Shown in pieces: positions 1 to 48,046 of a stretch of 48,046 nucleotides of DNA (positions within the stretch are counted from its first letter, which is position 1; each line of letters begins with the position of its first letter). The notes beneath the pieces were generated by a model. It was not told the DNA's origin and did not search any database. It saw only the letters and a list, made by a program, of their open reading frames with translations. Source of the DNA: an uncultured Candidatus Saccharibacteria bacterium (lineage in GTDB: Bacteria > Patescibacteriota > Saccharimonadia > Saccharimonadales > UBA10212). Location: the NCBI GenBank assembly GCA_964442325.1, contig CAYTYX010000002.1:16108-64153 (forward strand), read 5' to 3'. Both the position numbers and the translations under genes were made by a program.

Positions 1-1646
1 ATGCCAAATTTCTAGACCGCATTAGCGAAGCCGAAGAGTCTGAAACACCGGCAAAATGGTTTGAACTTTACCGAGATATTAATGACTTTAGCGCCTATCT
101 GACAGGAGAAACATCGCGTATTCATTATGCATATAGCAAAAATATGGCTGACAAAAAATTTGACGCCCAGCAAAAATACATACGCGAGGTATTATACCCA
201 GCCCTAGCTCAACCTTCACACAAATTATTGAAGGCGATTGTAAATAGTCGACATCTGCCGGCCATTGCCCGTGAATTCGGCGAACGACTACCGATTATTT
301 ACAACCTGGACTTAATACCATCCGACCCGATAAATAAAGATTTAAATGTCGCGACGGCCAAGATGGTAAACCAATATCAGAAGGCTGTTGCGACTGCTCA
401 AGTTAAAGTTAGCGGGCAAAAAATGACGCTATGGCAGACGCGGGCGCTACGAGCTTCGTCCAGCGAAGATGATCGAAAGGCAGCATTTTTTGCCAGTGGC
501 GATTGGTTTTTAGACCACCAAAGTCAGTTTGCAAAAATTTATGACAAGCTTGTTGAGTTGCGCCAACAAAAAGCCAAGAATGTCGGTTACAGAAACTATA
601 TTGCCCTAGCTTACGAATCTATGGGACGAACCGATTACAACCCGGACGACATTAAGCAATTTAGACAACTAATTAAGAAGTATTTTGTGCCACTGCAGCT
701 AACGATTGTCGAGCGGCAAGCCAAAGCCCTTGGGGTGACAAAGTTAAAAGCATGGAACGCTGCCTACAATACTCCTGCTTATAATCCCATTACCAGTCTT
801 CCAAACAACATTGCACCGGTAAAAGACCAGCTAAAAAATGCTCACGAATTATTTACCCAACTATCGCCATGGCTTGGCAATAAATTTGACTATATGCGTC
901 GCAATAGATTAATTGACCTAGAAAACCGACCAAACAAACAATCCGGTGCTTACTGCACAACTTTCGAAGATCAGGGCGTACCAGCTTTACTTTGCAATTC
1001 TATCGGCGAGACAGATGATATCGGTACTTTGACGCATGAGATGGGTCACGCTTTCCAATCTTGGGCCAGCGCCGACATCGAATCAATCGATTTGCAGCAG
1101 CCGACTATGGATTTATGCGAAGTCCACTCAATGGGTATGGAGTTCTTGGCGCTACCGCAAATTGGCGCCTTTTTCGAGCCGGATAATGCCCGTCGGTTTA
1201 GTCTCAAGCGTTACGAAGAATTCGTTAATGCGCTGTGTTACATTTGCGTGGTTGATGAATTCCAACATTGGGTATATCGGAATCCATCGGTTAGCCCAGC
1301 CGAGCGGGACCGACAGTGGAGTAGAATTTTTGATGAGTATTTGCTCGGCATTGACTGGCGCGGTGTGGAAAAATATAAGAAAGTTCGCTGGTACGCTCAA
1401 GGCCATGTCTTCGTAAGCCCGTTTTATTACATCGACTACGCACTGGCCGAAACATGCGCCATGCAGATTGCCATGATAGATGCTAAAGACCATCAAAAAG
1501 CCATGGATATATATATGAAGCTTTGCCGCCTGGGCGGGACCAAGAGTTTTTTAGAGGCACTCAAGTCAGTGGGCCTACGCTCACCGTTTGAAGAATCGCT
1601 CATCGAAGACTTGGCTGTCCACACTGCCAAGACTCTAGAACTTTAG
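1..1646 (+). CDS. M3-family zinc oligoendopeptidase (PepF-like), 5' end probably cut by the window edge
   Basis: ORF track gives 144..1646. The same frame stays open back to nt 3 (AKFLDRISEAEE...), so the true start is probably upstream of the window. HExxH zinc site THEMGHAFQ. Length and layout are typical of oligoendopeptidase F-like proteins. Confidence 0.85.
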   Translation, partial: AKFLDRISEAEESETPAKWFELYRDINDFSAYLTGETSRIHYAYSKNMADKKFDAQQKYIREVLYPALAQPSHKLLKAIVNSRHLPAIAREFGERLPIIYNLDLIPSDPINKDLNVATAKMVNQYQKAVATAQVKVSGQKMTLWQTRALRASSSEDDRKAAFFASGDWFLDHQSQFAKIYDKLVELRQQKAKNVGYRNYIALAYESMGRTDYNPDDIKQFRQLIKKYFVPLQLTIVERQAKALGVTKLKAWNAAYNTPAYNPITSLPNNIAPVKDQLKNAHELFTQLSPWLGNKFDYMRRNRLIDLENRPNKQSGAYCTTFEDQGVPALLCNSIGETDDIGTLTHEMGHAFQSWASADIESIDLQQPTMDLCEVHSMGMEFLALPQIGAFFEPDNARRFSLKRYEEFVNALCYICVVDEFQHWVYRNPSVSPAERDRQWSRIFDEYLLGIDWRGVEKYKKVRWYAQGHVFVSPFYYIDYALAETCAMQIAMIDAKDHQKAMDIYMKLCRLGGTKSFLEALKSVGLRSPFEESLIEDLAVHTAKTLEL

Positions 1647-2002
1647 TTTATTTCCACGAGTTCAATTAATTCGAACTTATCGCCCGCTACGCTGGCCGCC
1701 ATCAATTGCCAGTCGCCATCCCAGTGATTTGCCGCCACCCAGACTCCTGCCGCGAACACCAGCTGTTTCAGCTTTGTCGGTGTTATATATTCAAAACCGC
1801 TACCTTGATTATCGCTAACCCGATACTTAACTTCTACAAAATATGCAGTGTCATCTTTTTGGGCTACGATATCAATCTCGCAACGGCGAGTTCGCCAATT
1901 TTGGTCGATGATTTTATAGCCTTGATCCTCAAGATATTTAGCGACGGCGGCTTCAGCCTGGCGACCTAAACTAGTGGTATTCATAAAAGTGTGGCTTGGC
2001 AC
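1643..2002 (-). CDS. YraN-family (UPF0102) endonuclease-like protein
   Basis: 119 aa. Contains the YKIIDQNWRTRRCEIDIVAQ...YFVEVKYR pattern typical of the YraN/UPF0102 restriction-endonuclease-like fold. Classic position next to rnhB. Its stop overlaps the oligoendopeptidase stop by 4 nt (convergent genes). Confidence 0.8.
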   Translation of the reverse strand: MPSHTFMNTTSLGRQAEAAVAKYLEDQGYKIIDQNWRTRRCEIDIVAQKDDTAYFVEVKYRVSDNQGSGFEYITPTKLKQLVFAAGVWVAANHWDGDWQLMAASVAGDKFELIELVEIN

Positions 2003-2544
2003 AGCGGCGCAAAGCTTAGTCGGTGGATATGTTTGAGCGGACCGTTAGTTTGAATCTCGTCCCGATGTTGAGAGGTACCATAGCCAACGTGCTGGTCGAA
2101 ACTAAACCGCCGGTGCCGTTTAGATAGCTCCCACATAAACCGGTCTCGACGCACCTTAGCGTAAATACTGGCCGCCGAGACTATTGGTATATGAGCGTCG
2201 GCATCGATTTCGCAGCGACCGAGTTTAAACTTTTTTGGTATGTAGTTAACGCTGCCATCTATAATGATTTCTTCATCACAGCCAGCATTAAGGTTTTTTA
2301 GAGCCCGCACCACACCAAGCCGCAGGCAAGCGCCTAGGCCTAGCCTGTCGATTTCGGTTGGTGTCACCCAGCCTTCGCCAAAGTTAAAACTGCCAACTAG
2401 CAGCTCAAATAGATCTTCTCTTTGCCGGCGGGTCAATAGCTTGGAGTCAGCCAGACCTTGCGGCCAAGAACCACTGCGTTTTGCGGCTACTACCAGTAAT
2501 GGACCGGCTAGCGCGCCACGACCAACCTCATCAATCCCTATCAT
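1981..2544 (-). CDS. rnhB: Ribonuclease HII
   Basis: N-terminal IGIDEVGRGALAGPL motif (catalytic DE), about 187 aa. Overlaps the downstream yraN-like gene by 22 nt. Confidence 0.9.
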   Translation of the reverse strand: MIGIDEVGRGALAGPLLVVAAKRSGSWPQGLADSKLLTRRQREDLFELLVGSFNFGEGWVTPTEIDRLGLGACLRLGVVRALKNLNAGCDEEIIIDGSVNYIPKKFKLGRCEIDADAHIPIVSAASIYAKVRRDRFMWELSKRHRRFSFDQHVGYGTSQHRDEIQTNGPLKHIHRLSFAPLCQATLL

Positions 2545-2572
2545 ATAAATAGGTTAGCATAAGCTTGAGGGA

Positions 2573-3085
2573 TTATTCTTGAGTTGGCTTGGCAGAGGCG
2601 GCTTCGGCTTGAGCTTCAGCTTTTTCTTCGGCTCGCTCGGCTACAGCGGCTTCGTGTAGCTCGGATTTCTCTTCGTGCAGTTTAGCTTCTTCGGCTTCGG
2701 CAGCTTTGTCGCGGACAGTGTTGACCGCGTCGCGATCAAACTCGACACCGGACAAGCGGGCACTGCGGCCGGTTAGTGCGCGCATATAGCCTAGGTATTT
2801 GCGTCGGACGCGACTGCGCTTGGTTATCTCGACTTTTAAAATGCCTGGGGAATGAATCATAAAGTTCTTTTCAACACCAACACCACTGGCAATTCGGCGG
2901 ACAGTTAAACTGGAAGTCAGGCTGCCTTTGCGGTTGGTTCTGATTACTAAGCCCTCAAAAACCTGTATGCGCTCTTTGTTGCCCTCGCGAACTTTTTGGT
3001 GCACGCGAACAGTGTCGCCGCTACGTGCGTCGACTACCTGGCCTTTTTTGTGCTTGGCCTCGATTTGTTGGATTAAACTCTCCAT
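2573..3085 (-). CDS. rplS: 50S ribosomal protein L19 with a ~50-aa Ala/Glu-rich C-terminal extension
   Basis: L19 core is VRVHQKVREGNKERIQVFEGLVIR...RRKYLGYMR. The protein is 170 aa versus about 115-120 aa for typical L19. Confidence 0.9.
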   Translation of the reverse strand: MESLIQQIEAKHKKGQVVDARSGDTVRVHQKVREGNKERIQVFEGLVIRTNRKGSLTSSLTVRRIASGVGVEKNFMIHSPGILKVEITKRSRVRRKYLGYMRALTGRSARLSGVEFDRDAVNTVRDKAAEAEEAKLHEEKSELHEAAVAERAEEKAEAQAEAASAKPTQE

Positions 3086-3150
3086 AAGTCCCGTATATAC
3101 TACGCTAAATCACCCCTTTTATCAAGGAGGGTTTGTGTTAAATTGTAAGA

Positions 3151-3483
3151 ATGATAGACCGAGTCGAGAAGCCTTACATTGATAGACATGGGCAAGTATT
3201 TTATTTTGGCACCGGTAATAATCGCTTTAACTTTCGCCTTGTCGACGATAAGGTTGAAGTACCTTATTCTTCGCCGGACCATCTGCGAGTAGTCGCAGAC
3301 GGCGGCAAAGCGCCTGTGTACTCGAAAGAGAAGGACCAGCCCCAGTCGGACGCTGAAGCACTAGAAGAAACTGGGATATTTAATAAGGACAGATTTAAAG
3401 AAGAAACTATCCGACTACTCGGTACACTTCCTCTAGACTGGTTTGACCAGCCAAAGCCTTTAGCAGACCATCGTGCAGCATAG
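3151..3483 (+). CDS. Hypothetical protein (weakly supported)
   Basis: 110-aa ORF filling the otherwise ~320-bp rplS/pilB gap. No good RBS: AAGGAGG at 3123-3129 is 21 nt from the ATG. The last 77 nt run antisense to the pilB-like 3' end. Confidence 0.3.
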   Translation: MIDRVEKPYIDRHGQVFYFGTGNNRFNFRLVDDKVEVPYSSPDHLRVVADGGKAPVYSKEKDQPQSDAEALEETGIFNKDRFKEETIRLLGTLPLDWFDQPKPLADHRAA

Positions 3484-5002
3484 TTAGCATTCCTTCGCGG
3501 ACAGCCTCGGCCTGAAGCATCTCAGTGGTGACCTGATTGGGTGGCAGGCGCAGCAGTTTTTGGACGCCGGGCGTCATTAGCAGCTGCTCGCGAATCGCCA
3601 TCTGGCCGCTGTAACCAAACGGGTTCTGCTGGGAAGTACCGGCTTTATAAAGAGTTGCCTTGCTAAGGTCGGGTTTGGGGATATTGGGTGGGAAACTGTC
3701 AATCGCAGCTTGGAGTTGTTGGCGCAAAGCTTCGTCGGGCTGGTAGGCAACCCTAGTTTGTTCATCTAGGCGGCGTATCAGCCGTTGGGACATAATCAAG
3801 TGAATCGCGCTGGCAAATAGCGGATTAATTCCAACTGAGTCGAGCAATCGGCTAAGCGCAGCGGCAGCACTGGCGGCATGATAAGTCGATAAAACCAAAT
3901 GGCCGGTTAGGGCTGCCTGGAGAGCGGTTTTAGCGGTGTCTTGATCGCGGATTTCGCCTATCATCACGACATCTGGATCTAGCCGCAAGACTGCGCGCAA
4001 CTTTTCGGCAAATTGTTCGCCTTCCAGCTCTCCAGTCACCGGAATTTGGACCACGCCGGGCATAAAATATTCCACCGGATCTTCCAGGGTGATAATTTTG
4101 CGCTCCGGTGTGTTGAGCGTATTTATCAAACTATAAAGCGTAGTGGTTTTACCGGAGCCGGTTGGGCCTACCACCATTACCATGCCGGTTGGGTGTTTTA
4201 TAACGTCGTCTACCACGGCAGCCTCGGCTTGGCTAAGACCAAGGTTCTCGAGTTTGAAATACTCCAGTTTCAGATTGAATATGCGCATTACAACGTCCAT
4301 ACCATAGACCGTAGGCACGGTTTCGACGCGCAGATTGACGGTGACTTGCTCGCCGGTCGCCAGCGTGTATTGTTTATTTACGTGGCCGGTTTGGGCCTCG
4401 TCAGCACCGGTAGAGATATTGGCGGCAATTGCCAGAGCCGACAGCAGCTGGCGGTACTTATCGTAGGCCAGCTGAGCCACTGGGTGCAGCACGCCGTCAA
4501 CCCTAAAGCGTACCCGCACTTCGGCTTTTTGGCATTCCATATGGATGTCACTAGCTTTAAGCGCATAAGCCTGCTTAACCAAATAGGCCAGCATATCGTC
4601 AGCCCGGACAGCAGCCAAGGTGGCACTAACTTCCCCCAACAAGTTTTTATCGTTACCAGCTATTGATATATCTTGGTAATGTACGGTTGGAGGCGGATTG
4701 TACAGACGCATGTAATCTTCAAATCCGGACTCGGAAATCAATGAAAAACCGAGGTGTTGATCTAGAAAGCGAGCTTTGATTTGATTAAGCGTTTGCTGGG
4801 ACGTGGTTGTAGTAATACCAAAGTTTATATTGTGTTCATCGGCGCTAAGCGGTATGACGCGTAGACTGCGCAGCTCGTCTGGGTTCAGGATGGCCTTATA
4901 TAATACTTTGTCGGCGCTACGGGTATCGACATAGTTCATATGTAAGACACCCGCCCGACGCTGGGTGGCTTGCTCTTCGTCGGTTCTAACGTCCCCACTC
5001 AT
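3407..5002 (-). CDS. pilB: GspE/PilB-family secretion or type IV pilus assembly ATPase
   Basis: Walker A VVGPTGSGKTTTLYS, Walker B/Asp-box region DPDVVMIGEIRD, 531 aa with a GspE-type N-terminal domain. No pilC/pilM/pilT neighbours in the window. Confidence 0.9.
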   Translation of the reverse strand: MSGDVRTDEEQATQRRAGVLHMNYVDTRSADKVLYKAILNPDELRSLRVIPLSADEHNINFGITTTTSQQTLNQIKARFLDQHLGFSLISESGFEDYMRLYNPPPTVHYQDISIAGNDKNLLGEVSATLAAVRADDMLAYLVKQAYALKASDIHMECQKAEVRVRFRVDGVLHPVAQLAYDKYRQLLSALAIAANISTGADEAQTGHVNKQYTLATGEQVTVNLRVETVPTVYGMDVVMRIFNLKLEYFKLENLGLSQAEAAVVDDVIKHPTGMVMVVGPTGSGKTTTLYSLINTLNTPERKIITLEDPVEYFMPGVVQIPVTGELEGEQFAEKLRAVLRLDPDVVMIGEIRDQDTAKTALQAALTGHLVLSTYHAASAAAALSRLLDSVGINPLFASAIHLIMSQRLIRRLDEQTRVAYQPDEALRQQLQAAIDSFPPNIPKPDLSKATLYKAGTSQQNPFGYSGQMAIREQLLMTPGVQKLLRLPPNQVTTEMLQAEAVREGMLTMLHDGLLKALAGQTSLEEVYRVVG

Positions 5003-5074
5003 TCTTACTTCTTATTCTACTATAAACAATAAGAATTTTCTCTGGTAGCGGCCGGTAGTTTATAGTGAAGTCAG

Positions 5075-5581
5075 ATGAAGCGACTGATTGTTTTGGTAGC
5101 ACACGATGTACGCTCGGCCCATAATGTCGGCTCACTTTTGAGAACCGCTGATGGCTTGGGGGTATTCAAGGTTTATTTAACAGGCTATACGCCATATCCG
5201 GCTGGGAAGAATGATGCGCGCTTGCCGCATCTAGCCGCCAAGCAAGACAAGCAGATAACTAAAACATCTCTTGGCGCCGAAAAATCAGTTAAATGGGAAC
5301 ACACGGCGGATATTAATGGGGTCTTAGCCACGCTAAAATCAGAAGATTTTGAGATCGTGGCATTAGAGCAAACACCAGATGCTTTAGTCCTGCACCAATT
5401 TACGCCCGGCTGCAAAGTAGCGCTGGTTGTTGGTAATGAAGTTGATGGCTTGGATGCAAAAACGCTAGCTAAGGTAGATAAAATTATACAGATTCCGATG
5501 CTCGGCGCTAAAGAGTCATTTAATGTCGCCCAAGTCGCCGCAATGGCTCTTTATCACTTACAATACTCGGTATTGGCATAA
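5075..5581 (+). CDS. SpoU/TrmH-family RNA 2'-O-methyltransferase
   Basis: 168 aa. Motifs HNVGSLLRTA, LVVGNEVDGL and IPMLGAKESFNVAQVAAMALY are typical of the SPOUT TrmH family. Confidence 0.8.
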   Translation: MKRLIVLVAHDVRSAHNVGSLLRTADGLGVFKVYLTGYTPYPAGKNDARLPHLAAKQDKQITKTSLGAEKSVKWEHTADINGVLATLKSEDFEIVALEQTPDALVLHQFTPGCKVALVVGNEVDGLDAKTLAKVDKIIQIPMLGAKESFNVAQVAAMALYHLQYSVLA

Positions 5582-5605
5582 GCTTCGCTTAGTTATAAAA
5601 TAATA

Positions 5606-6535
5606 GTGGTAATGGCAAAAATAAAAAGACTTCCTCATCCATATAGCTTTAGGCATCGGCACAAGCCGCGCAGCGTAAGCGCGCGCGTATTTGAACAGGC
5701 TTATTGGCCTTATCTACCCCTTTTGGTGGCAATTAGTTTGATGTTTTCATTGGTTATTAGAGGCGGCGCGTTATCTAGCCTCGGCCACCCAGACCAAAGA
5801 GTGCTGGGTTATGCCACCAGTATGAATATTAATAATTTATTAAAAGATACCAACGCCCAGCGGGTTAAAGACGGTTTGACGCCACTCAAACTCAATAAGT
5901 CGCTCGATCTAGCAGCCGAAAATAAGGCTAAAAATATGGCCAGTTTAGATTATTGGAGCCATAACACGCCTTCCGGCCAGCCACCATGGGTATTTGTAAC
6001 TGCCCAAAACTACTCTTATCAAGAACTTGGTGAGAATCTCGCAACCGGTTTTAGTAACGAAAGTTCGACCATTAACGCCTGGATGGCTAGTGCCGAGCAC
6101 AGAGCCAATATCTTAAATAAAGACTTTAGCCAAATTGGGCTTGGGGTAGCCCAAAGCAGTGACTATAAGGCAGCCGGTGGCGGTCCAATGACGATTGTTG
6201 TAGCCTTTTACGGCGACCCGGCGTCTAGCGCGAATTTGGCTAGCACTTCTTTGCTAGGTACAGCGTCCATAAATGACCAGTCTCCACCAACTAAAACCTC
6301 ACACGCCCAGCTAGCATTTGCCGGTATGTCCGTGGCCGGCGCCGGCACAACCGTAGCCGTAGCAATAATTGCCGCTAGTCTTGGGTTGATAATTGGCCGT
6401 CACCTAATCGCTTTCCGAAGGGCCCTGCGCCGCGGCGAGCGGTTTGTGGCCCACCACCCGCTAATTGACTTGGCGCTAGTTACGGTAATCTTTTTGGCCT
6501 ATTCCTTGACTCAGACCGCCGGACTTGTTAGATAG
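5606..6535 (+). CDS. CAP (SCP/PR1-like) domain membrane protein
   Basis: N-terminal TM segment. CAP-domain signatures HNTPSG...AWMASAEHRANIL...IGLGVA. Two C-terminal TM helices. GTG start at 5606 or ATG at 5612. Confidence 0.7.
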   Translation: MVMAKIKRLPHPYSFRHRHKPRSVSARVFEQAYWPYLPLLVAISLMFSLVIRGGALSSLGHPDQRVLGYATSMNINNLLKDTNAQRVKDGLTPLKLNKSLDLAAENKAKNMASLDYWSHNTPSGQPPWVFVTAQNYSYQELGENLATGFSNESSTINAWMASAEHRANILNKDFSQIGLGVAQSSDYKAAGGGPMTIVVAFYGDPASSANLASTSLLGTASINDQSPPTKTSHAQLAFAGMSVAGAGTTVAVAIIAASLGLIIGRHLIAFRRALRRGERFVAHHPLIDLALVTVIFLAYSLTQTAGLVR

Positions 6536-6537
6536 GC

Positions 6538-9500
6538 CTACTTGAACACGACGTTGGTTGGGCCGAACATTTGAGCTAGTTCTCTGACGCTTTCTTCGGA
6601 TACATCAATTGTTTGCGGCAACTTTATGGCCTGCTTGTCTAAGCCAGTCACCAGCACAACTTCGGTTTTACCTTGGTGGCTATCTAGTTTTTGCTTTAGC
6701 TCAACTAAAAGCGATTGGTTGTCGCTATTTTCTAGACGTATGTAAAGCCGCCCAGCCGAAGACTCTGCAACGACTGGCGCTGATTCAACCGTAGCGGCTA
6801 CGGCCTCTAGCGCCGGGGTATCGCTTAGTTTGCTAGCGCCGTCTACTAAAACCTTGAGCTCGCCGTTATCGCCTGCCCGGGCAGCACCGATTTTACCGCG
6901 CACAAGTAAAATCTGGTCTCGTTCCCATAAATCTTCGGTCTGCGTGTAAATTTTTGGAAATACCACTAGTTCTATTTCGCCGGAAGTATCGGATAATTTT
7001 ACAAACGCCATCTTAGCGCCGTTCTTGGTCACAATCGCGCGCACATCACCAACACTGCCGCCGATTGTTACCGGCCGGCCCTCTAGCTGGCTGCCAAGTT
7101 TAGTAATCGGTGTAGCCTTTTGGCTTAACTGTTGTTCGAACGCAGCCAGTGGATGCTGGCTTAGGTAAAGGCCTAGCAGCTCCCGTTCCCAGGCTAGTTG
7201 CTCGGCTTCACTATAAGTGGGTCCGTTGGCGTCTAGATTTAGATGCACACTGGATTCTGCGTTCGGAATTTCGTCACCGCTACCAAATAAATCGACCTGG
7301 CCGCTGGCAGCATCTTTATGGAACCGGTTGGCCAACGCCAAAATATTGTCCAGGTTGTTAAATAACAAGCCTCGTTCACCAAAGCGATCGAGTGCGCCAG
7401 CCCTCGTCAAACTTTCTAGCGTTTTGCGGTTGGCGATGTGTGGGCTGACATGGCGGCAAAATTCTTCCAGGTTGGCGAACTGGCCGCCAGCGGCCTCTCT
7501 GGCGCGCAGAATTTCTTCGGCCGCGCCGTGGCCAACATTTTTGATGGCATCTAAGCCAAAGCGAATTTGATTTTTACCTGGCACGATTGCAAATTCGTGG
7601 AACGACTCGTTAGCATCGGGCGGCAGAACCTCGATATCCAGATTGCGACACTCGGTAATCTCGATAGCTAGGCGGTCGGTGTCATCGTAATCACTGGTCA
7701 TAAGCGCCGCCATAAACGCCGAAGGGTAATGGGCTTTTAAATAAGCTGTCTGATAAGCAATCAGGGCATAGCAGGCCGAGTGCACTTTGTTAAAGCAATA
7801 AGCCGCAAAGTCTTCCAGCTGTCCCCAGAAGCGCTCCATTAGTTGGCGGTCGGCTCCGACCGTCTTAATTCCACCTTCAATAAACTCGTCTTTCATTTTG
7901 GCCATAACCGATGGAATCTTTTTGCCGATGGCTTTACGCAGCGTGTCAGCCTGGCCGCCGCTGAAGCCGCACATATCCTTACTAATTTGCATCACCTGCT
8001 CTTGATAAACAATCACTCCGTAAGTACTCTCTAGTGCCGGCTTCATAACCGGATGTAAGTATTCGATGCTACGCAGGCCGTTTTTGCGAGCAATGAAATC
8101 ATCAATCCACTGCATCGGCCCGGGCCGATAAAGCGCCACCATCGCTACAATATCCTCAAACACGCTTGGTTTAAGCTGCTTTAGATAACGCGTCATCCCA
8201 GATGACTCCAACTGAAATACGCCGACTGTGTCGCCTTTTTGCAATAATTTATAGGTTTTGGCATCGTCTAGCGGAATCTGGCTAATATCTATACCCTTAC
8301 CCTCGACTTTTTTGATAATACGAAGGGTGTTCTTGATGGTAGTTAGGTTTGATAGCCCCAAAAAGTCCATTTTTAATAGACCAAGGTCTTCGATTGGCCA
8401 CATCGAGTACTGGGTTGCGATTACACCTTTGGCGGCACGTTCCAAAGGAACAAACTTAACTAGATCGTCCGGCGCAATTACAACTCCGGCGGCGTGAACA
8501 CCGTGGCTGCGAATCGTTCCCTCCAGCTTGGTTGCCAGATCAAAGACTCTAGCGGCTTCCGGACTGCTGGCTTTCTCGCTTTTTAGCTCGGGCACAGCCT
8601 GGAGGTGTTTGGCGAGTGGTGTGTGGCGGCCTTGGACCGGTGGTGGAATCATCTTAGCCCAACGGTCGGCGTCACCGTAAGGAACACGCAGCACTCTGGC
8701 CACATCACGCACGGAGTTACGGGCAGCCATCCGGCCAAAGGTTACGATATTGGCTACCCGGTCAGTGCCATATTTTTGAATACAGTAATCAATTACTTCG
8801 TCGCGGCGGTCGTCCTGAATATCAATGTCCATATCGGGCATACTTATGCGGTCGGGATTTAAGAATCGCTCAAACAGTAGGTCGTAGGCCAGCGGGTCAA
8901 TGTCGGTTATTCGTAAGCTATAGGCCAAAATCGAGCTAGCGGCACTTCCCCGACCAGGCCCAAAAATCACACCATTATCTTTTCCCCAGTTAATAAAGTC
9001 TGCCACAATTAAGAAATAGCCGCTAAAGCCCATCCGCTCCACTACGCCAAATTCATAATTGGCTCGTTCGATTACGTCTTTGGATAGCTTTTTCCTGGCT
9101 TCGGCGACAGATAATTTCTGGGAATCCTGACGTTCCATGTCGCCATATCGCCAAACCAAGCCCTGCCAAACTAGTTTCTCTAGTAGACTTCTTTCGGTCT
9201 CGCCTTCCGGGACTGGAAATTTGGGAATTAGGATTTTGCCTAGCTCAATCTCTAGGTTGCAGCGCTCGGCAATTTTTTTGGTATTGGTGATAAGCTCTGG
9301 GTGCTCATCGCCCCAACGAGCAATTATTTCTTTTGGATCCATTACGTGCAGCTCAAAATCTTTTAGGCTCATCCGGTCGGTTTCGTCTAAAAATGCGCCG
9401 GTTTGGACGCATAGCAAAATCTCATGAGCCTCTTGGTCCTCGCGCTTTAAGTAGTGGGCGTCGCAGGTAACAACGGCAGGAATGTCTAGTTCTTTTGCCA

Positions 9501-10131
9501 TTTTTAATAACTGGTCGTTGACCCGATTTTGTTCATCCCAATGGCTGGGGTGATCGGGGTGTCCGTGATCTTGGAGCTCGATATAGTAACGATCGCCAAA
9601 AACGCTCTTGTACCACTCGACTATTTTCTTAGCTTGATCATACTGGCCAGCCCGCAGAGCTTCTGCCACCTCGCCACCCGCACAACCACTTAGAATAATA
9701 ATGCCTTCGCTATATTTTTTAATTAAGTCGTGGTCAATGCGAGGTTTGTAATAAAAGCCGTCTAGATTAGCTAGACTAGATAGTTCCATCAAGTTTTGAT
9801 AGCCGGCGTGATTCATGGCCAGCATTGTCAGGTGATATTGCTGCCGATCTTTTACGGGGTCTTTGTCGGTGTGCTTGCGCGGGGCAACATAGGCTTCCAT
9901 ACCGACAATCGATTTAATGCCGGTCTTTTTCGCCATTTGATAAAACTCAATAATGCCGCTCATTGTGCCGTGGTCGGTCACGGCAATGGTATCCATGCCC
10001 ATTTCTTTAACCCTATCCACCAGCTCTGGGATTTTGGTTAGGCCATCCAATAACGAATACTGGGTGTGATTATGTAAGTGCACATAATCACTAGGTTTTA
10101 GTTTTACCCCCGTCTTGCTCATTACAACCAT
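6538..10131 (-). CDS. dnaE: DNA polymerase III alpha subunit
   Basis: 1197 aa. N-terminal PHP domain (HLHNHTQYSLLDG), polymerase core, C-terminal OB fold. Alternative start at M4 (10122). Confidence 0.95.
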   Translation of the reverse strand: MVVMSKTGVKLKPSDYVHLHNHTQYSLLDGLTKIPELVDRVKEMGMDTIAVTDHGTMSGIIEFYQMAKKTGIKSIVGMEAYVAPRKHTDKDPVKDRQQYHLTMLAMNHAGYQNLMELSSLANLDGFYYKPRIDHDLIKKYSEGIIILSGCAGGEVAEALRAGQYDQAKKIVEWYKSVFGDRYYIELQDHGHPDHPSHWDEQNRVNDQLLKMAKELDIPAVVTCDAHYLKREDQEAHEILLCVQTGAFLDETDRMSLKDFELHVMDPKEIIARWGDEHPELITNTKKIAERCNLEIELGKILIPKFPVPEGETERSLLEKLVWQGLVWRYGDMERQDSQKLSVAEARKKLSKDVIERANYEFGVVERMGFSGYFLIVADFINWGKDNGVIFGPGRGSAASSILAYSLRITDIDPLAYDLLFERFLNPDRISMPDMDIDIQDDRRDEVIDYCIQKYGTDRVANIVTFGRMAARNSVRDVARVLRVPYGDADRWAKMIPPPVQGRHTPLAKHLQAVPELKSEKASSPEAARVFDLATKLEGTIRSHGVHAAGVVIAPDDLVKFVPLERAAKGVIATQYSMWPIEDLGLLKMDFLGLSNLTTIKNTLRIIKKVEGKGIDISQIPLDDAKTYKLLQKGDTVGVFQLESSGMTRYLKQLKPSVFEDIVAMVALYRPGPMQWIDDFIARKNGLRSIEYLHPVMKPALESTYGVIVYQEQVMQISKDMCGFSGGQADTLRKAIGKKIPSVMAKMKDEFIEGGIKTVGADRQLMERFWGQLEDFAAYCFNKVHSACYALIAYQTAYLKAHYPSAFMAALMTSDYDDTDRLAIEITECRNLDIEVLPPDANESFHEFAIVPGKNQIRFGLDAIKNVGHGAAEEILRAREAAGGQFANLEEFCRHVSPHIANRKTLESLTRAGALDRFGERGLLFNNLDNILALANRFHKDAASGQVDLFGSGDEIPNAESSVHLNLDANGPTYSEAEQLAWERELLGLYLSQHPLAAFEQQLSQKATPITKLGSQLEGRPVTIGGSVGDVRAIVTKNGAKMAFVKLSDTSGEIELVVFPKIYTQTEDLWERDQILLVRGKIGAARAGDNGELKVLVDGASKLSDTPALEAVAATVESAPVVAESSAGRLYIRLENSDNQSLLVELKQKLDSHQGKTEVVLVTGLDKQAIKLPQTIDVSEESVRELAQMFGPTNVVFK

Positions 10132-10132
10132 T

Positions 10133-10159
10133 ATAAAAAGAGTCGCTCTCGATAGCGAC
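10133..10159 (-). terminator. Hairpin plus U-tract downstream of the ytxH-like gene (possible terminator or attenuator)
   Basis: GTCGCT(10142-47)/AGCGAC(10154-59) stem with a 6-nt loop. On the minus strand it is followed by UCUUUUUAUAA. The tail abuts the dnaE start codon, so readthrough or attenuation is as likely as full termination. Confidence 0.35.
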
Positions 10160-10186
10160 CCTTAGTTTTACAACAGATTTATATTT

Positions 10187-10591
10187 TTAAGTCTTTAGGT
10201 ATTTGAGTAAGTTTTTCTTGGCTTGTTTGACTTGCTTCACAGCCGCGTCGAGCTCCGGATTTTTAGCTTTACCCTTGCGAGCAGCAGCTAACACTTCACC
10301 GGCTTTGACTTGGGCCTTTTTAGCCTTTGCGGCAGCGACATTAAATTCCGTCTTAGCCTTACCCTTTAGTTGTCCGCCCTTAGCTTGAGCTTTGCCTGCT
10401 AGTTCTCTAAGCTCAGCTTCGGCATTGTGTAATTGCTGTTCTGCCTCGCTCTTTACTTCACCGGCCTTATCTTTAATGTCTGTTCGGGTTTCTTTGCCGC
10501 TTTTCGGTGCAGTTAAAATACCAGCTACGTAGCCGGCTGCTCCAGCTACTAATGCACCTAATGCAAACTTGCCAGATTTATTTTGTGCCAT
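10187..10591 (-). CDS. YtxH domain-containing protein
   Basis: N-terminal GALVAGAAGYVAGILTAPKSGKETR motif followed by a Lys/Ala/Glu-rich helical region, typical of YtxH. Confidence 0.75.
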   Translation of the reverse strand: MAQNKSGKFALGALVAGAAGYVAGILTAPKSGKETRTDIKDKAGEVKSEAEQQLHNAEAELRELAGKAQAKGGQLKGKAKTEFNVAAAKAKKAQVKAGEVLAAARKGKAKNPELDAAVKQVKQAKKNLLKYLKT

Positions 10592-10593
10592 AA

Positions 10594-10857
10594 TTATTCC
10601 TTCCTCTTAGATTTGCCTGAATGAACTTTATTAATTATACCGCCAACCAATTTGAGTATCGCTAGAGGCGAGGCAGTTCGCTCAAACGCGTGAGCGGCTG
10701 ATTCAACAGCGCTTGCTACACTGTCGGCGCGGCCGCTAATACGCTTAACGTCACGCAAGAATGAGATTAGATAATAAAGAGCTATGCTAAGGGTAACCAA
10801 GAAAACCGCGAGGGTGGCGCTAACGATGATGAGTAGAACTTGTGCAGCTGTATCCAT
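10594..10857 (-). CDS. Small single-pass membrane protein (DUF948-like)
   Basis: 87 aa with an N-terminal TM helix then a helical tail. Positioned immediately upstream of ytxH, as is common for DUF948/YtxH pairs. Confidence 0.55.
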   Translation of the reverse strand: MDTAAQVLLIIVSATLAVFLVTLSIALYYLISFLRDVKRISGRADSVASAVESAAHAFERTASPLAILKLVGGIINKVHSGKSKRKE

Positions 10858-10892
10858 AGCTACATTATAAAATTAATAAACTGTAAGCACAA

Positions 10893-12299
10893 CTAGGCCC
10901 CTAGCTGGGTCTTGATAATTTTTTGGGCTAGTTCGGGATTGGCTTGACCTTTAGATTTAGCCATAACTTGGCCAACCAAAAAGCCGATAGCCTTGGCTTC
11001 ACCGTTTTTAACGTCTTCGGCCGCTTTCGGATTTTCTTTGATGACCCCTTCAACAATTCTTTCGATTTCTGACTCATCTGAAATCTGGGAGTTTTTTTCT
11101 ATAAGTTCATCTATGTCTTTGTAGTATGGGTCATTCATTAGAATGCTTAGTGTATGACTTGCAGTAGTAGAACTCGAGGCTTTAACTCTCACGGCCTCAG
11201 CCACTTTGATATGATTTTCTACGCTAATCTTCAGCCTCTCAGGGCTCTCTAATAGGTCATAGGCTATTCGACGAATGTTTTCAGGAACTGCCCCTTGAGC
11301 TATTACTTCGGATATTCTCTGATAGATCTGGGGGTTATCTAAGATGTCTTCAATAGCTCTTATGTCGAGTCCTATTTTACCCAGTTTCTGCCTGATTGAG
11401 GTAGGGAGTTCTGGCAAGCCCTTCTTGAGTTTTGTAATGTAATTTTCTTCTAGTTCAATTGGGGGGATGTCGGGTTCGGGCATATAACGGTAGTCTTCGG
11501 CTTCTTCTTTGCCACGCTGGCTCGTGGTCTTTTGCTTAGCCTCATCCCAACCGCGGGTTTCTTGGACAATCTTGCTACCTTTTTCTAACTCTTCGGTTTG
11601 GCGTTTAATCTCGTAAGCTACCGCGTCCTCAACAGCTCGGAAGCTGTTTAAGTTCTTGGTCTCCGTGCGCGTACCGGGTTTGGCCGGGTCGATACTGACA
11701 CTGACGTTTACATCAAAGCGCATATGACCGTGATATAAATCGGCATCGGACACGTCGGCATACTTCATTATTAGGTAAAGCTCGCGCACGTAAGCCTTAG
11801 CTTCAGCCGCACTATGCATATCTGGTTGGCTGACAATTTCAATTAGCGGCGTGCCGGCACGATTTAGATCTACTAGTGAATAATCAGCACCGGTTTGGTG
11901 AATCGTCTTACCGGCGTCTTCTTCCAGATGCACTCTGACAATCCCAACTTTGGTTTTCTTGCCTGCAACCTCAATTTCAACTTCACCGCCTTTAATAATC
12001 GGCTGGTCGTATTGGGTGATTTGATAGCCTTTGGGCAAGTCGGGGTAAAAATAATGTTTGCGGTCAAACTTACTGAATTTTTGCGGCTCGCCATTTAGAG
12101 CCAATCCTGCGCGTACGGCCAATTCTAGCGCCTTTTCGTTAAGTACCGGCAAGGCTCCGGGCATACCCACGTCAATATGGCTAATTAGCGTATTTGGTTT
12201 AGCGCTGCGGGCATCGTTATCAACGGCGCTAAATAGTTTGGTCTTGGTCTTAAGCTGAACGTGAGTTTCGATGCCAATAGTTGGGAGGTATTTGCTCAT
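10893..12299 (-). CDS. gatB: Asp-tRNA(Asn)/Glu-tRNA(Gln) amidotransferase subunit B
   Basis: IGIETHVQL, HYFYPDLPKGYQITQ and a C-terminal YqeY/GatB tail. 468 aa. Confidence 0.95.
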   Translation of the reverse strand: MSKYLPTIGIETHVQLKTKTKLFSAVDNDARSAKPNTLISHIDVGMPGALPVLNEKALELAVRAGLALNGEPQKFSKFDRKHYFYPDLPKGYQITQYDQPIIKGGEVEIEVAGKKTKVGIVRVHLEEDAGKTIHQTGADYSLVDLNRAGTPLIEIVSQPDMHSAAEAKAYVRELYLIMKYADVSDADLYHGHMRFDVNVSVSIDPAKPGTRTETKNLNSFRAVEDAVAYEIKRQTEELEKGSKIVQETRGWDEAKQKTTSQRGKEEAEDYRYMPEPDIPPIELEENYITKLKKGLPELPTSIRQKLGKIGLDIRAIEDILDNPQIYQRISEVIAQGAVPENIRRIAYDLLESPERLKISVENHIKVAEAVRVKASSSTTASHTLSILMNDPYYKDIDELIEKNSQISDESEIERIVEGVIKENPKAAEDVKNGEAKAIGFLVGQVMAKSKGQANPELAQKIIKTQLGA

Positions 12300-12703
12300 A
12301 GTGCCCCCAGGTCGCGCAGACCTTGCTTAAGGCCGGCTAGGGCTTTTTTGGCTTCGTCCGGGCGCAGGCGCTCGTGGTGTTCGTGAACTAATCTATTACG
12401 GAGCTTGTGCGCGTACCACACACCGTCGTTGTCGCTCAATACTCGCTGAGCGCTAACTAGGCGCTCGCCCATAGTTTTACCGTGGAAACTGCGTTTTTTG
12501 AGTGCCTCGTCCAGTAATTTGTCGGCATTAATTACTGCTAGCACCATCCCTTCCGGCGATTTGACCATACTTAGCAGTTCTTCCCAGCGATTTCGAAAAT
12601 GCTGCTGGTTCATTGGCCGCGGCACACGGTTAGTTAGAAGCCCCAAGCCAGTCATCATCAAGATGCCAAAAGCTACAAAGATAATTAAGGCGATGGTTAC
12701 CAC
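12296..12703 (-). CDS. Membrane-anchored hypothetical protein with an Rx4H (HEPN/DUF4145-like) motif, inserted between gatA and gatB
   Basis: 135 aa. N-terminal TM helix (TIALIIFVAFGILMMTGLGLL). C-terminal helical domain with AHKLRNRLVHE (RNRLVH at 12383..12400). Start overlaps the gatA stop by 7 nt and stop overlaps the gatB start by 4 nt. Confidence 0.6.
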   Translation of the reverse strand: MVTIALIIFVAFGILMMTGLGLLTNRVPRPMNQQHFRNRWEELLSMVKSPEGMVLAVINADKLLDEALKKRSFHGKTMGERLVSAQRVLSDNDGVWYAHKLRNRLVHEHHERLRPDEAKKALAGLKQGLRDLGAL

Positions 12704-14124
12704 TTGGCAATCTCCTCAAAGCTTTTTGCAAAACCCAGCAGTTGCCGATCGCTACCTTGGGCAGCCATAATTTGTAAGCCAATTGGTAAGTCGCCGTCTT
12801 TGCCAGCCGGAACGCTGATTGCTGGGATGCCGGCAATATTAGCCGCAGCGGTCATAATGTCGGCCAGGTACATACTCAGCGGATCGGCCGTTTTTTCACC
12901 AATTTTAAAGGCGACAGTCGGCGCTACCGGACCAACCAGGAAATCGTGCGCTTTAAAGGCTTGGTCAAATTCGTTGATGATTTTTGTCCGTACGGTTTGG
13001 GCCTTTTTGTAATAGGCGTCGTAGTAGCCGCTGCTTAATACGTGCGTGCCAATCATAATGCGCCGCTTGGCTTCGGCGCCAAAGCCTTGTTCGCGGGCTA
13101 GTTCATAGCTCTCTTCTAGATTTTTTGCCTCAGGCGCAAAGTGGCCGTATCGCTGGCCATCGTAACGTGCCAAATTGCTACTAACTTCGGCTGGGCAGAT
13201 GATGTAGTAAACCGCCAAAGCGAGCGGCAAGCTTGGTAAACTGACTTGGCTGACTTCGGCACCGGCTTTTTTTAGTAAATCTATGGCACTCACGATTACT
13301 TGCCTGACTTCTGGCTGCAGACTGTCATCAAAGTATTCGGCTACCACACCAACTTTTTTGCCTTTTAGGCCAAGTGGCAAATCAGTATATCCGGACTTGT
13401 GTCGCTCAATTGTCGTGCTGTCCAGCTCATCACGGCCGGCCATTATATCTAAAACCAGGGCTGCGTCTTCGACGTTTGTTGTCAGCGGCCCAATTACATC
13501 GGTGCTACTAGCCATAGCTACCACGCCGCTTCGGCTCACCAAACCATAGGTGGGCTTATAGCCAACCACGCCACAAAAGCTGGCTGGCTGGCGAATCGAG
13601 CCACCCGTATCGGTACCGACCGCAAATGGCGCGATTCGCAAGGCCACAGCAGCGGCTGAGCCGCCGGAGCTACCACCCGGCACGCGAGTTTTATCGTGTG
13701 GATTTTTGGTTACGAACCAGTCGCTATTTTCGGTACTGGCGCCGTGAGCAAAGGCGTCAAGATTAGATTTAGCGATGCAGATTGCGCCCTCAGCCTCTAG
13801 CTTTTCAATAGCAGTGGCCTGGTAGGGCGCTTCAAATGGTCGCAAAATATTACTGGCTGCGGTAGTCTTGCCGCCAAACGTCAAAAAATTATCTTTGGCA
13901 ATGAACGGCACACCGGCAAGTCGGCCGGCATTCTTACCAGACTCAACTTGTTTGTCTATTTCGTACGCACGTGTTCTGGCTCGCTCTTCAAGCGTACTAA
14001 TGGTTACATCAAAATCCTTATGTTCGGCCAGCACGACCAGAGATTTTTCTACTAAATTAGCAGCTTTAGATTTTCCGGAATTTACACTGGCGGCAATATC
14101 GGCTAGGTTTGGCCAAGCGTCCAT
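12697..14124 (-). CDS. gatA: Glutamyl-tRNA(Gln) amidotransferase subunit A
   Basis: Amidase signature GGSSGGSAAAVA and TDTGGSIRQPASFCG. 475 aa. Confidence 0.95.
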   Translation of the reverse strand: MDAWPNLADIAASVNSGKSKAANLVEKSLVVLAEHKDFDVTISTLEERARTRAYEIDKQVESGKNAGRLAGVPFIAKDNFLTFGGKTTAASNILRPFEAPYQATAIEKLEAEGAICIAKSNLDAFAHGASTENSDWFVTKNPHDKTRVPGGSSGGSAAAVALRIAPFAVGTDTGGSIRQPASFCGVVGYKPTYGLVSRSGVVAMASSTDVIGPLTTNVEDAALVLDIMAGRDELDSTTIERHKSGYTDLPLGLKGKKVGVVAEYFDDSLQPEVRQVIVSAIDLLKKAGAEVSQVSLPSLPLALAVYYIICPAEVSSNLARYDGQRYGHFAPEAKNLEESYELAREQGFGAEAKRRIMIGTHVLSSGYYDAYYKKAQTVRTKIINEFDQAFKAHDFLVGPVAPTVAFKIGEKTADPLSMYLADIMTAAANIAGIPAISVPAGKDGDLPIGLQIMAAQGSDRQLLGFAKSFEEIAKW

Positions 14125-14127
14125 CTG

Positions 14128-14418
14128 TTATAACACTCGCTTAACTTTAAATTGGCCGGCCTCGACTGCCGGTGCATTTTTTAGTAATTCTTTGGCCAAG
14201 GCTTGGTAGGGCTTTACAGAGTCCGGCCGGCTGACATTTTTGAGCCCGGTAACTTGGTAGGTTGGCTCTAGCCCAGCAGTATCGGCTTTGTCCAATACCT
14301 CGACATAACCTAGGATTTCGGATAATTCGCCGCGAAAGCGCTCAACTTCGGCGTCACTTAGTTTTAGGCGGCTAAGGCGCGCTAATTTTAGGACATCGTC
14401 CCTAGACAATTTGCTCAT
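14128..14418 (-). CDS. gatC: Glutamyl-tRNA(Gln) amidotransferase subunit C
   Basis: 96 aa. Contains LAKLSRLKLSDAEVERF...ILGYVEVL, typical of GatC. Sits directly upstream of gatA. Confidence 0.9.
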   Translation of the reverse strand: MSKLSRDDVLKLARLSRLKLSDAEVERFRGELSEILGYVEVLDKADTAGLEPTYQVTGLKNVSRPDSVKPYQALAKELLKNAPAVEAGQFKVKRVL

Positions 14419-14430
14419 AAACTTAAAGGT

Positions 14431-14439
14431 ATTATAACA
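14431..14439 (-). promoter_or_regulatory. Extended -10 element (TGTTATAAT) for gatCAB
   Basis: The minus strand reads TGTTATAAT, then 12 nt, then the gatC ATG. This implies a very short (~5 nt) leader. Confidence 0.35.
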
Positions 14440-14461
14440 AATTTACCGGATATAATCGGCT

Positions 14462-14490
14462 TTGACACAAATTAGCATTAGTGTTATATT
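14462..14490 (+). promoter_or_regulatory. Near-consensus sigma70-type promoter facing the high-GC ORF
   Basis: TTGACA (14462-67), an exactly 17-nt spacer ending in TGt, then TATATT (14485-90). The only plus-strand ORF downstream is 14574..14882. Confidence 0.45.
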
Positions 14491-14536
14491 AGCACCAATC
14501 AGCAAAGACCTGGCCTAGGCTTTGTTTTTGTTGGTC

Positions 14537-14548
14537 GGGTAGGGCAAT
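14537..14548. repeat. Left arm of a 12-bp perfect inverted repeat (GGGTAGGGCAAT) bounding high-GC island A
   Basis: It is the reverse complement of 14941..14952. It coincides with the low-to-high GC transition. Confidence 0.5.
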
Positions 14549-14573
14549 GTACCATCAACCGAAGGGAGAGCAC

Positions 14574-14882
14574 GTGTCTGGTGCTGCTCGGATCAGAGAT
14601 CTCACGATCCGCTCCGACAATGGAGCCGCAGAGCTCCTTGGCATCGTCGACCATGAGGTGCTGAACAAGCGCGAGGTTCTGATGACCCACATTCGCGGGA
14701 AAGTCGGGGATCTCCGCCTCATCACACTTTTCGACGGTTCGGAGAAGACGAGCGACAACGGAGACGTCACAAGCTTCATCTTCGGCTTCCACGGCCCGTC
14801 GGCACATGACGACGCACTTGCTGCGCTCGAGAAGATCGCCGCGATGCCAGAAGCACTCGAAGAAGAGCTCGTAGCCGCATGA
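14574..14882 (+). CDS. Hypothetical soluble protein encoded in high-GC island A
   Basis: GTG at 14574 is preceded by GAAGGGAGAG (RBS, ~6-nt spacing). 102 aa with G/C-biased third positions. Followed by a long GC hairpin. The ORF-track ATG at 14547 lies inside the inverted repeat and lacks an RBS. Confidence 0.6.
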   Translation: MSGAARIRDLTIRSDNGAAELLGIVDHEVLNKREVLMTHIRGKVGDLRLITLFDGSEKTSDNGDVTSFIFGFHGPSAHDDALAALEKIAAMPEALEEELVAA

Positions 14883-14892
14883 AATTCGGCGT

Positions 14893-14924
14893 GACGGAGG
14901 TGGGCCTTAGGGCCTGCCTCCGTC
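14893..14924 (+). terminator. GC-rich hairpin after the island A ORF (no U-tail)
   Basis: GACGGAGGTGGGCC / GGGCCTGCCTCCGTC forms a ~14-bp stem including G-U pairs, with a small loop, 11 nt after the stop codon. Confidence 0.5.
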
Positions 14925-14940
14925 CACCCTCGTCTTTACG

Positions 14941-14952
14941 ATTGCCCTACCC
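14941..14952. repeat. Right arm of the 12-bp perfect inverted repeat (ATTGCCCTACCC)
   Basis: It is the reverse complement of 14537..14548. It coincides with the high-to-low GC transition, 10 nt before the uvrB stop. Confidence 0.5.
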
Positions 14953-14962
14953 ATTTCCCAAA

Positions 14963-16936
14963 TTACAACTTGGCTTTGACTTCTTCTATCAAGTCGCGGA
15001 GTTCCGCGGCTTTTTCAAATTCCAAATTCGCAGCCGCCAAATCCATCTGGCTAGTTAAATCTCTAATTAAGAATGCATACTCGTCTTTTGGTATTTTCTT
15101 TAGATCTAGTTTAGGTTTTTCCGGACCGGCTTCGCGCGGTAGCATATCGCCAACTGCCCGCACGATACTTTGCGGCGTAATGTTATGCTCCTCATTATAT
15201 TTGCGCTGAATTTCACGCCGACGATTGGTTTCATCAATCGCCCGCTTCATACTACCGGTAATGCGGTCGGCGTACATCAGCACGCGGCCTTCTTCGTGTC
15301 GTGCAGCCCGGCCGATAGTTTGAATAAGTGCTGGCTCACTACGCAAAAAACCTTCTTTATCGGCATCTAAAATCGCCACTAAGCTAACTTCCGGCAAGTC
15401 TAGGCCTTCGCGCAACAGGTTGATGCCAACCAGTACGTCGTACACCCCTAGTCGTAAATCGCGCAAAATATCGGTGCGCTCCAGCGTATCAACTTCGCTA
15501 TGGATGTAGGAAACTTTCATATCAAGCTCTTTTAAATATTCTGCCAGATCTTCACTCATCCGTTTGGTTAGAGTCGTGACCAGCACACGCTGGTACTTAG
15601 CGACCCGTTCGCGGATTTCGGCGATTAAATCATCGATTTGCCCATCAATCGGTCGAACCTCAATTTCCGGATCCAGTAAGCCGGTTGGTCGGATAATTTG
15701 CTGGACTGGCTTGGGACTGCGGCTAAGTTCGTATTCGGCCGGTGTGGCGCTTGTATAGACTACTTGATTCATATGGCGCTCAAATTCAGTGAAAGTCAGC
15801 GGTCGGTTATCCAGCGCGCTCGGCAGACGAAAACCGTGCTCTACCAAAACTTCCTTGCGGGCCCGATCGCCGTTATACATTCCGCGCACCTGCGGGATAC
15901 ACATATGGCTTTCGTCAACCAGAAGTAGATAATCATCGGGGAAGTAGTCCATCAGTGTGGCTGGTTGCTCGCCGGCTTCGCGGTTGGTTAAATAGCGGCT
16001 GTAGTTCTCTATGCCTTTTACAAAACCTGTTTGCTCTAGCATTTCAATATCAAACTTAACGCGTTGTTCTAATCTTTGGGCTTCGATTAACTTGCCCTGG
16101 CGTTTGAACTCGGCAATGCGCTCATCGGCCTCTTGTCTGATTTTTACCAGGGCTAGTTTTAATTTTTCGTGCGGCGTTACATAGTGCGAGCCTGGGAAAA
16201 TAGTCAGTTCTTTGAGACGGGCTTCAACTTCGCCGGTTAATGGGTTGATGCGAGTCATTTGCTCTAGTTCCTCGCCGAAAAACTCCACGCGGTAGGCACT
16301 TTCTTCGCCGGCTGGAAAAACATCAACTACATCCCCGCGGACGCGGAAATTGCCGCGCTCAAATGCCATATCGTTGCGATGATACTGGATGTCGGTAAGC
16401 TGACGCATAAATTTATCACGCAACCGGCGCTCGCCAGTTTTTAACCTAACAGCCATATGGTCGTAATCTTCTACCGAGCCAATGCCGTAAATACAAGAGA
16501 CACTGGCAACTATTATTACGTCGCGGCGGCTAAGTAACGAAGCCGTCGCAGCGTGGCGCAAGCGATCAATTTCTTCGTTGATGTCGCTGTCTTTTTCAAT
16601 ATAAGTATCGGTACGCGGGATGTAGGCTTCTGGCTGATAGTAATCGAAGTAGCTGACAAAATAGTGGACTGCATTATTTGGAAAGAACATCCTAAATTCG
16701 TTATAGAGTTGAGCGGCCAGGGTTTTGTTATGGCTCAAAACGAGTGTCGGCTTTTGGGAGTTGTTAATAAGGTTTGCCATTGTAAAGGTCTTGCCACTGC
16801 CGGTCACACCAAGCAGAGTTTGATGCTTAGCACCTTTATTCAATCCTTCCGTCAAAGCAGCAATCGCCGCCGGCTGGTCACCGGTTGGTTTATAATCGCT
16901 TACCAACTTAAATTTGGTCACTCCTAATTGTAACAA
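14963..16936 (-). CDS. uvrB: Excinuclease ABC subunit B
   Basis: Walker [11 protein letters not shown], helicase motifs, C-terminal UVR domain ([13 protein letters not shown]). 657 aa. Confidence 0.95.
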
Positions 16937-16939
16937 TAA

Positions 16940-17509
16940 CTATTGGGGGAGAGCTTCTAAAGTACTAGCTGCTGATATTTCAGCCTGAACTTTACTGTTC
17001 GCAGATGTACTTAGAGTGCCGTCAGAATTATAGCCACATAGTGGCGTGGGTGGATCCGCCACGGTTTTCCAGTAGTAATAGTTTCCGATATGTATGGCGT
17101 TGTTTTCGTAGCCGCTGGATTTTAGAAAATTTTGATATTCAGTAGCGTTATATTTGGTTATTAAAACCACTGAATTTTTATCAGGCTGGCAAGAAGAACC
17201 ATCTTTAGTCTCAAGTTGGTCAAGAGATCTTAGGCCCAACGAAATATCCTGTCCGTTAACAGTGTAGTAAATATCAGATATATTGGATACGAGTTTCATT
17301 CGAACACCCCATTCTTTAATAGTGAGGTACTTTTGGGTTGTGGCTGGTACTGTTGAAATGTTCGAAGTTGGTGTAGAGGAGCTGGTGATCGCCGGCTTGG
17401 TCTTATGGTTATCGCGCCAGACCCACCAGCCAGTGAAGCCGACTGCGGCAACCACGATAACTGCCAGCACCATTGCGATGTGAGCGAAGCCTTTTTGGTT
17501 CTTAATCAT
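16940..17509 (-). CDS. Hypothetical membrane-anchored or secreted protein
   Basis: 189 aa. N-terminal KGFAHIAMVLAVIVVAAVGF hydrophobic segment, a Ser/Thr-rich linker, then a globular domain. No recognisable family. Confidence 0.55.
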   Translation of the reverse strand: MIKNQKGFAHIAMVLAVIVVAAVGFTGWWVWRDNHKTKPAITSSSTPTSNISTVPATTQKYLTIKEWGVRMKLVSNISDIYYTVNGQDISLGLRSLDQLETKDGSSCQPDKNSVVLITKYNATEYQNFLKSSGYENNAIHIGNYYYWKTVADPPTPLCGYNSDGTLSTSANSKVQAEISAASTLEALPQ

Positions 17510-17549
17510 AGGCTAAATATATTATTTTTACTACTCAAGCACAACCACT

Positions 17550-18113
17550 TTAGTTATAGAGGCTACGGTAGTGGGAATGCAATTTATCTAGGAGTTTGGT
17601 GAGTTTTTTGATTAGCTCGTCGGCATCGGCATCAAAAATCACCAGCTCCGGATTTGCGTTGGGTAAGAGTTTTAGTAAGCCTTGGATTTGGTCGGATATA
17701 CCACCGGCGCCTTCCAATATGCCGATTGGCGTATGGGCTTCGGCCGCAATCGTGAATTCGTGCAAAGTGCCAAGCCGGCCGCCAATAGTTACTACGGCGT
17801 CAGCCGAACCAATCAACAACGCATCGCGGCCGGCGTAGTGTAAGCCGGTATATAAAATCGCGTCGTAATTTTTGGTAGGCAAGCGGTACTTAAAAACGTG
17901 TTCTTCTTTGGTCGAGGCGGGACTCAAGCCAAAACTCATCTTACCGCCGGCCTTTTTATAGCCGGCCGCGGCATCATCTGGCAAACCGGTGGTTGTGCCG
18001 GTTAGTAGCGAGTAGCCGCCGCGAGCAATGGCTGCGCCAAGTTCCGCGGCTAGCCTGGCGCCCTGAGCGACACTTTGGCCTTTGGCAGCTCCAGATACAC
18101 AGATTTGATACAT
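17550..18113 (-). CDS. LOG/TIGR00725-family (SLOG, lysine-decarboxylase-like) protein
   Basis: 187 aa. Rossmann-like ICVSGAAKG...LLTGTTTGLPD...VVTIGGRLGTLHEF pattern, typical of the LOG/TIGR00725 family. Confidence 0.7.
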   Translation of the reverse strand: MYQICVSGAAKGQSVAQGARLAAELGAAIARGGYSLLTGTTTGLPDDAAAGYKKAGGKMSFGLSPASTKEEHVFKYRLPTKNYDAILYTGLHYAGRDALLIGSADAVVTIGGRLGTLHEFTIAAEAHTPIGILEGAGGISDQIQGLLKLLPNANPELVIFDADADELIKKLTKLLDKLHSHYRSLYN

Positions 18114-18114
18114 T

Positions 18115-19308
18115 TTAAACCCGACTCGTTTCTTCTAGTTGCGACAGCAGGGCATCCTCTACCCACTCGTTTCTTAGGTAGCGGCTGATTAGCTCGTCCT
18201 TGACTGCTTGATTAAGGCTGTTGGCGGTAGCCGCTTGATGACTGATTTGATTGGCCGAGTTAATGGCTACATCCACCAGATTAAAAGAGATTGTCCTGTC
18301 TTTGGATTGCCCGATGTAATTAAGACCCAGCCACCAACGTAAATCCGGCTGGAGCTGACGTAGAACGGCTTCGGGGATTAGCAAGTCAAAGCCTTCCGTA
18401 TGCAACCTTTCAAACTGAGGCGGCAATTTCTTGCGAGGGATTTGACCATAGTGATAGACAAGATTCTGCCAGCTGACAGGCTGGCCAGCGAGCCTTCCGG
18501 CGCTAGCCGGCTGCCCAGCCAGAACATCGGCCACAAGTTTACTAAAGTCGGGGCTCATCTGGCTAAACTCCAGCCAACTGCTACTTAGGCGCAGGCTCTG
18601 CATAGCCTGTAGTACTAAAACCGCCAAGACTAAGCCGCGCGAAACACTCAAACGGGCTGGCCAAACTGCCACTGCACCAACCAATGGTACGTAGCCTACA
18701 ATTGCTCCGCGGTTAGGCAAATCCGCATAGAGCTTGGTGGACATAGCAATTATTTCGATTGGACGGTGCTCAAAGTCGCCGGCTTTGAGCCGAGCGCATT
18801 GCTTGGTAAAACGCTGACCCCAGCCGCTAGTTTCTAAAAATGGTGCGGCGGCTAAAATTTCCTCGACCGACTCGCGCTTAAGTAATGAATCCAGAGTCCG
18901 GTAATTAAGGTGTTTCATTGTGGCTTTGGGCGGGCAAGCTTTTAGGAGAGCCTTGGCAGTGGTATGTTTTAAGGCCCAGCAACTACGCGGCATATCGGCC
19001 TTGGCTAACTTTTTAATAATCAGCGGTAGCAGTGCTTCATGGCCGTGGCGGCCGGTAGCACCCAGTGTTCTGACAAACCGGTTTTCGTCCTGCTCAAAGC
19101 GGGCCAGTAGCGTGTGGTAGAGCTCCTGAGCAGTGGTGTCGGCTGGGTCGAGTCCCAGTTGGCTAGAGCGCTCAGCAGCAACTTTTTCAATTTCTAGTAC
19201 TAAATGGACGTCGATGGCTGGATGTCCGGCTAATTTTTCCAGGCCCATCACCAGTGCCGCTACATCGTTTTCATCCGCGCCTAGTAGCCGTGCCAGCGGG
19301 CGACTCAT
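18115..19308 (-). CDS. Hypothetical protein (397 aa, no recognisable domain)
   Basis: Long uninterrupted ORF, tightly packed between the PfkB kinase (4-nt gap) and the LOG-like gene (1-nt gap). No motif I can assign. Confidence 0.6.
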   Translation of the reverse strand: MSRPLARLLGADENDVAALVMGLEKLAGHPAIDVHLVLEIEKVAAERSSQLGLDPADTTAQELYHTLLARFEQDENRFVRTLGATGRHGHEALLPLIIKKLAKADMPRSCWALKHTTAKALLKACPPKATMKHLNYRTLDSLLKRESVEEILAAAPFLETSGWGQRFTKQCARLKAGDFEHRPIEIIAMSTKLYADLPNRGAIVGYVPLVGAVAVWPARLSVSRGLVLAVLVLQAMQSLRLSSSWLEFSQMSPDFSKLVADVLAGQPASAGRLAGQPVSWQNLVYHYGQIPRKKLPPQFERLHTEGFDLLIPEAVLRQLQPDLRWWLGLNYIGQSKDRTISFNLVDVAINSANQISHQAATANSLNQAVKDELISRYLRNEWVEDALLSQLEETSRV

Positions 19309-19312
19309 AAGG

Positions 19313-20317
19313 CTATATCCTCTCCGGATGATAGCTGGCTGGTGCGGTGTGCAGGTAATGATTTATCTCGGCCATATTAAGTAAGCCGGCCTGCGCACCG
19401 ACTTTTTGGACAACGCTCATTGCATTAATTGGGGCCATCAGCAGCGCCGACTCTATATCGGCGCCACGCGCCAGCGCCGCTACAAATGTTGAACTAAAAG
19501 CATCGCCCGCCCCGGTGCGCTCGTACGGCGGTCTGGGATCTGGGTAAATCGGCATCTTAAACCGACGACTGCCATCGCTGGCGTAGGCGCCCTTAGGCCC
19601 GTCGCTAATTAAAACTATCTTTGGCCCAAGCGCATGCAACTTATTAAATAGGTCGTGGATATCACTATGATTACCGCCGCTCACGGCTACGGCCTCTTCG
19701 CGGTTGACGCTCAAGACCTCTGTTCGCTCGTATATCCGCCGCAACTTCTTGGCACCCATTTCAATTTGGAAAGTGCCCGGGTTGAAAGCTAGTTTGATGG
19801 TCAGGTGCGCTTCTAGCCACTCCGCAATATAATCGTGGTACTCGCCGGCATACTTGCCAACGGAACTAAAATAGACCCATCGGGGTAGATCGCTAATATG
19901 AAAACGAGGCCAGCGGTAATTGTAGTCGACGCTGTTCACCAAGATGGTTCTTTCCTCCTTATACCAAAGGACGTAGTGATAATGGCTGGGCTTGCCGGTG
20001 TTAATACGGACAAAACGGGTATCGACATGGCTTGTCTGCAAAGCGTGAATAATATCACGCCCCCATGTATCTTCTCCGACATTAGACGCCAAGCCGGCGC
20101 TCAAACCAAGCTTCGCCGACGCAACGGCGGCATTGGCGGCATTACCGACGCCCTCGACTATTTCAGTGTGATCAAATGGCACTTTGGTGCCAAACGGAAT
20201 CGCCAGCCAATTGCCATCGGGCCGTTTCTCGACCCGCTCGTCCTCGTCGAGTAGTCTTATAAACGCATCGGTCACCACGTCGCCAACAGCTAAAATATCC
20301 AGCTGCTTTTCAATCAT
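19313..20317 (-). CDS. PfkB-family carbohydrate/sugar-phosphate kinase
   Basis: N-terminal ILAVGDVVTD and C-terminal TGAGDAFSSTFVAAL (PfkB signature 2). 334 aa. Confidence 0.85.
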   Translation of the reverse strand: MIEKQLDILAVGDVVTDAFIRLLDEDERVEKRPDGNWLAIPFGTKVPFDHTEIVEGVGNAANAAVASAKLGLSAGLASNVGEDTWGRDIIHALQTSHVDTRFVRINTGKPSHYHYVLWYKEERTILVNSVDYNYRWPRFHISDLPRWVYFSSVGKYAGEYHDYIAEWLEAHLTIKLAFNPGTFQIEMGAKKLRRIYERTEVLSVNREEAVAVSGGNHSDIHDLFNKLHALGPKIVLISDGPKGAYASDGSRRFKMPIYPDPRPPYERTGAGDAFSSTFVAALARGADIESALLMAPINAMSVVQKVGAQAGLLNMAEINHYLHTAPASYHPERI

Positions 20318-20366
20318 TTATCCCACCTGTTGCAGACCATAATTCTTACGCTAATTTTAACAGCTA

Positions 20367-21275
20367 CTAGTGGGCTTTGCCAGCGGAGTTAAAGTCGGCG
20401 ATTTTAGCCTCGGCCACTTTCTGGACAGCACTAATTACCTTATCCATCAGCTTGATGACGGCGTACTCGGTTGGGTTAGCGGCTAGTTCTTTTTCGAGCG
20501 TGCGTCGGTAGGCAATCCGCATATCGGTATTGATGTTAATCTTGGTGACACCGATTTTAACAGCTTCTATAAAGTAGTGACCCGGCGTATCGCTGCCGCC
20601 ATGCAAACTTATGTTACAGTCTATGGCTGAGCGGATTTCGGCCAGCAGCTCCAGGTCGAGCACTTTTGGTACCGGATAAACTCCGTGCAAATTGCCAACT
20701 TGGGCCGCAAAAGTTTCAATGCCGGTCTGGGCTACAAAATCAGCCGCGCCTTCGGGCGTGCTCAAATACTTTTTAATCTCCTCTCGGTCGATTGTCTCGG
20801 TATATAGATTTGATGAGCCCATAAAGTAGCGCTCCTCGGCCTCTACGATTGCGTCGGTTAGCTTGGCGGCCTCGACCACTTGGCGTGTTTTAGCAATAAT
20901 TTCCTCACGTGAGGCATCGTGGTTAGCTTGGCTGATATCAATATGGATGCACTCAAAACCGGCTTTTATGGCCGCCACGCAGTCCTCGACGGTTGGGCTA
21001 TGGTCCAAGTTAAGATACATTTCTAAGCCATACTGGCGCTTATAGTTATCAACCAAGTCTCGGACATTATCGAGGCCAATCATATCGGCCTCGGTCTTAC
21101 TTAGCTCGACAATAACCGGCGCTTTAAGAGCTGTCGCGGCGCGGGCTACAGCGATTAAAGTCTCTTGATTGTCGAGATTAAATGCACCGAACGCGAAGTG
21201 CTCGCGCCGGGCCCGCGCAAACGCTTCACGGGCCGCTTGGCAATTGCGCTTGGCTTGTTCCAGACTAACCGGCAT
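20367..21275 (-). CDS. fba: Class II fructose/ketose-bisphosphate aldolase
   Basis: FGAFNLDN, LNLDHS, ISLHGGSD and INTD motifs of the class II (metal-dependent) aldolase family. 302 aa. Confidence 0.85.
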   Translation of the reverse strand: MPVSLEQAKRNCQAAREAFARARREHFAFGAFNLDNQETLIAVARAATALKAPVIVELSKTEADMIGLDNVRDLVDNYKRQYGLEMYLNLDHSPTVEDCVAAIKAGFECIHIDISQANHDASREEIIAKTRQVVEAAKLTDAIVEAEERYFMGSSNLYTETIDREEIKKYLSTPEGAADFVAQTGIETFAAQVGNLHGVYPVPKVLDLELLAEIRSAIDCNISLHGGSDTPGHYFIEAVKIGVTKININTDMRIAYRRTLEKELAANPTEYAVIKLMDKVISAVQKVAEAKIADFNSAGKAH

Positions 21276-22249
21276 TAGCTTGTCCTTCTTTGAGCCAGCT
21301 GGCGATGAGCCGCTACAGCAATATGATGAGCGGTTAGACCAAAGTGTTTTAGCAGTTCTTCCGGCTTACCGGATTCACCAAAGTGGTCGTCCATACCAAT
21401 CCGCTTGAGCGGTGTCGGTAAGTTTTCGCCCAAAATTTCGGCAACGGCACCACCGAGTCCGCCGTTAATCTGACCTTCTTCAATCGTTATAACCCGGCCG
21501 GTTTTGCCGGCGCTGGCTAAAATCGTCACCTTATCGAGTGGTTTGAGCGTGGGAACATGGACGACTTCGGCGCTAACGCCGTCTTCTTCCAGTAGACGTG
21601 CCGCCAGCAGTGCTTGATAGGTCATTGTGCCAGTGGCGATTAAGCTGACGTCGCCACCTTGGCGCCAGACGTAAGCTTTGCCGATTTCAAACGGCGTAAC
21701 AGCAGTAGTAAATACCGGTGTAGCCTCACGGGCTACTCGCATGTAGTTAGGCCGTTTATCTACTACCATTGCCAGGGTGGCTTTTTGAGCCTCCACGGCG
21801 TCACCAGGCGCTAGCACCACCATATTGGGCAAAGCACGCATCAAGCTCAAATCCTCCAGCATCTGGTGAGTCGCGCCGTCGGCGCCGGTATATAGTCCGG
21901 CATGCGAACCGATGATTTTGACCGGCTGATTATTTATGGCGATGGTAGTGCGGATTTGTTCCCAGTTTCGGCCCGGGCTAAATGCAGCGTAGCTGGACGT
22001 AAACGGAAGTTTGCCGACTGCCGCTAACCCAGCCGCAACCGTTACTAGGTTTTGCTCCGCCACGCCAACTTGGACGAACCGCTCTGGAAACTTATCGGCG
22101 AATAGATTCATATGGGTTGATTCAGTTAAATCAGCGCAGAGCCCAACCACATTTGGGTATTTACCGCCGGCTTCAAGCAGGCCGCGGCCAAAACCGGCGC
22201 GGATTGGCTCCATCTTCAACTCGCCACGCGCCAAGTGTGTCTCAATCAT
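21275..22249 (-). CDS. Transketolase, C-terminal (pyrimidine-binding) subunit
   Basis: VGVAEQNLV...GSHAGLYTGADGATHQ motifs. 324 aa. Paired with the N-terminal subunit gene upstream. Confidence 0.9.
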   Translation of the reverse strand: MIETHLARGELKMEPIRAGFGRGLLEAGGKYPNVVGLCADLTESTHMNLFADKFPERFVQVGVAEQNLVTVAAGLAAVGKLPFTSSYAAFSPGRNWEQIRTTIAINNQPVKIIGSHAGLYTGADGATHQMLEDLSLMRALPNMVVLAPGDAVEAQKATLAMVVDKRPNYMRVAREATPVFTTAVTPFEIGKAYVWRQGGDVSLIATGTMTYQALLAARLLEEDGVSAEVVHVPTLKPLDKVTILASAGKTGRVITIEEGQINGGLGGAVAEILGENLPTPLKRIGMDDHFGESGKPEELLKHFGLTAHHIAVAAHRQLAQRRTS

Positions 22250-22286
22250 CTATTTAGTCCTTTCTCTTTGGCGGAAGAGCGAGTAT

Positions 22287-22366
22287 TCGTTCAAAAGTGG
22301 GTCAAGCGTAGCGCAACCCGAATAACCAGCTGGATTATCCGGCGTGCAGCGCACACTTTTGAACGA
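22287..22366 (-). other. Extended ~80-nt hairpin element in the spacer between the transketolase subunit genes
   Basis: 13-bp perfect inverted repeat TCGTTCAAAAGTG (22287-99) / CACTTTTGAACGA (22354-66). It encloses a nested hairpin centred on CCAGCTGG. Confidence 0.5.
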
Positions 22367-22377
22367 TATGCGAGCGG

Positions 22378-23247
22378 TCATTTCTCGTGCTCCGATTTAA
22401 TTCGGCCACCCAAAGTTCGCAGTTCATGGAGGGCTTTTTTGGCCTCGGCAGCATCGGGTGCTTTACCGTGCCAATGGAAGTCATACTCCATAAAGTCCAC
22501 ACCCTTGCCCGGCACCGTGTGAGCGATTATTACCACCGGTTTATTCTCAATCGCGCGGGCTTCGTCGCAAGCTTTAATAACCGCCGCGATATCGTTGCCA
22601 TCAATCTCTAGCACCTGCCAGCCGAAGGCCTGCCACTTGGCGACCAGATTTTCCAGCGGCATAACAGTCTCGGTCGGGCCTTCGATCTGAATATTATTGC
22701 GATCAACAATGGCGATTAGATTATTTAGTTTGTACTTAGCGGCTAACATCACGGCTTCCCAGGAATTACCTTCGTCAAGTTCACCGTCACTCATAACGCA
22801 GTAAACCCAGCGGTGGGTAACGCTGTCGATTTTGAGTCCTATGGCCATACCGACAGCCTGGCTCAAGCCAGAGCCAAGCGGGCCGCTGGTAGTTTCTAAC
22901 CCTGGCAAGCGCAAACGTTCCGGGTGGCCTTGCAAGCGAGAGCCAAATTGGCGAAGTGTTAGTAACTCTTCGCGAGGAAAATAACCGGCGTGGGTCATGG
23001 CCGCGTAGCGCACTGGCACGCAGTGGCCATTACTTAAAACTAGGATGTCGCGCTCCGGCCAGTTAGGGTCGTGGGGTTTATGTTCTAGAACATCAAAATA
23101 TAGCGCCGTAAAAATATCGGCTAACCCCAGCGGTCCGGCGGAGTGACCGCTGCCGGCGCGCAAAAGCATTTTAATGATATCTTCGCGGATATCATTAGCG
23201 ATTTTTTCTAGCTCCGGCACAGAATACCGCTTAGTTTGCCCACTCAT
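22378..23247 (-). CDS. Transketolase, N-terminal (TPP-binding) subunit
   Basis: SGHSAGPLG, GHP...GPLGSGLSQAVG and DGELDEGNSWEA motifs. 289 aa. Confidence 0.9.
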   Translation of the reverse strand: MSGQTKRYSVPELEKIANDIREDIIKMLLRAGSGHSAGPLGLADIFTALYFDVLEHKPHDPNWPERDILVLSNGHCVPVRYAAMTHAGYFPREELLTLRQFGSRLQGHPERLRLPGLETTSGPLGSGLSQAVGMAIGLKIDSVTHRWVYCVMSDGELDEGNSWEAVMLAAKYKLNNLIAIVDRNNIQIEGPTETVMPLENLVAKWQAFGWQVLEIDGNDIAAVIKACDEARAIENKPVVIIAHTVPGKGVDFMEYDFHWHGKAPDAAEAKKALHELRTLGGRIKSEHEK

Positions 23248-23277
23248 CTTGTTTATGATTATAGCGCGAAAAGCTGC

Positions 23278-23925
23278 CTATGTCGTCCCTGTTTCATCGG
23301 CAATGCGTTGCAGGGCTTTGAAAGTCCGCTCCGGGTCGGGCGAGTTTTGAATAAAGCCGCCAACGTTTAGCACATCAACTCCGCCAGCGCTCAAAATTGA
23401 CACGTTCTGGTCGTTAATGCCGCCGTCCCAACCGATTTCAATTTCCGGCCGGCGACTTTTTATAAACTCGATTTTCTTAATTAATTCCAAGTCGGCGCGA
23501 CTGCCACCCTGATAGCCCAAATTACCGCTAAAAATCAAGACGTGCTCGGCTGGCTCAATTAATGGCCGCGCTTCTTCGGCCGAAGTGTCGGGTAGAAGTG
23601 CAATACCAAGCCCAACCTCGGCCTGATGACAAAGCTTGGTGATTTTTTTGAAGTCGGTATCGGCTTCGGCATGGACAATTATTAGATTGGGCGAGTGCTC
23701 TACCAATCGTTCCACGGCTGACAGCGGATCGATATACATTAAGTGAATATCAGCTGCCACGCCTGCCGGCCACCAGACTTCAGCCGGTTCCACAGTTTTA
23801 TGCTCGGCAAACTGGCCGTCGGTTAGGTCAATCTGGATGCGCTGCGCAAAGCCGGCAACCTTCTTGAGCTGGGTGGCATATTGCTCGGGAGTTTCGGCTG
23901 TGATAGTTGGGCAGATGATTGGCAT
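23278..23925 (-). CDS. rpe: Ribulose-phosphate-binding-barrel protein, probably ribulose-phosphate 3-epimerase
   Basis: 215 aa. Contains IQIDLTDGQF and a GGI...VGG C-terminal phosphate-binding pattern, in a pentose-phosphate operon context. The sequence is divergent, so the exact activity is uncertain. Confidence 0.6.
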   Translation of the reverse strand: MPIICPTITAETPEQYATQLKKVAGFAQRIQIDLTDGQFAEHKTVEPAEVWWPAGVAADIHLMYIDPLSAVERLVEHSPNLIIVHAEADTDFKKITKLCHQAEVGLGIALLPDTSAEEARPLIEPAEHVLIFSGNLGYQGGSRADLELIKKIEFIKSRRPEIEIGWDGGINDQNVSILSAGGVDVLNVGGFIQNSPDPERTFKALQRIADETGTT

Positions 23926-23929
23926 TTCT

Positions 23930-24424
23930 TTAGCTTTCTTTATCGAGCTTGGTGTTGCGGCGAGCGTGGCGCGCTTCGCCTGAAAACTCGGTATCGAGCC
24001 AGAGCTTTACGGCGTTTTTGGCATCGGGCAAAGCTAAGAACCTGGCACCCAAACTCAGTATATTGGCATCATTATGTAAGCGACTTAAGCGAATAATTTC
24101 ATATGGATCGTGACTGATTCGCCCGTTGACGTCAACTACGCCACGAGCTGACAGGGGTCCGTAAAAAACAGCGCAGCGCACGCCTTTGATACGATTAGCG
24201 GCCATTGCCTCCCCCTCACCATCACCGCCAATCACGACTCCGCGCTCACATAAGCCGCCGGCTACTGCCTTAGCGGCTGGCAGAACAAAGTCAGGGTAAT
24301 CGTCTTTTGGGTCCAGCTTTTCGGGACCAAAATCAACCGGGCTATGGCCGAGTTCCACTAAATATGCCTTGAGCTCGGCGCTCAGGGTAAAGCCAGCGTG
24401 GTCGGCGGCAATAGCAATCTTCAT
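23930..24424 (-). CDS. rpiB: Ribose 5-phosphate isomerase B (RpiB/LacA/LacB family)
   Basis: MKIAIAADHAGF...CERGVVIGGDGEG...RLHNDANILSLGARF. Its start forms an ATGA overlap with the gap stop. Confidence 0.85.
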   Translation of the reverse strand: MKIAIAADHAGFTLSAELKAYLVELGHSPVDFGPEKLDPKDDYPDFVLPAAKAVAGGLCERGVVIGGDGEGEAMAANRIKGVRCAVFYGPLSARGVVDVNGRISHDPYEIIRLSRLHNDANILSLGARFLALPDAKNAVKLWLDTEFSGEARHARRNTKLDKES

Positions 24425-25584
24425 ACTCTGGGATTAGGATTTGTGGATTCTGGTGGAGCAGCCACCGGAATTGTCATTGGCGCAGTTGGCGGTTCGCTTA
24501 GTGTAGCAGGAGTCGGTGGAGTCGGTGCATGTTCTTTGGTTGGTGACGTAGCCTCAACCGGTGCGGCTTGGTTACTGCCGTCTAGCGCTCGGCCAGTATC
24601 GGCCACTAGCTCAACTAAGCGATTGCAGTAACCCCATTCGTTGTCATACCAAGCCACCACTTTAAGTAGGTTACCGCCTACGACATCTGTAAGACTTAAG
24701 TCAACTATGGCCGAGTGGCTATTGCCAATAAAATCGCTGCTCACCAGCGGTTCTTCAGTCACTGTCAGGATACCCTGATAGTAGGGGTTAGCCGCGGCTT
24801 TTTTGAAGGCCGCATTGACGGCCTCGACAGTAACCGGTTGTTTGGTAACAATCGCGAAGTCGCTCAAAGATACAACCGGCGTTGGCACACGAATCGATAG
24901 CCCGCCGAACAGTCCCTTTAACTCGGGCAGGGCTTCGGTAGCGGCAATTGTGGCACCGGTAGTTGTTGGCACGATATTTTCGGCGGCGTTGCGTGCCCGC
25001 CTTAGATCCTTATGTGGCGCATCCTGCAAGCGTTGGTCGGCCGTGTAGCTATGGATGGTCGTCATCATTGCTTTGTCTATGCCAAACGCGCTGTGCAAAA
25101 CGGCCATCACCGGCGCAATGCAGTTGGTGGTACAGCTGGCATTACTGATGATTTCACCGGCAGTTGGCAGCTTATCTTCGTTGACACCCAGCACTATAGT
25201 TTGCGCGCCATCACCTTTGGCCGGGGCGGTTAATACGACCTTTTTGGCGCCGGCAGTTATGTGCGCCCGGGCTTTGGCTGGATCGTCAAACACGCCGGTA
25301 GATTCTATAACAACTTCAACACCAAGGTCTTTCCATGGCAGTGCGCCGGGGTCTTTCTGGGACAGGACCTGAACCGGTTTGCCCTCGACGATTATATTTT
25401 TATCGTCAAACGTGACATCTTTGGCATAGGTCCCGTAGTTGGTGTCGTGCTTGAGCAGATGCGCCAGGGTTTTGGTATCGGTTAGGTCGTTGATGGCTAC
25501 GATCTGCAAGTCGGGCCGCTCAAAAGCAATCTTAAAAGCATTACGGCCAATCCGTCCAAATCCGTTGATTGCAATTTTTGTCAT
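24421..25584 (-). CDS. gap: Type I glyceraldehyde-3-phosphate dehydrogenase with a 53-aa Pro/Thr/Ala-rich C-terminal tail
   Basis: INGFGRIGR, SNASCTTNC and WYDNEWGY motifs. The canonical end is near ...VADTGRAL, followed by DGSNQAAPVEATSPTKEHAPTPPTPATLSEPPTAPMTIPVAAPPESTNPNPRV. Confidence 0.95.
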   Translation of the reverse strand: MTKIAINGFGRIGRNAFKIAFERPDLQIVAINDLTDTKTLAHLLKHDTNYGTYAKDVTFDDKNIIVEGKPVQVLSQKDPGALPWKDLGVEVVIESTGVFDDPAKARAHITAGAKKVVLTAPAKGDGAQTIVLGVNEDKLPTAGEIISNASCTTNCIAPVMAVLHSAFGIDKAMMTTIHSYTADQRLQDAPHKDLRRARNAAENIVPTTTGATIAATEALPELKGLFGGLSIRVPTPVVSLSDFAIVTKQPVTVEAVNAAFKKAAANPYYQGILTVTEEPLVSSDFIGNSHSAIVDLSLTDVVGGNLLKVVAWYDNEWGYCNRLVELVADTGRALDGSNQAAPVEATSPTKEHAPTPPTPATLSEPPTAPMTIPVAAPPESTNPNPRV

Positions 25585-25723
25585 TTACCCACCATCATTG
25601 CTCTAATTCTAGGGGTTTAAGCTTAAGCTTTCAACCTTTATAGCGGTCAATCGACTCTTTAATGATTTTTTGGGCAGACGAACATCTTTTTTTCTCCCGA
25701 ACATTGTACACTTTAGGCAGTAG

Positions 25724-26323
25724 ATGACGAACTTAAAAATCATCGGACACCGCGGCGCCCGCGGACTAGCACCCGAAAACACCATTGAAGGCCTGAAGAA
25801 AGCGTTGGAACTTGGCATTGATATGATTGAATTTGATGTAAGGGTGACTAGTGCCGGCGTACCGGTTCTTTATCATAACCGTTTGCCACAAGATACAAGC
25901 AGATTAGCCACACTAGATGAGGCCTTAAAGTCTATAGACGGCAAGATGGCACTATATATTGAAGTCAAGTCTGGTGAGCCGGTTGAGCCAATTGTAAAAG
26001 TCTTAAAAAATTACCGGGGCAAGTTTTACCTGGCCAGCAAAAACCAACCAACCCTGCTCTTGCTACATAAACTTATGCCAACAGTCCCAAAGATAGTGAT
26101 TGAATCGTGGAGTGGCATTATAGCTACGCGCCGGGCCAAACAAGTTGATACTAAAATTTTGGCAATGAATCAGCTGTGGCTGTGGAGCGGTTTTATCACC
26201 GCCATGTCCCGCGGCGGCTACCAACTCTACGCCTATACACTCAACAATCCTGCCAAAGCCAAGCGCTGGGCTAAATTTGGGCTAGCCGGCGTAGTAACTG
26301 ACTTCCCCGACCGATTCCGATAA
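25724..26323 (+). CDS. Glycerophosphodiester phosphodiesterase family protein
   Basis: IIGHRGARGLAPENT...IEFDVRVT (GDPD catalytic His/Arg/Glu/Asp pattern). 199 aa, which is short for the family. Confidence 0.8.
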   Translation: MTNLKIIGHRGARGLAPENTIEGLKKALELGIDMIEFDVRVTSAGVPVLYHNRLPQDTSRLATLDEALKSIDGKMALYIEVKSGEPVEPIVKVLKNYRGKFYLASKNQPTLLLLHKLMPTVPKIVIESWSGIIATRRAKQVDTKILAMNQLWLWSGFITAMSRGGYQLYAYTLNNPAKAKRWAKFGLAGVVTDFPDRFR

Positions 26324-26384
26324 ATTATTCTGCTTCGGGAAGAGCAGACCAAGTCGGCGGCATTTATTGCCGCGACCTGGCTCG

Positions 26385-26412
26385 ATGAGAAACCTCCGAA
26401 GGGGTTTCTCAT
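26385..26412. terminator. 10-bp perfect hairpin between convergent genes (GDPD and trxB)
   Basis: ATGAGAAACC (26385-94), loop TCCGAAGG, GGTTTCTCAT (26403-12). Two weaker hairpins lie at 26330-47 and about 26357-72. There is no clear U-tract on either strand. Confidence 0.5.
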
Positions 26413-26417
26413 AGTGG

Positions 26418-27428
26418 TTAGCCCTCTGCGTAGGAGTTGACGTCGTGGTGTTTGTCGCCGTTTTCTAAGTATTCGCGGATCATCAGTGCGGCGGTGGCAC
26501 CTTCGCCGGTAGCACTGGCAATTTGCATAGTGGCGCCGCTTCTAACATCACCAGCTACAAAAATGCCCGGGACGCTGGTCATTAGCCGCCCGTCGCTTTT
26601 AATAAAGTTGCGCTCGTCTAAATCGACTCCACTGCCTTTCAAAAAGGCCGTGTTAGGATCGAGCCCAACAAACACAAATACGCCGTCGGTTGGGTAATCT
26701 ACCTTTTGGCCGGTAGTTTTGTCGGTAGCTATCACTTTTGTGACCTTGCTGGCTTCGCCAACAATCTCGTCGGTGCTGGTATTAAAGTGCACCGTGATTT
26801 TACTTTTGTGTTTATCGAGTTCGTGCTGCAACACCTCACTGGCCCGAAACTGCGGACCGCGGACTAATAAATCAATATGGGTAGCAAATTTGGTTAAAAA
26901 CATCGATTCCTGCACGGCAGAGTTGCCACCGCCGACTACCACCAGTTTTTTATCGCGGTAAAAAGCGCCGTCGCAGGTGGCGCAGTAATGGACGCCGCGG
27001 GCATAGTATTCGGTCTCGCCCGGCACGTTGATTTTGCGGTACTCGCTGCCGGTTGCAATTAATACGGCCCGCGAGTAAACGTCGCCTTCGGTGGTAGTTA
27101 ATTTTTTGAGCTTGCCTTCGGTGCTCAAGCCAGTCACTTCGCCCAGCTCAATCTTGGCGCCAAAGCGTTCGGCCTGACCGCGCATTGCCTCGCTTAAATC
27201 GAGCCCAGCCACACCGTCGGTGAAGCCAGGGTAGTTATCGACCCAGTCAGTTACGGCCGCCAAGCCGCCAATAGCGCCTTTTTCAAATAAAACCGTGCCG
27301 ATATCTTCGCGGCAAGTGTAAATCGCGGCGCTCAAAGCGGCCGGGCCGGCGCCAATTATTATCAAGTCGTGCGGTAGCTCGCGGCTGCCCGATGCGGCTG
27401 CAGCCGGTTTTTTATCATCCATTACCAT
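26418..27428 (-). CDS. trxB: Thioredoxin-disulfide reductase
   Basis: GAGPAALSAAIY (FAD), redox-active CATCDG, GGGNSAVQE (NADPH). 336 aa. Confidence 0.9.
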   Translation of the reverse strand: MVMDDKKPAAAASGSRELPHDLIIIGAGPAALSAAIYTCREDIGTVLFEKGAIGGLAAVTDWVDNYPGFTDGVAGLDLSEAMRGQAERFGAKIELGEVTGLSTEGKLKKLTTTEGDVYSRAVLIATGSEYRKINVPGETEYYARGVHYCATCDGAFYRDKKLVVVGGGNSAVQESMFLTKFATHIDLLVRGPQFRASEVLQHELDKHKSKITVHFNTSTDEIVGEASKVTKVIATDKTTGQKVDYPTDGVFVFVGLDPNTAFLKGSGVDLDERNFIKSDGRLMTSVPGIFVAGDVRSGATMQIASATGEGATAALMIREYLENGDKHHDVNSYAEG

Positions 27429-27433
27429 CTATT

Positions 27434-27682
27434 CTAAACTAAAGCCGGGGCAAGGCGCTGCAAATTATAACCAACGACAATATCGCGCTGGCCGTCAGCC
27501 TTATCTATAACTGTAATAGGTACCGTTAGCGAACCGCTAATTTCAAAAGCTTCTTGTTGGCGTTCGGGCATTTCTTCAATGTTCACTACTTCGTATTTCA
27601 GCTTCTTGCTATCTAGATAGCGCTTTACCATAGCGCAGTAACTGCAGCGATTGGTCGTAAAAATAGTGATATTACTCGGCAT
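27434..27682 (-). CDS. Glutaredoxin/NrdH-like small redoxin
   Basis: 82 aa. CSYC active site at the N-terminus of a thioredoxin-fold-sized protein. Directly upstream of trxB. Confidence 0.75.
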   Translation of the reverse strand: MPSNITIFTTNRCSYCAMVKRYLDSKKLKYEVVNIEEMPERQQEAFEISGSLTVPITVIDKADGQRDIVVGYNLQRLAPALV

Positions 27683-27809
27683 CGGTTTACCCTCTTTTTG
27701 ATTGTTTATTTGGTTTTTAGCGAACCTACTTTGTAGTTTAAGCTTGTGTTTAAGTCACGTCAATACGCTATATATTGTGGAATTAGCATCAAGCGTACCA
27801 CAATGGCCG

Positions 27810-28352
27810 TTATTTAAGGTTAATTAGTTGAATGTCAAAAACTAGGTCCGAATTGGCCGGGATGGCGCCGGCAGCTTGGGCGCCGTAGCCTAGCCCTGCA
27901 GGAATAAATAAGCGGCGAATACCACCAATTTTCATACCCTGTACGCCAAGCTGCCAACCGGGTATTACCTGGCCCAGGCCGATAGTAAGCGCCTGGCCCC
28001 CGTCGAACGAGTCGTCGAATATCTGACCGGTGGAGGCTAGCGCGCCCACGTAATTTACAGTTACCGTCGAACTGGTTGTGGCAGTAGCGCCACTGCCAAT
28101 TTTATAGTCAATGCAGGCAATTGAGCTGATTTTTTGCGGCGGGCTAAAGTCTGCCAGCTTAGCGCCTTTAACTTTGCCGTCTTTGCCGGGTTGTTGATTG
28201 GGCACGCTGCCACCTTGGCTGCAAGGTAAGCCAATGTCTTGAGAGCTGTTGCTATTATGATTTTGGACAATTGCTAGTATGCCAAAAGTAAGCGAAGTTA
28301 GTAAGAACAAAATGGCCATTGATCCCCAGCCAAAGCGGCTTAGTTTGCTCAT
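27810..28352 (-). CDS. Membrane-anchored FKBP-type peptidyl-prolyl cis-trans isomerase
   Basis: N-terminal TM helix. C-terminal FKBP core VNYVGAL..GQIFDDSF...GQVIPGWQLGVQGMKIGGIRRLFIPAGLGYG. 4-nt overlap with the pheT stop. Confidence 0.85.
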   Translation of the reverse strand: MSKLSRFGWGSMAILFLLTSLTFGILAIVQNHNSNSSQDIGLPCSQGGSVPNQQPGKDGKVKGAKLADFSPPQKISSIACIDYKIGSGATATTSSTVTVNYVGALASTGQIFDDSFDGGQALTIGLGQVIPGWQLGVQGMKIGGIRRLFIPAGLGYGAQAAGAIPANSDLVFDIQLINLK

Positions 28353-30826
28353 ATCCGCTCAGCCTTCAACTCTTTTTTAGCCAGAAGAGCTAGCTCGTCG
28401 AGCAACTGGTTGGTTTCCTGAGTGGTCAGGGTGCGGTCAGGGTGGAATAAAGTGATGTGCCAGGTGGTTTGTTTGGTAGTTGTATCATCTTTGCGCTGAA
28501 AAATATCCACCGGCTGGATTGTATAAGTTGTGCCGTAGTGGGCGGCCAGTTTGCCTAAGTTAGCTTCAATGAATCCGGCCAATTCTTCGTAAGTCATTTT
28601 TGCTGGTGCCCGCAAACAAAAATCCTGCTCAACTTCCGGAAAGCGGTTAATCGGCTGATAGACTTGGTGTGAACGGTTTGCAATATCTAGGTGTACTTCG
28701 AAGCCACTTGCAAAAACGGGTAGTTTTAGCGCTTGGCGCACACTTGAATTAAACTCCCCAACCACTCCCCAAATTTGAGCGTCTACCACAATAACAGCTG
28801 AACGGGTTGGTTCATATGATGAAGTGAGCTGCCTGCCCCACTCGTCTTTGCTTAGATCAAATTCGTTTAGTGGAACTAGCTTGAACGACTGCAAGTCCAC
28901 TATCTCGCTAAGGTAACGCTTAGCGTAATAATACGGGGAGCCTGGGGGTTGGTGCTTGCTGTCATAGGCCACCACCAGGGCAATGTGGTTATCCTCGTTC
29001 GGGATTTTAGGTTCGTTGACGTCCATTTCTCCAACGTAGTGAACCCTATTAATTTCGAAGATAGCTAGTTCGCCAAATCCTGCTCTGATATTTTGGTTAA
29101 CCTTCTCTAGGAGGCTAGGCATTAAACTTAATCGGTAATACTGTAGGTCTGGGCTTAGCGCATTGGCAATTTTATAGGCATGTTTTGGATCTTGGCCAAC
29201 CTTGAGCAGTAAGCTTTCTGGCACAAAGCTATAGGTTAGGGCTTCGTTGCCGCCAGCCCTAGACAAGGTGTTTCGTAGTTTGTTTTTGAGTTCAATACTT
29301 GAATTAAGTCTGACAGGTGCAATGTCGCGCTTTGGTAATGCCAGCGGCAAGTGCTCATAGCCGTACAAACGGCCGACTTCCTCTACCACGTCTTCGGCAA
29401 TGGCGATATCGGTTCGCCAAAATGGCGGCTCAACGTTTAGCTCGTCGCTGCTGCCGCCTAGCCCAAACTCAACATTGCTAAGCAGTCGCTTCATCTCTAC
29501 CGCCGATAGCTTAAGCCCCAGCCGGGAATTAATAAAGTTGGAGTTAGTCTTAACGACCGAGGGTTTAGCGGAAAGCGATTGCTCGTCTTGGACTTTACCA
29601 ATCGTACCACCGGCTAGCTGATGGATAAGCTCGGCTGTTCGGGCTAGCACCGTCATATTTTGGAGGGGGCTTTGATTTTTAGTAAAGCGCGTCGCGGCCT
29701 CAGTAAATAGGCCAAGCTCGTAAGCCGTCTTGCGGGTTGCACCGGCATCAAACGCCGCGCATTCCAAAATTATATTCTTGGTATCGGCGCCAACTTCGGT
29801 TGTGGCACCGCCCATCACGCCACCCAAGCCGATTGGTTTTTGGCCGTCAGTAATCACTACCACACCGGCCTTCAGCTTGATGGTCTTTCCGCCCAGTAGC
29901 TCTAGACTCTCTCCGGCTTTTGATAATCTGATTCCTAAAGTCCCGCTGGTAACTTTGTCGTAATCGTAGGCGTGCAGCGGTTGGGCGCTAAGCAGCATCA
30001 TATAGTTAGTCAAATCTACTAAGTTATTAATCGGCTTAACGCCGAGTTTGGCCAAAGCAGCTTGCAGCCAAACCGGGCTAGGTTTAACTTCCACATTCTC
30101 GATTACAACCGCGCTAAAGCGCGGCACTAGTTTTGGCAACTGGTTTTTAACTTCCAGTTTTAAGCTGCTGCGACCGCTAGCCAGTTTAACGTCCGGTTTG
30201 TACCAACCGGGGCTCACAATTTTTTTGTGAGTGATACCGGCAACTTCGCGGGCCACGCCCAGCTGGCCAAAGCAGTCCGGTCGGTGGGTAAACATTTTAT
30301 TTTCGATATCTATAATTTGGTCGTCCAGTTCATAAGTCTTAGCAAAATCCGCGCCGGCCTTGGCGCTGCCATCTAGTTCTAGTAAGCCCTCGTGGCCATC
30401 GCCAATGGCTAGTTCTTTAGCGCTGGCCAACATGCCGCTACTCATTACACCGCGTAGTTCTTTGGCTTCAATCACAAACGGGTCTTTGCTAAAAGTACTC
30501 GGCACGGTTGCGCCGGGCGGAATCCAGGCCACCAGCATCCCAGCGCGAACGTTGGGAGCACCACAAACTACTTGCACCAGACTCTGCGCGTCACGCTTTA
30601 CACCTTTAACCACGCCCTTATCGTCTACCTTGCATACGCGTAATTTGTCGGCATCTGGGTGCTTAATGCATTCGACGACCTTAACAATCGTAATTCCCTG
30701 GTAAGCAGCCCCGATAGCCTCCACAGAATCAACCGCGCCCAAGCGCAAGCCAATTTTATCTAGCAGTTCATCGTCTTTAAGAGCAACACCGCTTAATTCT
30801 CTTATCCAATTCAGACTGACTTTCAT
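28349..30826 (-). CDS. pheT: Phenylalanine-tRNA ligase beta subunit
   Basis: 825 aa. N-terminal tRNA-binding OB domain, B3/B4 and B5 domains, and a C-terminal anticodon-binding-like domain. Follows pheS with no gap. Confidence 0.95.
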   Translation of the reverse strand: MKVSLNWIRELSGVALKDDELLDKIGLRLGAVDSVEAIGAAYQGITIVKVVECIKHPDADKLRVCKVDDKGVVKGVKRDAQSLVQVVCGAPNVRAGMLVAWIPPGATVPSTFSKDPFVIEAKELRGVMSSGMLASAKELAIGDGHEGLLELDGSAKAGADFAKTYELDDQIIDIENKMFTHRPDCFGQLGVAREVAGITHKKIVSPGWYKPDVKLASGRSSLKLEVKNQLPKLVPRFSAVVIENVEVKPSPVWLQAALAKLGVKPINNLVDLTNYMMLLSAQPLHAYDYDKVTSGTLGIRLSKAGESLELLGGKTIKLKAGVVVITDGQKPIGLGGVMGGATTEVGADTKNIILECAAFDAGATRKTAYELGLFTEAATRFTKNQSPLQNMTVLARTAELIHQLAGGTIGKVQDEQSLSAKPSVVKTNSNFINSRLGLKLSAVEMKRLLSNVEFGLGGSSDELNVEPPFWRTDIAIAEDVVEEVGRLYGYEHLPLALPKRDIAPVRLNSSIELKNKLRNTLSRAGGNEALTYSFVPESLLLKVGQDPKHAYKIANALSPDLQYYRLSLMPSLLEKVNQNIRAGFGELAIFEINRVHYVGEMDVNEPKIPNEDNHIALVVAYDSKHQPPGSPYYYAKRYLSEIVDLQSFKLVPLNEFDLSKDEWGRQLTSSYEPTRSAVIVVDAQIWGVVGEFNSSVRQALKLPVFASGFEVHLDIANRSHQVYQPINRFPEVEQDFCLRAPAKMTYEELAGFIEANLGKLAAHYGTTYTIQPVDIFQRKDDTTTKQTTWHITLFHPDRTLTTQETNQLLDELALLAKKELKAERI

Positions 30827-31852
30827 CTAAAACTGCCTCAGGAATTTTAAGTTACCAGAGTGGAAGTAGCGCACATCTTCGATGCCGTATTTCATCATCA
30901 CCAGACGGTCAATACCACAGCCCCACGCAAAACCGGTATATTTGGCCGGGTCTATGCCAGCTTCTTTTAAGACATTGGGGTGAATCATTCCACAACCCAA
31001 TAGCTCTATCCAGCCGGCTTGGGAGCAAATATTACAGCCCTGCCCCTCGCAAAATGGACAACTGGCCGCAAATTCAAAGCTCGGTTCGGTGAACGGGAAA
31101 TAAAACGGCTGGATTTTAACCTGCAACGTTTTTTGATAGTAGGCTTCTAAGAAGCTTTTTAGGGTGGCTATTAAGTGGCCGGCGTTGATGTCCTGGCCAA
31201 CATACACGCCTTCCAGCTGATAAAAAGTGTGCTCGTGGCGAGCGTCTAAATCTTCGTTTCTAAAAACTCTATCGGGAATAATCACGGCGATTGGCTGGCC
31301 GGCTTCCAAATCTTTTTTACCGGCTTTTAGTACGCGATTTTGCATTGTGCTGGTGTGGGCTGGCGCCACCAGGCCTTCCTCGGTTACAAAGGTATCGTAC
31401 TCGGCGCGGGCCGGATGGTCAGGCGGGAAATTAAGGCTGGTAAACATATGATAATCATCGTCCAGCTCCCGTGACTCTACGGCCGCAAAGCCCATTCGTC
31501 CAAAAATTTCTACAATATTGGCTATTTCGGTAGTGAGCGGGTGCTGGCTGCCAAATTTGGCCGGCAGTAAGTCGGGTTTAGCCTCGGGCGGAGTGTTTAC
31601 GTCAAACGGCGCGGTTACATCAATTGGTTCGAGCTTTACTTTTGGCAGTGATTGCTCGCGCGCCAGTTTTTCCAACTCTGTCTTGAGGGCGTTAACTTCA
31701 CGGCCAAATTCGGCCCTAGCCTTACCAGCTGGCAAAGTTTTTAGCTGCGCGTACAGTGCCACCAGCTCCGACGCCTTTAGGGCCGCCCGCTTGTCCGGCT
31801 CCGCCACCAACCGCTTGGCTACCGCCGCAATTTCCGGATTTTTATACTCCAT
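30827..31852 (-). CDS. pheS: Phenylalanine-tRNA ligase alpha subunit
   Basis: Class II aaRS motifs (FPPDHPAR, RVFRNEDLDARHEHTFYQLEG, GFAWGCGIDRL). 341 aa. Confidence 0.95.
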   Translation of the reverse strand: MEYKNPEIAAVAKRLVAEPDKRAALKASELVALYAQLKTLPAGKARAEFGREVNALKTELEKLAREQSLPKVKLEPIDVTAPFDVNTPPEAKPDLLPAKFGSQHPLTTEIANIVEIFGRMGFAAVESRELDDDYHMFTSLNFPPDHPARAEYDTFVTEEGLVAPAHTSTMQNRVLKAGKKDLEAGQPIAVIIPDRVFRNEDLDARHEHTFYQLEGVYVGQDINAGHLIATLKSFLEAYYQKTLQVKIQPFYFPFTEPSFEFAASCPFCEGQGCNICSQAGWIELLGCGMIHPNVLKEAGIDPAKYTGFAWGCGIDRLVMMKYGIEDVRYFHSGNLKFLRQF

Positions 31853-31881
31853 AAGTTGTCAATATTATACCAGTTGTCCGC

Positions 31882-31890
31882 TGTTATACT
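31882..31890 (+). promoter_or_regulatory. Extended -10 (TGTTATACT) placed for a leaderless transcript of the glycoside hydrolase gene
   Basis: TG at 31882-83 and TATACT at 31885-90, then 7 nt, then ATG at 31898. Confidence 0.4.
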
Positions 31891-31897
31891 TAAAAGG

Positions 31898-33208
31898 ATG
31901 GATCAAGAGCTCCTATCGTCGGCCGCGGCGGTTTTAAAGCAAAATGACCGCGGTAGCTATACCGTGCCAGCTGGTGATTTATATCCGCATCAGTGGCTGT
32001 GGGACAGCTGTTTTATCGCCATCGGCCTGCGGCATCTTGATATAGAACGTGCTAAAACCGAACTAGAAAGTTTAAAACGCGGCCAGTGGAGTAACGGCAT
32101 GCTGCCCGATATGATTTTTGGCTCAAAGCGAGCAAGCCTAGATGGGCTGCTTTGGGATAGCGCCATTAGCCCATTCGCGCCCGAGCACGTTACCACCAGC
32201 GGCATCACAGACCCGCCAATGCTAGCCGAGGCGGTTATGTCTGTTGGCCAAAAGTTAAAATTGCCCGAACGCCGGACTTGGTATAAACAAATGCTGCCAA
32301 CCATAATTCATTTTCACCAGTGGTTATATCGCGAACGCGACGTCCGGCACGAAGGCCTGATTACCATAATCCACCCATACGAATCCGGTATGGACAATTC
32401 GCCGCCTTGGATTGAGGAACTAAAAGATCACGGTATACCGATATGGGTAAAAGCTGCCGAAAAACTAAAGCTTGGGAGATTGATAAAACACGTCCGGCGC
32501 GACACTCGCCACACGCCAGCCAACCAGCGGATGAGCAACGTCGAAGCGCTGGCTTTTTGGTCAGCTTTGCGCCACTTGCAGCATAAAGCCTACGACTCCA
32601 AAAAAATCTTGTCTAAACCACGACTTGATTTACAAGATCTGGCCTTTAACTGTATTTTAATCCGCGCCAACGCCTGCCTAAAGGACATCGCCAAAACCGC
32701 CGGCGTAGACTTACCCAAAGAACTGCTAGGCGATATCAAGCGCGGCGAAGAAGCCCTAGAACAGCTTTGGGACGAGCCAAGCGGCCAATACTATAGCCGG
32801 AGTTTTGCTAGTGGCGAGCTGGTTATGCAGCCAAGCATCTCGACCTTTTTAACTCTATACGCCGGAACGATTCCTAAAGAGCGGGCCGAAAAGCTGGTTG
32901 GTTTGCTAAGCAAGCGGGGTGCATATAAATCGATTTGGCCAGTGCCTAGCGTGCCGGCAAACTCCGAATATTTTGACCCGGAGCGCTATTGGCAAGGCCC
33001 GGTTTGGGTCAATATGAACTGGCTGATTATCCAGGGCTTGCGGCGCTACGGTTTCGATAAAGAAGCCGACGTGCTGCGCGATAGAACGCTGGAGCTAGTG
33101 GCCAAAAGTGGCTACCACGAATACTTCAATCCATTAGACGGGACGGGACTAGGCGCCAAAAACTTTTCTTGGACCGCCGCCCTAGCAATTGACTTACTGA
33201 AGACTTAA
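31898..33208 (+). CDS. Six-hairpin (alpha/alpha)6 glycoside hydrolase, GH63/MGH1-like
   Basis: YPHQWLWDSCFIAIG and YWQGPVWVNMNWL motifs, typical of the glucosidase/mannosylglycerate-hydrolase-like family. The ORF-track start at 31856 is a TTG only 3 nt from the divergent pheS start, so the ATG at 31898 is preferred. Confidence 0.7.
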   Translation: MDQELLSSAAAVLKQNDRGSYTVPAGDLYPHQWLWDSCFIAIGLRHLDIERAKTELESLKRGQWSNGMLPDMIFGSKRASLDGLLWDSAISPFAPEHVTTSGITDPPMLAEAVMSVGQKLKLPERRTWYKQMLPTIIHFHQWLYRERDVRHEGLITIIHPYESGMDNSPPWIEELKDHGIPIWVKAAEKLKLGRLIKHVRRDTRHTPANQRMSNVEALAFWSALRHLQHKAYDSKKILSKPRLDLQDLAFNCILIRANACLKDIAKTAGVDLPKELLGDIKRGEEALEQLWDEPSGQYYSRSFASGELVMQPSISTFLTLYAGTIPKERAEKLVGLLSKRGAYKSIWPVPSVPANSEYFDPERYWQGPVWVNMNWLIIQGLRRYGFDKEADVLRDRTLELVAKSGYHEYFNPLDGTGLGAKNFSWTAALAIDLLKT

Positions 33209-34266
33209 TCTTCGTCTAGATTGGGGCGGTCGATTAGCATCGGTTCGACAGTTGGTTCGACTTCAGCGATTTTTACTATGTCTTTATCGATTTTACCCAG
33301 CTCTTTATAGGTAGCGTTAAAGTGCCCTACGGTTGTGCCCAGCGAACTGCCCAACCGGTTCATATAGCCGCTGTGTGCCACCAGATGCTTACTGAGCTGT
33401 TCGATGTTTTTGCGAATCTTATCGGTGTCTTTTTGGATTTCTAGGCTGCGCATCCCTTGCACTATCACTTGCAACATCGCACTCAAAGTACTGGGGCCCA
33501 CAATTGTTACTTTTTTATCTTTGGCGGCATATTGCATTAGGTTACGGCCGGAAACGCCAGCCGCACCAACTTTATTAGCTAGTAAATCATAATAAATCGC
33601 TTCGCTTGGGATGAACATCAGCGCTTGGTCTAGCGTTCCCTTATTGGTGTTGATGTATTTACTGGTCTCATCAATGCGGCGTTTAAGGTCTTCTTTAAAG
33701 CTGCGTTCCAGCGCTGGGCGCTCTTCGGCTTTGGCCTCGACCAGTCGGTTGTAGTTTTCTAGACTGAATTTGCTGTCGATTGGCAGCAATCGGTCATCCA
33801 GTTTAATAACCGCGTCGACTGTTAGGCCAGGACCCATTTTATATTGTAGTTCGTAACTCCCGGGTGGCAGTAGGTTTTTGAGGATTTGGTCCAGATAGTA
33901 TTCGCCCAACACGCCGCGCTGTTTGGGATTTTGTAAAACGTTTTGCAAGGTTTTAAGCTCGGCCGCAACATCACCCACGCTTTTGTTGGTTCGGTCCAGT
34001 TCGGTAAGTTTTTGGGTGACATCGGCAATGATTTTTGCGCTGGCCGCAAACTGAGCCTGCATTTGCTTGTTGGAAGTACCAAGCTGTTCAGTCAGCTGCT
34101 TTTGCAAGCCATCTTTGAGGCTATTCATAGATTTGGTCAGCTCGGTCATATCGGCCTTAAGTAGCATTGTGGCGTCGGCGCCGCCAGCTGGTTTGTAGAG
34201 TTTCCAAAAAATAAAACCGGCTAACCCAACTACCAAAACCACCAAAACAATTACTGCCGCTATCAT
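33205..34266 (-). CDS. rmuC: DNA recombination protein RmuC
   Basis: N-terminal TM helix, long coiled coil, C-terminal RmuC nuclease-like region (MFIPSEAIYYDLL...). 353 aa. Confidence 0.85.
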   Translation of the reverse strand: MIAAVIVLVVLVVGLAGFIFWKLYKPAGGADATMLLKADMTELTKSMNSLKDGLQKQLTEQLGTSNKQMQAQFAASAKIIADVTQKLTELDRTNKSVGDVAAELKTLQNVLQNPKQRGVLGEYYLDQILKNLLPPGSYELQYKMGPGLTVDAVIKLDDRLLPIDSKFSLENYNRLVEAKAEERPALERSFKEDLKRRIDETSKYINTNKGTLDQALMFIPSEAIYYDLLANKVGAAGVSGRNLMQYAAKDKKVTIVGPSTLSAMLQVIVQGMRSLEIQKDTDKIRKNIEQLSKHLVAHSGYMNRLGSSLGTTVGHFNATYKELGKIDKDIVKIAEVEPTVEPMLIDRPNLDED

Positions 34267-34295
34267 ACCTATATTTTATCAGTCAAAGTCTAAAT

Positions 34296-35735
34296 CTAAG
34301 CAGCCATTGCCTTAGAGGCATCGACCTTGCTGTTGCGAACTACAAAGAAGGCAATTAGCGCCGCGGCAACGGCTAAGCCGGCGCCAACGTGCAAACCGCT
34401 TTGGAAGCCGTGAATTTTGGCTTGGTTAAGACCGATTTTAGAAATCAGGCTAGGCGTAAACGTTATGGCATAAACAGCCGACAGCACCGCCAACCCGATG
34501 GCGCCGCCGACTTGCTGGCTGGTATTTAAAATACCCGAGGCTAGTCCCGAAAAGTGTTTTGGCACACCGGATGTCGCTGCCAAAGTCATAGAGATAAAAC
34601 TTAGACCCATACCAAACGCCACGATTGCCAAGCCCGGGAAAACGTTATGCCAGTAATTACCGCCAACCTTCATAGTGTGGGCAATCGTATAAAGACCAAT
34701 ACTCAAAACAGCCGGGCCAGCCACTAGAAATGGCTTGTAGCCTATTTTGCCAACCGATTTAGAAACAATCGCGCTGGTTATACCGATTACAAAAGTTACC
34801 GGCAAAAATGAAACGCCAGATTTAGCCGGCCCATAGCCCAGCACGGTTTGGATATAAAGCGTCATAAAGAAAAACATCGAAAACAGCGTACAAGCAATAG
34901 CCAGCGCGGTCAGATTGCCGCCGGCCACATTGCGAATCTTAAAAATTCTAAGTGGCATAAGCGGCTGGGCAACCCGGCGTTCGTTAAATACAAATGCAGC
35001 CAGCAGTACAAATGCTGCTGCAATAAAGCCCCAAACGGTAGTAGAGTGCCAGCCATCGGCCGGCGCTTTAGACAGGCCATATACAAGGCTCATTAAACCG
35101 GCTGTGGCTGTAGCGGCGCCGGTTAAATCGAGTTTGAGTTTCTTGTTCTCTTCGCCAATATGTTTTGGCAAAAGATAAAACGACGCGAAGACTACCAAAA
35201 TACCAACCGGCACATTTACAAAGAAGTTCCAGCGCCAGTTAAGATATTGAGTCAGTATGCCACCCAGCAATACGCCAACTGCCGAGCCGCCGGCTGCAAC
35301 CGCTGCCCACACACCAAGTGCGGTATTACGCTCTTTACCCTCTCTAAATTCGGTCAAAACAATCGATAGCGCCGCCGGCGACATAAACGCGCCGGCCAAC
35401 CCTTGAAAAGCTCGTGCAATAATCACCTGAGTATCTGTAGCCGCTAGTCCGGTGAGTAGGGACATCAGAGCAAACATAGAAACGGCGACTATAAAAATTC
35501 GGCGGCGACCGTAAAGGTCGGCGGCACGTCCACCAAGTAGTAAGAATCCACCAAACGTTAAAGTGTAGGCCGTAATCACCCACTGTAAGTTACTGGCGGC
35601 AAAGTGAAGTTCGCGGGCCATCGAAGGCAGCGCCACATTAACTACAGTCACGTCTAAAACCACCATAAACTGCGCCATTGCTAGCAGCGCTAGGACGACC
35701 CATTTATTGCTGGCGTGCTTCGAGATTGCCCTCAT
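34296..35735 (-). CDS. MFS transporter, DHA2 (EmrB/QacA-like, 14-TM) family
   Basis: LAMAQFMVVLDVTVVNVALP and GGRAADLYGRRR motifs with about 14 hydrophobic segments. The start is taken at M24 (35735) because the ORF-track start at 35804 would overlap the divergent ndh gene. Confidence 0.85.
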   Translation of the reverse strand: MRAISKHASNKWVVLALLAMAQFMVVLDVTVVNVALPSMARELHFAASNLQWVITAYTLTFGGFLLLGGRAADLYGRRRIFIVAVSMFALMSLLTGLAATDTQVIIARAFQGLAGAFMSPAALSIVLTEFREGKERNTALGVWAAVAAGGSAVGVLLGGILTQYLNWRWNFFVNVPVGILVVFASFYLLPKHIGEENKKLKLDLTGAATATAGLMSLVYGLSKAPADGWHSTTVWGFIAAAFVLLAAFVFNERRVAQPLMPLRIFKIRNVAGGNLTALAIACTLFSMFFFMTLYIQTVLGYGPAKSGVSFLPVTFVIGITSAIVSKSVGKIGYKPFLVAGPAVLSIGLYTIAHTMKVGGNYWHNVFPGLAIVAFGMGLSFISMTLAATSGVPKHFSGLASGILNTSQQVGGAIGLAVLSAVYAITFTPSLISKIGLNQAKIHGFQSGLHVGAGLAVAAALIAFFVVRNSKVDASKAMAA

Positions 35736-35797
35736 GATACTCGAGCTATTATACCCAAGTTGCTTATGCGAGCAAGTGCAATTTATACTTAAAGCAA

Positions 35798-36979
35798 ATG
35801 GCAACCCAAAAAATCTTGATTTTAGGCGGCGGCTTTGGCGGCGTTAAAGCTGCGCTGGAACTATGCGGCCAGCCGGATTTTGAAGTTACCGTTTTAAGCG
35901 ACCGGCCAGACTTTAGGTTTTACCCAGCGCTTTACGAAACCGCGACCGGACGGCGCAAATCCGCCTCGTCTATTCCACTGGCCGAAATTTTTGATGGCAA
36001 ATCAGTTCGACTGGTTAGCAGCAGTGCTCAGCAAGTAGACCGTTCTACCAAAAAAGTGACCACCAAAGATGGGCAGAGTTACGGCTACGACATTTTAATT
36101 TTGGCGCTCGGTGTTGTTACTAATTTTTTTGGCATCAAAGGTTTAGACAAGTACGCCTACGGCATTAAAACCGAAGACGAAGCCCAACGCCTGCGCTCGT
36201 CTATCCATAAACAGTTGGTAGAGCAAGCCCAGCCGGATGTTAATTATGTAGTGATTGGCGGTGGCCCAACCGGTATCGAGCTGGCCGGTGCCCTACCGAC
36301 TTACATCAAACATATAATCAAGCGCCACGGCCTAAAGACAAATATGCCGCATATAGATTTAGTGGAGGCTTCGCCGCGGCTGGCACCACGTATGCCGGCG
36401 GGCTATTCGCGATCAATCGCCAAGCGCCTGCAAAAATTAGGCGTTAATCTTTACCTCAACCAAAAGGTCGAGGCCGAAACCGCCGATGCCCTGATGGTGA
36501 GTGGCCACTCTATAAAAAGTCATAGCGTAGTTTGGACGGCCGGCGTGACCAACCATCCGTTCCTAAAGACCAACGATTTTAAGCTGGACGAACATGGCAA
36601 AGCAATAGTAGATGAACATCTTAGCGGCGGCCCGGATATCTACATTATTGGCGACAACGCCGCCACCAAATATTCGGGTATGGCCCAAACAGCCGTCTAC
36701 GACGCCAAATTTATTGCCAACAATTTAAAACGCCAAGTCGATGGCAAAAAGCCATATGCGTACAAACCAAAACAGCCTGTCTATATTACGCCGGCCGGCC
36801 CGCACTGGGCGGCCGTCCAGTGGGGCGGCTTTCGCTTTTACGGATTATTGGGTTGGCTGCTACGCGGTGCGGCCGATTTAGTGGCCTACCACGATTTTGA
36901 ACCTTTGAACCGGGCATCTAAGCACTGGCTGGCCGAAGGCCAAAGCGATGCCAGCTGCCCTGTCTGCGACCATCACTAG
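35798..36979 (+). CDS. ndh: Type II NADH dehydrogenase-like FAD-dependent oxidoreductase
   Basis: ILILGGGFGGV and VVIGGGPTGIELAG dinucleotide-binding motifs, plus IYIIGDNA. 393 aa. Confidence 0.85.
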   Translation: MATQKILILGGGFGGVKAALELCGQPDFEVTVLSDRPDFRFYPALYETATGRRKSASSIPLAEIFDGKSVRLVSSSAQQVDRSTKKVTTKDGQSYGYDILILALGVVTNFFGIKGLDKYAYGIKTEDEAQRLRSSIHKQLVEQAQPDVNYVVIGGGPTGIELAGALPTYIKHIIKRHGLKTNMPHIDLVEASPRLAPRMPAGYSRSIAKRLQKLGVNLYLNQKVEAETADALMVSGHSIKSHSVVWTAGVTNHPFLKTNDFKLDEHGKAIVDEHLSGGPDIYIIGDNAATKYSGMAQTAVYDAKFIANNLKRQVDGKKPYAYKPKQPVYITPAGPHWAAVQWGGFRFYGLLGWLLRGAADLVAYHDFEPLNRASKHWLAEGQSDASCPVCDHH

Positions 36980-36999
36980 ATTTCAAGCAAAAAATAAAA

Positions 37000-37036
37000 G
37001 TGCAGGCCAATTTAGCCTGCACCTAGTTTTTGTTGT
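37000..37036. terminator. Bidirectional rho-independent terminator between ndh and the yggT-like gene
   Basis: GTGCAGGC (37000-07), a 7-nt loop, GCCTGCAC (37015-22). An A-tract lies upstream (AAAAAATAAAA) and a T-tract downstream (TAGTTTTTGTTGTTT). Confidence 0.65.
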
Positions 37037-37059
37037 TTATTGCGTTTGTCTCTAATGGA

Positions 37060-37353
37060 TTAGCGGCGTCGGTTAACCCACTTAACCAGCGTGTAGCCGG
37101 CTGTGGCGTAGACCAGGATGGCGAACAAAGCGCCAAAGTCTACAGTGTGGCCGCTTGTAGTTGGAGCTACAGAGTAGACCTCACGGAAGGGCTGAAGCAA
37201 CGTGCTGCTGCTTTGGTACACCCAGTGTACAAACGTTGCCGACGGGCTGGCCGAGAGAATCTCGAATACTGCCCGCAAAGCTAGTAGAACGGATGCAAGC
37301 CCTGCGTAAAAGTTAATAATCCATCCCACCGTTTGAACCTGAGAGTATTTCAT
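37060..37353 (-). CDS. YggT-family membrane protein
   Basis: 97 aa with two TM segments and a central ...TLLQPFREV...VDFGALFAILV pattern, resembling the YggT P-x-R ... D-x-S/G motif. Confidence 0.6.
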   Translation of the reverse strand: MKYSQVQTVGWIINFYAGLASVLLALRAVFEILSASPSATFVHWVYQSSSTLLQPFREVYSVAPTTSGHTVDFGALFAILVYATAGYTLVKWVNRRR

Positions 37354-37511
37354 TACCCCTCCTTAAGTTAATGCTTGAATTATAAAATCAAGTAGACGAT
37401 ATCGCCAATAGTAGGTTTTACTACATTTACAAAAAGTAAGTTTTGTATGCTGATTACTTATTAGCACAAGCGTAAACGCTAAACAATCTTAATAATGGTT
37501 CAAACTAGCCA

Positions 37512-37534
37512 AAACCGCAGGCTTCAATCGTAAG
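37512..37534 (+). repeat. Possible degenerate copy of the cassette-boundary repeat
   Basis: AAACCGCAGGCTTCAATCGTAAG matches about 14 of the 21 consensus positions plus a 2-nt insertion. It lies just outside high-GC island B. Confidence 0.25.
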
Positions 37535-37553
37535 ATTAAAGACTATGGTGTTG

Positions 37554-37577
37554 GCCGGGCCCCCGAAGGGACCCGGC
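37554..37577 (-). terminator. GC-rich hairpin after the island B ORF (no U-tail)
   Basis: GCCGGGCCCC / GGGACCCGGC stem (one mismatch), loop CGAA, beginning 6 nt beyond the stop codon on the minus strand. Confidence 0.45.
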
Positions 37578-37582
37578 AAGGT

Positions 37583-37888
37583 TCAGGCCGATGTGGCTGC
37601 CCGGTAGGGCTGCGGACCCGCGTAGGAGCGGATCAGCAACGCCAGCAGGTACAGCACGACGTCGCCCACGATGTTGGAGCGATCCTGGTAGTTCGCCGCG
37701 ATGAGCGTGAAGGCGATGATCGCGAAGCCCGCCAGCGAGAAGTACGCGAAGACGTGCCAAGCGACCCACGTGTGACCAGACTGGTAGTTCGTGCCGATGA
37801 TGGCGAGGCTGATGCCGAGGAAGGCCAGCGGCAGCGGCGTCCACTCGATCTCGAACAGACCGATGAAACGGTTGAGCGCGCGGCTCAT
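37583..37888 (-). CDS. Small 3-TM membrane protein encoded in high-GC island B
   Basis: The ATG at 37888 is preceded by GGAGG (complement of 37896-37900). 101 aa (MSRALNRFIGLFEIEW...) with three hydrophobic helices and G/C-rich third positions. The longer ORF-track start at 37951 has no RBS. Confidence 0.6.
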   Translation of the reverse strand: MSRALNRFIGLFEIEWTPLPLAFLGISLAIIGTNYQSGHTWVAWHVFAYFSLAGFAIIAFTLIAANYQDRSNIVGDVVLYLLALLIRSYAGPQPYRAATSA

Positions 37889-37891
37889 TGT

Positions 37892-37930
37892 GAAACCTCC
37901 GTGGGAGGGTTTCGGCGCTAGTCTAGCGCC
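37892..37930 (-). promoter_or_regulatory. RBS-sequestering hairpin plus a 17-bp perfect palindrome in the island B leader
   Basis: The RNA GAAACCCUCC-CAC-GGAGGUUUC (37892-37913) pairs the whole GGAGG. GGCGCTAG-T-CTAGCGCC (37914-37930) is a perfect palindrome. Confidence 0.4.
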
Positions 37931-38017
37931 CCGATCGCAAAATGAACGCATCCACCTTGCGATAAGTCCATATTATAATATTATTTAACAATATAAGCAA
38001 TAGTGCTATGGGTTCAG

Positions 38018-38039
38018 CTCCTACCCGCTTGGTTTAGAG
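38018..38039 (+). repeat. Degenerate copy of the cassette-boundary repeat upstream of the topoisomerase IB gene
   Basis: CTCCTACCCGCTTGGTTTAGAG shares the CCCGCTT core, and its 3' continuation GAGCGTG is identical to the copy at 40282. Confidence 0.35.
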
Positions 38040-38059
38040 CGTGACTGCATCTATCATTA

Positions 38060-39049
38060 ATGCATATGTCTAAGCGTTATATCGAGCGGCAGCGCACCGG
38101 CACCAAATCCTTCCAGTACTTCCACGGCGGCCGGCAAATTACAGGCAAAGATGAGCTGGCGTACTTTAAGTCACTGGCCATACCACCCGCCTGGCAAGAC
38201 GTAAAGATTGCCGCCAGCCATAACGCCAAAATTGTGGCAACCGGCATAGACAAGGTTGGGCGACTGCAATATGTCTACAATGCTAAGTTCCGAGCCCGCC
38301 AAGAAAAGGAAAAGTTCGAACGTATTCTGCGCTTTGCCCGGGCCCTGCCTAAAATGCGCCGCGTTACCGACGAACATTTGAAGCAGCCCGGTCTGCCGCG
38401 CGAAAAGATTCTGGCCTGCATCGTCCAGCTGATGGACAAAGCCTACTTTAGGGTCGGTAACGAAGAGTACGCGCTAGCTAACCAGCACTATGGTCTTACA
38501 ACTTTGCGCAGCAAGCATACCCAAATCAAAGGCGATACCATTGTGTTTGACTTTGTGGGCAAAAGCGGCCAGGAAAACCTCAAAAAAGTTACCGATAAAC
38601 GCCTGGCCAAAATTGTTAAAAAGTTGGACGATCTGCCGGGTTACGAGATTTTTCAATACGTCGCTGAAAACGGTGATTTAAAAGACATCGATAGTAGCGA
38701 CGTCAATGAATACATCAAAGAAATCATGGGCGAGGAATTTAGTGCCAAAGACTTTAGAACTTGGGGCGGCACGCTGCTGGCCAGCATCGAGCTAACCCAA
38801 ACCGAGCGTTCACATTCCATAAACGAGCGTAAAAGGGCCGTAACCGAATGTGTTAAAAAGGTGGCCCAAACTTTGGGCAACACGCCAGCCATCGCCCGCG
38901 CCAGCTATATAGATCCACGCGTCATCCACGCCTACGTGGTCACCAATGATTTATACAAAGTCCGCCAAGCCGTCAAAACATTATCACGGACGCCTTACCT
39001 GACTTCCGACGAGCACTGCGTTTTAAACCTGCTCGAAAAATCTGCCTAA
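38060..39049 (+). CDS. Type IB DNA topoisomerase (bacterial/poxvirus-like)
   Basis: 329 aa. Contains FDFVGKSGQ (catalytic Lys region), KDFRTWGGT (Arg), and NTPAIARASYIDP (Asn-x8-Tyr with the nucleophilic Tyr). The stop TAA (39047-49) is the first three bases of the repeat. Confidence 0.85.
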   Translation: MHMSKRYIERQRTGTKSFQYFHGGRQITGKDELAYFKSLAIPPAWQDVKIAASHNAKIVATGIDKVGRLQYVYNAKFRARQEKEKFERILRFARALPKMRRVTDEHLKQPGLPREKILACIVQLMDKAYFRVGNEEYALANQHYGLTTLRSKHTQIKGDTIVFDFVGKSGQENLKKVTDKRLAKIVKKLDDLPGYEIFQYVAENGDLKDIDSSDVNEYIKEIMGEEFSAKDFRTWGGTLLASIELTQTERSHSINERKRAVTECVKKVAQTLGNTPAIARASYIDPRVIHAYVVTNDLYKVRQAVKTLSRTPYLTSDEHCVLNLLEKSA

Positions 39050-39067
39050 CCGGCCGCTTATTTTGAG
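39047..39067 (+). repeat. Cassette-boundary direct repeat, copy 1
   Basis: TAACCGGCCGCTTATTTTGAG, 20/21 to consensus TAACCGCCCGCTTATTTTGAG. Confidence 0.8.
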
Positions 39068-39169
39068 CATAAATTGCTTACTTAGTGCTTTTATTGTAAA
39101 ATAATTCCGTTCTGCTAGGCTCTTTCGCCCAAACGGCGATTGGTACAAAACGTCTACAGGAGGTACGAG

Positions 39170-39592
39170 GTGAGCTCGGTTACTGCTTCGCACAGGTTCC
39201 CGTGGCAGGTCTTCCGAGGGCCGGCAAGCTTGGTCGCGGCCTACGTGGTCGGCTACAACGTCGTGCATGACGTCGCGAACAACCAGTGGTGGTTCCCGTT
39301 CGCGTTCGCGGCACTCGCGGTGCTGACCGTGTTCTTCGAGGGCGTCTACGACGAGCCTCTGCCCGGCGGAGCGCTCGGCCCTAGGGACATGAGCAACATC
39401 ATGTGCATGCTCCTTGCCCTCGGCATCCCGGCCGTCGCCGTCATCGGAGGCGCTTTCCACAGCGGGTGGTACTGGTGGGTTGGAGCGCTGGCCATGTTCC
39501 TCGTGAACACGATCCTGTACTTCGGGTTCCGGCAACGCGGCCTCAGCGGCCTGGTCGTCGTCGTCTGCTTGTTCGCGCTCGCGGTCTTCTGA
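39170..39592 (+). CDS. Small 4-TM membrane protein encoded in high-GC island C
   Basis: The GTG at 39170 lies 6 nt after AGGAGG (39158-63). 140 aa with four hydrophobic segments and Trp-rich loops, at about 58-67% GC in hand counts. Followed by a 16-bp hairpin. Confidence 0.6.
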   Translation: MSSVTASHRFPWQVFRGPASLVAAYVVGYNVVHDVANNQWWFPFAFAALAVLTVFFEGVYDEPLPGGALGPRDMSNIMCMLLALGIPAVAVIGGAFHSGWYWWVGALAMFLVNTILYFGFRQRGLSGLVVVVCLFALAVF

Positions 39593-39610
39593 CGGCCTCC
39601 ACATCGACTG

Positions 39611-39647
39611 CCCCCACCGTGTCCGCTTCGTGCGGACGCGGTGGGGG
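39611..39647 (+). terminator. Long GC-rich hairpin after the island C ORF
   Basis: CCCCCACCGTGTCCGC - TTCGT - GCGGACGCGGTGGGGG, a 16-bp stem with one G-U pair. No U-tract follows. Confidence 0.55.
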
Positions 39648-39654
39648 TATTAAA

Positions 39655-39675
39655 CTACCGCCCGCTTATTTTGAG
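39655..39675 (+). repeat. Cassette-boundary direct repeat, copy 2
   Basis: CTACCGCCCGCTTATTTTGAG, 19/21 to consensus. Confidence 0.8.
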
Positions 39676-39720
39676 TGTGCTTATGCTTGCAATTTATTGG
39701 TTATAAATTAGATTACAGTT

Positions 39721-40002
39721 ATGAGCTCACGGAATTCTGGATCGCCTGAAATTAGATTCTGTTTGACTGACTTCGCGAATGGTCTCTTGGATCGGCGGGT
39801 AGATTCTTTGACTGAAGAGGAAACTGACAAGCTTAATGCCGCTTATTATGCAAAGGGGATTGGTGAGACAATATTCGCATGTACGAACGAAGGCTGTCGA
39901 ATGATGTATGGGCTGTGTTCGGTCGATGGTGTGCTATATCCAGGCAACCTTGTCATACATGAAGCGCCTTGTATGAACATCAAGTCAATCGAGCAAGAGT
40001 AA
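39721..40002 (+). CDS. Hypothetical 93-aa Cys-containing protein
   Basis: It is the sole ORF between repeat copies 2 and 3. Five Cys residues (C14, C54, C59, C66, C84). No recognisable family. Confidence 0.5.
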   Translation: MSSRNSGSPEIRFCLTDFANGLLDRRVDSLTEEETDKLNAAYYAKGIGETIFACTNEGCRMMYGLCSVDGVLYPGNLVIHEAPCMNIKSIEQE

Positions 40003-40027
40003 CCAGCCGTAATTTTGATATCTATTC

Positions 40028-40048
40028 TAACCGCCCACTTATATTGAG
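40028..40048 (+). repeat. Cassette-boundary direct repeat, copy 3
   Basis: TAACCGCCCACTTATATTGAG, 19/21 to consensus. Confidence 0.75.
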
Positions 40049-40050
40049 GG

Positions 40051-40056
40051 TATAAT
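40051..40056 (+). promoter_or_regulatory. -10 box (TATAAT) positioned for a leaderless transcript of the 73-aa ORF
   Basis: TATAAT, then 6 nt, then ATG at 40063. It lies immediately after repeat copy 3. Confidence 0.35.
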
Positions 40057-40062
40057 TTATCT

Positions 40063-40284
40063 ATGCGCTGGCTTTCCAAGTTCCAGATACCTCTTTACAC
40101 ATTTATTTGGTTTTTGGTTTTGCCTTTTCCTTTTGAACCAGGCTGGAAGTTATTTGGCGGTTACCACATCATTGCGAACACATATAACAGCTCCGTCACT
40201 CGCCGGCTTATGTTCATCTTAGTATCGCTAATCCTAGGCTGGTTGACCTATAAAGCCCTGAACCGCAAGAATAGTTCCGCTTAA
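40063..40284 (+). CDS. Hypothetical 73-aa two-TM membrane protein
   Basis: It is the sole ORF between copies 3 and 4. Two hydrophobic helices. Its TAA stop (40282-84) is the first three bases of repeat copy 4. Confidence 0.5.
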   Translation: MRWLSKFQIPLYTFIWFLVLPFPFEPGWKLFGGYHIIANTYNSSVTRRLMFILVSLILGWLTYKALNRKNSSA

Positions 40285-40302
40285 CCGCCCGCTTATTTTG
40301 AG
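40282..40302 (+). repeat. Cassette-boundary direct repeat, copy 4 (matches consensus exactly)
   Basis: TAACCGCCCGCTTATTTTGAG, 21/21. Confidence 0.85.
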
Positions 40303-40306
40303 CGTG

Positions 40307-40735
40307 CTATCGCCAGAGTTGGTAGTTTTTGGTTAGAGCGTCCACTTCGTCTTTGGGGCCAAAAATCCCTATGCCCAGGTATTCAATCTCGCTGTCTGTT
40401 TTTGAAGCGAGTATTTTGGTTATCTCTTCGTCGTCTGTGGTTTCTATCATTTCTTTTATAAAGCCGTGGTAAAGCAGGCCAGAGCCGCGAACTTTGTCCA
40501 TCAAGTTGGGTAACTGCCCCGGCTTGGCGCGAAGAATAATTATGGCATACTGCGAGTTACGCGGGTGGTCTATGCCGTCTTTGCTAACAAAGTTCTCTGC
40601 CGTACCAAAAGACTCCTCTAGCTTATGGCCCAAATACGCGGAAACGTGGGCAATAGTGTTTAAGACTTGCCACTGTTCCAGCTCCTTATTAACTACAATT
40701 ACCGCTTTTTTTGAAAAATCCTGAGCTTTAGCCAT
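40307..40735 (-). CDS. DUF2000-like protein (PTH2-like fold family)
   Basis: 142 aa. KAVIVVNKELEQWQVLNTIAHVSAYLG...YAIIILRAK...GLLYHGF pattern, recalled as typical of DUF2000. It is the sole ORF between copies 4 and 5. Confidence 0.55.
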   Translation of the reverse strand: MAKAQDFSKKAVIVVNKELEQWQVLNTIAHVSAYLGHKLEESFGTAENFVSKDGIDHPRNSQYAIIILRAKPGQLPNLMDKVRGSGLLYHGFIKEMIETTDDEEITKILASKTDSEIEYLGIGIFGPKDEVDALTKNYQLWR

Positions 40736-40755
40736 TACTCTATTTTAACTCAAGA

Positions 40756-40777
40756 TAATCCGCCGGCTTATTTTAAG
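40756..40777 (+). repeat. Cassette-boundary direct repeat, copy 5
   Basis: TAATCCGCCGGCTTATTTTAAG is the consensus with one inserted T and two substitutions. Confidence 0.65.
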
Positions 40778-40794
40778 AGACTTTAAATATTCTT

Positions 40795-42135
40795 TTATTG
40801 ACTACCTGAAATTAGTGATTTTGCCTCAACGACCAATGAATCAAATTCTGCAGAGTTCCCCACATCACTCATAAATCGAGTGAGTTCTTGGCGACCGGAC
40901 TGAGCATCTGCATATTTGTAATTAAACCATCCAGCCATAAACAAGAAGACTGGGTTCTCTGTCCTTTCAAATTCGGTAAGATCAAAATCTATAACTTTAA
41001 GGATAGAGGTTTCGCGTAGGAATTTTGGCTTCAATCTTTTTAATCTTGCTAAGCCCTTCTTGTGCTTTCCCTCGGCCATATCCAAAAAGGCTAAGTTGAT
41101 TTTAGGCAACTGACTTCGGGGTAATAGTCGAGCGGCCATATGTGTATGCTCTTTTGCCTTTTTGGAGTCACCCATTCGCCAATATTGTGTCGAGAGATCT
41201 TGATGGATCCGCCCGTTGCTTGGATCTAACAGCAGCGCTTTTTCGGCATACTCGTTAGCTTCTTTAAACTCTTCTTCCCAGTTGTGATGCTGGTTCATCC
41301 CCATGTACATTCGAATCAAATATTTTTGAACTTGCAATTTAACATAGTCGAGATTAGGGAAATTCACATCTAATAGTCTCGACTCGAGTTGTTTGTGTAG
41401 AGACTCAAGTATTTTAAGTGCAGCCAACACATACCTCATTTCTCGCAACGACTCCAGACAAACAGCTAATGTAAAGAGGCTCATCTCAGCCACATTCCCG
41501 GCAACGATTTTTATTTCGGGCAGTGAATTTGTTTTCTGAATATCCCAGTTCCCTCTTTTGTTCGACTCTTTCAGAATTGATTCTATATAAATCTTCTCGT
41601 GTGGGGCTCGCGTTGAAAATTGATAAGAGATCTTAATATCAAATCTTGTAACGTCAACTTTATTGAATGATCCTTCTAGGGCATCGCCCCAAACTAGAAC
41701 CCTTATCCCGTTTTTTGTTATGAATTTCTCTGCTTTATCAGCGGAGCTAAAAGATAAGTCAGAGGGATAGCGCCTAAATTTTATTAGCTCCCCCAATCCT
41801 TCTTGATTAACAATATTTGTTAGTGCCTTCTGCACTTTTTGGGTAATCTTGGCTACCTCTTCGTCTTCTGGCTTTATGGCTATTCCGATGACTAATTCTT
41901 GCGGTGAGCGTAGTTTTAGCCATTTGTAGGACCAGGTTATGATGACCGCTAGTAGGGAAAGTACGATTATCACTGAAGATATATTCGCGGGTAAAAATAT
42001 TCCAATAGAGCGAAGTCCCCCAATGACCACAGTTTCAATTATTAGAATAGCGAAGCAATAGATGAGGAGACTGTCTTTAGTCCCCCACTCAGCCTTCTTT
42101 AATTCTTGTAGCCAATTTGTAACACTCTCAGCCAT
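40795..42135 (-). CDS. Membrane-anchored protein with an unknown central domain and C-terminal TPR-like repeats
   Basis: 446 aa. Two N-terminal TM helices, a beta-alpha-patterned middle region (VIGIAIKPEDEE...IRVLVWGD), and a C-terminal helical repeat region (EYAEKALLLDPSNGRIHQDLSTQYWRMGDSKKAKEH...). About 37% GC in a hand-counted sample. Confidence 0.7.
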   Translation of the reverse strand: MAESVTNWLQELKKAEWGTKDSLLIYCFAILIIETVVIGGLRSIGIFLPANISSVIIVLSLLAVIITWSYKWLKLRSPQELVIGIAIKPEDEEVAKITQKVQKALTNIVNQEGLGELIKFRRYPSDLSFSSADKAEKFITKNGIRVLVWGDALEGSFNKVDVTRFDIKISYQFSTRAPHEKIYIESILKESNKRGNWDIQKTNSLPEIKIVAGNVAEMSLFTLAVCLESLREMRYVLAALKILESLHKQLESRLLDVNFPNLDYVKLQVQKYLIRMYMGMNQHHNWEEEFKEANEYAEKALLLDPSNGRIHQDLSTQYWRMGDSKKAKEHTHMAARLLPRSQLPKINLAFLDMAEGKHKKGLARLKRLKPKFLRETSILKVIDFDLTEFERTENPVFLFMAGWFNYKYADAQSGRQELTRFMSDVGNSAEFDSLVVEAKSLISGSQ

Positions 42136-42264
42136 TTTGTCCTCTTCTTAAATATACACCCAGAAAGAAGCTAGAAATTAATAGAGGCCTTATACGTCCA
42201 CTCGGGAGTTGGGGCAGCACGGGATGTTGATTTAATTAAAGAAATTTGTTTCTGCTAGCTCGTC

Positions 42265-42297
42265 GGGCAAAAAACCTCCCAGAAGCAAAAACTTGGG
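42265..42297 (-). terminator. Weak rho-independent terminator about 150 nt downstream of rarA
   Basis: The minus strand reads CCCAAG-UUUUUGC-UUCUGGG followed by AGGUUUUUUG. Confidence 0.4.
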
Positions 42298-42362
42298 ACT
42301 GCGCCATCCGATTACCGACTGCTACGTATCAGGTTTTGCTACGGGACAGGCTTTGGGGTGCC

Positions 42363-42386
42363 TACCGCCGCCCTAATATCTTGATG
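42363..42386 (+). repeat. Possible degenerate copy of the cassette-boundary repeat
   Basis: TACCGCCGCCCTAATATCTTGATG shares ACCGCC..C..TA.T.TTGA with the consensus but needs indels to align. Confidence 0.25.
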
Positions 42387-42442
42387 CTCCAATTAGGGAT
42401 ATTCTCCCTCTTGTCGCTTCAGGAATTAGAGCTGGACGAACA

Positions 42443-43639
42443 CTAATCAAAGAAGTTTATATTTTTGATTTCTGAAGGTAAAAAACCTTCAGGGTGTTCG
42501 AACCCAGCTTCCCATTTCGTACCTTTGCCGTAGCCCAAATCTTTCATCAGCTTGGTTGGCGCGTTGCGCAGGTGCAGCGGCACGGGCAAATCCGGATATT
42601 GCCGAGCGGTAGCTTGAGCTTTGCCCATAGCATTTGTAATATCGCGGCTTTTGGGCGCTTTGGCCATCACCGTGGCGCAGTGAAACAGATTATATTGGCA
42701 CTCTGGCATTCCAATTCGTTCTACCGCCAAAAAAGTCGACACGGCCAAATTTAGCGCCGCCGGAGCGGCCATGCCGATATCTTCGCTGGCAAAAACCACC
42801 ATCCGCCTAGCAATAAACTTTGGGTCTTCCCCGGCCTGTAGCATCCGCGCCATATAATAAAGCGCTGCGGTTGGGTCGCTGCCACGCATAGATTTTATAA
42901 ACGCGCTGATGATGTTGTAGTGCTGCTCGCCGGCTTTGTCGTACCCCGGAATCCGAGCTTGGGCAGCTTGCTCCACGATTTTATCTGTAATTACGGCTTT
43001 ACCGGCCAGCTGATTGGCCAGCTCCAGGTTGCCCAGCGCCACACGGGCGTCGCCACTGGAAAGTTCGGCCAGCATATCTAAACTTTTGGCCGGTAAGCGC
43101 TTGGCGGCAATTTTTTCTGCCTTGGCCGCGGTTTTAAGAATGTGGGTGATGTCTTGTTTTGTTAGCGGGTTGAGCACAATCACCCGGCTGCGGCTAAGTA
43201 GCGGCGTGATGACTTCGAAACTGGGGTTTTCGGTAGTAGCGCCGATTAGCGTGACTAAGCCAGACTCGACGTGTGGCAAAAAAGCATCTTGTTGGGCCTT
43301 ATTAAAACGATGAATTTCATCCACGAAGAGTACCGTTTTGACAGGTTTTTCGACGGTACTACCTTGCTCGTTCTTACGAGCCCGCTCGACCACTTTTGTA
43401 ACATCGGCTTTGCCGGCGTTAACGGCGCTAATTTCTACAAAGTCGGCTTCTAGTTCGTTGGCAATAATCCGGGCCAGCGTAGTTTTGCCGCTACCGGGCG
43501 GCCCCCAAAAAATCAAACTAAAAGGCTTGCCGGCTTTAACCAACTCGTCTAAAAGTTTGCCACGGCCCAAGATATGTTCTTGGCCGACTACCTGTCCCAA
43601 AGTTTGCGGGCGCATCCGCTCCGCCAAAGGTCTGTCCAT
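42443..43639 (-). CDS. rarA: Replication-associated recombination protein A (AAA+ ATPase)
   Basis: Walker [12 protein letters not shown], Walker [10 protein letters not shown], and a C-terminal MgsA domain ([24 protein letters not shown]). 398 aa. Confidence 0.9.
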
Positions 43640-43799
43640 ACACTTATTATGTCACTTTAATAAGATTGCCGCCTATTTTACAAATTTTGAGTCTAAAATC
43701 TTACAGCGCGGAGTGTTTTTTGGCGTCATACTGCATATGGGATTTATGTGTTTTGTAAATCCACCACCTAATCACCACCAAAAACTCTAGGAGGGCGAT

Positions 43800-44351
43800 A
43801 TGACGGCAAAATTTATGGCGTTTACAATTTTGCTGTACTCGGTCGCCGCGTACGCCCTGACTTTTACCCACCCAAACGACCTGATGTTTTTGCTGATATC
43901 GGGCGATAAGCGCGTGGCGGAGGGGCGCATCCTAGCCAGCCTGTTGGTAATTACGCTGGTAATCAACCGGCGCTTCCGAAGCTCGGTAAGCCAGCCGACT
44001 CTATCGGCAATTGGAGTCGGCGCGATTTTTACCGGCTTAATTGGTTTTTACTTGGGTTCAACCTACTACACAGACTATTCTTACTTTTTCCCGCCACTCG
44101 ATTACGCCACAGTTTTTGTTGTTGGCTACTTGCTGGTAGTTTTGGCGTTAGAACAAACCGCGCCGCAGTCAGCTCCTGCTACTAGCAAGCTGGACCTGCT
44201 ATTCGACACCCTTGTCAGTCGAGCACTAGCTTTGGCCCAAAATTCGCTGGAGTATATTTCGACCGGTTTTGACGCGCTTAGCCAATCACTTTACATCGGC
44301 CCTTTAGGTACTCTGCAGCCAGTTAACGCCAGAAATAAGCATCCGCCATAA
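43800..44351 (+). CDS. Hypothetical polytopic membrane protein
   Basis: 183 aa with about four hydrophobic segments. AGGAGG lies 5 nt upstream of the ATG. No family recognised. Confidence 0.55.
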   Translation: MTAKFMAFTILLYSVAAYALTFTHPNDLMFLLISGDKRVAEGRILASLLVITLVINRRFRSSVSQPTLSAIGVGAIFTGLIGFYLGSTYYTDYSYFFPPLDYATVFVVGYLLVVLALEQTAPQSAPATSKLDLLFDTLVSRALALAQNSLEYISTGFDALSQSLYIGPLGTLQPVNARNKHPP

Positions 44352-44365
44352 ATTAATAAGGCGGC

Positions 44366-45880
44366 TTAAACGTAGCCGGGGAAGAAGTCTGTTTTAATAC
44401 GGTTTCTGGCTACACCGAGTCTTCTTAAAATATCCGTCATCGCTTTAACCATAGTGTGCGTTCCGGAGATGTAAAATGTTCGCTCAGCGTAGTCTGGTAT
44501 CTGAGCCTTTATGAGCTTGGCGTTGATTGGGCCGGGCTTAGCGCCAGCCGGCAAAGTCGCGGTCTGGCCGGTCAACACGTAGGTGACGCTGTGGCCTAGT
44601 TTGCGCCGGGCGGCTTCGAACACATCGGTATATACTAGCTCGTTGGCATTCTTGGCAGAATAGAGCATAGAGACGGAGCGATTATCGTTGGTGTCTAGTA
44701 GGTATTTGGTCATACTGCGAAACGGTGTTATGCCAATACCGCCGGCTATAAAGGCCAGTTTCTCGGCTTTGTCTTCGGGCATTGTAAAGTCGCCGCCAAG
44801 CTGGGCAACGGCTATTGGCGTGTCGTTATCCATTACCAACATAGCTTGTTTGAAGCTGCTGCTTTGGGAGTAAAATTTTACGCCTAGCCTAAGATTGTCT
44901 TCGGTTGGCGACGAAGCTAGGGTAAAGTAGCGGCGATTGCCGCGAGCGTCGGCACCGGCGTGTGGCAGCGTCCACTCGGTATATTGGCCGGGCTTGTACG
45001 AAAATTTTTGGTTATTAGAGAAAACAAAATCAACTACATCTGGCGCCAGCTTATGTTTTTGAGCCAGTTTTGGTAGCAACTTAACTTTTGGAGTTATCAG
45101 ATACGAAAAGATGTTGCTGGCAACCAGCGCTAGCTCCGGCGTTGAATACAGGCTAAATAAATGAACTTGTGGCGGCAGTAAGATGCCGGCCAAAGCCCCA
45201 TACCACCTTTGGCCAACTTTGATAGCTGGCGAAGTTAGAGGCTCGATCAGCATCACAAACGCCAGGAAAAATAGCGGTGAGTGTAACAGCGCTCGATGCA
45301 AGGCGTCTGACACGCCGCCACCACCAATTAGTGTATAAACAGCAGTAGCTATAAGCGTGGCCGCCAAAAAACTAAACACCATTTGCCAACGCTGAATTTT
45401 CCGCACCAGCAGCATGCCGCCCAGCACAACCAGTGGCAGTAGGTGCGAACTACTCACCCACCAGCTGGCAGTGTCGCCAGCGCCAATCGCCGTTAGCGCA
45501 ACCGCTACCGCCGCCGGGTTAAAGATGTGCTTTTTATTGATCGTTAAAATGTATTTAGAAGCCATAGCCAACCCGCCAGCGGCCGTTAGAAAAATCAAGC
45601 TTTGACTCGAGGCCAGCGGCGTGATTATGAGCGACAGTATCAACGCCGTAATCAGCGGCGACTCAATAGCGGCCGGTACCTCGTAGGCATAGGCAAATAT
45701 CTTATTAGATACATAGCAAATCAAACTTAGATAACCGGCCGACAGGGCAATTGCCAACGGTTTATACGAGATATAGCCGGTCGCGCCCATAACCATAGCC
45801 CCGGCCAGCAAAAATAATAGATAGTACAGTGTTAGCCGGTACATCGAGATACTATCTAGCACTTTATCTATAAACTTCAT
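44366..45880 (-). CDS. Membrane-embedded FNR-like flavin reductase (polytopic N-terminal domain fused to a FAD/NAD(P)H-binding domain)
   Basis: About 250 aa of TM helices, then RRYFTLASSP (RxY[ST] FAD motif) and GGIGITPFRSM (NAD(P)H-binding motif). 4-nt overlap with apbE. Confidence 0.75.
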   Translation of the reverse strand: MKFIDKVLDSISMYRLTLYYLLFLLAGAMVMGATGYISYKPLAIALSAGYLSLICYVSNKIFAYAYEVPAAIESPLITALILSLIITPLASSQSLIFLTAAGGLAMASKYILTINKKHIFNPAAVAVALTAIGAGDTASWWVSSSHLLPLVVLGGMLLVRKIQRWQMVFSFLAATLIATAVYTLIGGGGVSDALHRALLHSPLFFLAFVMLIEPLTSPAIKVGQRWYGALAGILLPPQVHLFSLYSTPELALVASNIFSYLITPKVKLLPKLAQKHKLAPDVVDFVFSNNQKFSYKPGQYTEWTLPHAGADARGNRRYFTLASSPTEDNLRLGVKFYSQSSSFKQAMLVMDNDTPIAVAQLGGDFTMPEDKAEKLAFIAGGIGITPFRSMTKYLLDTNDNRSVSMLYSAKNANELVYTDVFEAARRKLGHSVTYVLTGQTATLPAGAKPGPINAKLIKAQIPDYAERTFYISGTHTMVKAMTDILRRLGVARNRIKTDFFPGYV

Positions 45881-46617
45881 CCGGCAACCACGTATCTTTC
45901 AAAACCACTAGTGAGAGTGGCTAATTTATCACCACTAATCATATAGCCTTCAAAGCCATCTAGCTTTTCTATAAACTCGATGCCACGCTTGCCCATCGCG
46001 AATGCGGCGGTGGCAAAACGGTCGGCTTCGTAAATGTTTGGGCCAATGACCGTTAGGCTCGCCACTGCCTCCAGATCTGCACTGGAATTTTTTGGGTCAT
46101 ATATGTGCTGTCCGCGAATATAGGTACCTGAGGTGGCGACGCCTTTATCGGTTAACTCGATTATTTTTACTATCTCTTCCCTTTTAAATGGGTTGCGGAT
46201 ACCGATTCGCCACAGCTGCCCCTCGGCACTGCTGCCGTGTATTTCTACGTCGCCGGCTATCTCGACATAAAAATTGCGGAAGCGTTTGGCTAGCAGCTGG
46301 GCGGCGTTATGGATGGCCCAGCCTTTAACTAAGCCGGACGGATCCAGCTTGCCGGCATGGGAAATTTCAAAGTAGCCATCGGTTTGTTGCTTGGTCTGTT
46401 CGCAGAGATCTAAGACTTGTTTCATCTCGGCCGACCATTTGTTTTTGGGCAGGCCTTGATTGACTTTAGAGATCTCGCTGGATAATTTATAGGTGCTGTA
46501 TTTGGCGTCAACTTCGTGGAAATAATCAAACACTTCATCAAACACGTCACCAGTAGCGGCTTTATCGATGATTTCGACTGTGGCTGGCATACCCATTACT
46601 ATTTTAGTTTTCTTCAT
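45877..46617 (-). CDS. apbE: FAD:protein FMN transferase (ApbE family)
   Basis: 246 aa. MGMPATVEI...DPSGLVKGWA...VEIAGDV...VATSGTY...HIYDP pattern of the ApbE family. This is a short form without an obvious signal peptide. Confidence 0.8.
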   Translation of the reverse strand: MKKTKIVMGMPATVEIIDKAATGDVFDEVFDYFHEVDAKYSTYKLSSEISKVNQGLPKNKWSAEMKQVLDLCEQTKQQTDGYFEISHAGKLDPSGLVKGWAIHNAAQLLAKRFRNFYVEIAGDVEIHGSSAEGQLWRIGIRNPFKREEIVKIIELTDKGVATSGTYIRGQHIYDPKNSSADLEAVASLTVIGPNIYEADRFATAAFAMGKRGIEFIEKLDGFEGYMISGDKLATLTSGFERYVVAG

Positions 46618-47135
46618 TAGTGCGCCTGGCTTAAAGCCGAAGCCAGCGATTCTATAAAGGCTTGGCTGGTATCGCTGGCACCGGAAATTATATTTACATT
46701 GCTACTCTGGGCTTGAATGGCTTCTTGTTTGAGGTAAGGCAGGGCTTGGCCGTTTATGTAAACTGAGGTTGAGCGGTCACTCGGGTACTGTAAAATTTGC
46801 ACGTCGGTCAGTTTGCCACCCTGGATAACTGCCTGCACTTGAATATATCCGTAGTACGCGTTGGCGGCACTACCGGTGTAGTTACCGTTTTTATACTGGC
46901 CGGTGGTTTGCTGAGGCGTAGTTGTTGCAGCTGGAGGGGTAACGGTGCCACCATCGTCTGCGCCTTCTGAATTTATAGAAGTTGATGGAGGCGTAGATGT
47001 CGGGGTCTGGATAGGCGGTAAGACCAAAGCAACGCCAGAGCCGTCGTGCCGTTGATGAAAGCTATAGGCAACAAAAGTAAGCACCACAAAGCCGGCCAGC
47101 AAGGATTTTTTTAGATTTTTACTAGGTTCAAACAC
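46617..47135 (-). CDS. Membrane-anchored extracytosolic FMN-binding domain protein
   Basis: N-terminal TM anchor, a Thr/Pro-rich linker, and an FMN_bind-like domain ending in the flavinylation-type motif IISGASDTS (about 46674..46685). Confidence 0.75.
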   Translation of the reverse strand: MFEPSKNLKKSLLAGFVVLTFVAYSFHQRHDGSGVALVLPPIQTPTSTPPSTSINSEGADDGGTVTPPAATTTPQQTTGQYKNGNYTGSAANAYYGYIQVQAVIQGGKLTDVQILQYPSDRSTSVYINGQALPYLKQEAIQAQSSNVNIISGASDTSQAFIESLASALSQAH

Positions 47136-47198
47136 TTAAATCTATTATACGTTAGCGGTTGAAACTGAAAACTGGCTGAGCGTCTAGCCTAGTATATT

Positions 47199-47867
47199 TT
47201 AGTGATTACTAATTTGCTGACTAGGCTTAGGTTGAACGGCCCGCGCCAAAACTATAAACCATACTCCAAGTGATAGCATTTGAACTTCTTGAGTAGGCCC
47301 CCAAGCCTTATCGCTGAAGGAGCCAGTTATTGCGTACTGGATGATTGATGCCGTTAGGTAGGCAAGCGCCAAAACGACCAGACTCACACTTGCCAGCCTT
47401 AAATTTTTGAGCTTGTAATGGTTAGCATACAGCCAGCCGCCGACAGGTAGGAGTAAGTAGCAAATCGCAATTAAGATACTGCTATAGCCATGGCTTGGAA
47501 TATTAAACTGCGATAGCGAGACGTGCACCGGGATAACACACGAGTTGCTTAGGGTTTCCGAGCACGGCAATGGATAAAGAGCATCGATGGCATTAGCTAG
47601 TCCCAGCGCAGCCGTACCCAACACAAGCAAAAGATATCCCCTGCCCCTAGAGATTGCCTTAATAAACAGCACAGCCAGCGCAACAAACAACGCACCGGAA
47701 ATTACATCTAAGCTTCTAAACACTAGCTGATGAGGCTGGCCGATTGCGCTTAGTTCACTAATGGCACCACGGTGAGACAAAAGATGGTAGTTTAAAAACA
47801 GCCCAAGCAGCCAGTTATTAAAGCCGAGCGACGCTAAGCCGGCTAAAATCGTTAGCTTTTTACCCAT
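47199..47867 (-). CDS. Polytopic membrane protein (DUF998-like)
   Basis: The start is taken at M52 (MGKKLTILAGLASLGFNNWLLG...ISELSA...). About six TM segments. The longer ORF-track N-terminus looks non-native. Family assignment is tentative. Confidence 0.5.
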   Translation of the reverse strand: MGKKLTILAGLASLGFNNWLLGLFLNYHLLSHRGAISELSAIGQPHQLVFRSLDVISGALFVALAVLFIKAISRGRGYLLLVLGTAALGLANAIDALYPLPCSETLSNSCVIPVHVSLSQFNIPSHGYSSILIAICYLLLPVGGWLYANHYKLKNLRLASVSLVVLALAYLTASIIQYAITGSFSDKAWGPTQEVQMLSLGVWFIVLARAVQPKPSQQISNH

Positions 47868-48046
47868 TATTAACCCGTATAATAGCATCGAACATATGGA
47901 TGACCGAATGAACGAATGGAAGCGCGGCGTTATATCTTTATTGGTGTTAATAACTGGGCTTCTGACAATGGGCAGCACCCTGTTGGCACTGGCCCACCCA
48001 ATGCACATTCGTATTGCCATATTAGACGCGCACTTTACGGCGCTGG

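Follow-up and report, generated by a model that had tools for sequence, protein, structure and literature searches.

Integron arrays and CALINs (attC clusters without an integrase) are among the described systems closest to the locus reported here. The likeness lies in single-gene units bounded by a recurring site at or overlapping a stop codon (its YTAAC resembles the R'' box of attC, RYYYAAC), in site variants that are homogeneous within a genome and different between genomes, and in small cargo of no known function whose content differs sharply between close relatives. Unlike integron arrays, the locus has a site of 21 nt (52–110 nt in its long forms), each module has its own promoter, the modules are mixed in orientation, and there is no attI/Pc platform. 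The host phylum here is Patescibacteria, for which no integron description was found in the literature searched.

The sfx sites of the plasmid R64 shufflon, acted on by the tyrosine recombinase Rci, have a variable left arm, and only their 7-bp core and right arm are conserved (PMC11852207). There as here, short stretches of DNA lie between multiple sites. However, sfx sites occur in inverted orientation and can only yield inversions, rci adjoins the shufflon and the segments are alternative gene ends, whereas here the sites are direct, no recombinase is linked and the segments are whole genes. Xer-dependent modules (pdif modules on Acinetobacter plasmids, IMEX at dif) are also small and integrase-less, have short bounding sites, can accrete in tandem and are moved by a housekeeping recombinase encoded elsewhere, as we propose here. 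They differ in their 11-6-11 dif architecture and alternating site orientation, and GC skew showed no terminus signal at our locus. Neither an attC structure nor a dif-like site is present at the junctions. Integration hotspots and minimal mobile elements likewise have conserved flanks (here rarA and FMN_bind/ApbE/NQR) round different gene sets, no mobility genes and a competent host group (PMC10633639), but they lack an internal conserved repeat that splits the interval into single-gene units.

With moderate confidence, we read the present locus as an integrase-less array of single-gene modules that are exchanged by recombination at a bipartite element, beside rarA in a soil clade of Candidatus Saccharimonadales.

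The array beside rarA

The window, that is, the whole stretch of 48,046 nucleotides analyzed, belongs to a Candidatus Saccharimonadales bacterium (Saccharibacteria, TM7) from soil. Single-gene modules joined by a short repeat adjoin the core gene rarA (mgsA; 42443..43639, minus strand), the anchor conserved at one array end in all relatives. The left edge of the interval is a YggT-like gene (37060..37353, minus strand), which may be a module itself because it was not found at the rarA locus in the relatives compared. The repeat, the 21-mer CCGCCCGCTTATTTTGAG, has five copies, all on the plus strand, spanning 39047–40777, and no further copy occurs in the rest of the 48,046 bases. The earlier note had reported both points. 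None of 100 dinucleotide shuffles reached the count of five.

Each inter-repeat interval holds one ORF, as the earlier note had also described. The first is a high-GC cassette (37555..37951, minus strand) with a membrane ORF of 102–122 aa (GC3 0.90, no Pfam hit), a GGAGG ribosome-binding site and a G+C-rich hairpin at 37555–78. It is followed by the type IB topoisomerase gene (TopIB; 38060..39049, plus strand, probable start ATG 38066), which has the Pfam domains Topoisom_I and Top1B_N_bact and matches the D. radiodurans TopIB 2f4q with E = 4e-66. A second high-GC cassette (39068..39654, plus strand) comprises a promoter TTGCTT-17-TAAAAT (39074–39102), a Shine-Dalgarno sequence, a 140-aa membrane ORF (39170–39592, GC3 0.88) and an 18-bp hairpin (39611–47). 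The next two cassettes, also on the plus strand, carry a leaderless 93-aa Cys-containing ORF (39676..40027; ORF 39721–40002, promoter TTGCAA-16-TAGATT) and a 73-aa membrane ORF (40049..40284; ORF 40063–40284). A weak homologue of the 93-aa protein, L161_83, is likewise followed by a small membrane ORF. The last two, on the minus strand, are the DUF2000 cassette (40307..40735), opposite in orientation to the L167 copy, and the TM-TPR cassette (40795..42135; 446 aa).

The cargo consists mostly of small proteins without known function; the promoters are often leaderless, and modules often have their own terminators. GC3 ranges from 0.41 (TM-TPR) to 0.90, with core genes at 0.55–0.60. From such differences in base composition the earlier note had argued for independent acquisition of each unit. 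The heterogeneity is real, but it does not prove recent independent acquisition because the 140-aa gene has a GC3 of ~0.8 also in distant relatives and no homologues of it were found outside the lineage.

Two further assemblies have breaks flanking the cassette of the 140-aa gene, at 39153 and 39651 (the latter being the start of the L166 contig), as might be expected if repeats had induced chimeric joins in a metagenome contig. However, the breaks agree with low coverage of a segment that is 66% GC and has a −47 kcal/mol hairpin. All five window junctions recur, each of them in one or more independent assemblies that come from a different sample or pipeline: copy 1 in L001 and L175, copy 2 in L175 and L166, and copies 3–5 in L166. 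An assembly artefact is hardly credible.

Anatomy and confinement of the two-box element

The 21-mer, which the earlier note had taken for the site, is a recurring junction sequence; the site is not the 21-mer as such but a bipartite element of which the 21-mer is the minimal form. The element consists of a left box, TAACCGCCCGC(CCC), and a right box, (C)TTTGAGCG, between which lie either ~4 nt or a hairpin insert of 31 or ~75 nt. The 31-nt hairpin form, with the same two boxes, occurs in L176 (6 copies), L184 (2–3 copies) and L103 (1 copy), and all three also carry both boxes round a ~75-nt palindromic insert. Over 52–108 nt, the long forms are 85–99% identical. The left-box TAA often also terminates the gene 5' of it; in ~13 of 22 copies the left box begins at the stop codon.

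Copy 1 (39047..39067, plus strand), a short form with one mismatch to the 21-mer, provides the stop codon of TopIB, and copy 4 (40282..40302, plus strand), an exact match to the consensus, provides that of the 73-aa ORF, in agreement with the earlier reading. The stop of the opposite-strand DUF2000 gene begins 5 nt past copy 4 (4 intervening bases), and the 3' flank of DUF2000 retains GCTCAAAAT in L167 too. Copy 2 (39655..39675, plus strand), a short form with two mismatches, lies directly 3' of the high-GC cassette hairpin. The right box of copy 3 (40028..40048, plus strand, two mismatches) abuts the −10 box TATAAT (40051–56) of the leaderless 73-aa gene, and this layout recurs before an unrelated gene in L103 (10625–10660). 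Copy 5 (40749..40777, no strand assigned) is made of two back-to-back right arms round CCGCCGG, forming the palindrome CTCAAGATAAT-CCGCCGG-CTTATTTTAAG, a structure that the first reading had missed. The match to the 21-mer lies at 40756–77; its 18-mer core (40760–77) has two mismatches, and there is one extra base in the left part. On the minus strand, one arm lies directly against the −10 box of the leaderless DUF2000 gene.

Degenerate candidates had also been listed, none of which exceeds chance with an ungapped matrix (scores ≤0, a level at which 66 window positions score ≥0). Those at 37512–34 and 43666–93 found no support. The candidate at 38018–39 (38018..38041, plus strand) holds only through gapped similarity and a clearer orthologue in L103, TAACCACCCGCTTGGTTTAGAGCG. 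It contains the −35 box TTGGTT (38029–34) of TopIB, whose −10 box is TATCAT (38052–57), and GCTTG is kept in relatives as the promoter −35 region 5' of TopIB. The candidate at 42363–86 fails by the same matrix but stands as the left box of one or more decayed long ('type 2') elements (42275..42400, plus strand), which adjoin the 3' end of rarA and were aligned with type-2 elements of L176 and L184. A further degenerate copy, TAACCAGCCGTAATTTTGAT (40000..40019, plus strand), had been overlooked. Inspection of the sequence shows its TAA to be the stop of the 93-aa ORF; by matrix score the copy is not significant.

The boxes are near-invariant across genomes with core DNA only 72–92% identical, a sign of selection on their sequence, not of passive homology. 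Site variants are alike within a genome (CCACCCG in both L175 copies, CCGSCCG in both window copies), and a TTGGTTT variant is common to L161 and L170. Conserved ends round a variable middle, partly palindromic in the long forms, bounding single-ORF units, could suggest a canonical integron or CALIN that has gone unrecognized. However, the two boxes are mutually non-complementary and there is no R' box (GTTRRRY). The short forms lack a palindrome, the fold energies of the element are not significant and show no covariation, and there is no IntI gene in the window or in the arrays examined. Together with the individual promoters and mixed orientations of the modules, this makes an integron highly improbable.

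Searching a total of ~150 kb from genomes of ~1 Mb, we found that in each of these genomes the clear copies keep to the variable interval next to rarA and lie almost without exception on a single strand. When 136 kb of related DNA was scanned with a position matrix, the strong copies all fell in the stretch from the FMN_bind/SIMPL/TopIB side to rarA. The scan also recovered a copy in L170 that was not used for training, where the stop codon is the TAG of SIMPL and TopIB is absent. The exception is a 42-nt palindromic module resembling copy 5 upstream of uvrB in L012, with a weaker score (20.3). In 104 kb of flanking intergenic DNA the element does not occur. The left box is threefold enriched in arrays (p = 1e-6), with strand counts of 22 versus 2 inside arrays and 9 versus 9 outside (binomial p = 4e-5). 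The element keeps one polarity regardless of how the flanking genes are oriented. More distant relatives (for example L104, L105, L107 and L110) have variable junctions without the element.

In at least five cases the right box abuts a −10 box, and in two (TopIB and L161_163) it overlaps a −35 box. The order right box, −10 box, leaderless ATG is seen at copy 3, on the minus strand of copy 5, at L103 10625, before the 73-aa gene of L176 and elsewhere. Along with the right box, promoter modules A, B and C are found repeatedly 5' of unrelated genes, within and between genomes. This recalls putative mobile promoters, with the difference that the modules here are tied to a fixed-polarity two-box element, one locus and gene-content breakpoints. 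A regulatory role for the element is therefore possible. It might even be a locus-specific expression module (insulator, terminator, operator or promoter part) that coincides with breakpoints because it fills the short intergenic spaces, with genes moved by unrelated illegitimate events; in such short spaces, selection against gene disruption alone would drive breakpoints towards elements. The stop-codon position of the left box, the recurrence of promoter modules A and B 3' of the element and the hairpin of the long forms fit this explanation. Yet the element-to-promoter distance is not fixed (−20 to −56), the box spacing of 4 to ~75 nt would be intolerable for a single bound regulator, and neither the constant polarity nor the absence from flanking intergenic DNA agrees with it. 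Core-gene terminators are canonical hairpins with a T-run (e.g. 36998–37024), whereas the element has no T-run and no significant fold; none of its copies scored as a terminator, and it is not a general terminator of the genome. Random insertion also does not predict unrelated genes that are each flanked by complete elements. We consider a purely expression-related element possible but doubtful.

Gene content, breakpoints and module histories

Relatives with collinear flanks differ at the locus in gene content and order. TopIB directly abuts rarA in L105, while the arrays hold 10 genes in 7.2 kb in L161, 9 genes without TopIB in L184 and at least 14 genes in L176. The order of TopIB and SIMPL is reversed between L106 and L161, DUF2000 is inverted between genomes, and the 140-aa gene has other positions in L167 and L170, giving three different neighborhoods. 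L176 and L184 have only 2–3 modules in common although their core genes are 91–95% identical.

Comparing relatives, we found that homology breaks exactly at the element boxes in three cases. Between the window and the close strain L175, it stops right after ...TTTTGAG of copy 2. Between L176 and L184, a common 109-aa module begins at ...GGTT/G of the element (short form in one genome, long form in the other) and ends where the next element begins. Copy 1 contains a jump in identity to L175 from 91% to 99%. The TopIB segment on its left has 13 synonymous differences in 52 codons (~91% identity), whereas the adjacent 140-aa gene has one synonymous and two non-synonymous differences in 140 codons, and its cassette is 99.3% identical (14/157 versus 4/587 sites, Fisher p = 3e-7). 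The module next to TopIB has a history different from that of its flank. The left box of copy 2 has two substitutions relative to L175, a misfit with the simplest crossover model. In two populations, represented by 8 and 4 samples, array structure did not vary, which counts against the explanation favored below. Homologous exchange between populations is visible in L177, a mosaic that is L184-like (90%) to the left of ~6300 and L176-like (99.8%) to the right.

Proposed recombination at the element

The earlier note proposed that the adjacent TopIB cleaves the repeat sequence-specifically and catalyzes cassette capture. TopIB is a bona fide enzyme by its Pfam and 2f4q matches, and element copies lie on both sides of it in the window and in L103. 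The poxviral TopIB is able to promote recombination at CCCTT; most element copies contain C-N-C-T-T, with CCCTT in two relatives. Here, however, element and TopIB do not co-occur: the arrays of L170 and L184 have no TopIB in the locus, and TopIB genes lie without the element in L104, L105, L107, L110 and L164. Conserved homologues of TopIB are common across Saccharimonadales, and the exchange of order with SIMPL indicates that TopIB behaves as cargo. To our knowledge, no bacterial TopIB is site-specific. The D. radiodurans and P. aeruginosa enzymes gave no site-specific covalent adduct and had a relaxed sequence preference, which speaks against a site-specific TopIB here (PMC2666729). The proposed mechanism is very unlikely, and TopIB is an array module or neighbor and not an evident catalyst.

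A dedicated enzyme may not be needed if the elements serve as portable short homologies, so that competence and RecA-dependent recombination swap element-module-element DNA, gene conversion homogenizes the copies and deletions occur between direct repeats. Natural competence and homologous integration have been demonstrated in Saccharibacteria (PMC10633639). The L177 mosaic, the extended similarity offered by the long forms, the homogenized variants within a genome and the arrays without a linked recombinase gene are all in keeping with this. On the other hand, module turnover is high although the short form, at only 18–21 nt, is a poor substrate for RecA. The near-invariant boxes point to selection on the sequence, and the model does not need strict polarity. 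We regard homology-driven exchange as unlikely, though plausible.

The explanation that we favor is conservative site-specific recombination by a recombinase that would be encoded elsewhere in the genome; we infer that recombination occurs inside the element. Neither the 48-kb window nor any of the arrays examined contained a recombinase gene, which bears out the earlier statement that the locus has no integrase. The recombination site would be asymmetric: its right arm is conserved, its core is rich in G+C and its left arm is conserved only loosely. The sfx sites of Rci provide a precedent for such a site (PMC11852207). Excision of a module would yield a circle carrying one rejoined element, which could reinsert at any resident element. 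Neither circle junctions nor empty sites were found, and this counts against the explanation.

The confinement of the element, the variable content, the breakpoints and the divergence of cassette and TopIB support the earlier proposal of an integron-like accretion or exchange locus with unit boundaries at the repeat. Because relatives swap genes exactly at the repeat, the array beside rarA looks like an integron-style gene-capture site, at which modules would be gained, lost, reordered and exchanged between lineages through recombination at the element.

The repeat copies and their junctions

The earlier note had described five copies of a 21-nt direct repeat bounding single-gene units beside rarA, and these were all recovered on the + strand. 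The 21-mer TAACCGCCCGCTTATTTTGAG begins at 39047, 39655, 40028 and 40282 with at most two mismatches, and an 18-nt core is present at 40760. There was no further copy of TAACCGCCCGCTTATTTTGAG in the 48,046 bases, and the five-copy count was unmatched by any shuffle. Each inter-repeat interval holds one ORF, and both the type IB topoisomerase (TopIB) gene and the 73-aa ORF terminate in the TAA of a repeat, as had been claimed. Two features had been overlooked: copy 5 is palindromic (core 7–9 bp), the sole copy to be so, and a degenerate copy at 40000–19 provides the stop codon of the 93-aa ORF. The degenerate candidates were, as a group, not above chance in an ungapped matrix. Those at 37512 and 43666 found no support. 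Two gained it by other means: a gapped alignment, together with a clearer orthologue in the related contig L103, makes 38018–39 credible, and 42363–86 belongs to a decayed long element as its left box.

The array is not an assembly artefact, because each junction at copies 1–5 recurs in a separate, independent assembly. L001 (Logan SRR8465028) corresponds to window 36483–39153, L166 (JGI Ga0265337) to 39651–41571, and L175 (ENA), from a close strain, covers copies 1 and 2. Two independent assemblies break at 39153 and 39651, on either side of the high-GC cassette. These breaks are likely due to low coverage across a segment of 66% GC that includes a −47 kcal/mol hairpin, and not to heterogeneity.

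A two-box element concentrated at the rarA locus

Relatives with a RarA 92% identical (contigs L176–183 and L184–187) carry small-gene arrays adjoining rarA, of at least 10 kb in the former and 5.6 kb in the latter, and longer repeats are present in both. In window orientation, the type 1 repeat reads TAACCGCCCGCCCC-ATAAAACTAAGAGTTTACGGGCTAAACCCC-TTTGAGCGT (six copies in L176, two or three in L184 and one in L103). In type 2, these ends enclose a palindromic insert of ~75 nt. The window 21-mer is therefore the minimal form of a two-box element, with a left box TAACCGCCCGC, about 4 nt and a right box TTTGAGCG. Short forms are also found in L176, L184, L170 and L103, and the long form is the short form plus a hairpin placed exactly between the boxes. 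Copies of the element resemble one another within a genome and differ from genome to genome. The 108-nt type 2 (L176 18331–18440 and 19743–19852; L184 12899–13007; decayed in window 42275–42400) folds as a long imperfect hairpin. It is 97–99% identical between two genomes with core genes 91–95% identical, and has either spread recently or is under strong constraint. The elements of the window, L176, L184 and L103, type 2 included, gave no Rfam match.

A matrix trained on ten copies was used to scan 136 kb of related DNA. Strong matches occurred only between the FMN_bind/SIMPL/TopIB side and rarA, with none in the 104 kb outside the arrays, and an untrained copy, TAGCCGTCCGCTTATTTTGAGCG, was recovered after SIMPL in L170, a locus without TopIB. 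One weaker, copy-5-like match lies outside the locus, upstream of uvrB in L012 (JABGQT010000194.1, labelled as an Anaerolineae bin). The uvrB region of this contig (3760–5902) has 66–70% DNA identity to window 14963–16936, and L012 is probably a mis-binned Saccharimonadia contig. Apart from its palindromic module, no element-like sequence was seen away from the rarA locus. Left boxes with at most one mismatch number 22 on one strand versus 2 on the other inside arrays, and 9 versus 9 outside (polarity, p = 4e-5; enrichment in arrays, p = 1e-6); all sites are in direct orientation. An 18-mer scan of the GTDB species representatives returned 101 single matches in unrelated taxa, against ~139 expected by chance by our own estimate, and so does not bear on how widely the element is spread in genomes; a match in the Saccharibacteria MAG L078 falls within gyrB. 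In IMG/VR the long-form core had no match and the short form two chance-level matches, a result that points away from a phage origin of the element.

In ~13 of 22 copies the TAA or TAG of the left box is the stop codon of the co-oriented upstream gene, and the right box is followed by the promoter of the next gene, often a leaderless one. Genes of leaderless appearance, with a −10 box 6–8 nt before the ATG, are TopIB (38052–38066), the 73-aa ORF (40051–40063), DUF2000 (40735–40748, − strand) and the 93-aa ORF (39687–39721). The TopIB start is probably the ATG at 38066, not 38060. One of the two main rival readings takes the element to be a purely regulatory junction module, and it accounts for the right box often touching −10 or −35 boxes; however, the geometry and the inter-box spacing vary, the polarity is constant regardless of gene orientation, and flanking intergenic DNA lacks the element. 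A fixed-distance promoter or activator site was rejected on the widely varying distances to the −35 and −10 boxes. An intrinsic terminator was also rejected: the scanner calls none at the copies, and the folds are not significant except at copy 1, which pairs with the 3′ coding end of TopIB.

Variation of the array among relatives

When the interval beside rarA was compared among relatives, the flanks were collinear, the interval differed and the breakpoints fell at the repeat, in agreement with the cassette reading of the earlier note. The conserved flanks are rarA on one side and FMN_bind/ApbE/NQR2 on the other (Pyr_redox in the window), and the interval between them measures from 0.3 kb to more than 10 kb. 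TopIB abuts rarA in L105; L161 holds 10 genes in 7.2 kb, L184 nine genes without TopIB, and L176 at least 14 genes. The order of TopIB and SIMPL is reversed between L106 and L161. The 140-aa gene follows TopIB in the window and L175, adjoins rarA in L170, and lies beside a Cys protein and DUF2000 in L167, where DUF2000 has the opposite orientation to that in the window. L176 and L184, with core DNA 91–95% identical, have only two or three modules in common. The NQR2-like/ApbE/FMN_bind block lies right of rarA in the window (44366–47135, − strand) and on the far side of the array in L161, L170 and L184, thus indicating a larger rearrangement around the array.

Three breakpoints could be placed precisely. 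Between the window and L175, homology stops directly after the ...TTTTGAG of copy 2. A 109-aa module common to L176 and L184 starts between the ...GGTT and the following G of an element that is short in one and long in the other, and it ends at the start of the next element. Between the window and L175, the 3′ end of TopIB has 13 synonymous differences in 52 codons, versus one synonymous and two non-synonymous differences in the 140 codons of the adjacent 140-aa gene. Overall, 14/157 sites differ on the TopIB side versus 4/587 on the 140-aa side (p = 3e-7), and the stretch bounded by two element copies therefore differs in history from its flank. Cassette presence/absence polymorphism was not seen within two populations (8 and 4 samples), and exact-protein look-ups of the window cassettes returned only window-identical contigs.

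In the other main rival, DNA taken up by natural transformation would be exchanged by RecA, and the elements would act as portable homology. The natural competence of Saccharibacteria (PMC10633639) favours this reading, and homologous mosaicism between populations is visible in L177. The switch lies around L176 6212–6314: to the left of an ABC-transporter gene L177 has 90% identity to L176, and to the right 99.8%, direct evidence of homologous exchange between co-occurring populations. At 18–21 nt the short form would serve RecA poorly as a substrate, and turnover is nonetheless high. A second repeat family, distinct from the two-box element, consists of sequences like the 3′ end of rarA (..AAAGAAATC..), which recur inside arrays near rarA (L176 11161–11191, 12401–12431 and 13904–13934; L105 1745–2007; L161 16093–16153; window 42237–42276). 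Past integration of elements into the rarA 3′ end would leave such a pattern.

The sharp composition contrast between cassettes, from which independent acquisition of each unit had been argued, is real: GC3 is 0.88–0.90 in the two high-GC ORFs, 0.55–0.60 in core genes and 0.41 in TM-TPR. This contrast is, however, no proof of recent separate imports. The two ORFs are orphan membrane-protein genes (39170–39592, +; 37583–37888, −). Unlike their neighbours, both modules have a GGAGG Shine–Dalgarno site and a G+C-rich TTCG-loop hairpin without a T-run (39611–47 and 37555–78). Members of the 140-aa family in the distant relatives L167 and L170 have a GC3 of 0.79–0.82, against 0.58–0.60 in their hosts. 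The family has seven members among 5.8 billion proteins, and a profile search of 1.84 billion representatives gave four matches, three with E below 1e-10. Import of the high-GC genes from the actinobacterial host was set aside, given this rarity and the Saccharimonadales-like contexts of all members looked up.

The arrays of L176 (11194–21197), L161 (11024–18050) and L103 (9885–11770) carry RrnaAD-like and PCMT-like methyltransferases, a MORC-like HATPase_c_3 ATPase, a DUF6036 nucleotidyltransferase, DUF2188, a histidine phosphatase, a UvrD_C fragment, SIMPL and many small membrane proteins, a mix that resembles the cargo of integrons or defence islands. An 87-nt tRNA-Gly(TCC) gene lies within the variable array of L184 (10975–11061, − strand).

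Proposed recombination at the element and comparison with known systems

The genomes of Saccharibacteria and other Patescibacteria are tiny and highly syntenic. The TopIB and RarA homologues carry the names Candidatus Saccharimonadales or Saccharibacteria, and the remainder of the window encodes housekeeping functions (DnaE, GatAB, UvrB, pentose-phosphate and glycolytic genes, PheST, RmuC, an MFS transporter and NDH-2). The 48-kb window holds no integrase or transposase, as the earlier note had stated for the array, and neither Phage_integrase nor another recombinase was matched in it or in the arrays of L161, L170, L176 and L184. An RmuC-family gene lies ~3 kb from the array (33205–34266, − strand), as it does in L161, but nothing points to a part for it in the array.

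In the absence of an integrase, TopIB had been proposed as possibly servicing the repeat. It is a bona fide type IB topoisomerase (E = 4e-66 to the D. radiodurans enzyme) and its conservation across the order is wide (hundreds of homologues, 60–89% identity). The element is found in loci without TopIB (L170, L184), and TopIB in loci without the element (L104, L105, L107, L110, L164). TopIB shifts position as cargo would, and the "copy" upstream of it overlaps its conserved −35 region. Characterised bacterial TopIBs have a relaxed sequence preference and show no sequence-specific covalent cleavage of such a kind (PMC2666729). The comparison thus does not support servicing of recombination at the element by TopIB, which seems unlikely. 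The cassette-locus reading is partly supported, in the unit boundaries at the repeat and the variable array, and is refined in that the site has two boxes, occurs in a short and a long form, and is anchored at rarA.

We favour site-specific recombination at the element, by an enzyme encoded elsewhere in the genome, because the boxes are near-invariant across genomes with core DNA 72–92% identical, the polarity is strict, and turnover is high at a short form that RecA would use poorly. A precedent for asymmetric sites exists in Rci/sfx, in which the core and right arm are conserved (PMC11852207). Recombination at the junction element would excise, insert and reshuffle promoter-bearing single-gene modules. 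Against any recombination model stand the lack of a recombinase linked to the arrays, the lack of excision products among the data and the invariance of the arrays within two populations (12 samples). Our full proposal is tentative, and we hold it at less than even confidence: a site-specific gene-cassette system in Patescibacteria, in which a bipartite TAACCGCCCGC ... TTTGAGCG site, tolerating a hairpin between its boxes, would be recognised by an unlinked putative recombinase that excises and reinserts promoter-bearing single-gene modules beside rarA. Such a system would be a functional analogue of the integron, with an evolutionary origin separate from that of IntI and attC.

The closest functional counterparts of the locus are integron/CALIN arrays, with which it shares single-ORF cassettes, content that varies between relatives and boundaries at sites. 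Integrons have an intI tyrosine recombinase with attI and Pc at one array end, absent in CALINs, and their attC sites have complementary R″ (RYYYAAC) and R′ (GTTRRRY) boxes around an imperfect 55–140-nt palindrome with extrahelical bases. The attC reading was rejected here, in line with the earlier note: YTAAC is like an R″ box, but an R′ box is absent, the two boxes are not complementary, and the short form lacks the palindrome. Folds at copies 3–5 are not significant (z-scores −0.2 to +1.5), and the long form has a modest hairpin without compensatory changes. Xer/dif modules (IMEX, pdif) use a 28-bp site with two 11-bp inverted arms and a 6-bp centre, at the terminus (dif) or in alternating orientation (pdif), whereas here only copy 5 is palindromic and the sites are all direct. 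A dif/terminus reading was rejected, as the GC skew is flat, without a sign switch. Shufflons (Rci/sfx) invert segments encoding alternative gene ends at inverted asymmetric sites next to rci; the element shares the site asymmetry, but its sites are in direct orientation and delimit whole genes, with no recombinase next to them. REP, BIME and MITE repeats occur in many extragenic copies genome-wide and are usually palindromic; the 104 kb scanned outside the arrays holds no strong copy of the element, and one copy-5-like module lies upstream of uvrB in L012. With conserved core flanks, a variable gene set and no mobility genes, the locus also has the character of a core-gene-flanked integration hotspot. 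The literature searched holds no description of an integron or cassette array in Saccharibacteria or Patescibacteria.

Should the element be only regulatory, it would still be an unusual junction module restricted to one locus. Otherwise it is a candidate new recombination site, with a putative enzyme behind it, and the locus offers a natural landing pad for engineering naturally competent Saccharibacteria. The locus concentrates the turnover of genes in single-gene modules that bring their own promoters and are joined by a defined sequence, and it provides a concrete, testable route of gene flux in these epibionts, with cargo that includes membrane proteins, methyltransferases and defence-like ATPases.

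Follow-up and report, generated by a model that had tools for sequence, protein, structure and literature searches.

The 48,046-nt stretch of DNA analysed here (the window) comes from a soil Saccharibacteria metagenome-assembled genome (MAG) and contains a complete gene for a bacterial type IB topoisomerase (TopIB), which stands in a row of single-gene units joined by a ~25-nt repeat. The repeat is found at this locus only in the 0.59-Mb genome. The reading that we favour, with a probability of roughly two in three, is that a working TopIB is carried as cargo or as a resident gene in an array whose units recombine at the repeat. According to this reading, the family would keep a variable zone bounded by conserved flank genes (oxidoreductase, NQR, ApbE) on one side and by mgsA/rarA on the other, and in this lineage the zone would take the form of single-gene units joined by CTAA-CCGCCCGCTTATTTTGAG-CG. 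This element would give the upstream gene its stop codon, and the downstream gene's own promoter would come next, often as a TATAAT box with the start codon 6-8 bases on. Units would be gained, swapped and occasionally inverted through recombination at the element; short-homology recombination after DNA uptake may be an alternative route. TopIB would then be one unit among others, probably an old one, and not the recombinase.

A complete TopIB with an intact catalytic pentad

The TopIB open reading frame has 329 codons (Table 1), and its second ATG is likely the true start, since the relatives are 327-328 aa long. The protein matches both Pfam domains of the bacterial enzymes, PF01028 (Topoisom_I) over residues 75-280 with 148.6 bits (cut-off 23.7) and PF21338 (Top1B_N_bact) over residues 18-64 with 48.6 bits (cut-off 27), and its closest solved relative is the Deinococcus TopIB (2f4q/3m4a; E 3.1e-66, residues 4-295). 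The established catalytic set of TopIB is Arg-Lys-Arg-Asn/His-Tyr. These residues are found here as Arg150 (in TLRSKH), Lys168 (in FVGKSG), Arg233 (in KDFRTW) and Asn274-x8-Tyr283; they are in register with 2f4q, identical at all five positions, and invariant in 32 of 32 aligned homologues. The first-pass annotation had described an intact TopIB from the motifs FVGKSG, KDFRTW and Asn-x8-Tyr, a description that is supported. Its list did not include the first catalytic arginine, Arg150, which is present. The protein is predicted to be a working auxiliary topoisomerase that would relax supercoils via a 3'-phosphotyrosyl intermediate at Tyr283. The enzymes of Deinococcus radiodurans (2f4q, 3m4a) and Pseudomonas aeruginosa share its two-domain architecture, its length and its Arg-Lys-Arg-Asn-Tyr active site, in which Asn replaces the poxvirus His. 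Unlike these, the enzyme described here falls in a separate Saccharibacteria clade of at least 120 clusters at 58-89% identity and is set in a repeat-delimited array.

Among the homologues listed, the top 120 share 58-100% identity with TopIB, and the source names given for them are all topoisomerase I/IB or Saccharibacteria/Saccharimonadales protein. Judged by these ranked identities and names, TopIB belongs to a Saccharibacteria-wide clade. Its composition (GC 0.50, GC3 0.59) compares with 0.52 and 0.55 for the flank genes, and its identity to relatives (62-87%) is comparable to that of MgsA (78-82%). Flank genes are common to the TopIB loci of four of six relatives (tblastn); the oxidoreductase adjoins TopIB in G044, G020, G018 and G025 (tblastn), and lies upstream of TopIB in relatives too. 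By composition, protein identity and shared flank genes, TopIB is judged to be native, and a search of viral contigs for its relatives found none. The first-pass annotation had linked TopIB to the repeat and looked to relatives for both: their TopIB loci are at the same syntenic place rather than unrelated ones, while the repeat is mostly absent there. TopIB is present in 9 of 49 family genomes and TopA in all 49, and TopIB is therefore an extra enzyme. As such it is ordinary, and public records already label such Saccharibacteria proteins "DNA topoisomerase IB", but it adds a clear case, in a genome of very small size, of a TopIB that is accessory to a universal TopA.

The repeat and the units that it joins

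Five co-oriented copies of the repeat lie in the window (Table 1). A position weight matrix scores them at 21.5-41.2 bits, against 15.7 for the next best site in the genome and 12.6-17.6 for shuffles, and a 22-mer of the repeat has 3 matches at ≤3 mismatches versus 0 in 100 shuffles. In the 24 copies collected, the conserved block is sharply bounded at ~25 nt; TAA stands directly before the 18-mer in 15 of them and, in 12, closes an open frame that is 40 codons or longer. The TopIB stop codon, TAA 39047-39049, is part of the conserved block of copy 1, with the 18-mer directly after it (39050-39067), and the earlier claim that this stop lies inside the boundary repeat is thus correct.

Table 1. 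Features of the TopIB locus (positions in the window; empty cells, no entry or see text)
Feature	Position	Strand	Evidence
Pyridine nucleotide-disulphide oxidoreductase, conserved flank	35798..36979	+	PF07992 2.8e-38
52-nt junction element; high-GC DNA starts after it	37513..37564	+	blastn
GC-rich hairpin of the 122-aa unit	37553-37578		
High-GC single-gene unit upstream of TopIB, 122 aa, GC 0.63, GC3 0.83	37583..37951	-	
Weak repeat-like stretch, can be read by eye as -35 region of the TopIB promoter	38018..38043	+	
TopIB, probable start 38066	38060..39049	+	Pfam, structure match, 32 homologues
Repeat copy 1 (CTAA + 18-mer + 3 nt), holds the TopIB stop	39046..39070	+	36.0 bits; profile E 2.2e-7
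High-GC unit with low-GC leader; promoter-like TTGCTT-17-TAAAAT by eye	39071..39650	+	
140-aa ORF of the high-GC unit, GC3 0.88	39170-39592	+	
Hairpin (inverted repeat) of the 140-aa unit	39611-39647		
Repeat copy 2, then family-wide promoter motif GTGCTTATGCTTGCA	39654..39678	+	matrix, profile
Unit with 93-aa ORF	39721..40002	+	
Repeat copy 3, then TATAAT and, six bases on, ATG of the next ORF	40027..40051	+	
Unit with 73-aa ORF, stop TAA inside repeat copy 4	40063..40284	+	
Repeat copy 4, closest to consensus	40281..40305	+	41.2 bits; profile E 1.9e-9
DUF2000 unit, inverted relative to the repeats	40307..40735	-	PF09391 1e-30
Repeat copy 5, weakest	40756..40780	+	21.5 bits; profile E 9.7e-5
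TPR-like gene, GC 0.41	40795..42135	-	Pfam, composition
mgsA/rarA, conserved flank; units point towards it	42443..43639	-	Pfam MgsA_C 1.7e-50

The units are mixed in origin and composition, with GC3 ranging from 0.41 to 0.88. Copy 4 directly adjoins the DUF2000 gene of the opposite strand at its 3' end; this gene has its own minus-strand repeat-like stretch, TAAAAT box and ATG at 40749-40766; copy 5 stands back to back with this minus-strand copy, and CCGCCGGC is common to both. A homologous inverted DUF2000 unit is found in L146 (74.9% identical over 415 nt). The TPR-like gene has no tblastn match in 10 syntenic loci of relatives and probably belongs to the variable zone, and mgsA/rarA lies near repeats or TopIB in G015, G028, G025, G020 and G041.

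The upstream boundary of TopIB is less distinct. The stretch at 38018-38043 reaches a score of 24 by gapped local alignment, which ranks sixth in the window and is attained in 3 of 20 shuffles, and it is absent from the matches of the repeat profile even at E ≤5. A related-strain contig (run X2) departs from the window at 38023, where it has the left half of the repeat in full, and brings a different upstream neighbour to TopIB, joined inside the repeat. The degenerate upstream copy proposed in the first-pass annotation is thus not significant in the window itself and has its counterpart in the related strain. Similarly, of the cassette that was proposed around TopIB, the downstream boundary is borne out and the upstream one is seen only in the related strain and, more weakly, in G020. 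Substitutions in runs X2 and X3 make the two repeats that flank TopIB alike over 15 nt.

The 52-nt junction element is shared with G028 (84.6% over 52 nt; L059 11354-11403, blastn), where a different high-GC insert of ~2 kb follows it (L059 GC profile); a high-GC ORF of the window and one of G028 were compared and are unrelated. The origin of the high-GC ORFs was sought in several places. Phage searches gave no match and viral contigs no relative, and protein-atlas scores were all below 0.9. The 122-aa ORF has no match in Pfam, NCBIfam or phage searches, and the 93-aa ORF falls in no known family (Pfam, NCBIfam). The 140-aa ORF has seven metagenome homologues, all without a name; searches of three named actinobacterial genomes, and of 401 genomes sampled from the phylum to which a Herbiconiux record belongs, did not find it.

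Arrays in other genomes

Repeat arrays are present in three further genomes of the family, G017, G007 and G029. The longest, with at least nine co-oriented copies, is that of G017 and its 10-kb metagenome extension (L149); it carries an aldo-keto reductase, GNATs, DUF1697, a 2H-phosphoesterase-like protein and unknowns, and no TopIB. G007 and G029 have co-oriented repeat pairs. One unit is found in two contexts: its versions in L149 and L150 share 85.7% identity across 819 nt, with homology that stops at the repeats and with different neighbours. A metagenome contig (L155) begins 7 nt before repeat copy 2. Among contigs of the sequencing runs (contigs only), no joints between repeats and no excised or circular unit were found. 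The runs listed for the locus include no RNA data set.

Half-repeats also occur. The left half stands alone after TopIB in G018 and at the contig end of G017, and the right half at 7118 and 9593 of L012. The break that they imply varies slightly in position, each alone is at chance level (by the profile, 5.3 bits and E 1.9 for that of G018), and they are as compatible with decay or with exchange by homology as with a precise cut at a specific site. A scan of species representatives found the 18-mer in 85 stretches, where about 70 are expected by our own estimate, and among these only the Saccharibacteria records look real; two matches in viral contigs lie in unrelated contexts and are at chance level. 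An uptake-signal reading of the repeat was rejected because the element is present at one locus only. A half-terminator reading (CCGCCCGC followed by a T-run) was also rejected: no complementary upstream half is visible by eye, and a terminator scan is empty at all copies.

Relation to integrons and Xer modules

Like chromosomal integron arrays and CALINs, the locus is a series of co-oriented single-gene units with small, diverse and mostly uncharacterised cargo (GNATs, DUFs), its repeat begins at or over the stop codon, it occupies a fixed chromosomal site, and its content differs between strains. The single-ORF, one-orientation, strain-variable organisation of integron cassettes is found here, with one unit (DUF2000) inverted. 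Unlike in integrons, the repeat is ~25 nt without an R'/R'' inverted-repeat architecture, and many units have their own promoter-like box. Sites of the attC type, judged here by anatomy, are imperfect inverted repeats of ~57-141 nt with R''/L''...L'/R' boxes and a bottom-strand hairpin. The conserved block has no GTTRRRY partner, the stop-to-ATG spacing is ~35 nt in 7 of 24 junctions, and the bottom-strand folds of seven junctions (z -2.1 to +0.6) are not distinct from those of shuffles. Two stretches, 39035-39139 and 40270-40350, pair in an R''/R'-like manner (z -1.47 and -2.09), but the attC reading was rejected because the five other junctions (z -1.41 to +0.61) do not fold so and the short junctions leave too little room for an attC. 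No IntI was found in the 86.5%-complete MAG; the sole PF00589 match is an Xer-like recombinase on contig 48, which reaches 143.7 on the integron-integrase model (NCBIfam), where the cut-off is 265. By these features of anatomy and gene content, the locus is judged not to be an integron.

Xer-dependent modules include the IMEX elements at dif and the pdif modules of Acinetobacter plasmids. Like these, the locus has short repeats that bound discrete modules, in a genome whose sole recombinase is Xer-like. Unlike an Xer/dif site, the repeat has no 28-bp, 11-6-11 inverted-arm layout and its copies are all direct; its symmetry is loose and limited to TAACCGC/CCGCTTA, which match by eye at 10 of 14 positions. 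GC skew does not turn at the locus.

The setting is of interest as a chromosomal, integron-like row in which the junction element is short and forms no hairpin, an integron integrase is absent and the units often bring promoter-like boxes of their own. In this epibiotic lineage, several genera keep the array at the same locus, and some of its genes are clearly foreign in composition. If its units move at the element, cassette arrays would have a second mode of assembly that differs in mechanism, and this would also be a route for ultra-small bacteria to sample genes. A full-text literature search brought up no account of arrays like this one from Saccharibacteria or Patescibacteria in the portions of text that it covered.

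The repeat as a possible expression module

The strongest rival, which we consider unlikely, holds that there is no cassette system: the repeat would be a shared intergenic expression module, composed of a stop codon and promoter-proximal sequence, perhaps an operator, that was copied between neighbours, and TopIB an ordinary chromosomal gene. Consistent with this idea, a TATAAT or TAAAAT box stands at a fixed distance from the repeat, with an ATG 6-8 nt on, in 7 of 24 copies, and the family-wide motif follows 5 of 24. The right half of the repeat resembles a general promoter module of the family, GCTTAT-N1-3-TTGnnn, with 32 occurrences in the genome, and therefore part of the conservation of the repeat may be regulatory. 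The synteny of TopIB in four of six relatives fits as well, and so does the overlap of the non-significant upstream "copy" with the TopIB promoter region. However, conservation peaks in TAA and the 20 nt ahead of the -10 box, not in the box itself, and in 3 of 24 copies the gene that follows is convergent, with its 3' end towards the repeat, which therefore cannot be a promoter and nothing more. Nor would such a module account readily for confinement to one genome locus, for the widely different composition of the units, or for the homologous unit found between different neighbours with its homology ending at the repeats. A simple sigma-70 scan places no promoter at any repeat copy; its four promoter-like sites in 37300-41000, none at a repeat, compare with 4.3 expected. 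The boxes that follow the repeat, read by eye, may act as promoters.

Cargo or enzyme of the array

The first-pass annotation had left TopIB as either cargo of the array or its dedicated enzyme. As the dedicated enzyme, TopIB, which has a tyrosine nucleophile and a catalytic fold of the recombinase type, would join the units by cutting the repeat at CGCTT; this we regard as quite improbable. In favour of this role, TopIB lies inside the array, flanked by repeats, and no recombinase is found at the locus, the one Xer-like gene of the MAG being elsewhere. Poxvirus TopIB can recombine at CCCTT in vivo. The catalytic domain is homologous to that of the poxvirus enzyme (variola 2h7f, E 2.9e-15), and its Gln-Tyr-x-Tyr strand is conserved here. 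The poxvirus target (C/T)CCTT is itself absent from the repeat, whose copies read CGCTT, CACTT or CGCAT; CGCTT, in a pyrimidine-rich run, is one base off. Three pentamer-contacting residues of the poxvirus enzyme, whose role is taken from PMC2666729, align with Gln70, Tyr71 and Tyr73, invariant in 32 of 32 homologues. The same paper reports no CCCTT preference for the Deinococcus TopIB and a modest one for the Pseudomonas TopIB; that characterised bacterial TopIBs are reported to lack site specificity speaks against a site-specific role.

The distribution of TopIB also argues against such a role. The arrays of G007, G029 and G017/L149 are without TopIB, although the array of G017, a genome at 92% completeness, is cut short by a contig end and might have a TopIB beyond it. 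The repeat profile has matches at E ≤1e-3 in 8 of 49 genomes, and TopIB is present in one of these eight versus 8 of the 41 others; TopIB and the repeat do not co-occur. Furthermore, the left-half remnants stop before TT, whereas a cut 3' of CGCTT would leave a different end, and TopIB itself is bracketed like cargo. The dedicated-enzyme alternative thus does not fit, and the cargo alternative fits a gene that also occurs in repeat-negative genomes: TopIB is probably a passenger of the array and not the enzyme that builds it. Its shared flank genes in four of six relatives, its native composition, its Saccharibacteria homologues and the TopA of all 49 genomes point the same way. A bolder version, in which an undescribed Saccharibacteria gene-capture system uses the 25-nt element, in place of an attC hairpin, to join expressed units, including foreign high-GC genes, with TopIB as a strand-transferase that would insert and excise them by cutting at CGCTT, is similarly improbable. 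The position of TopIB beside the conserved flank in several genera would also fit a resident gene around which cassettes have grown.

It is highly improbable that the mosaic of high-GC pieces and repeats is an assembly or binning artefact: the MAG is in 59 contigs at 86.5% completeness, and the Logan contigs of the run with the best coverage break inside a high-GC unit and at a repeat, but a single contig of run X1 covers 36500-39153 without differences (and with it the first high-GC unit, TopIB and repeat copy 1), an independent contig from a metagenome matches 39651-41571 at 100% identity, diverged forms of the TopIB-repeat junction are present in runs X2 and X3, and G028 has the same junction element ahead of high-GC DNA. 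Contig depth in run X1 (contigs only) is lower over 39113-39514.

The TopIB Enzyme

It is the array, and not the type IB topoisomerase (TopIB), that is the unusual part of this locus. Our reading, to which we give a probability of roughly two in three, is that TopIB is a genuine, intact enzyme resident in the lineage, and that the integron-like array of genes delimited by the repeat contains it as cargo or as an old resident. The open frame (Table) scores above the cut-offs of both the Pfam Topoisom_I domain (148.6 bits, cut-off 23.7) and the bacterial TopIB N-terminal domain (48.6 bits, cut-off 27). The closest solved structure is Deinococcus radiodurans TopIB (2f4q/3m4a, E 3.1e-66, residues 4-295), followed by the variola (E 2.9e-15) and vaccinia (3.5e-11) enzymes. 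Arg150, Lys168, Arg233, Asn274 and Tyr283 are in register with the active sites of the solved enzymes, and none is substituted in 32 of 32 homologues chosen across the identity range of the homologue list. The first-pass annotation was thus right about an intact enzyme with unsubstituted catalytic residues; the three motifs it named hold, and the first arginine, Arg150, was missing from its list. Gln70, Tyr71 and Tyr73, likewise unchanged in all 32, are counterparts of the residues with which the poxvirus enzyme reads its pentamer, according to PMC2666729. The homologues have 327-328 residues and begin two codons downstream, so that translation likely starts at 38066. Those that are named carry Saccharibacteria or Saccharimonadales source names.

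Features of the array and of related contigs (window positions unless a contig is named)
Feature	Position	Strand	GC3	Remark
Repeat 18-mer CCGCCCGCTTATTTTGAG	39050, 39658, 40031, 40285, 40760	+ only		five copies
TopIB ORF	38060-39049	+	0.59	uninterrupted translation, 329 residues
High-GC ORF	37583-37951	-	0.83
High-GC ORF	39170-39592	+	0.88
TPR-like gene	40795-42135		0.41	446 aa, 41% GC
Native flank genes			about 0.55
Palindrome ATACTTAAC-NN-GTTAAGTAT	L146 337, 1053; L149 2867; L150 near 915; G000 C51:158; L057 2836

The Repeat Element

Alignment of 24 copies (window, relatives, metagenome contigs) shows that the repeat is conserved over about 25 nt, CTAA-CCGCCCGCTTATTTTGAG-CG(T), with sharp edges and information near zero on either side. 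A weight matrix derived from 17 distinct copies gives the window's five repeats 21.5-41 bits, the next-best site in the genome (0.59 Mb in 59 contigs, 86.5% complete) 15.7, and the top sites of three whole-genome shuffles 12.6-17.6; the rest of the genome holds no further copy within one mismatch of a degenerate form. A scan of species representatives gave matches above chance only in Saccharibacteria (Candidatus Saccharimonadales) records, which, like the names of the TopIB homologues, places the genome in this taxon. TAA stands immediately 5' of the 18-mer in 15/24 copies and terminates a frame open for 40 or more codons in 12/24, among them the TopIB stop codon (39047-39049), which had been placed inside the repeat.

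A degenerate copy had also been proposed upstream of TopIB. The stretch in question, 38018-38043, makes a weak match: gapped alignment places it sixth in the window, with a score attained in 3 of 20 shuffles, the profile model does not report it at E up to 5, and it overlaps a promoter-like TTGGTT-17-TATCAT (read by eye); a CGCTTGnTT-like stretch lies at equal distance from the TopIB start in two relatives (G018, G025). However, a contig of X2, a public run from a related strain, leaves the window sequence at 38023, where it has the repeat's left half in full with other DNA before it; in X2 and a further run, X3, two substitutions in the downstream copy make both TopIB-flanking copies alike over 15 nt. 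In relative G020, the order before TopIB (87% protein identity) is stop codon, recognisable repeat variant, TATAAT and ATG. These findings suggest that 38018-38043 is still a decayed copy.

Probable Exchange of Units

At E up to 1e-3, the profile finds the repeat in 8 of 49 family genomes (the window's own, G000, and G007, G015, G017, G028, G029, G041 and G042), with co-oriented pairs or rows in four (G000, G017, G007, G029). The G017 array extends onto a 10-kb metagenome contig, L149, with at least nine co-oriented copies, whose cargo, as is usual for accessory cassettes, comprises an aldo-keto reductase, two GNATs, DUF1697, a 2H-phosphoesterase-like protein, DUF3892 and several unknowns. Contig L150 carries a homologue of one L149 unit (85.7% identical over 819 nt); their similarity starts and stops at the repeats, and the neighbours differ on both sides. 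The window's DUF2000 unit is inverted, having on the minus strand its own repeat-like stretch, TAAAAT box and ATG, back to back with copy 5; a 74.9% identical unit on L146 is also inverted beside a repeat. A metagenome contig identical to 39651-41571 starts 7 nt 5' of copy 2. From these observations as a whole we infer that units are exchanged at the element, presumably by recombination; the public-run contigs show neither an excised unit nor a read-level joint. Saccharibacteria live as epibionts on Actinobacteria, and they take up DNA.

It is unlikely that the repeat is only a shared expression module. A TATAAT/TAAAAT box with ATG 6-8 nt further on follows 7/24 copies, and GTGCTTATGCTTGCA, which also precedes unrelated genes in G000 and in relatives, follows 5/24. 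A simple sigma-70 scan finds no promoter at the repeat, and 3/24 copies point at the 3' end of a gene convergent with them; given such varied continuations, the repeat is a junction element rather than simply a promoter.

On the features tested, the array is not an integron. The element of about 25 nt has no GTTRRRY partner, and the stop-to-start gap is only about 35 nt at seven junctions. Bottom-strand folds, computed for seven junctions, are indistinguishable from shuffles. The one tyrosine recombinase of the MAG (contig 48) has an Xer-type score above the archaeal XerA cut-off but far under that for integron integrases, and neither a serine recombinase nor an IS110-type transposase was found in the 86.5%-complete MAG. 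Unlike dif sites, the element lacks an arm-centre-arm layout, and GC skew does not turn at the locus.

TopIB as Array Enzyme or Cargo

The catalytic fold is common to TopIB and tyrosine recombinases, and recombination at its own target is possible with poxvirus TopIB. That TopIB is the array's own enzyme, one of two roles first offered for it, is nevertheless very improbable, the evidence pointing the opposite way. TopIB occurs in 9 of 49 family genomes, in 1/8 with the repeat versus 8/41 without, and the longest array (G017/L149) has none, either on its 10 kb or in the rest of the MAG, which is 92% complete. Left-half remnants of the repeat keep CCCGC or CCCAC and right-half remnants GCTTAT (each alone at chance level), a pattern that a cut 3' of CGCTT would not yield. 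According to PMC2666729, Deinococcus TopIB has no CCCTT preference and Pseudomonas TopIB only a modest one.

Relatives' TopIB genes might have lain at unrelated loci without the repeat; eight of the nine TopIB genomes are indeed repeat-free, but the loci are not unrelated, as four of the six relatives' loci compared have the same oxidoreductase and MFS genes beside TopIB as the window, two of these four with TopIB within 3-5 kb of mgsA. The repeats of G015, G028 and G041 and repeat-like sites of G020 are near mgsA and oriented towards it, as in the window. TopIB therefore belongs to a variable zone whose chromosomal position is maintained across the family. This zone has been rearranged in the window's lineage, since the window has its NQR-like, ApbE and FMN-binding genes (44366-47135) on the far side of mgsA, and G025, G018 and G020 have theirs between oxidoreductase and TopIB. 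TopIB is native in composition, and its identity to relatives (62-87%) is comparable to MgsA's (78-82%). With a type IA topoisomerase in 49/49 family genomes, TopIB is an extra enzyme.

Composition of Units

Each unit holds one gene, and units differ widely in composition (Table). It is hardly credible that this mosaic is an artefact. The two high-GC units (37547-37951 and 39120-39650; 63-65% GC, GC3 0.83-0.88, versus 49% GC for the genome) are clearly foreign in composition. A GC-rich, terminator-like hairpin lies behind each of their ORFs, and one unit stands behind a low-GC leader. Searches for their source gave no phage match and no homologue among 401 genomes sampled from an actinobacterial phylum; seven unnamed metagenome homologues were found. 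A 52-nt element (37513-37564) is 84.6% identical to G028 contig L059 (11354-11403), with high-GC DNA next in both; the inserts are unrelated (a 122-aa ORF in the window, about 2 kb in G028), which suggests that one point of a native unit has repeatedly received insertions of foreign DNA. The TPR-like gene, between the last repeat and mgsA, has no counterpart in ten syntenic loci compared.

Further Observations

Contigs of X1, the best-covering public run, break at 39153, 39403 and 39649/39651, inside the high-GC unit and at copy 2; breaks in this region (39113-39650) may stem from strain heterogeneity or GC bias. At 40745-40780, two back-to-back repeat copies on opposite strands share the near-palindromic CCGCCGGC; from one of these copies the inverted DUF2000 unit reads outwards. 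Some units carry a recurrent, near-perfect 20-nt palindrome (Table) at their 3' ends, and in one instance it replaces the usual repeat; its halves match RYYYAAC and GTTRRRY of integron core sites, with a spacing of 2 nt only. A promoter-like module, GCTTAT-N1-3-TTG(A/C)nn, recurs before unrelated genes (throughout the G000 genome, on contigs such as C6, C8, C15 and C32; L052, L053, L058). Finally, a GCGTATAAT box 6-8 nt 5' of ATG start codons in G000 and relatives' contigs suggests that leaderless transcripts are frequent in this family.
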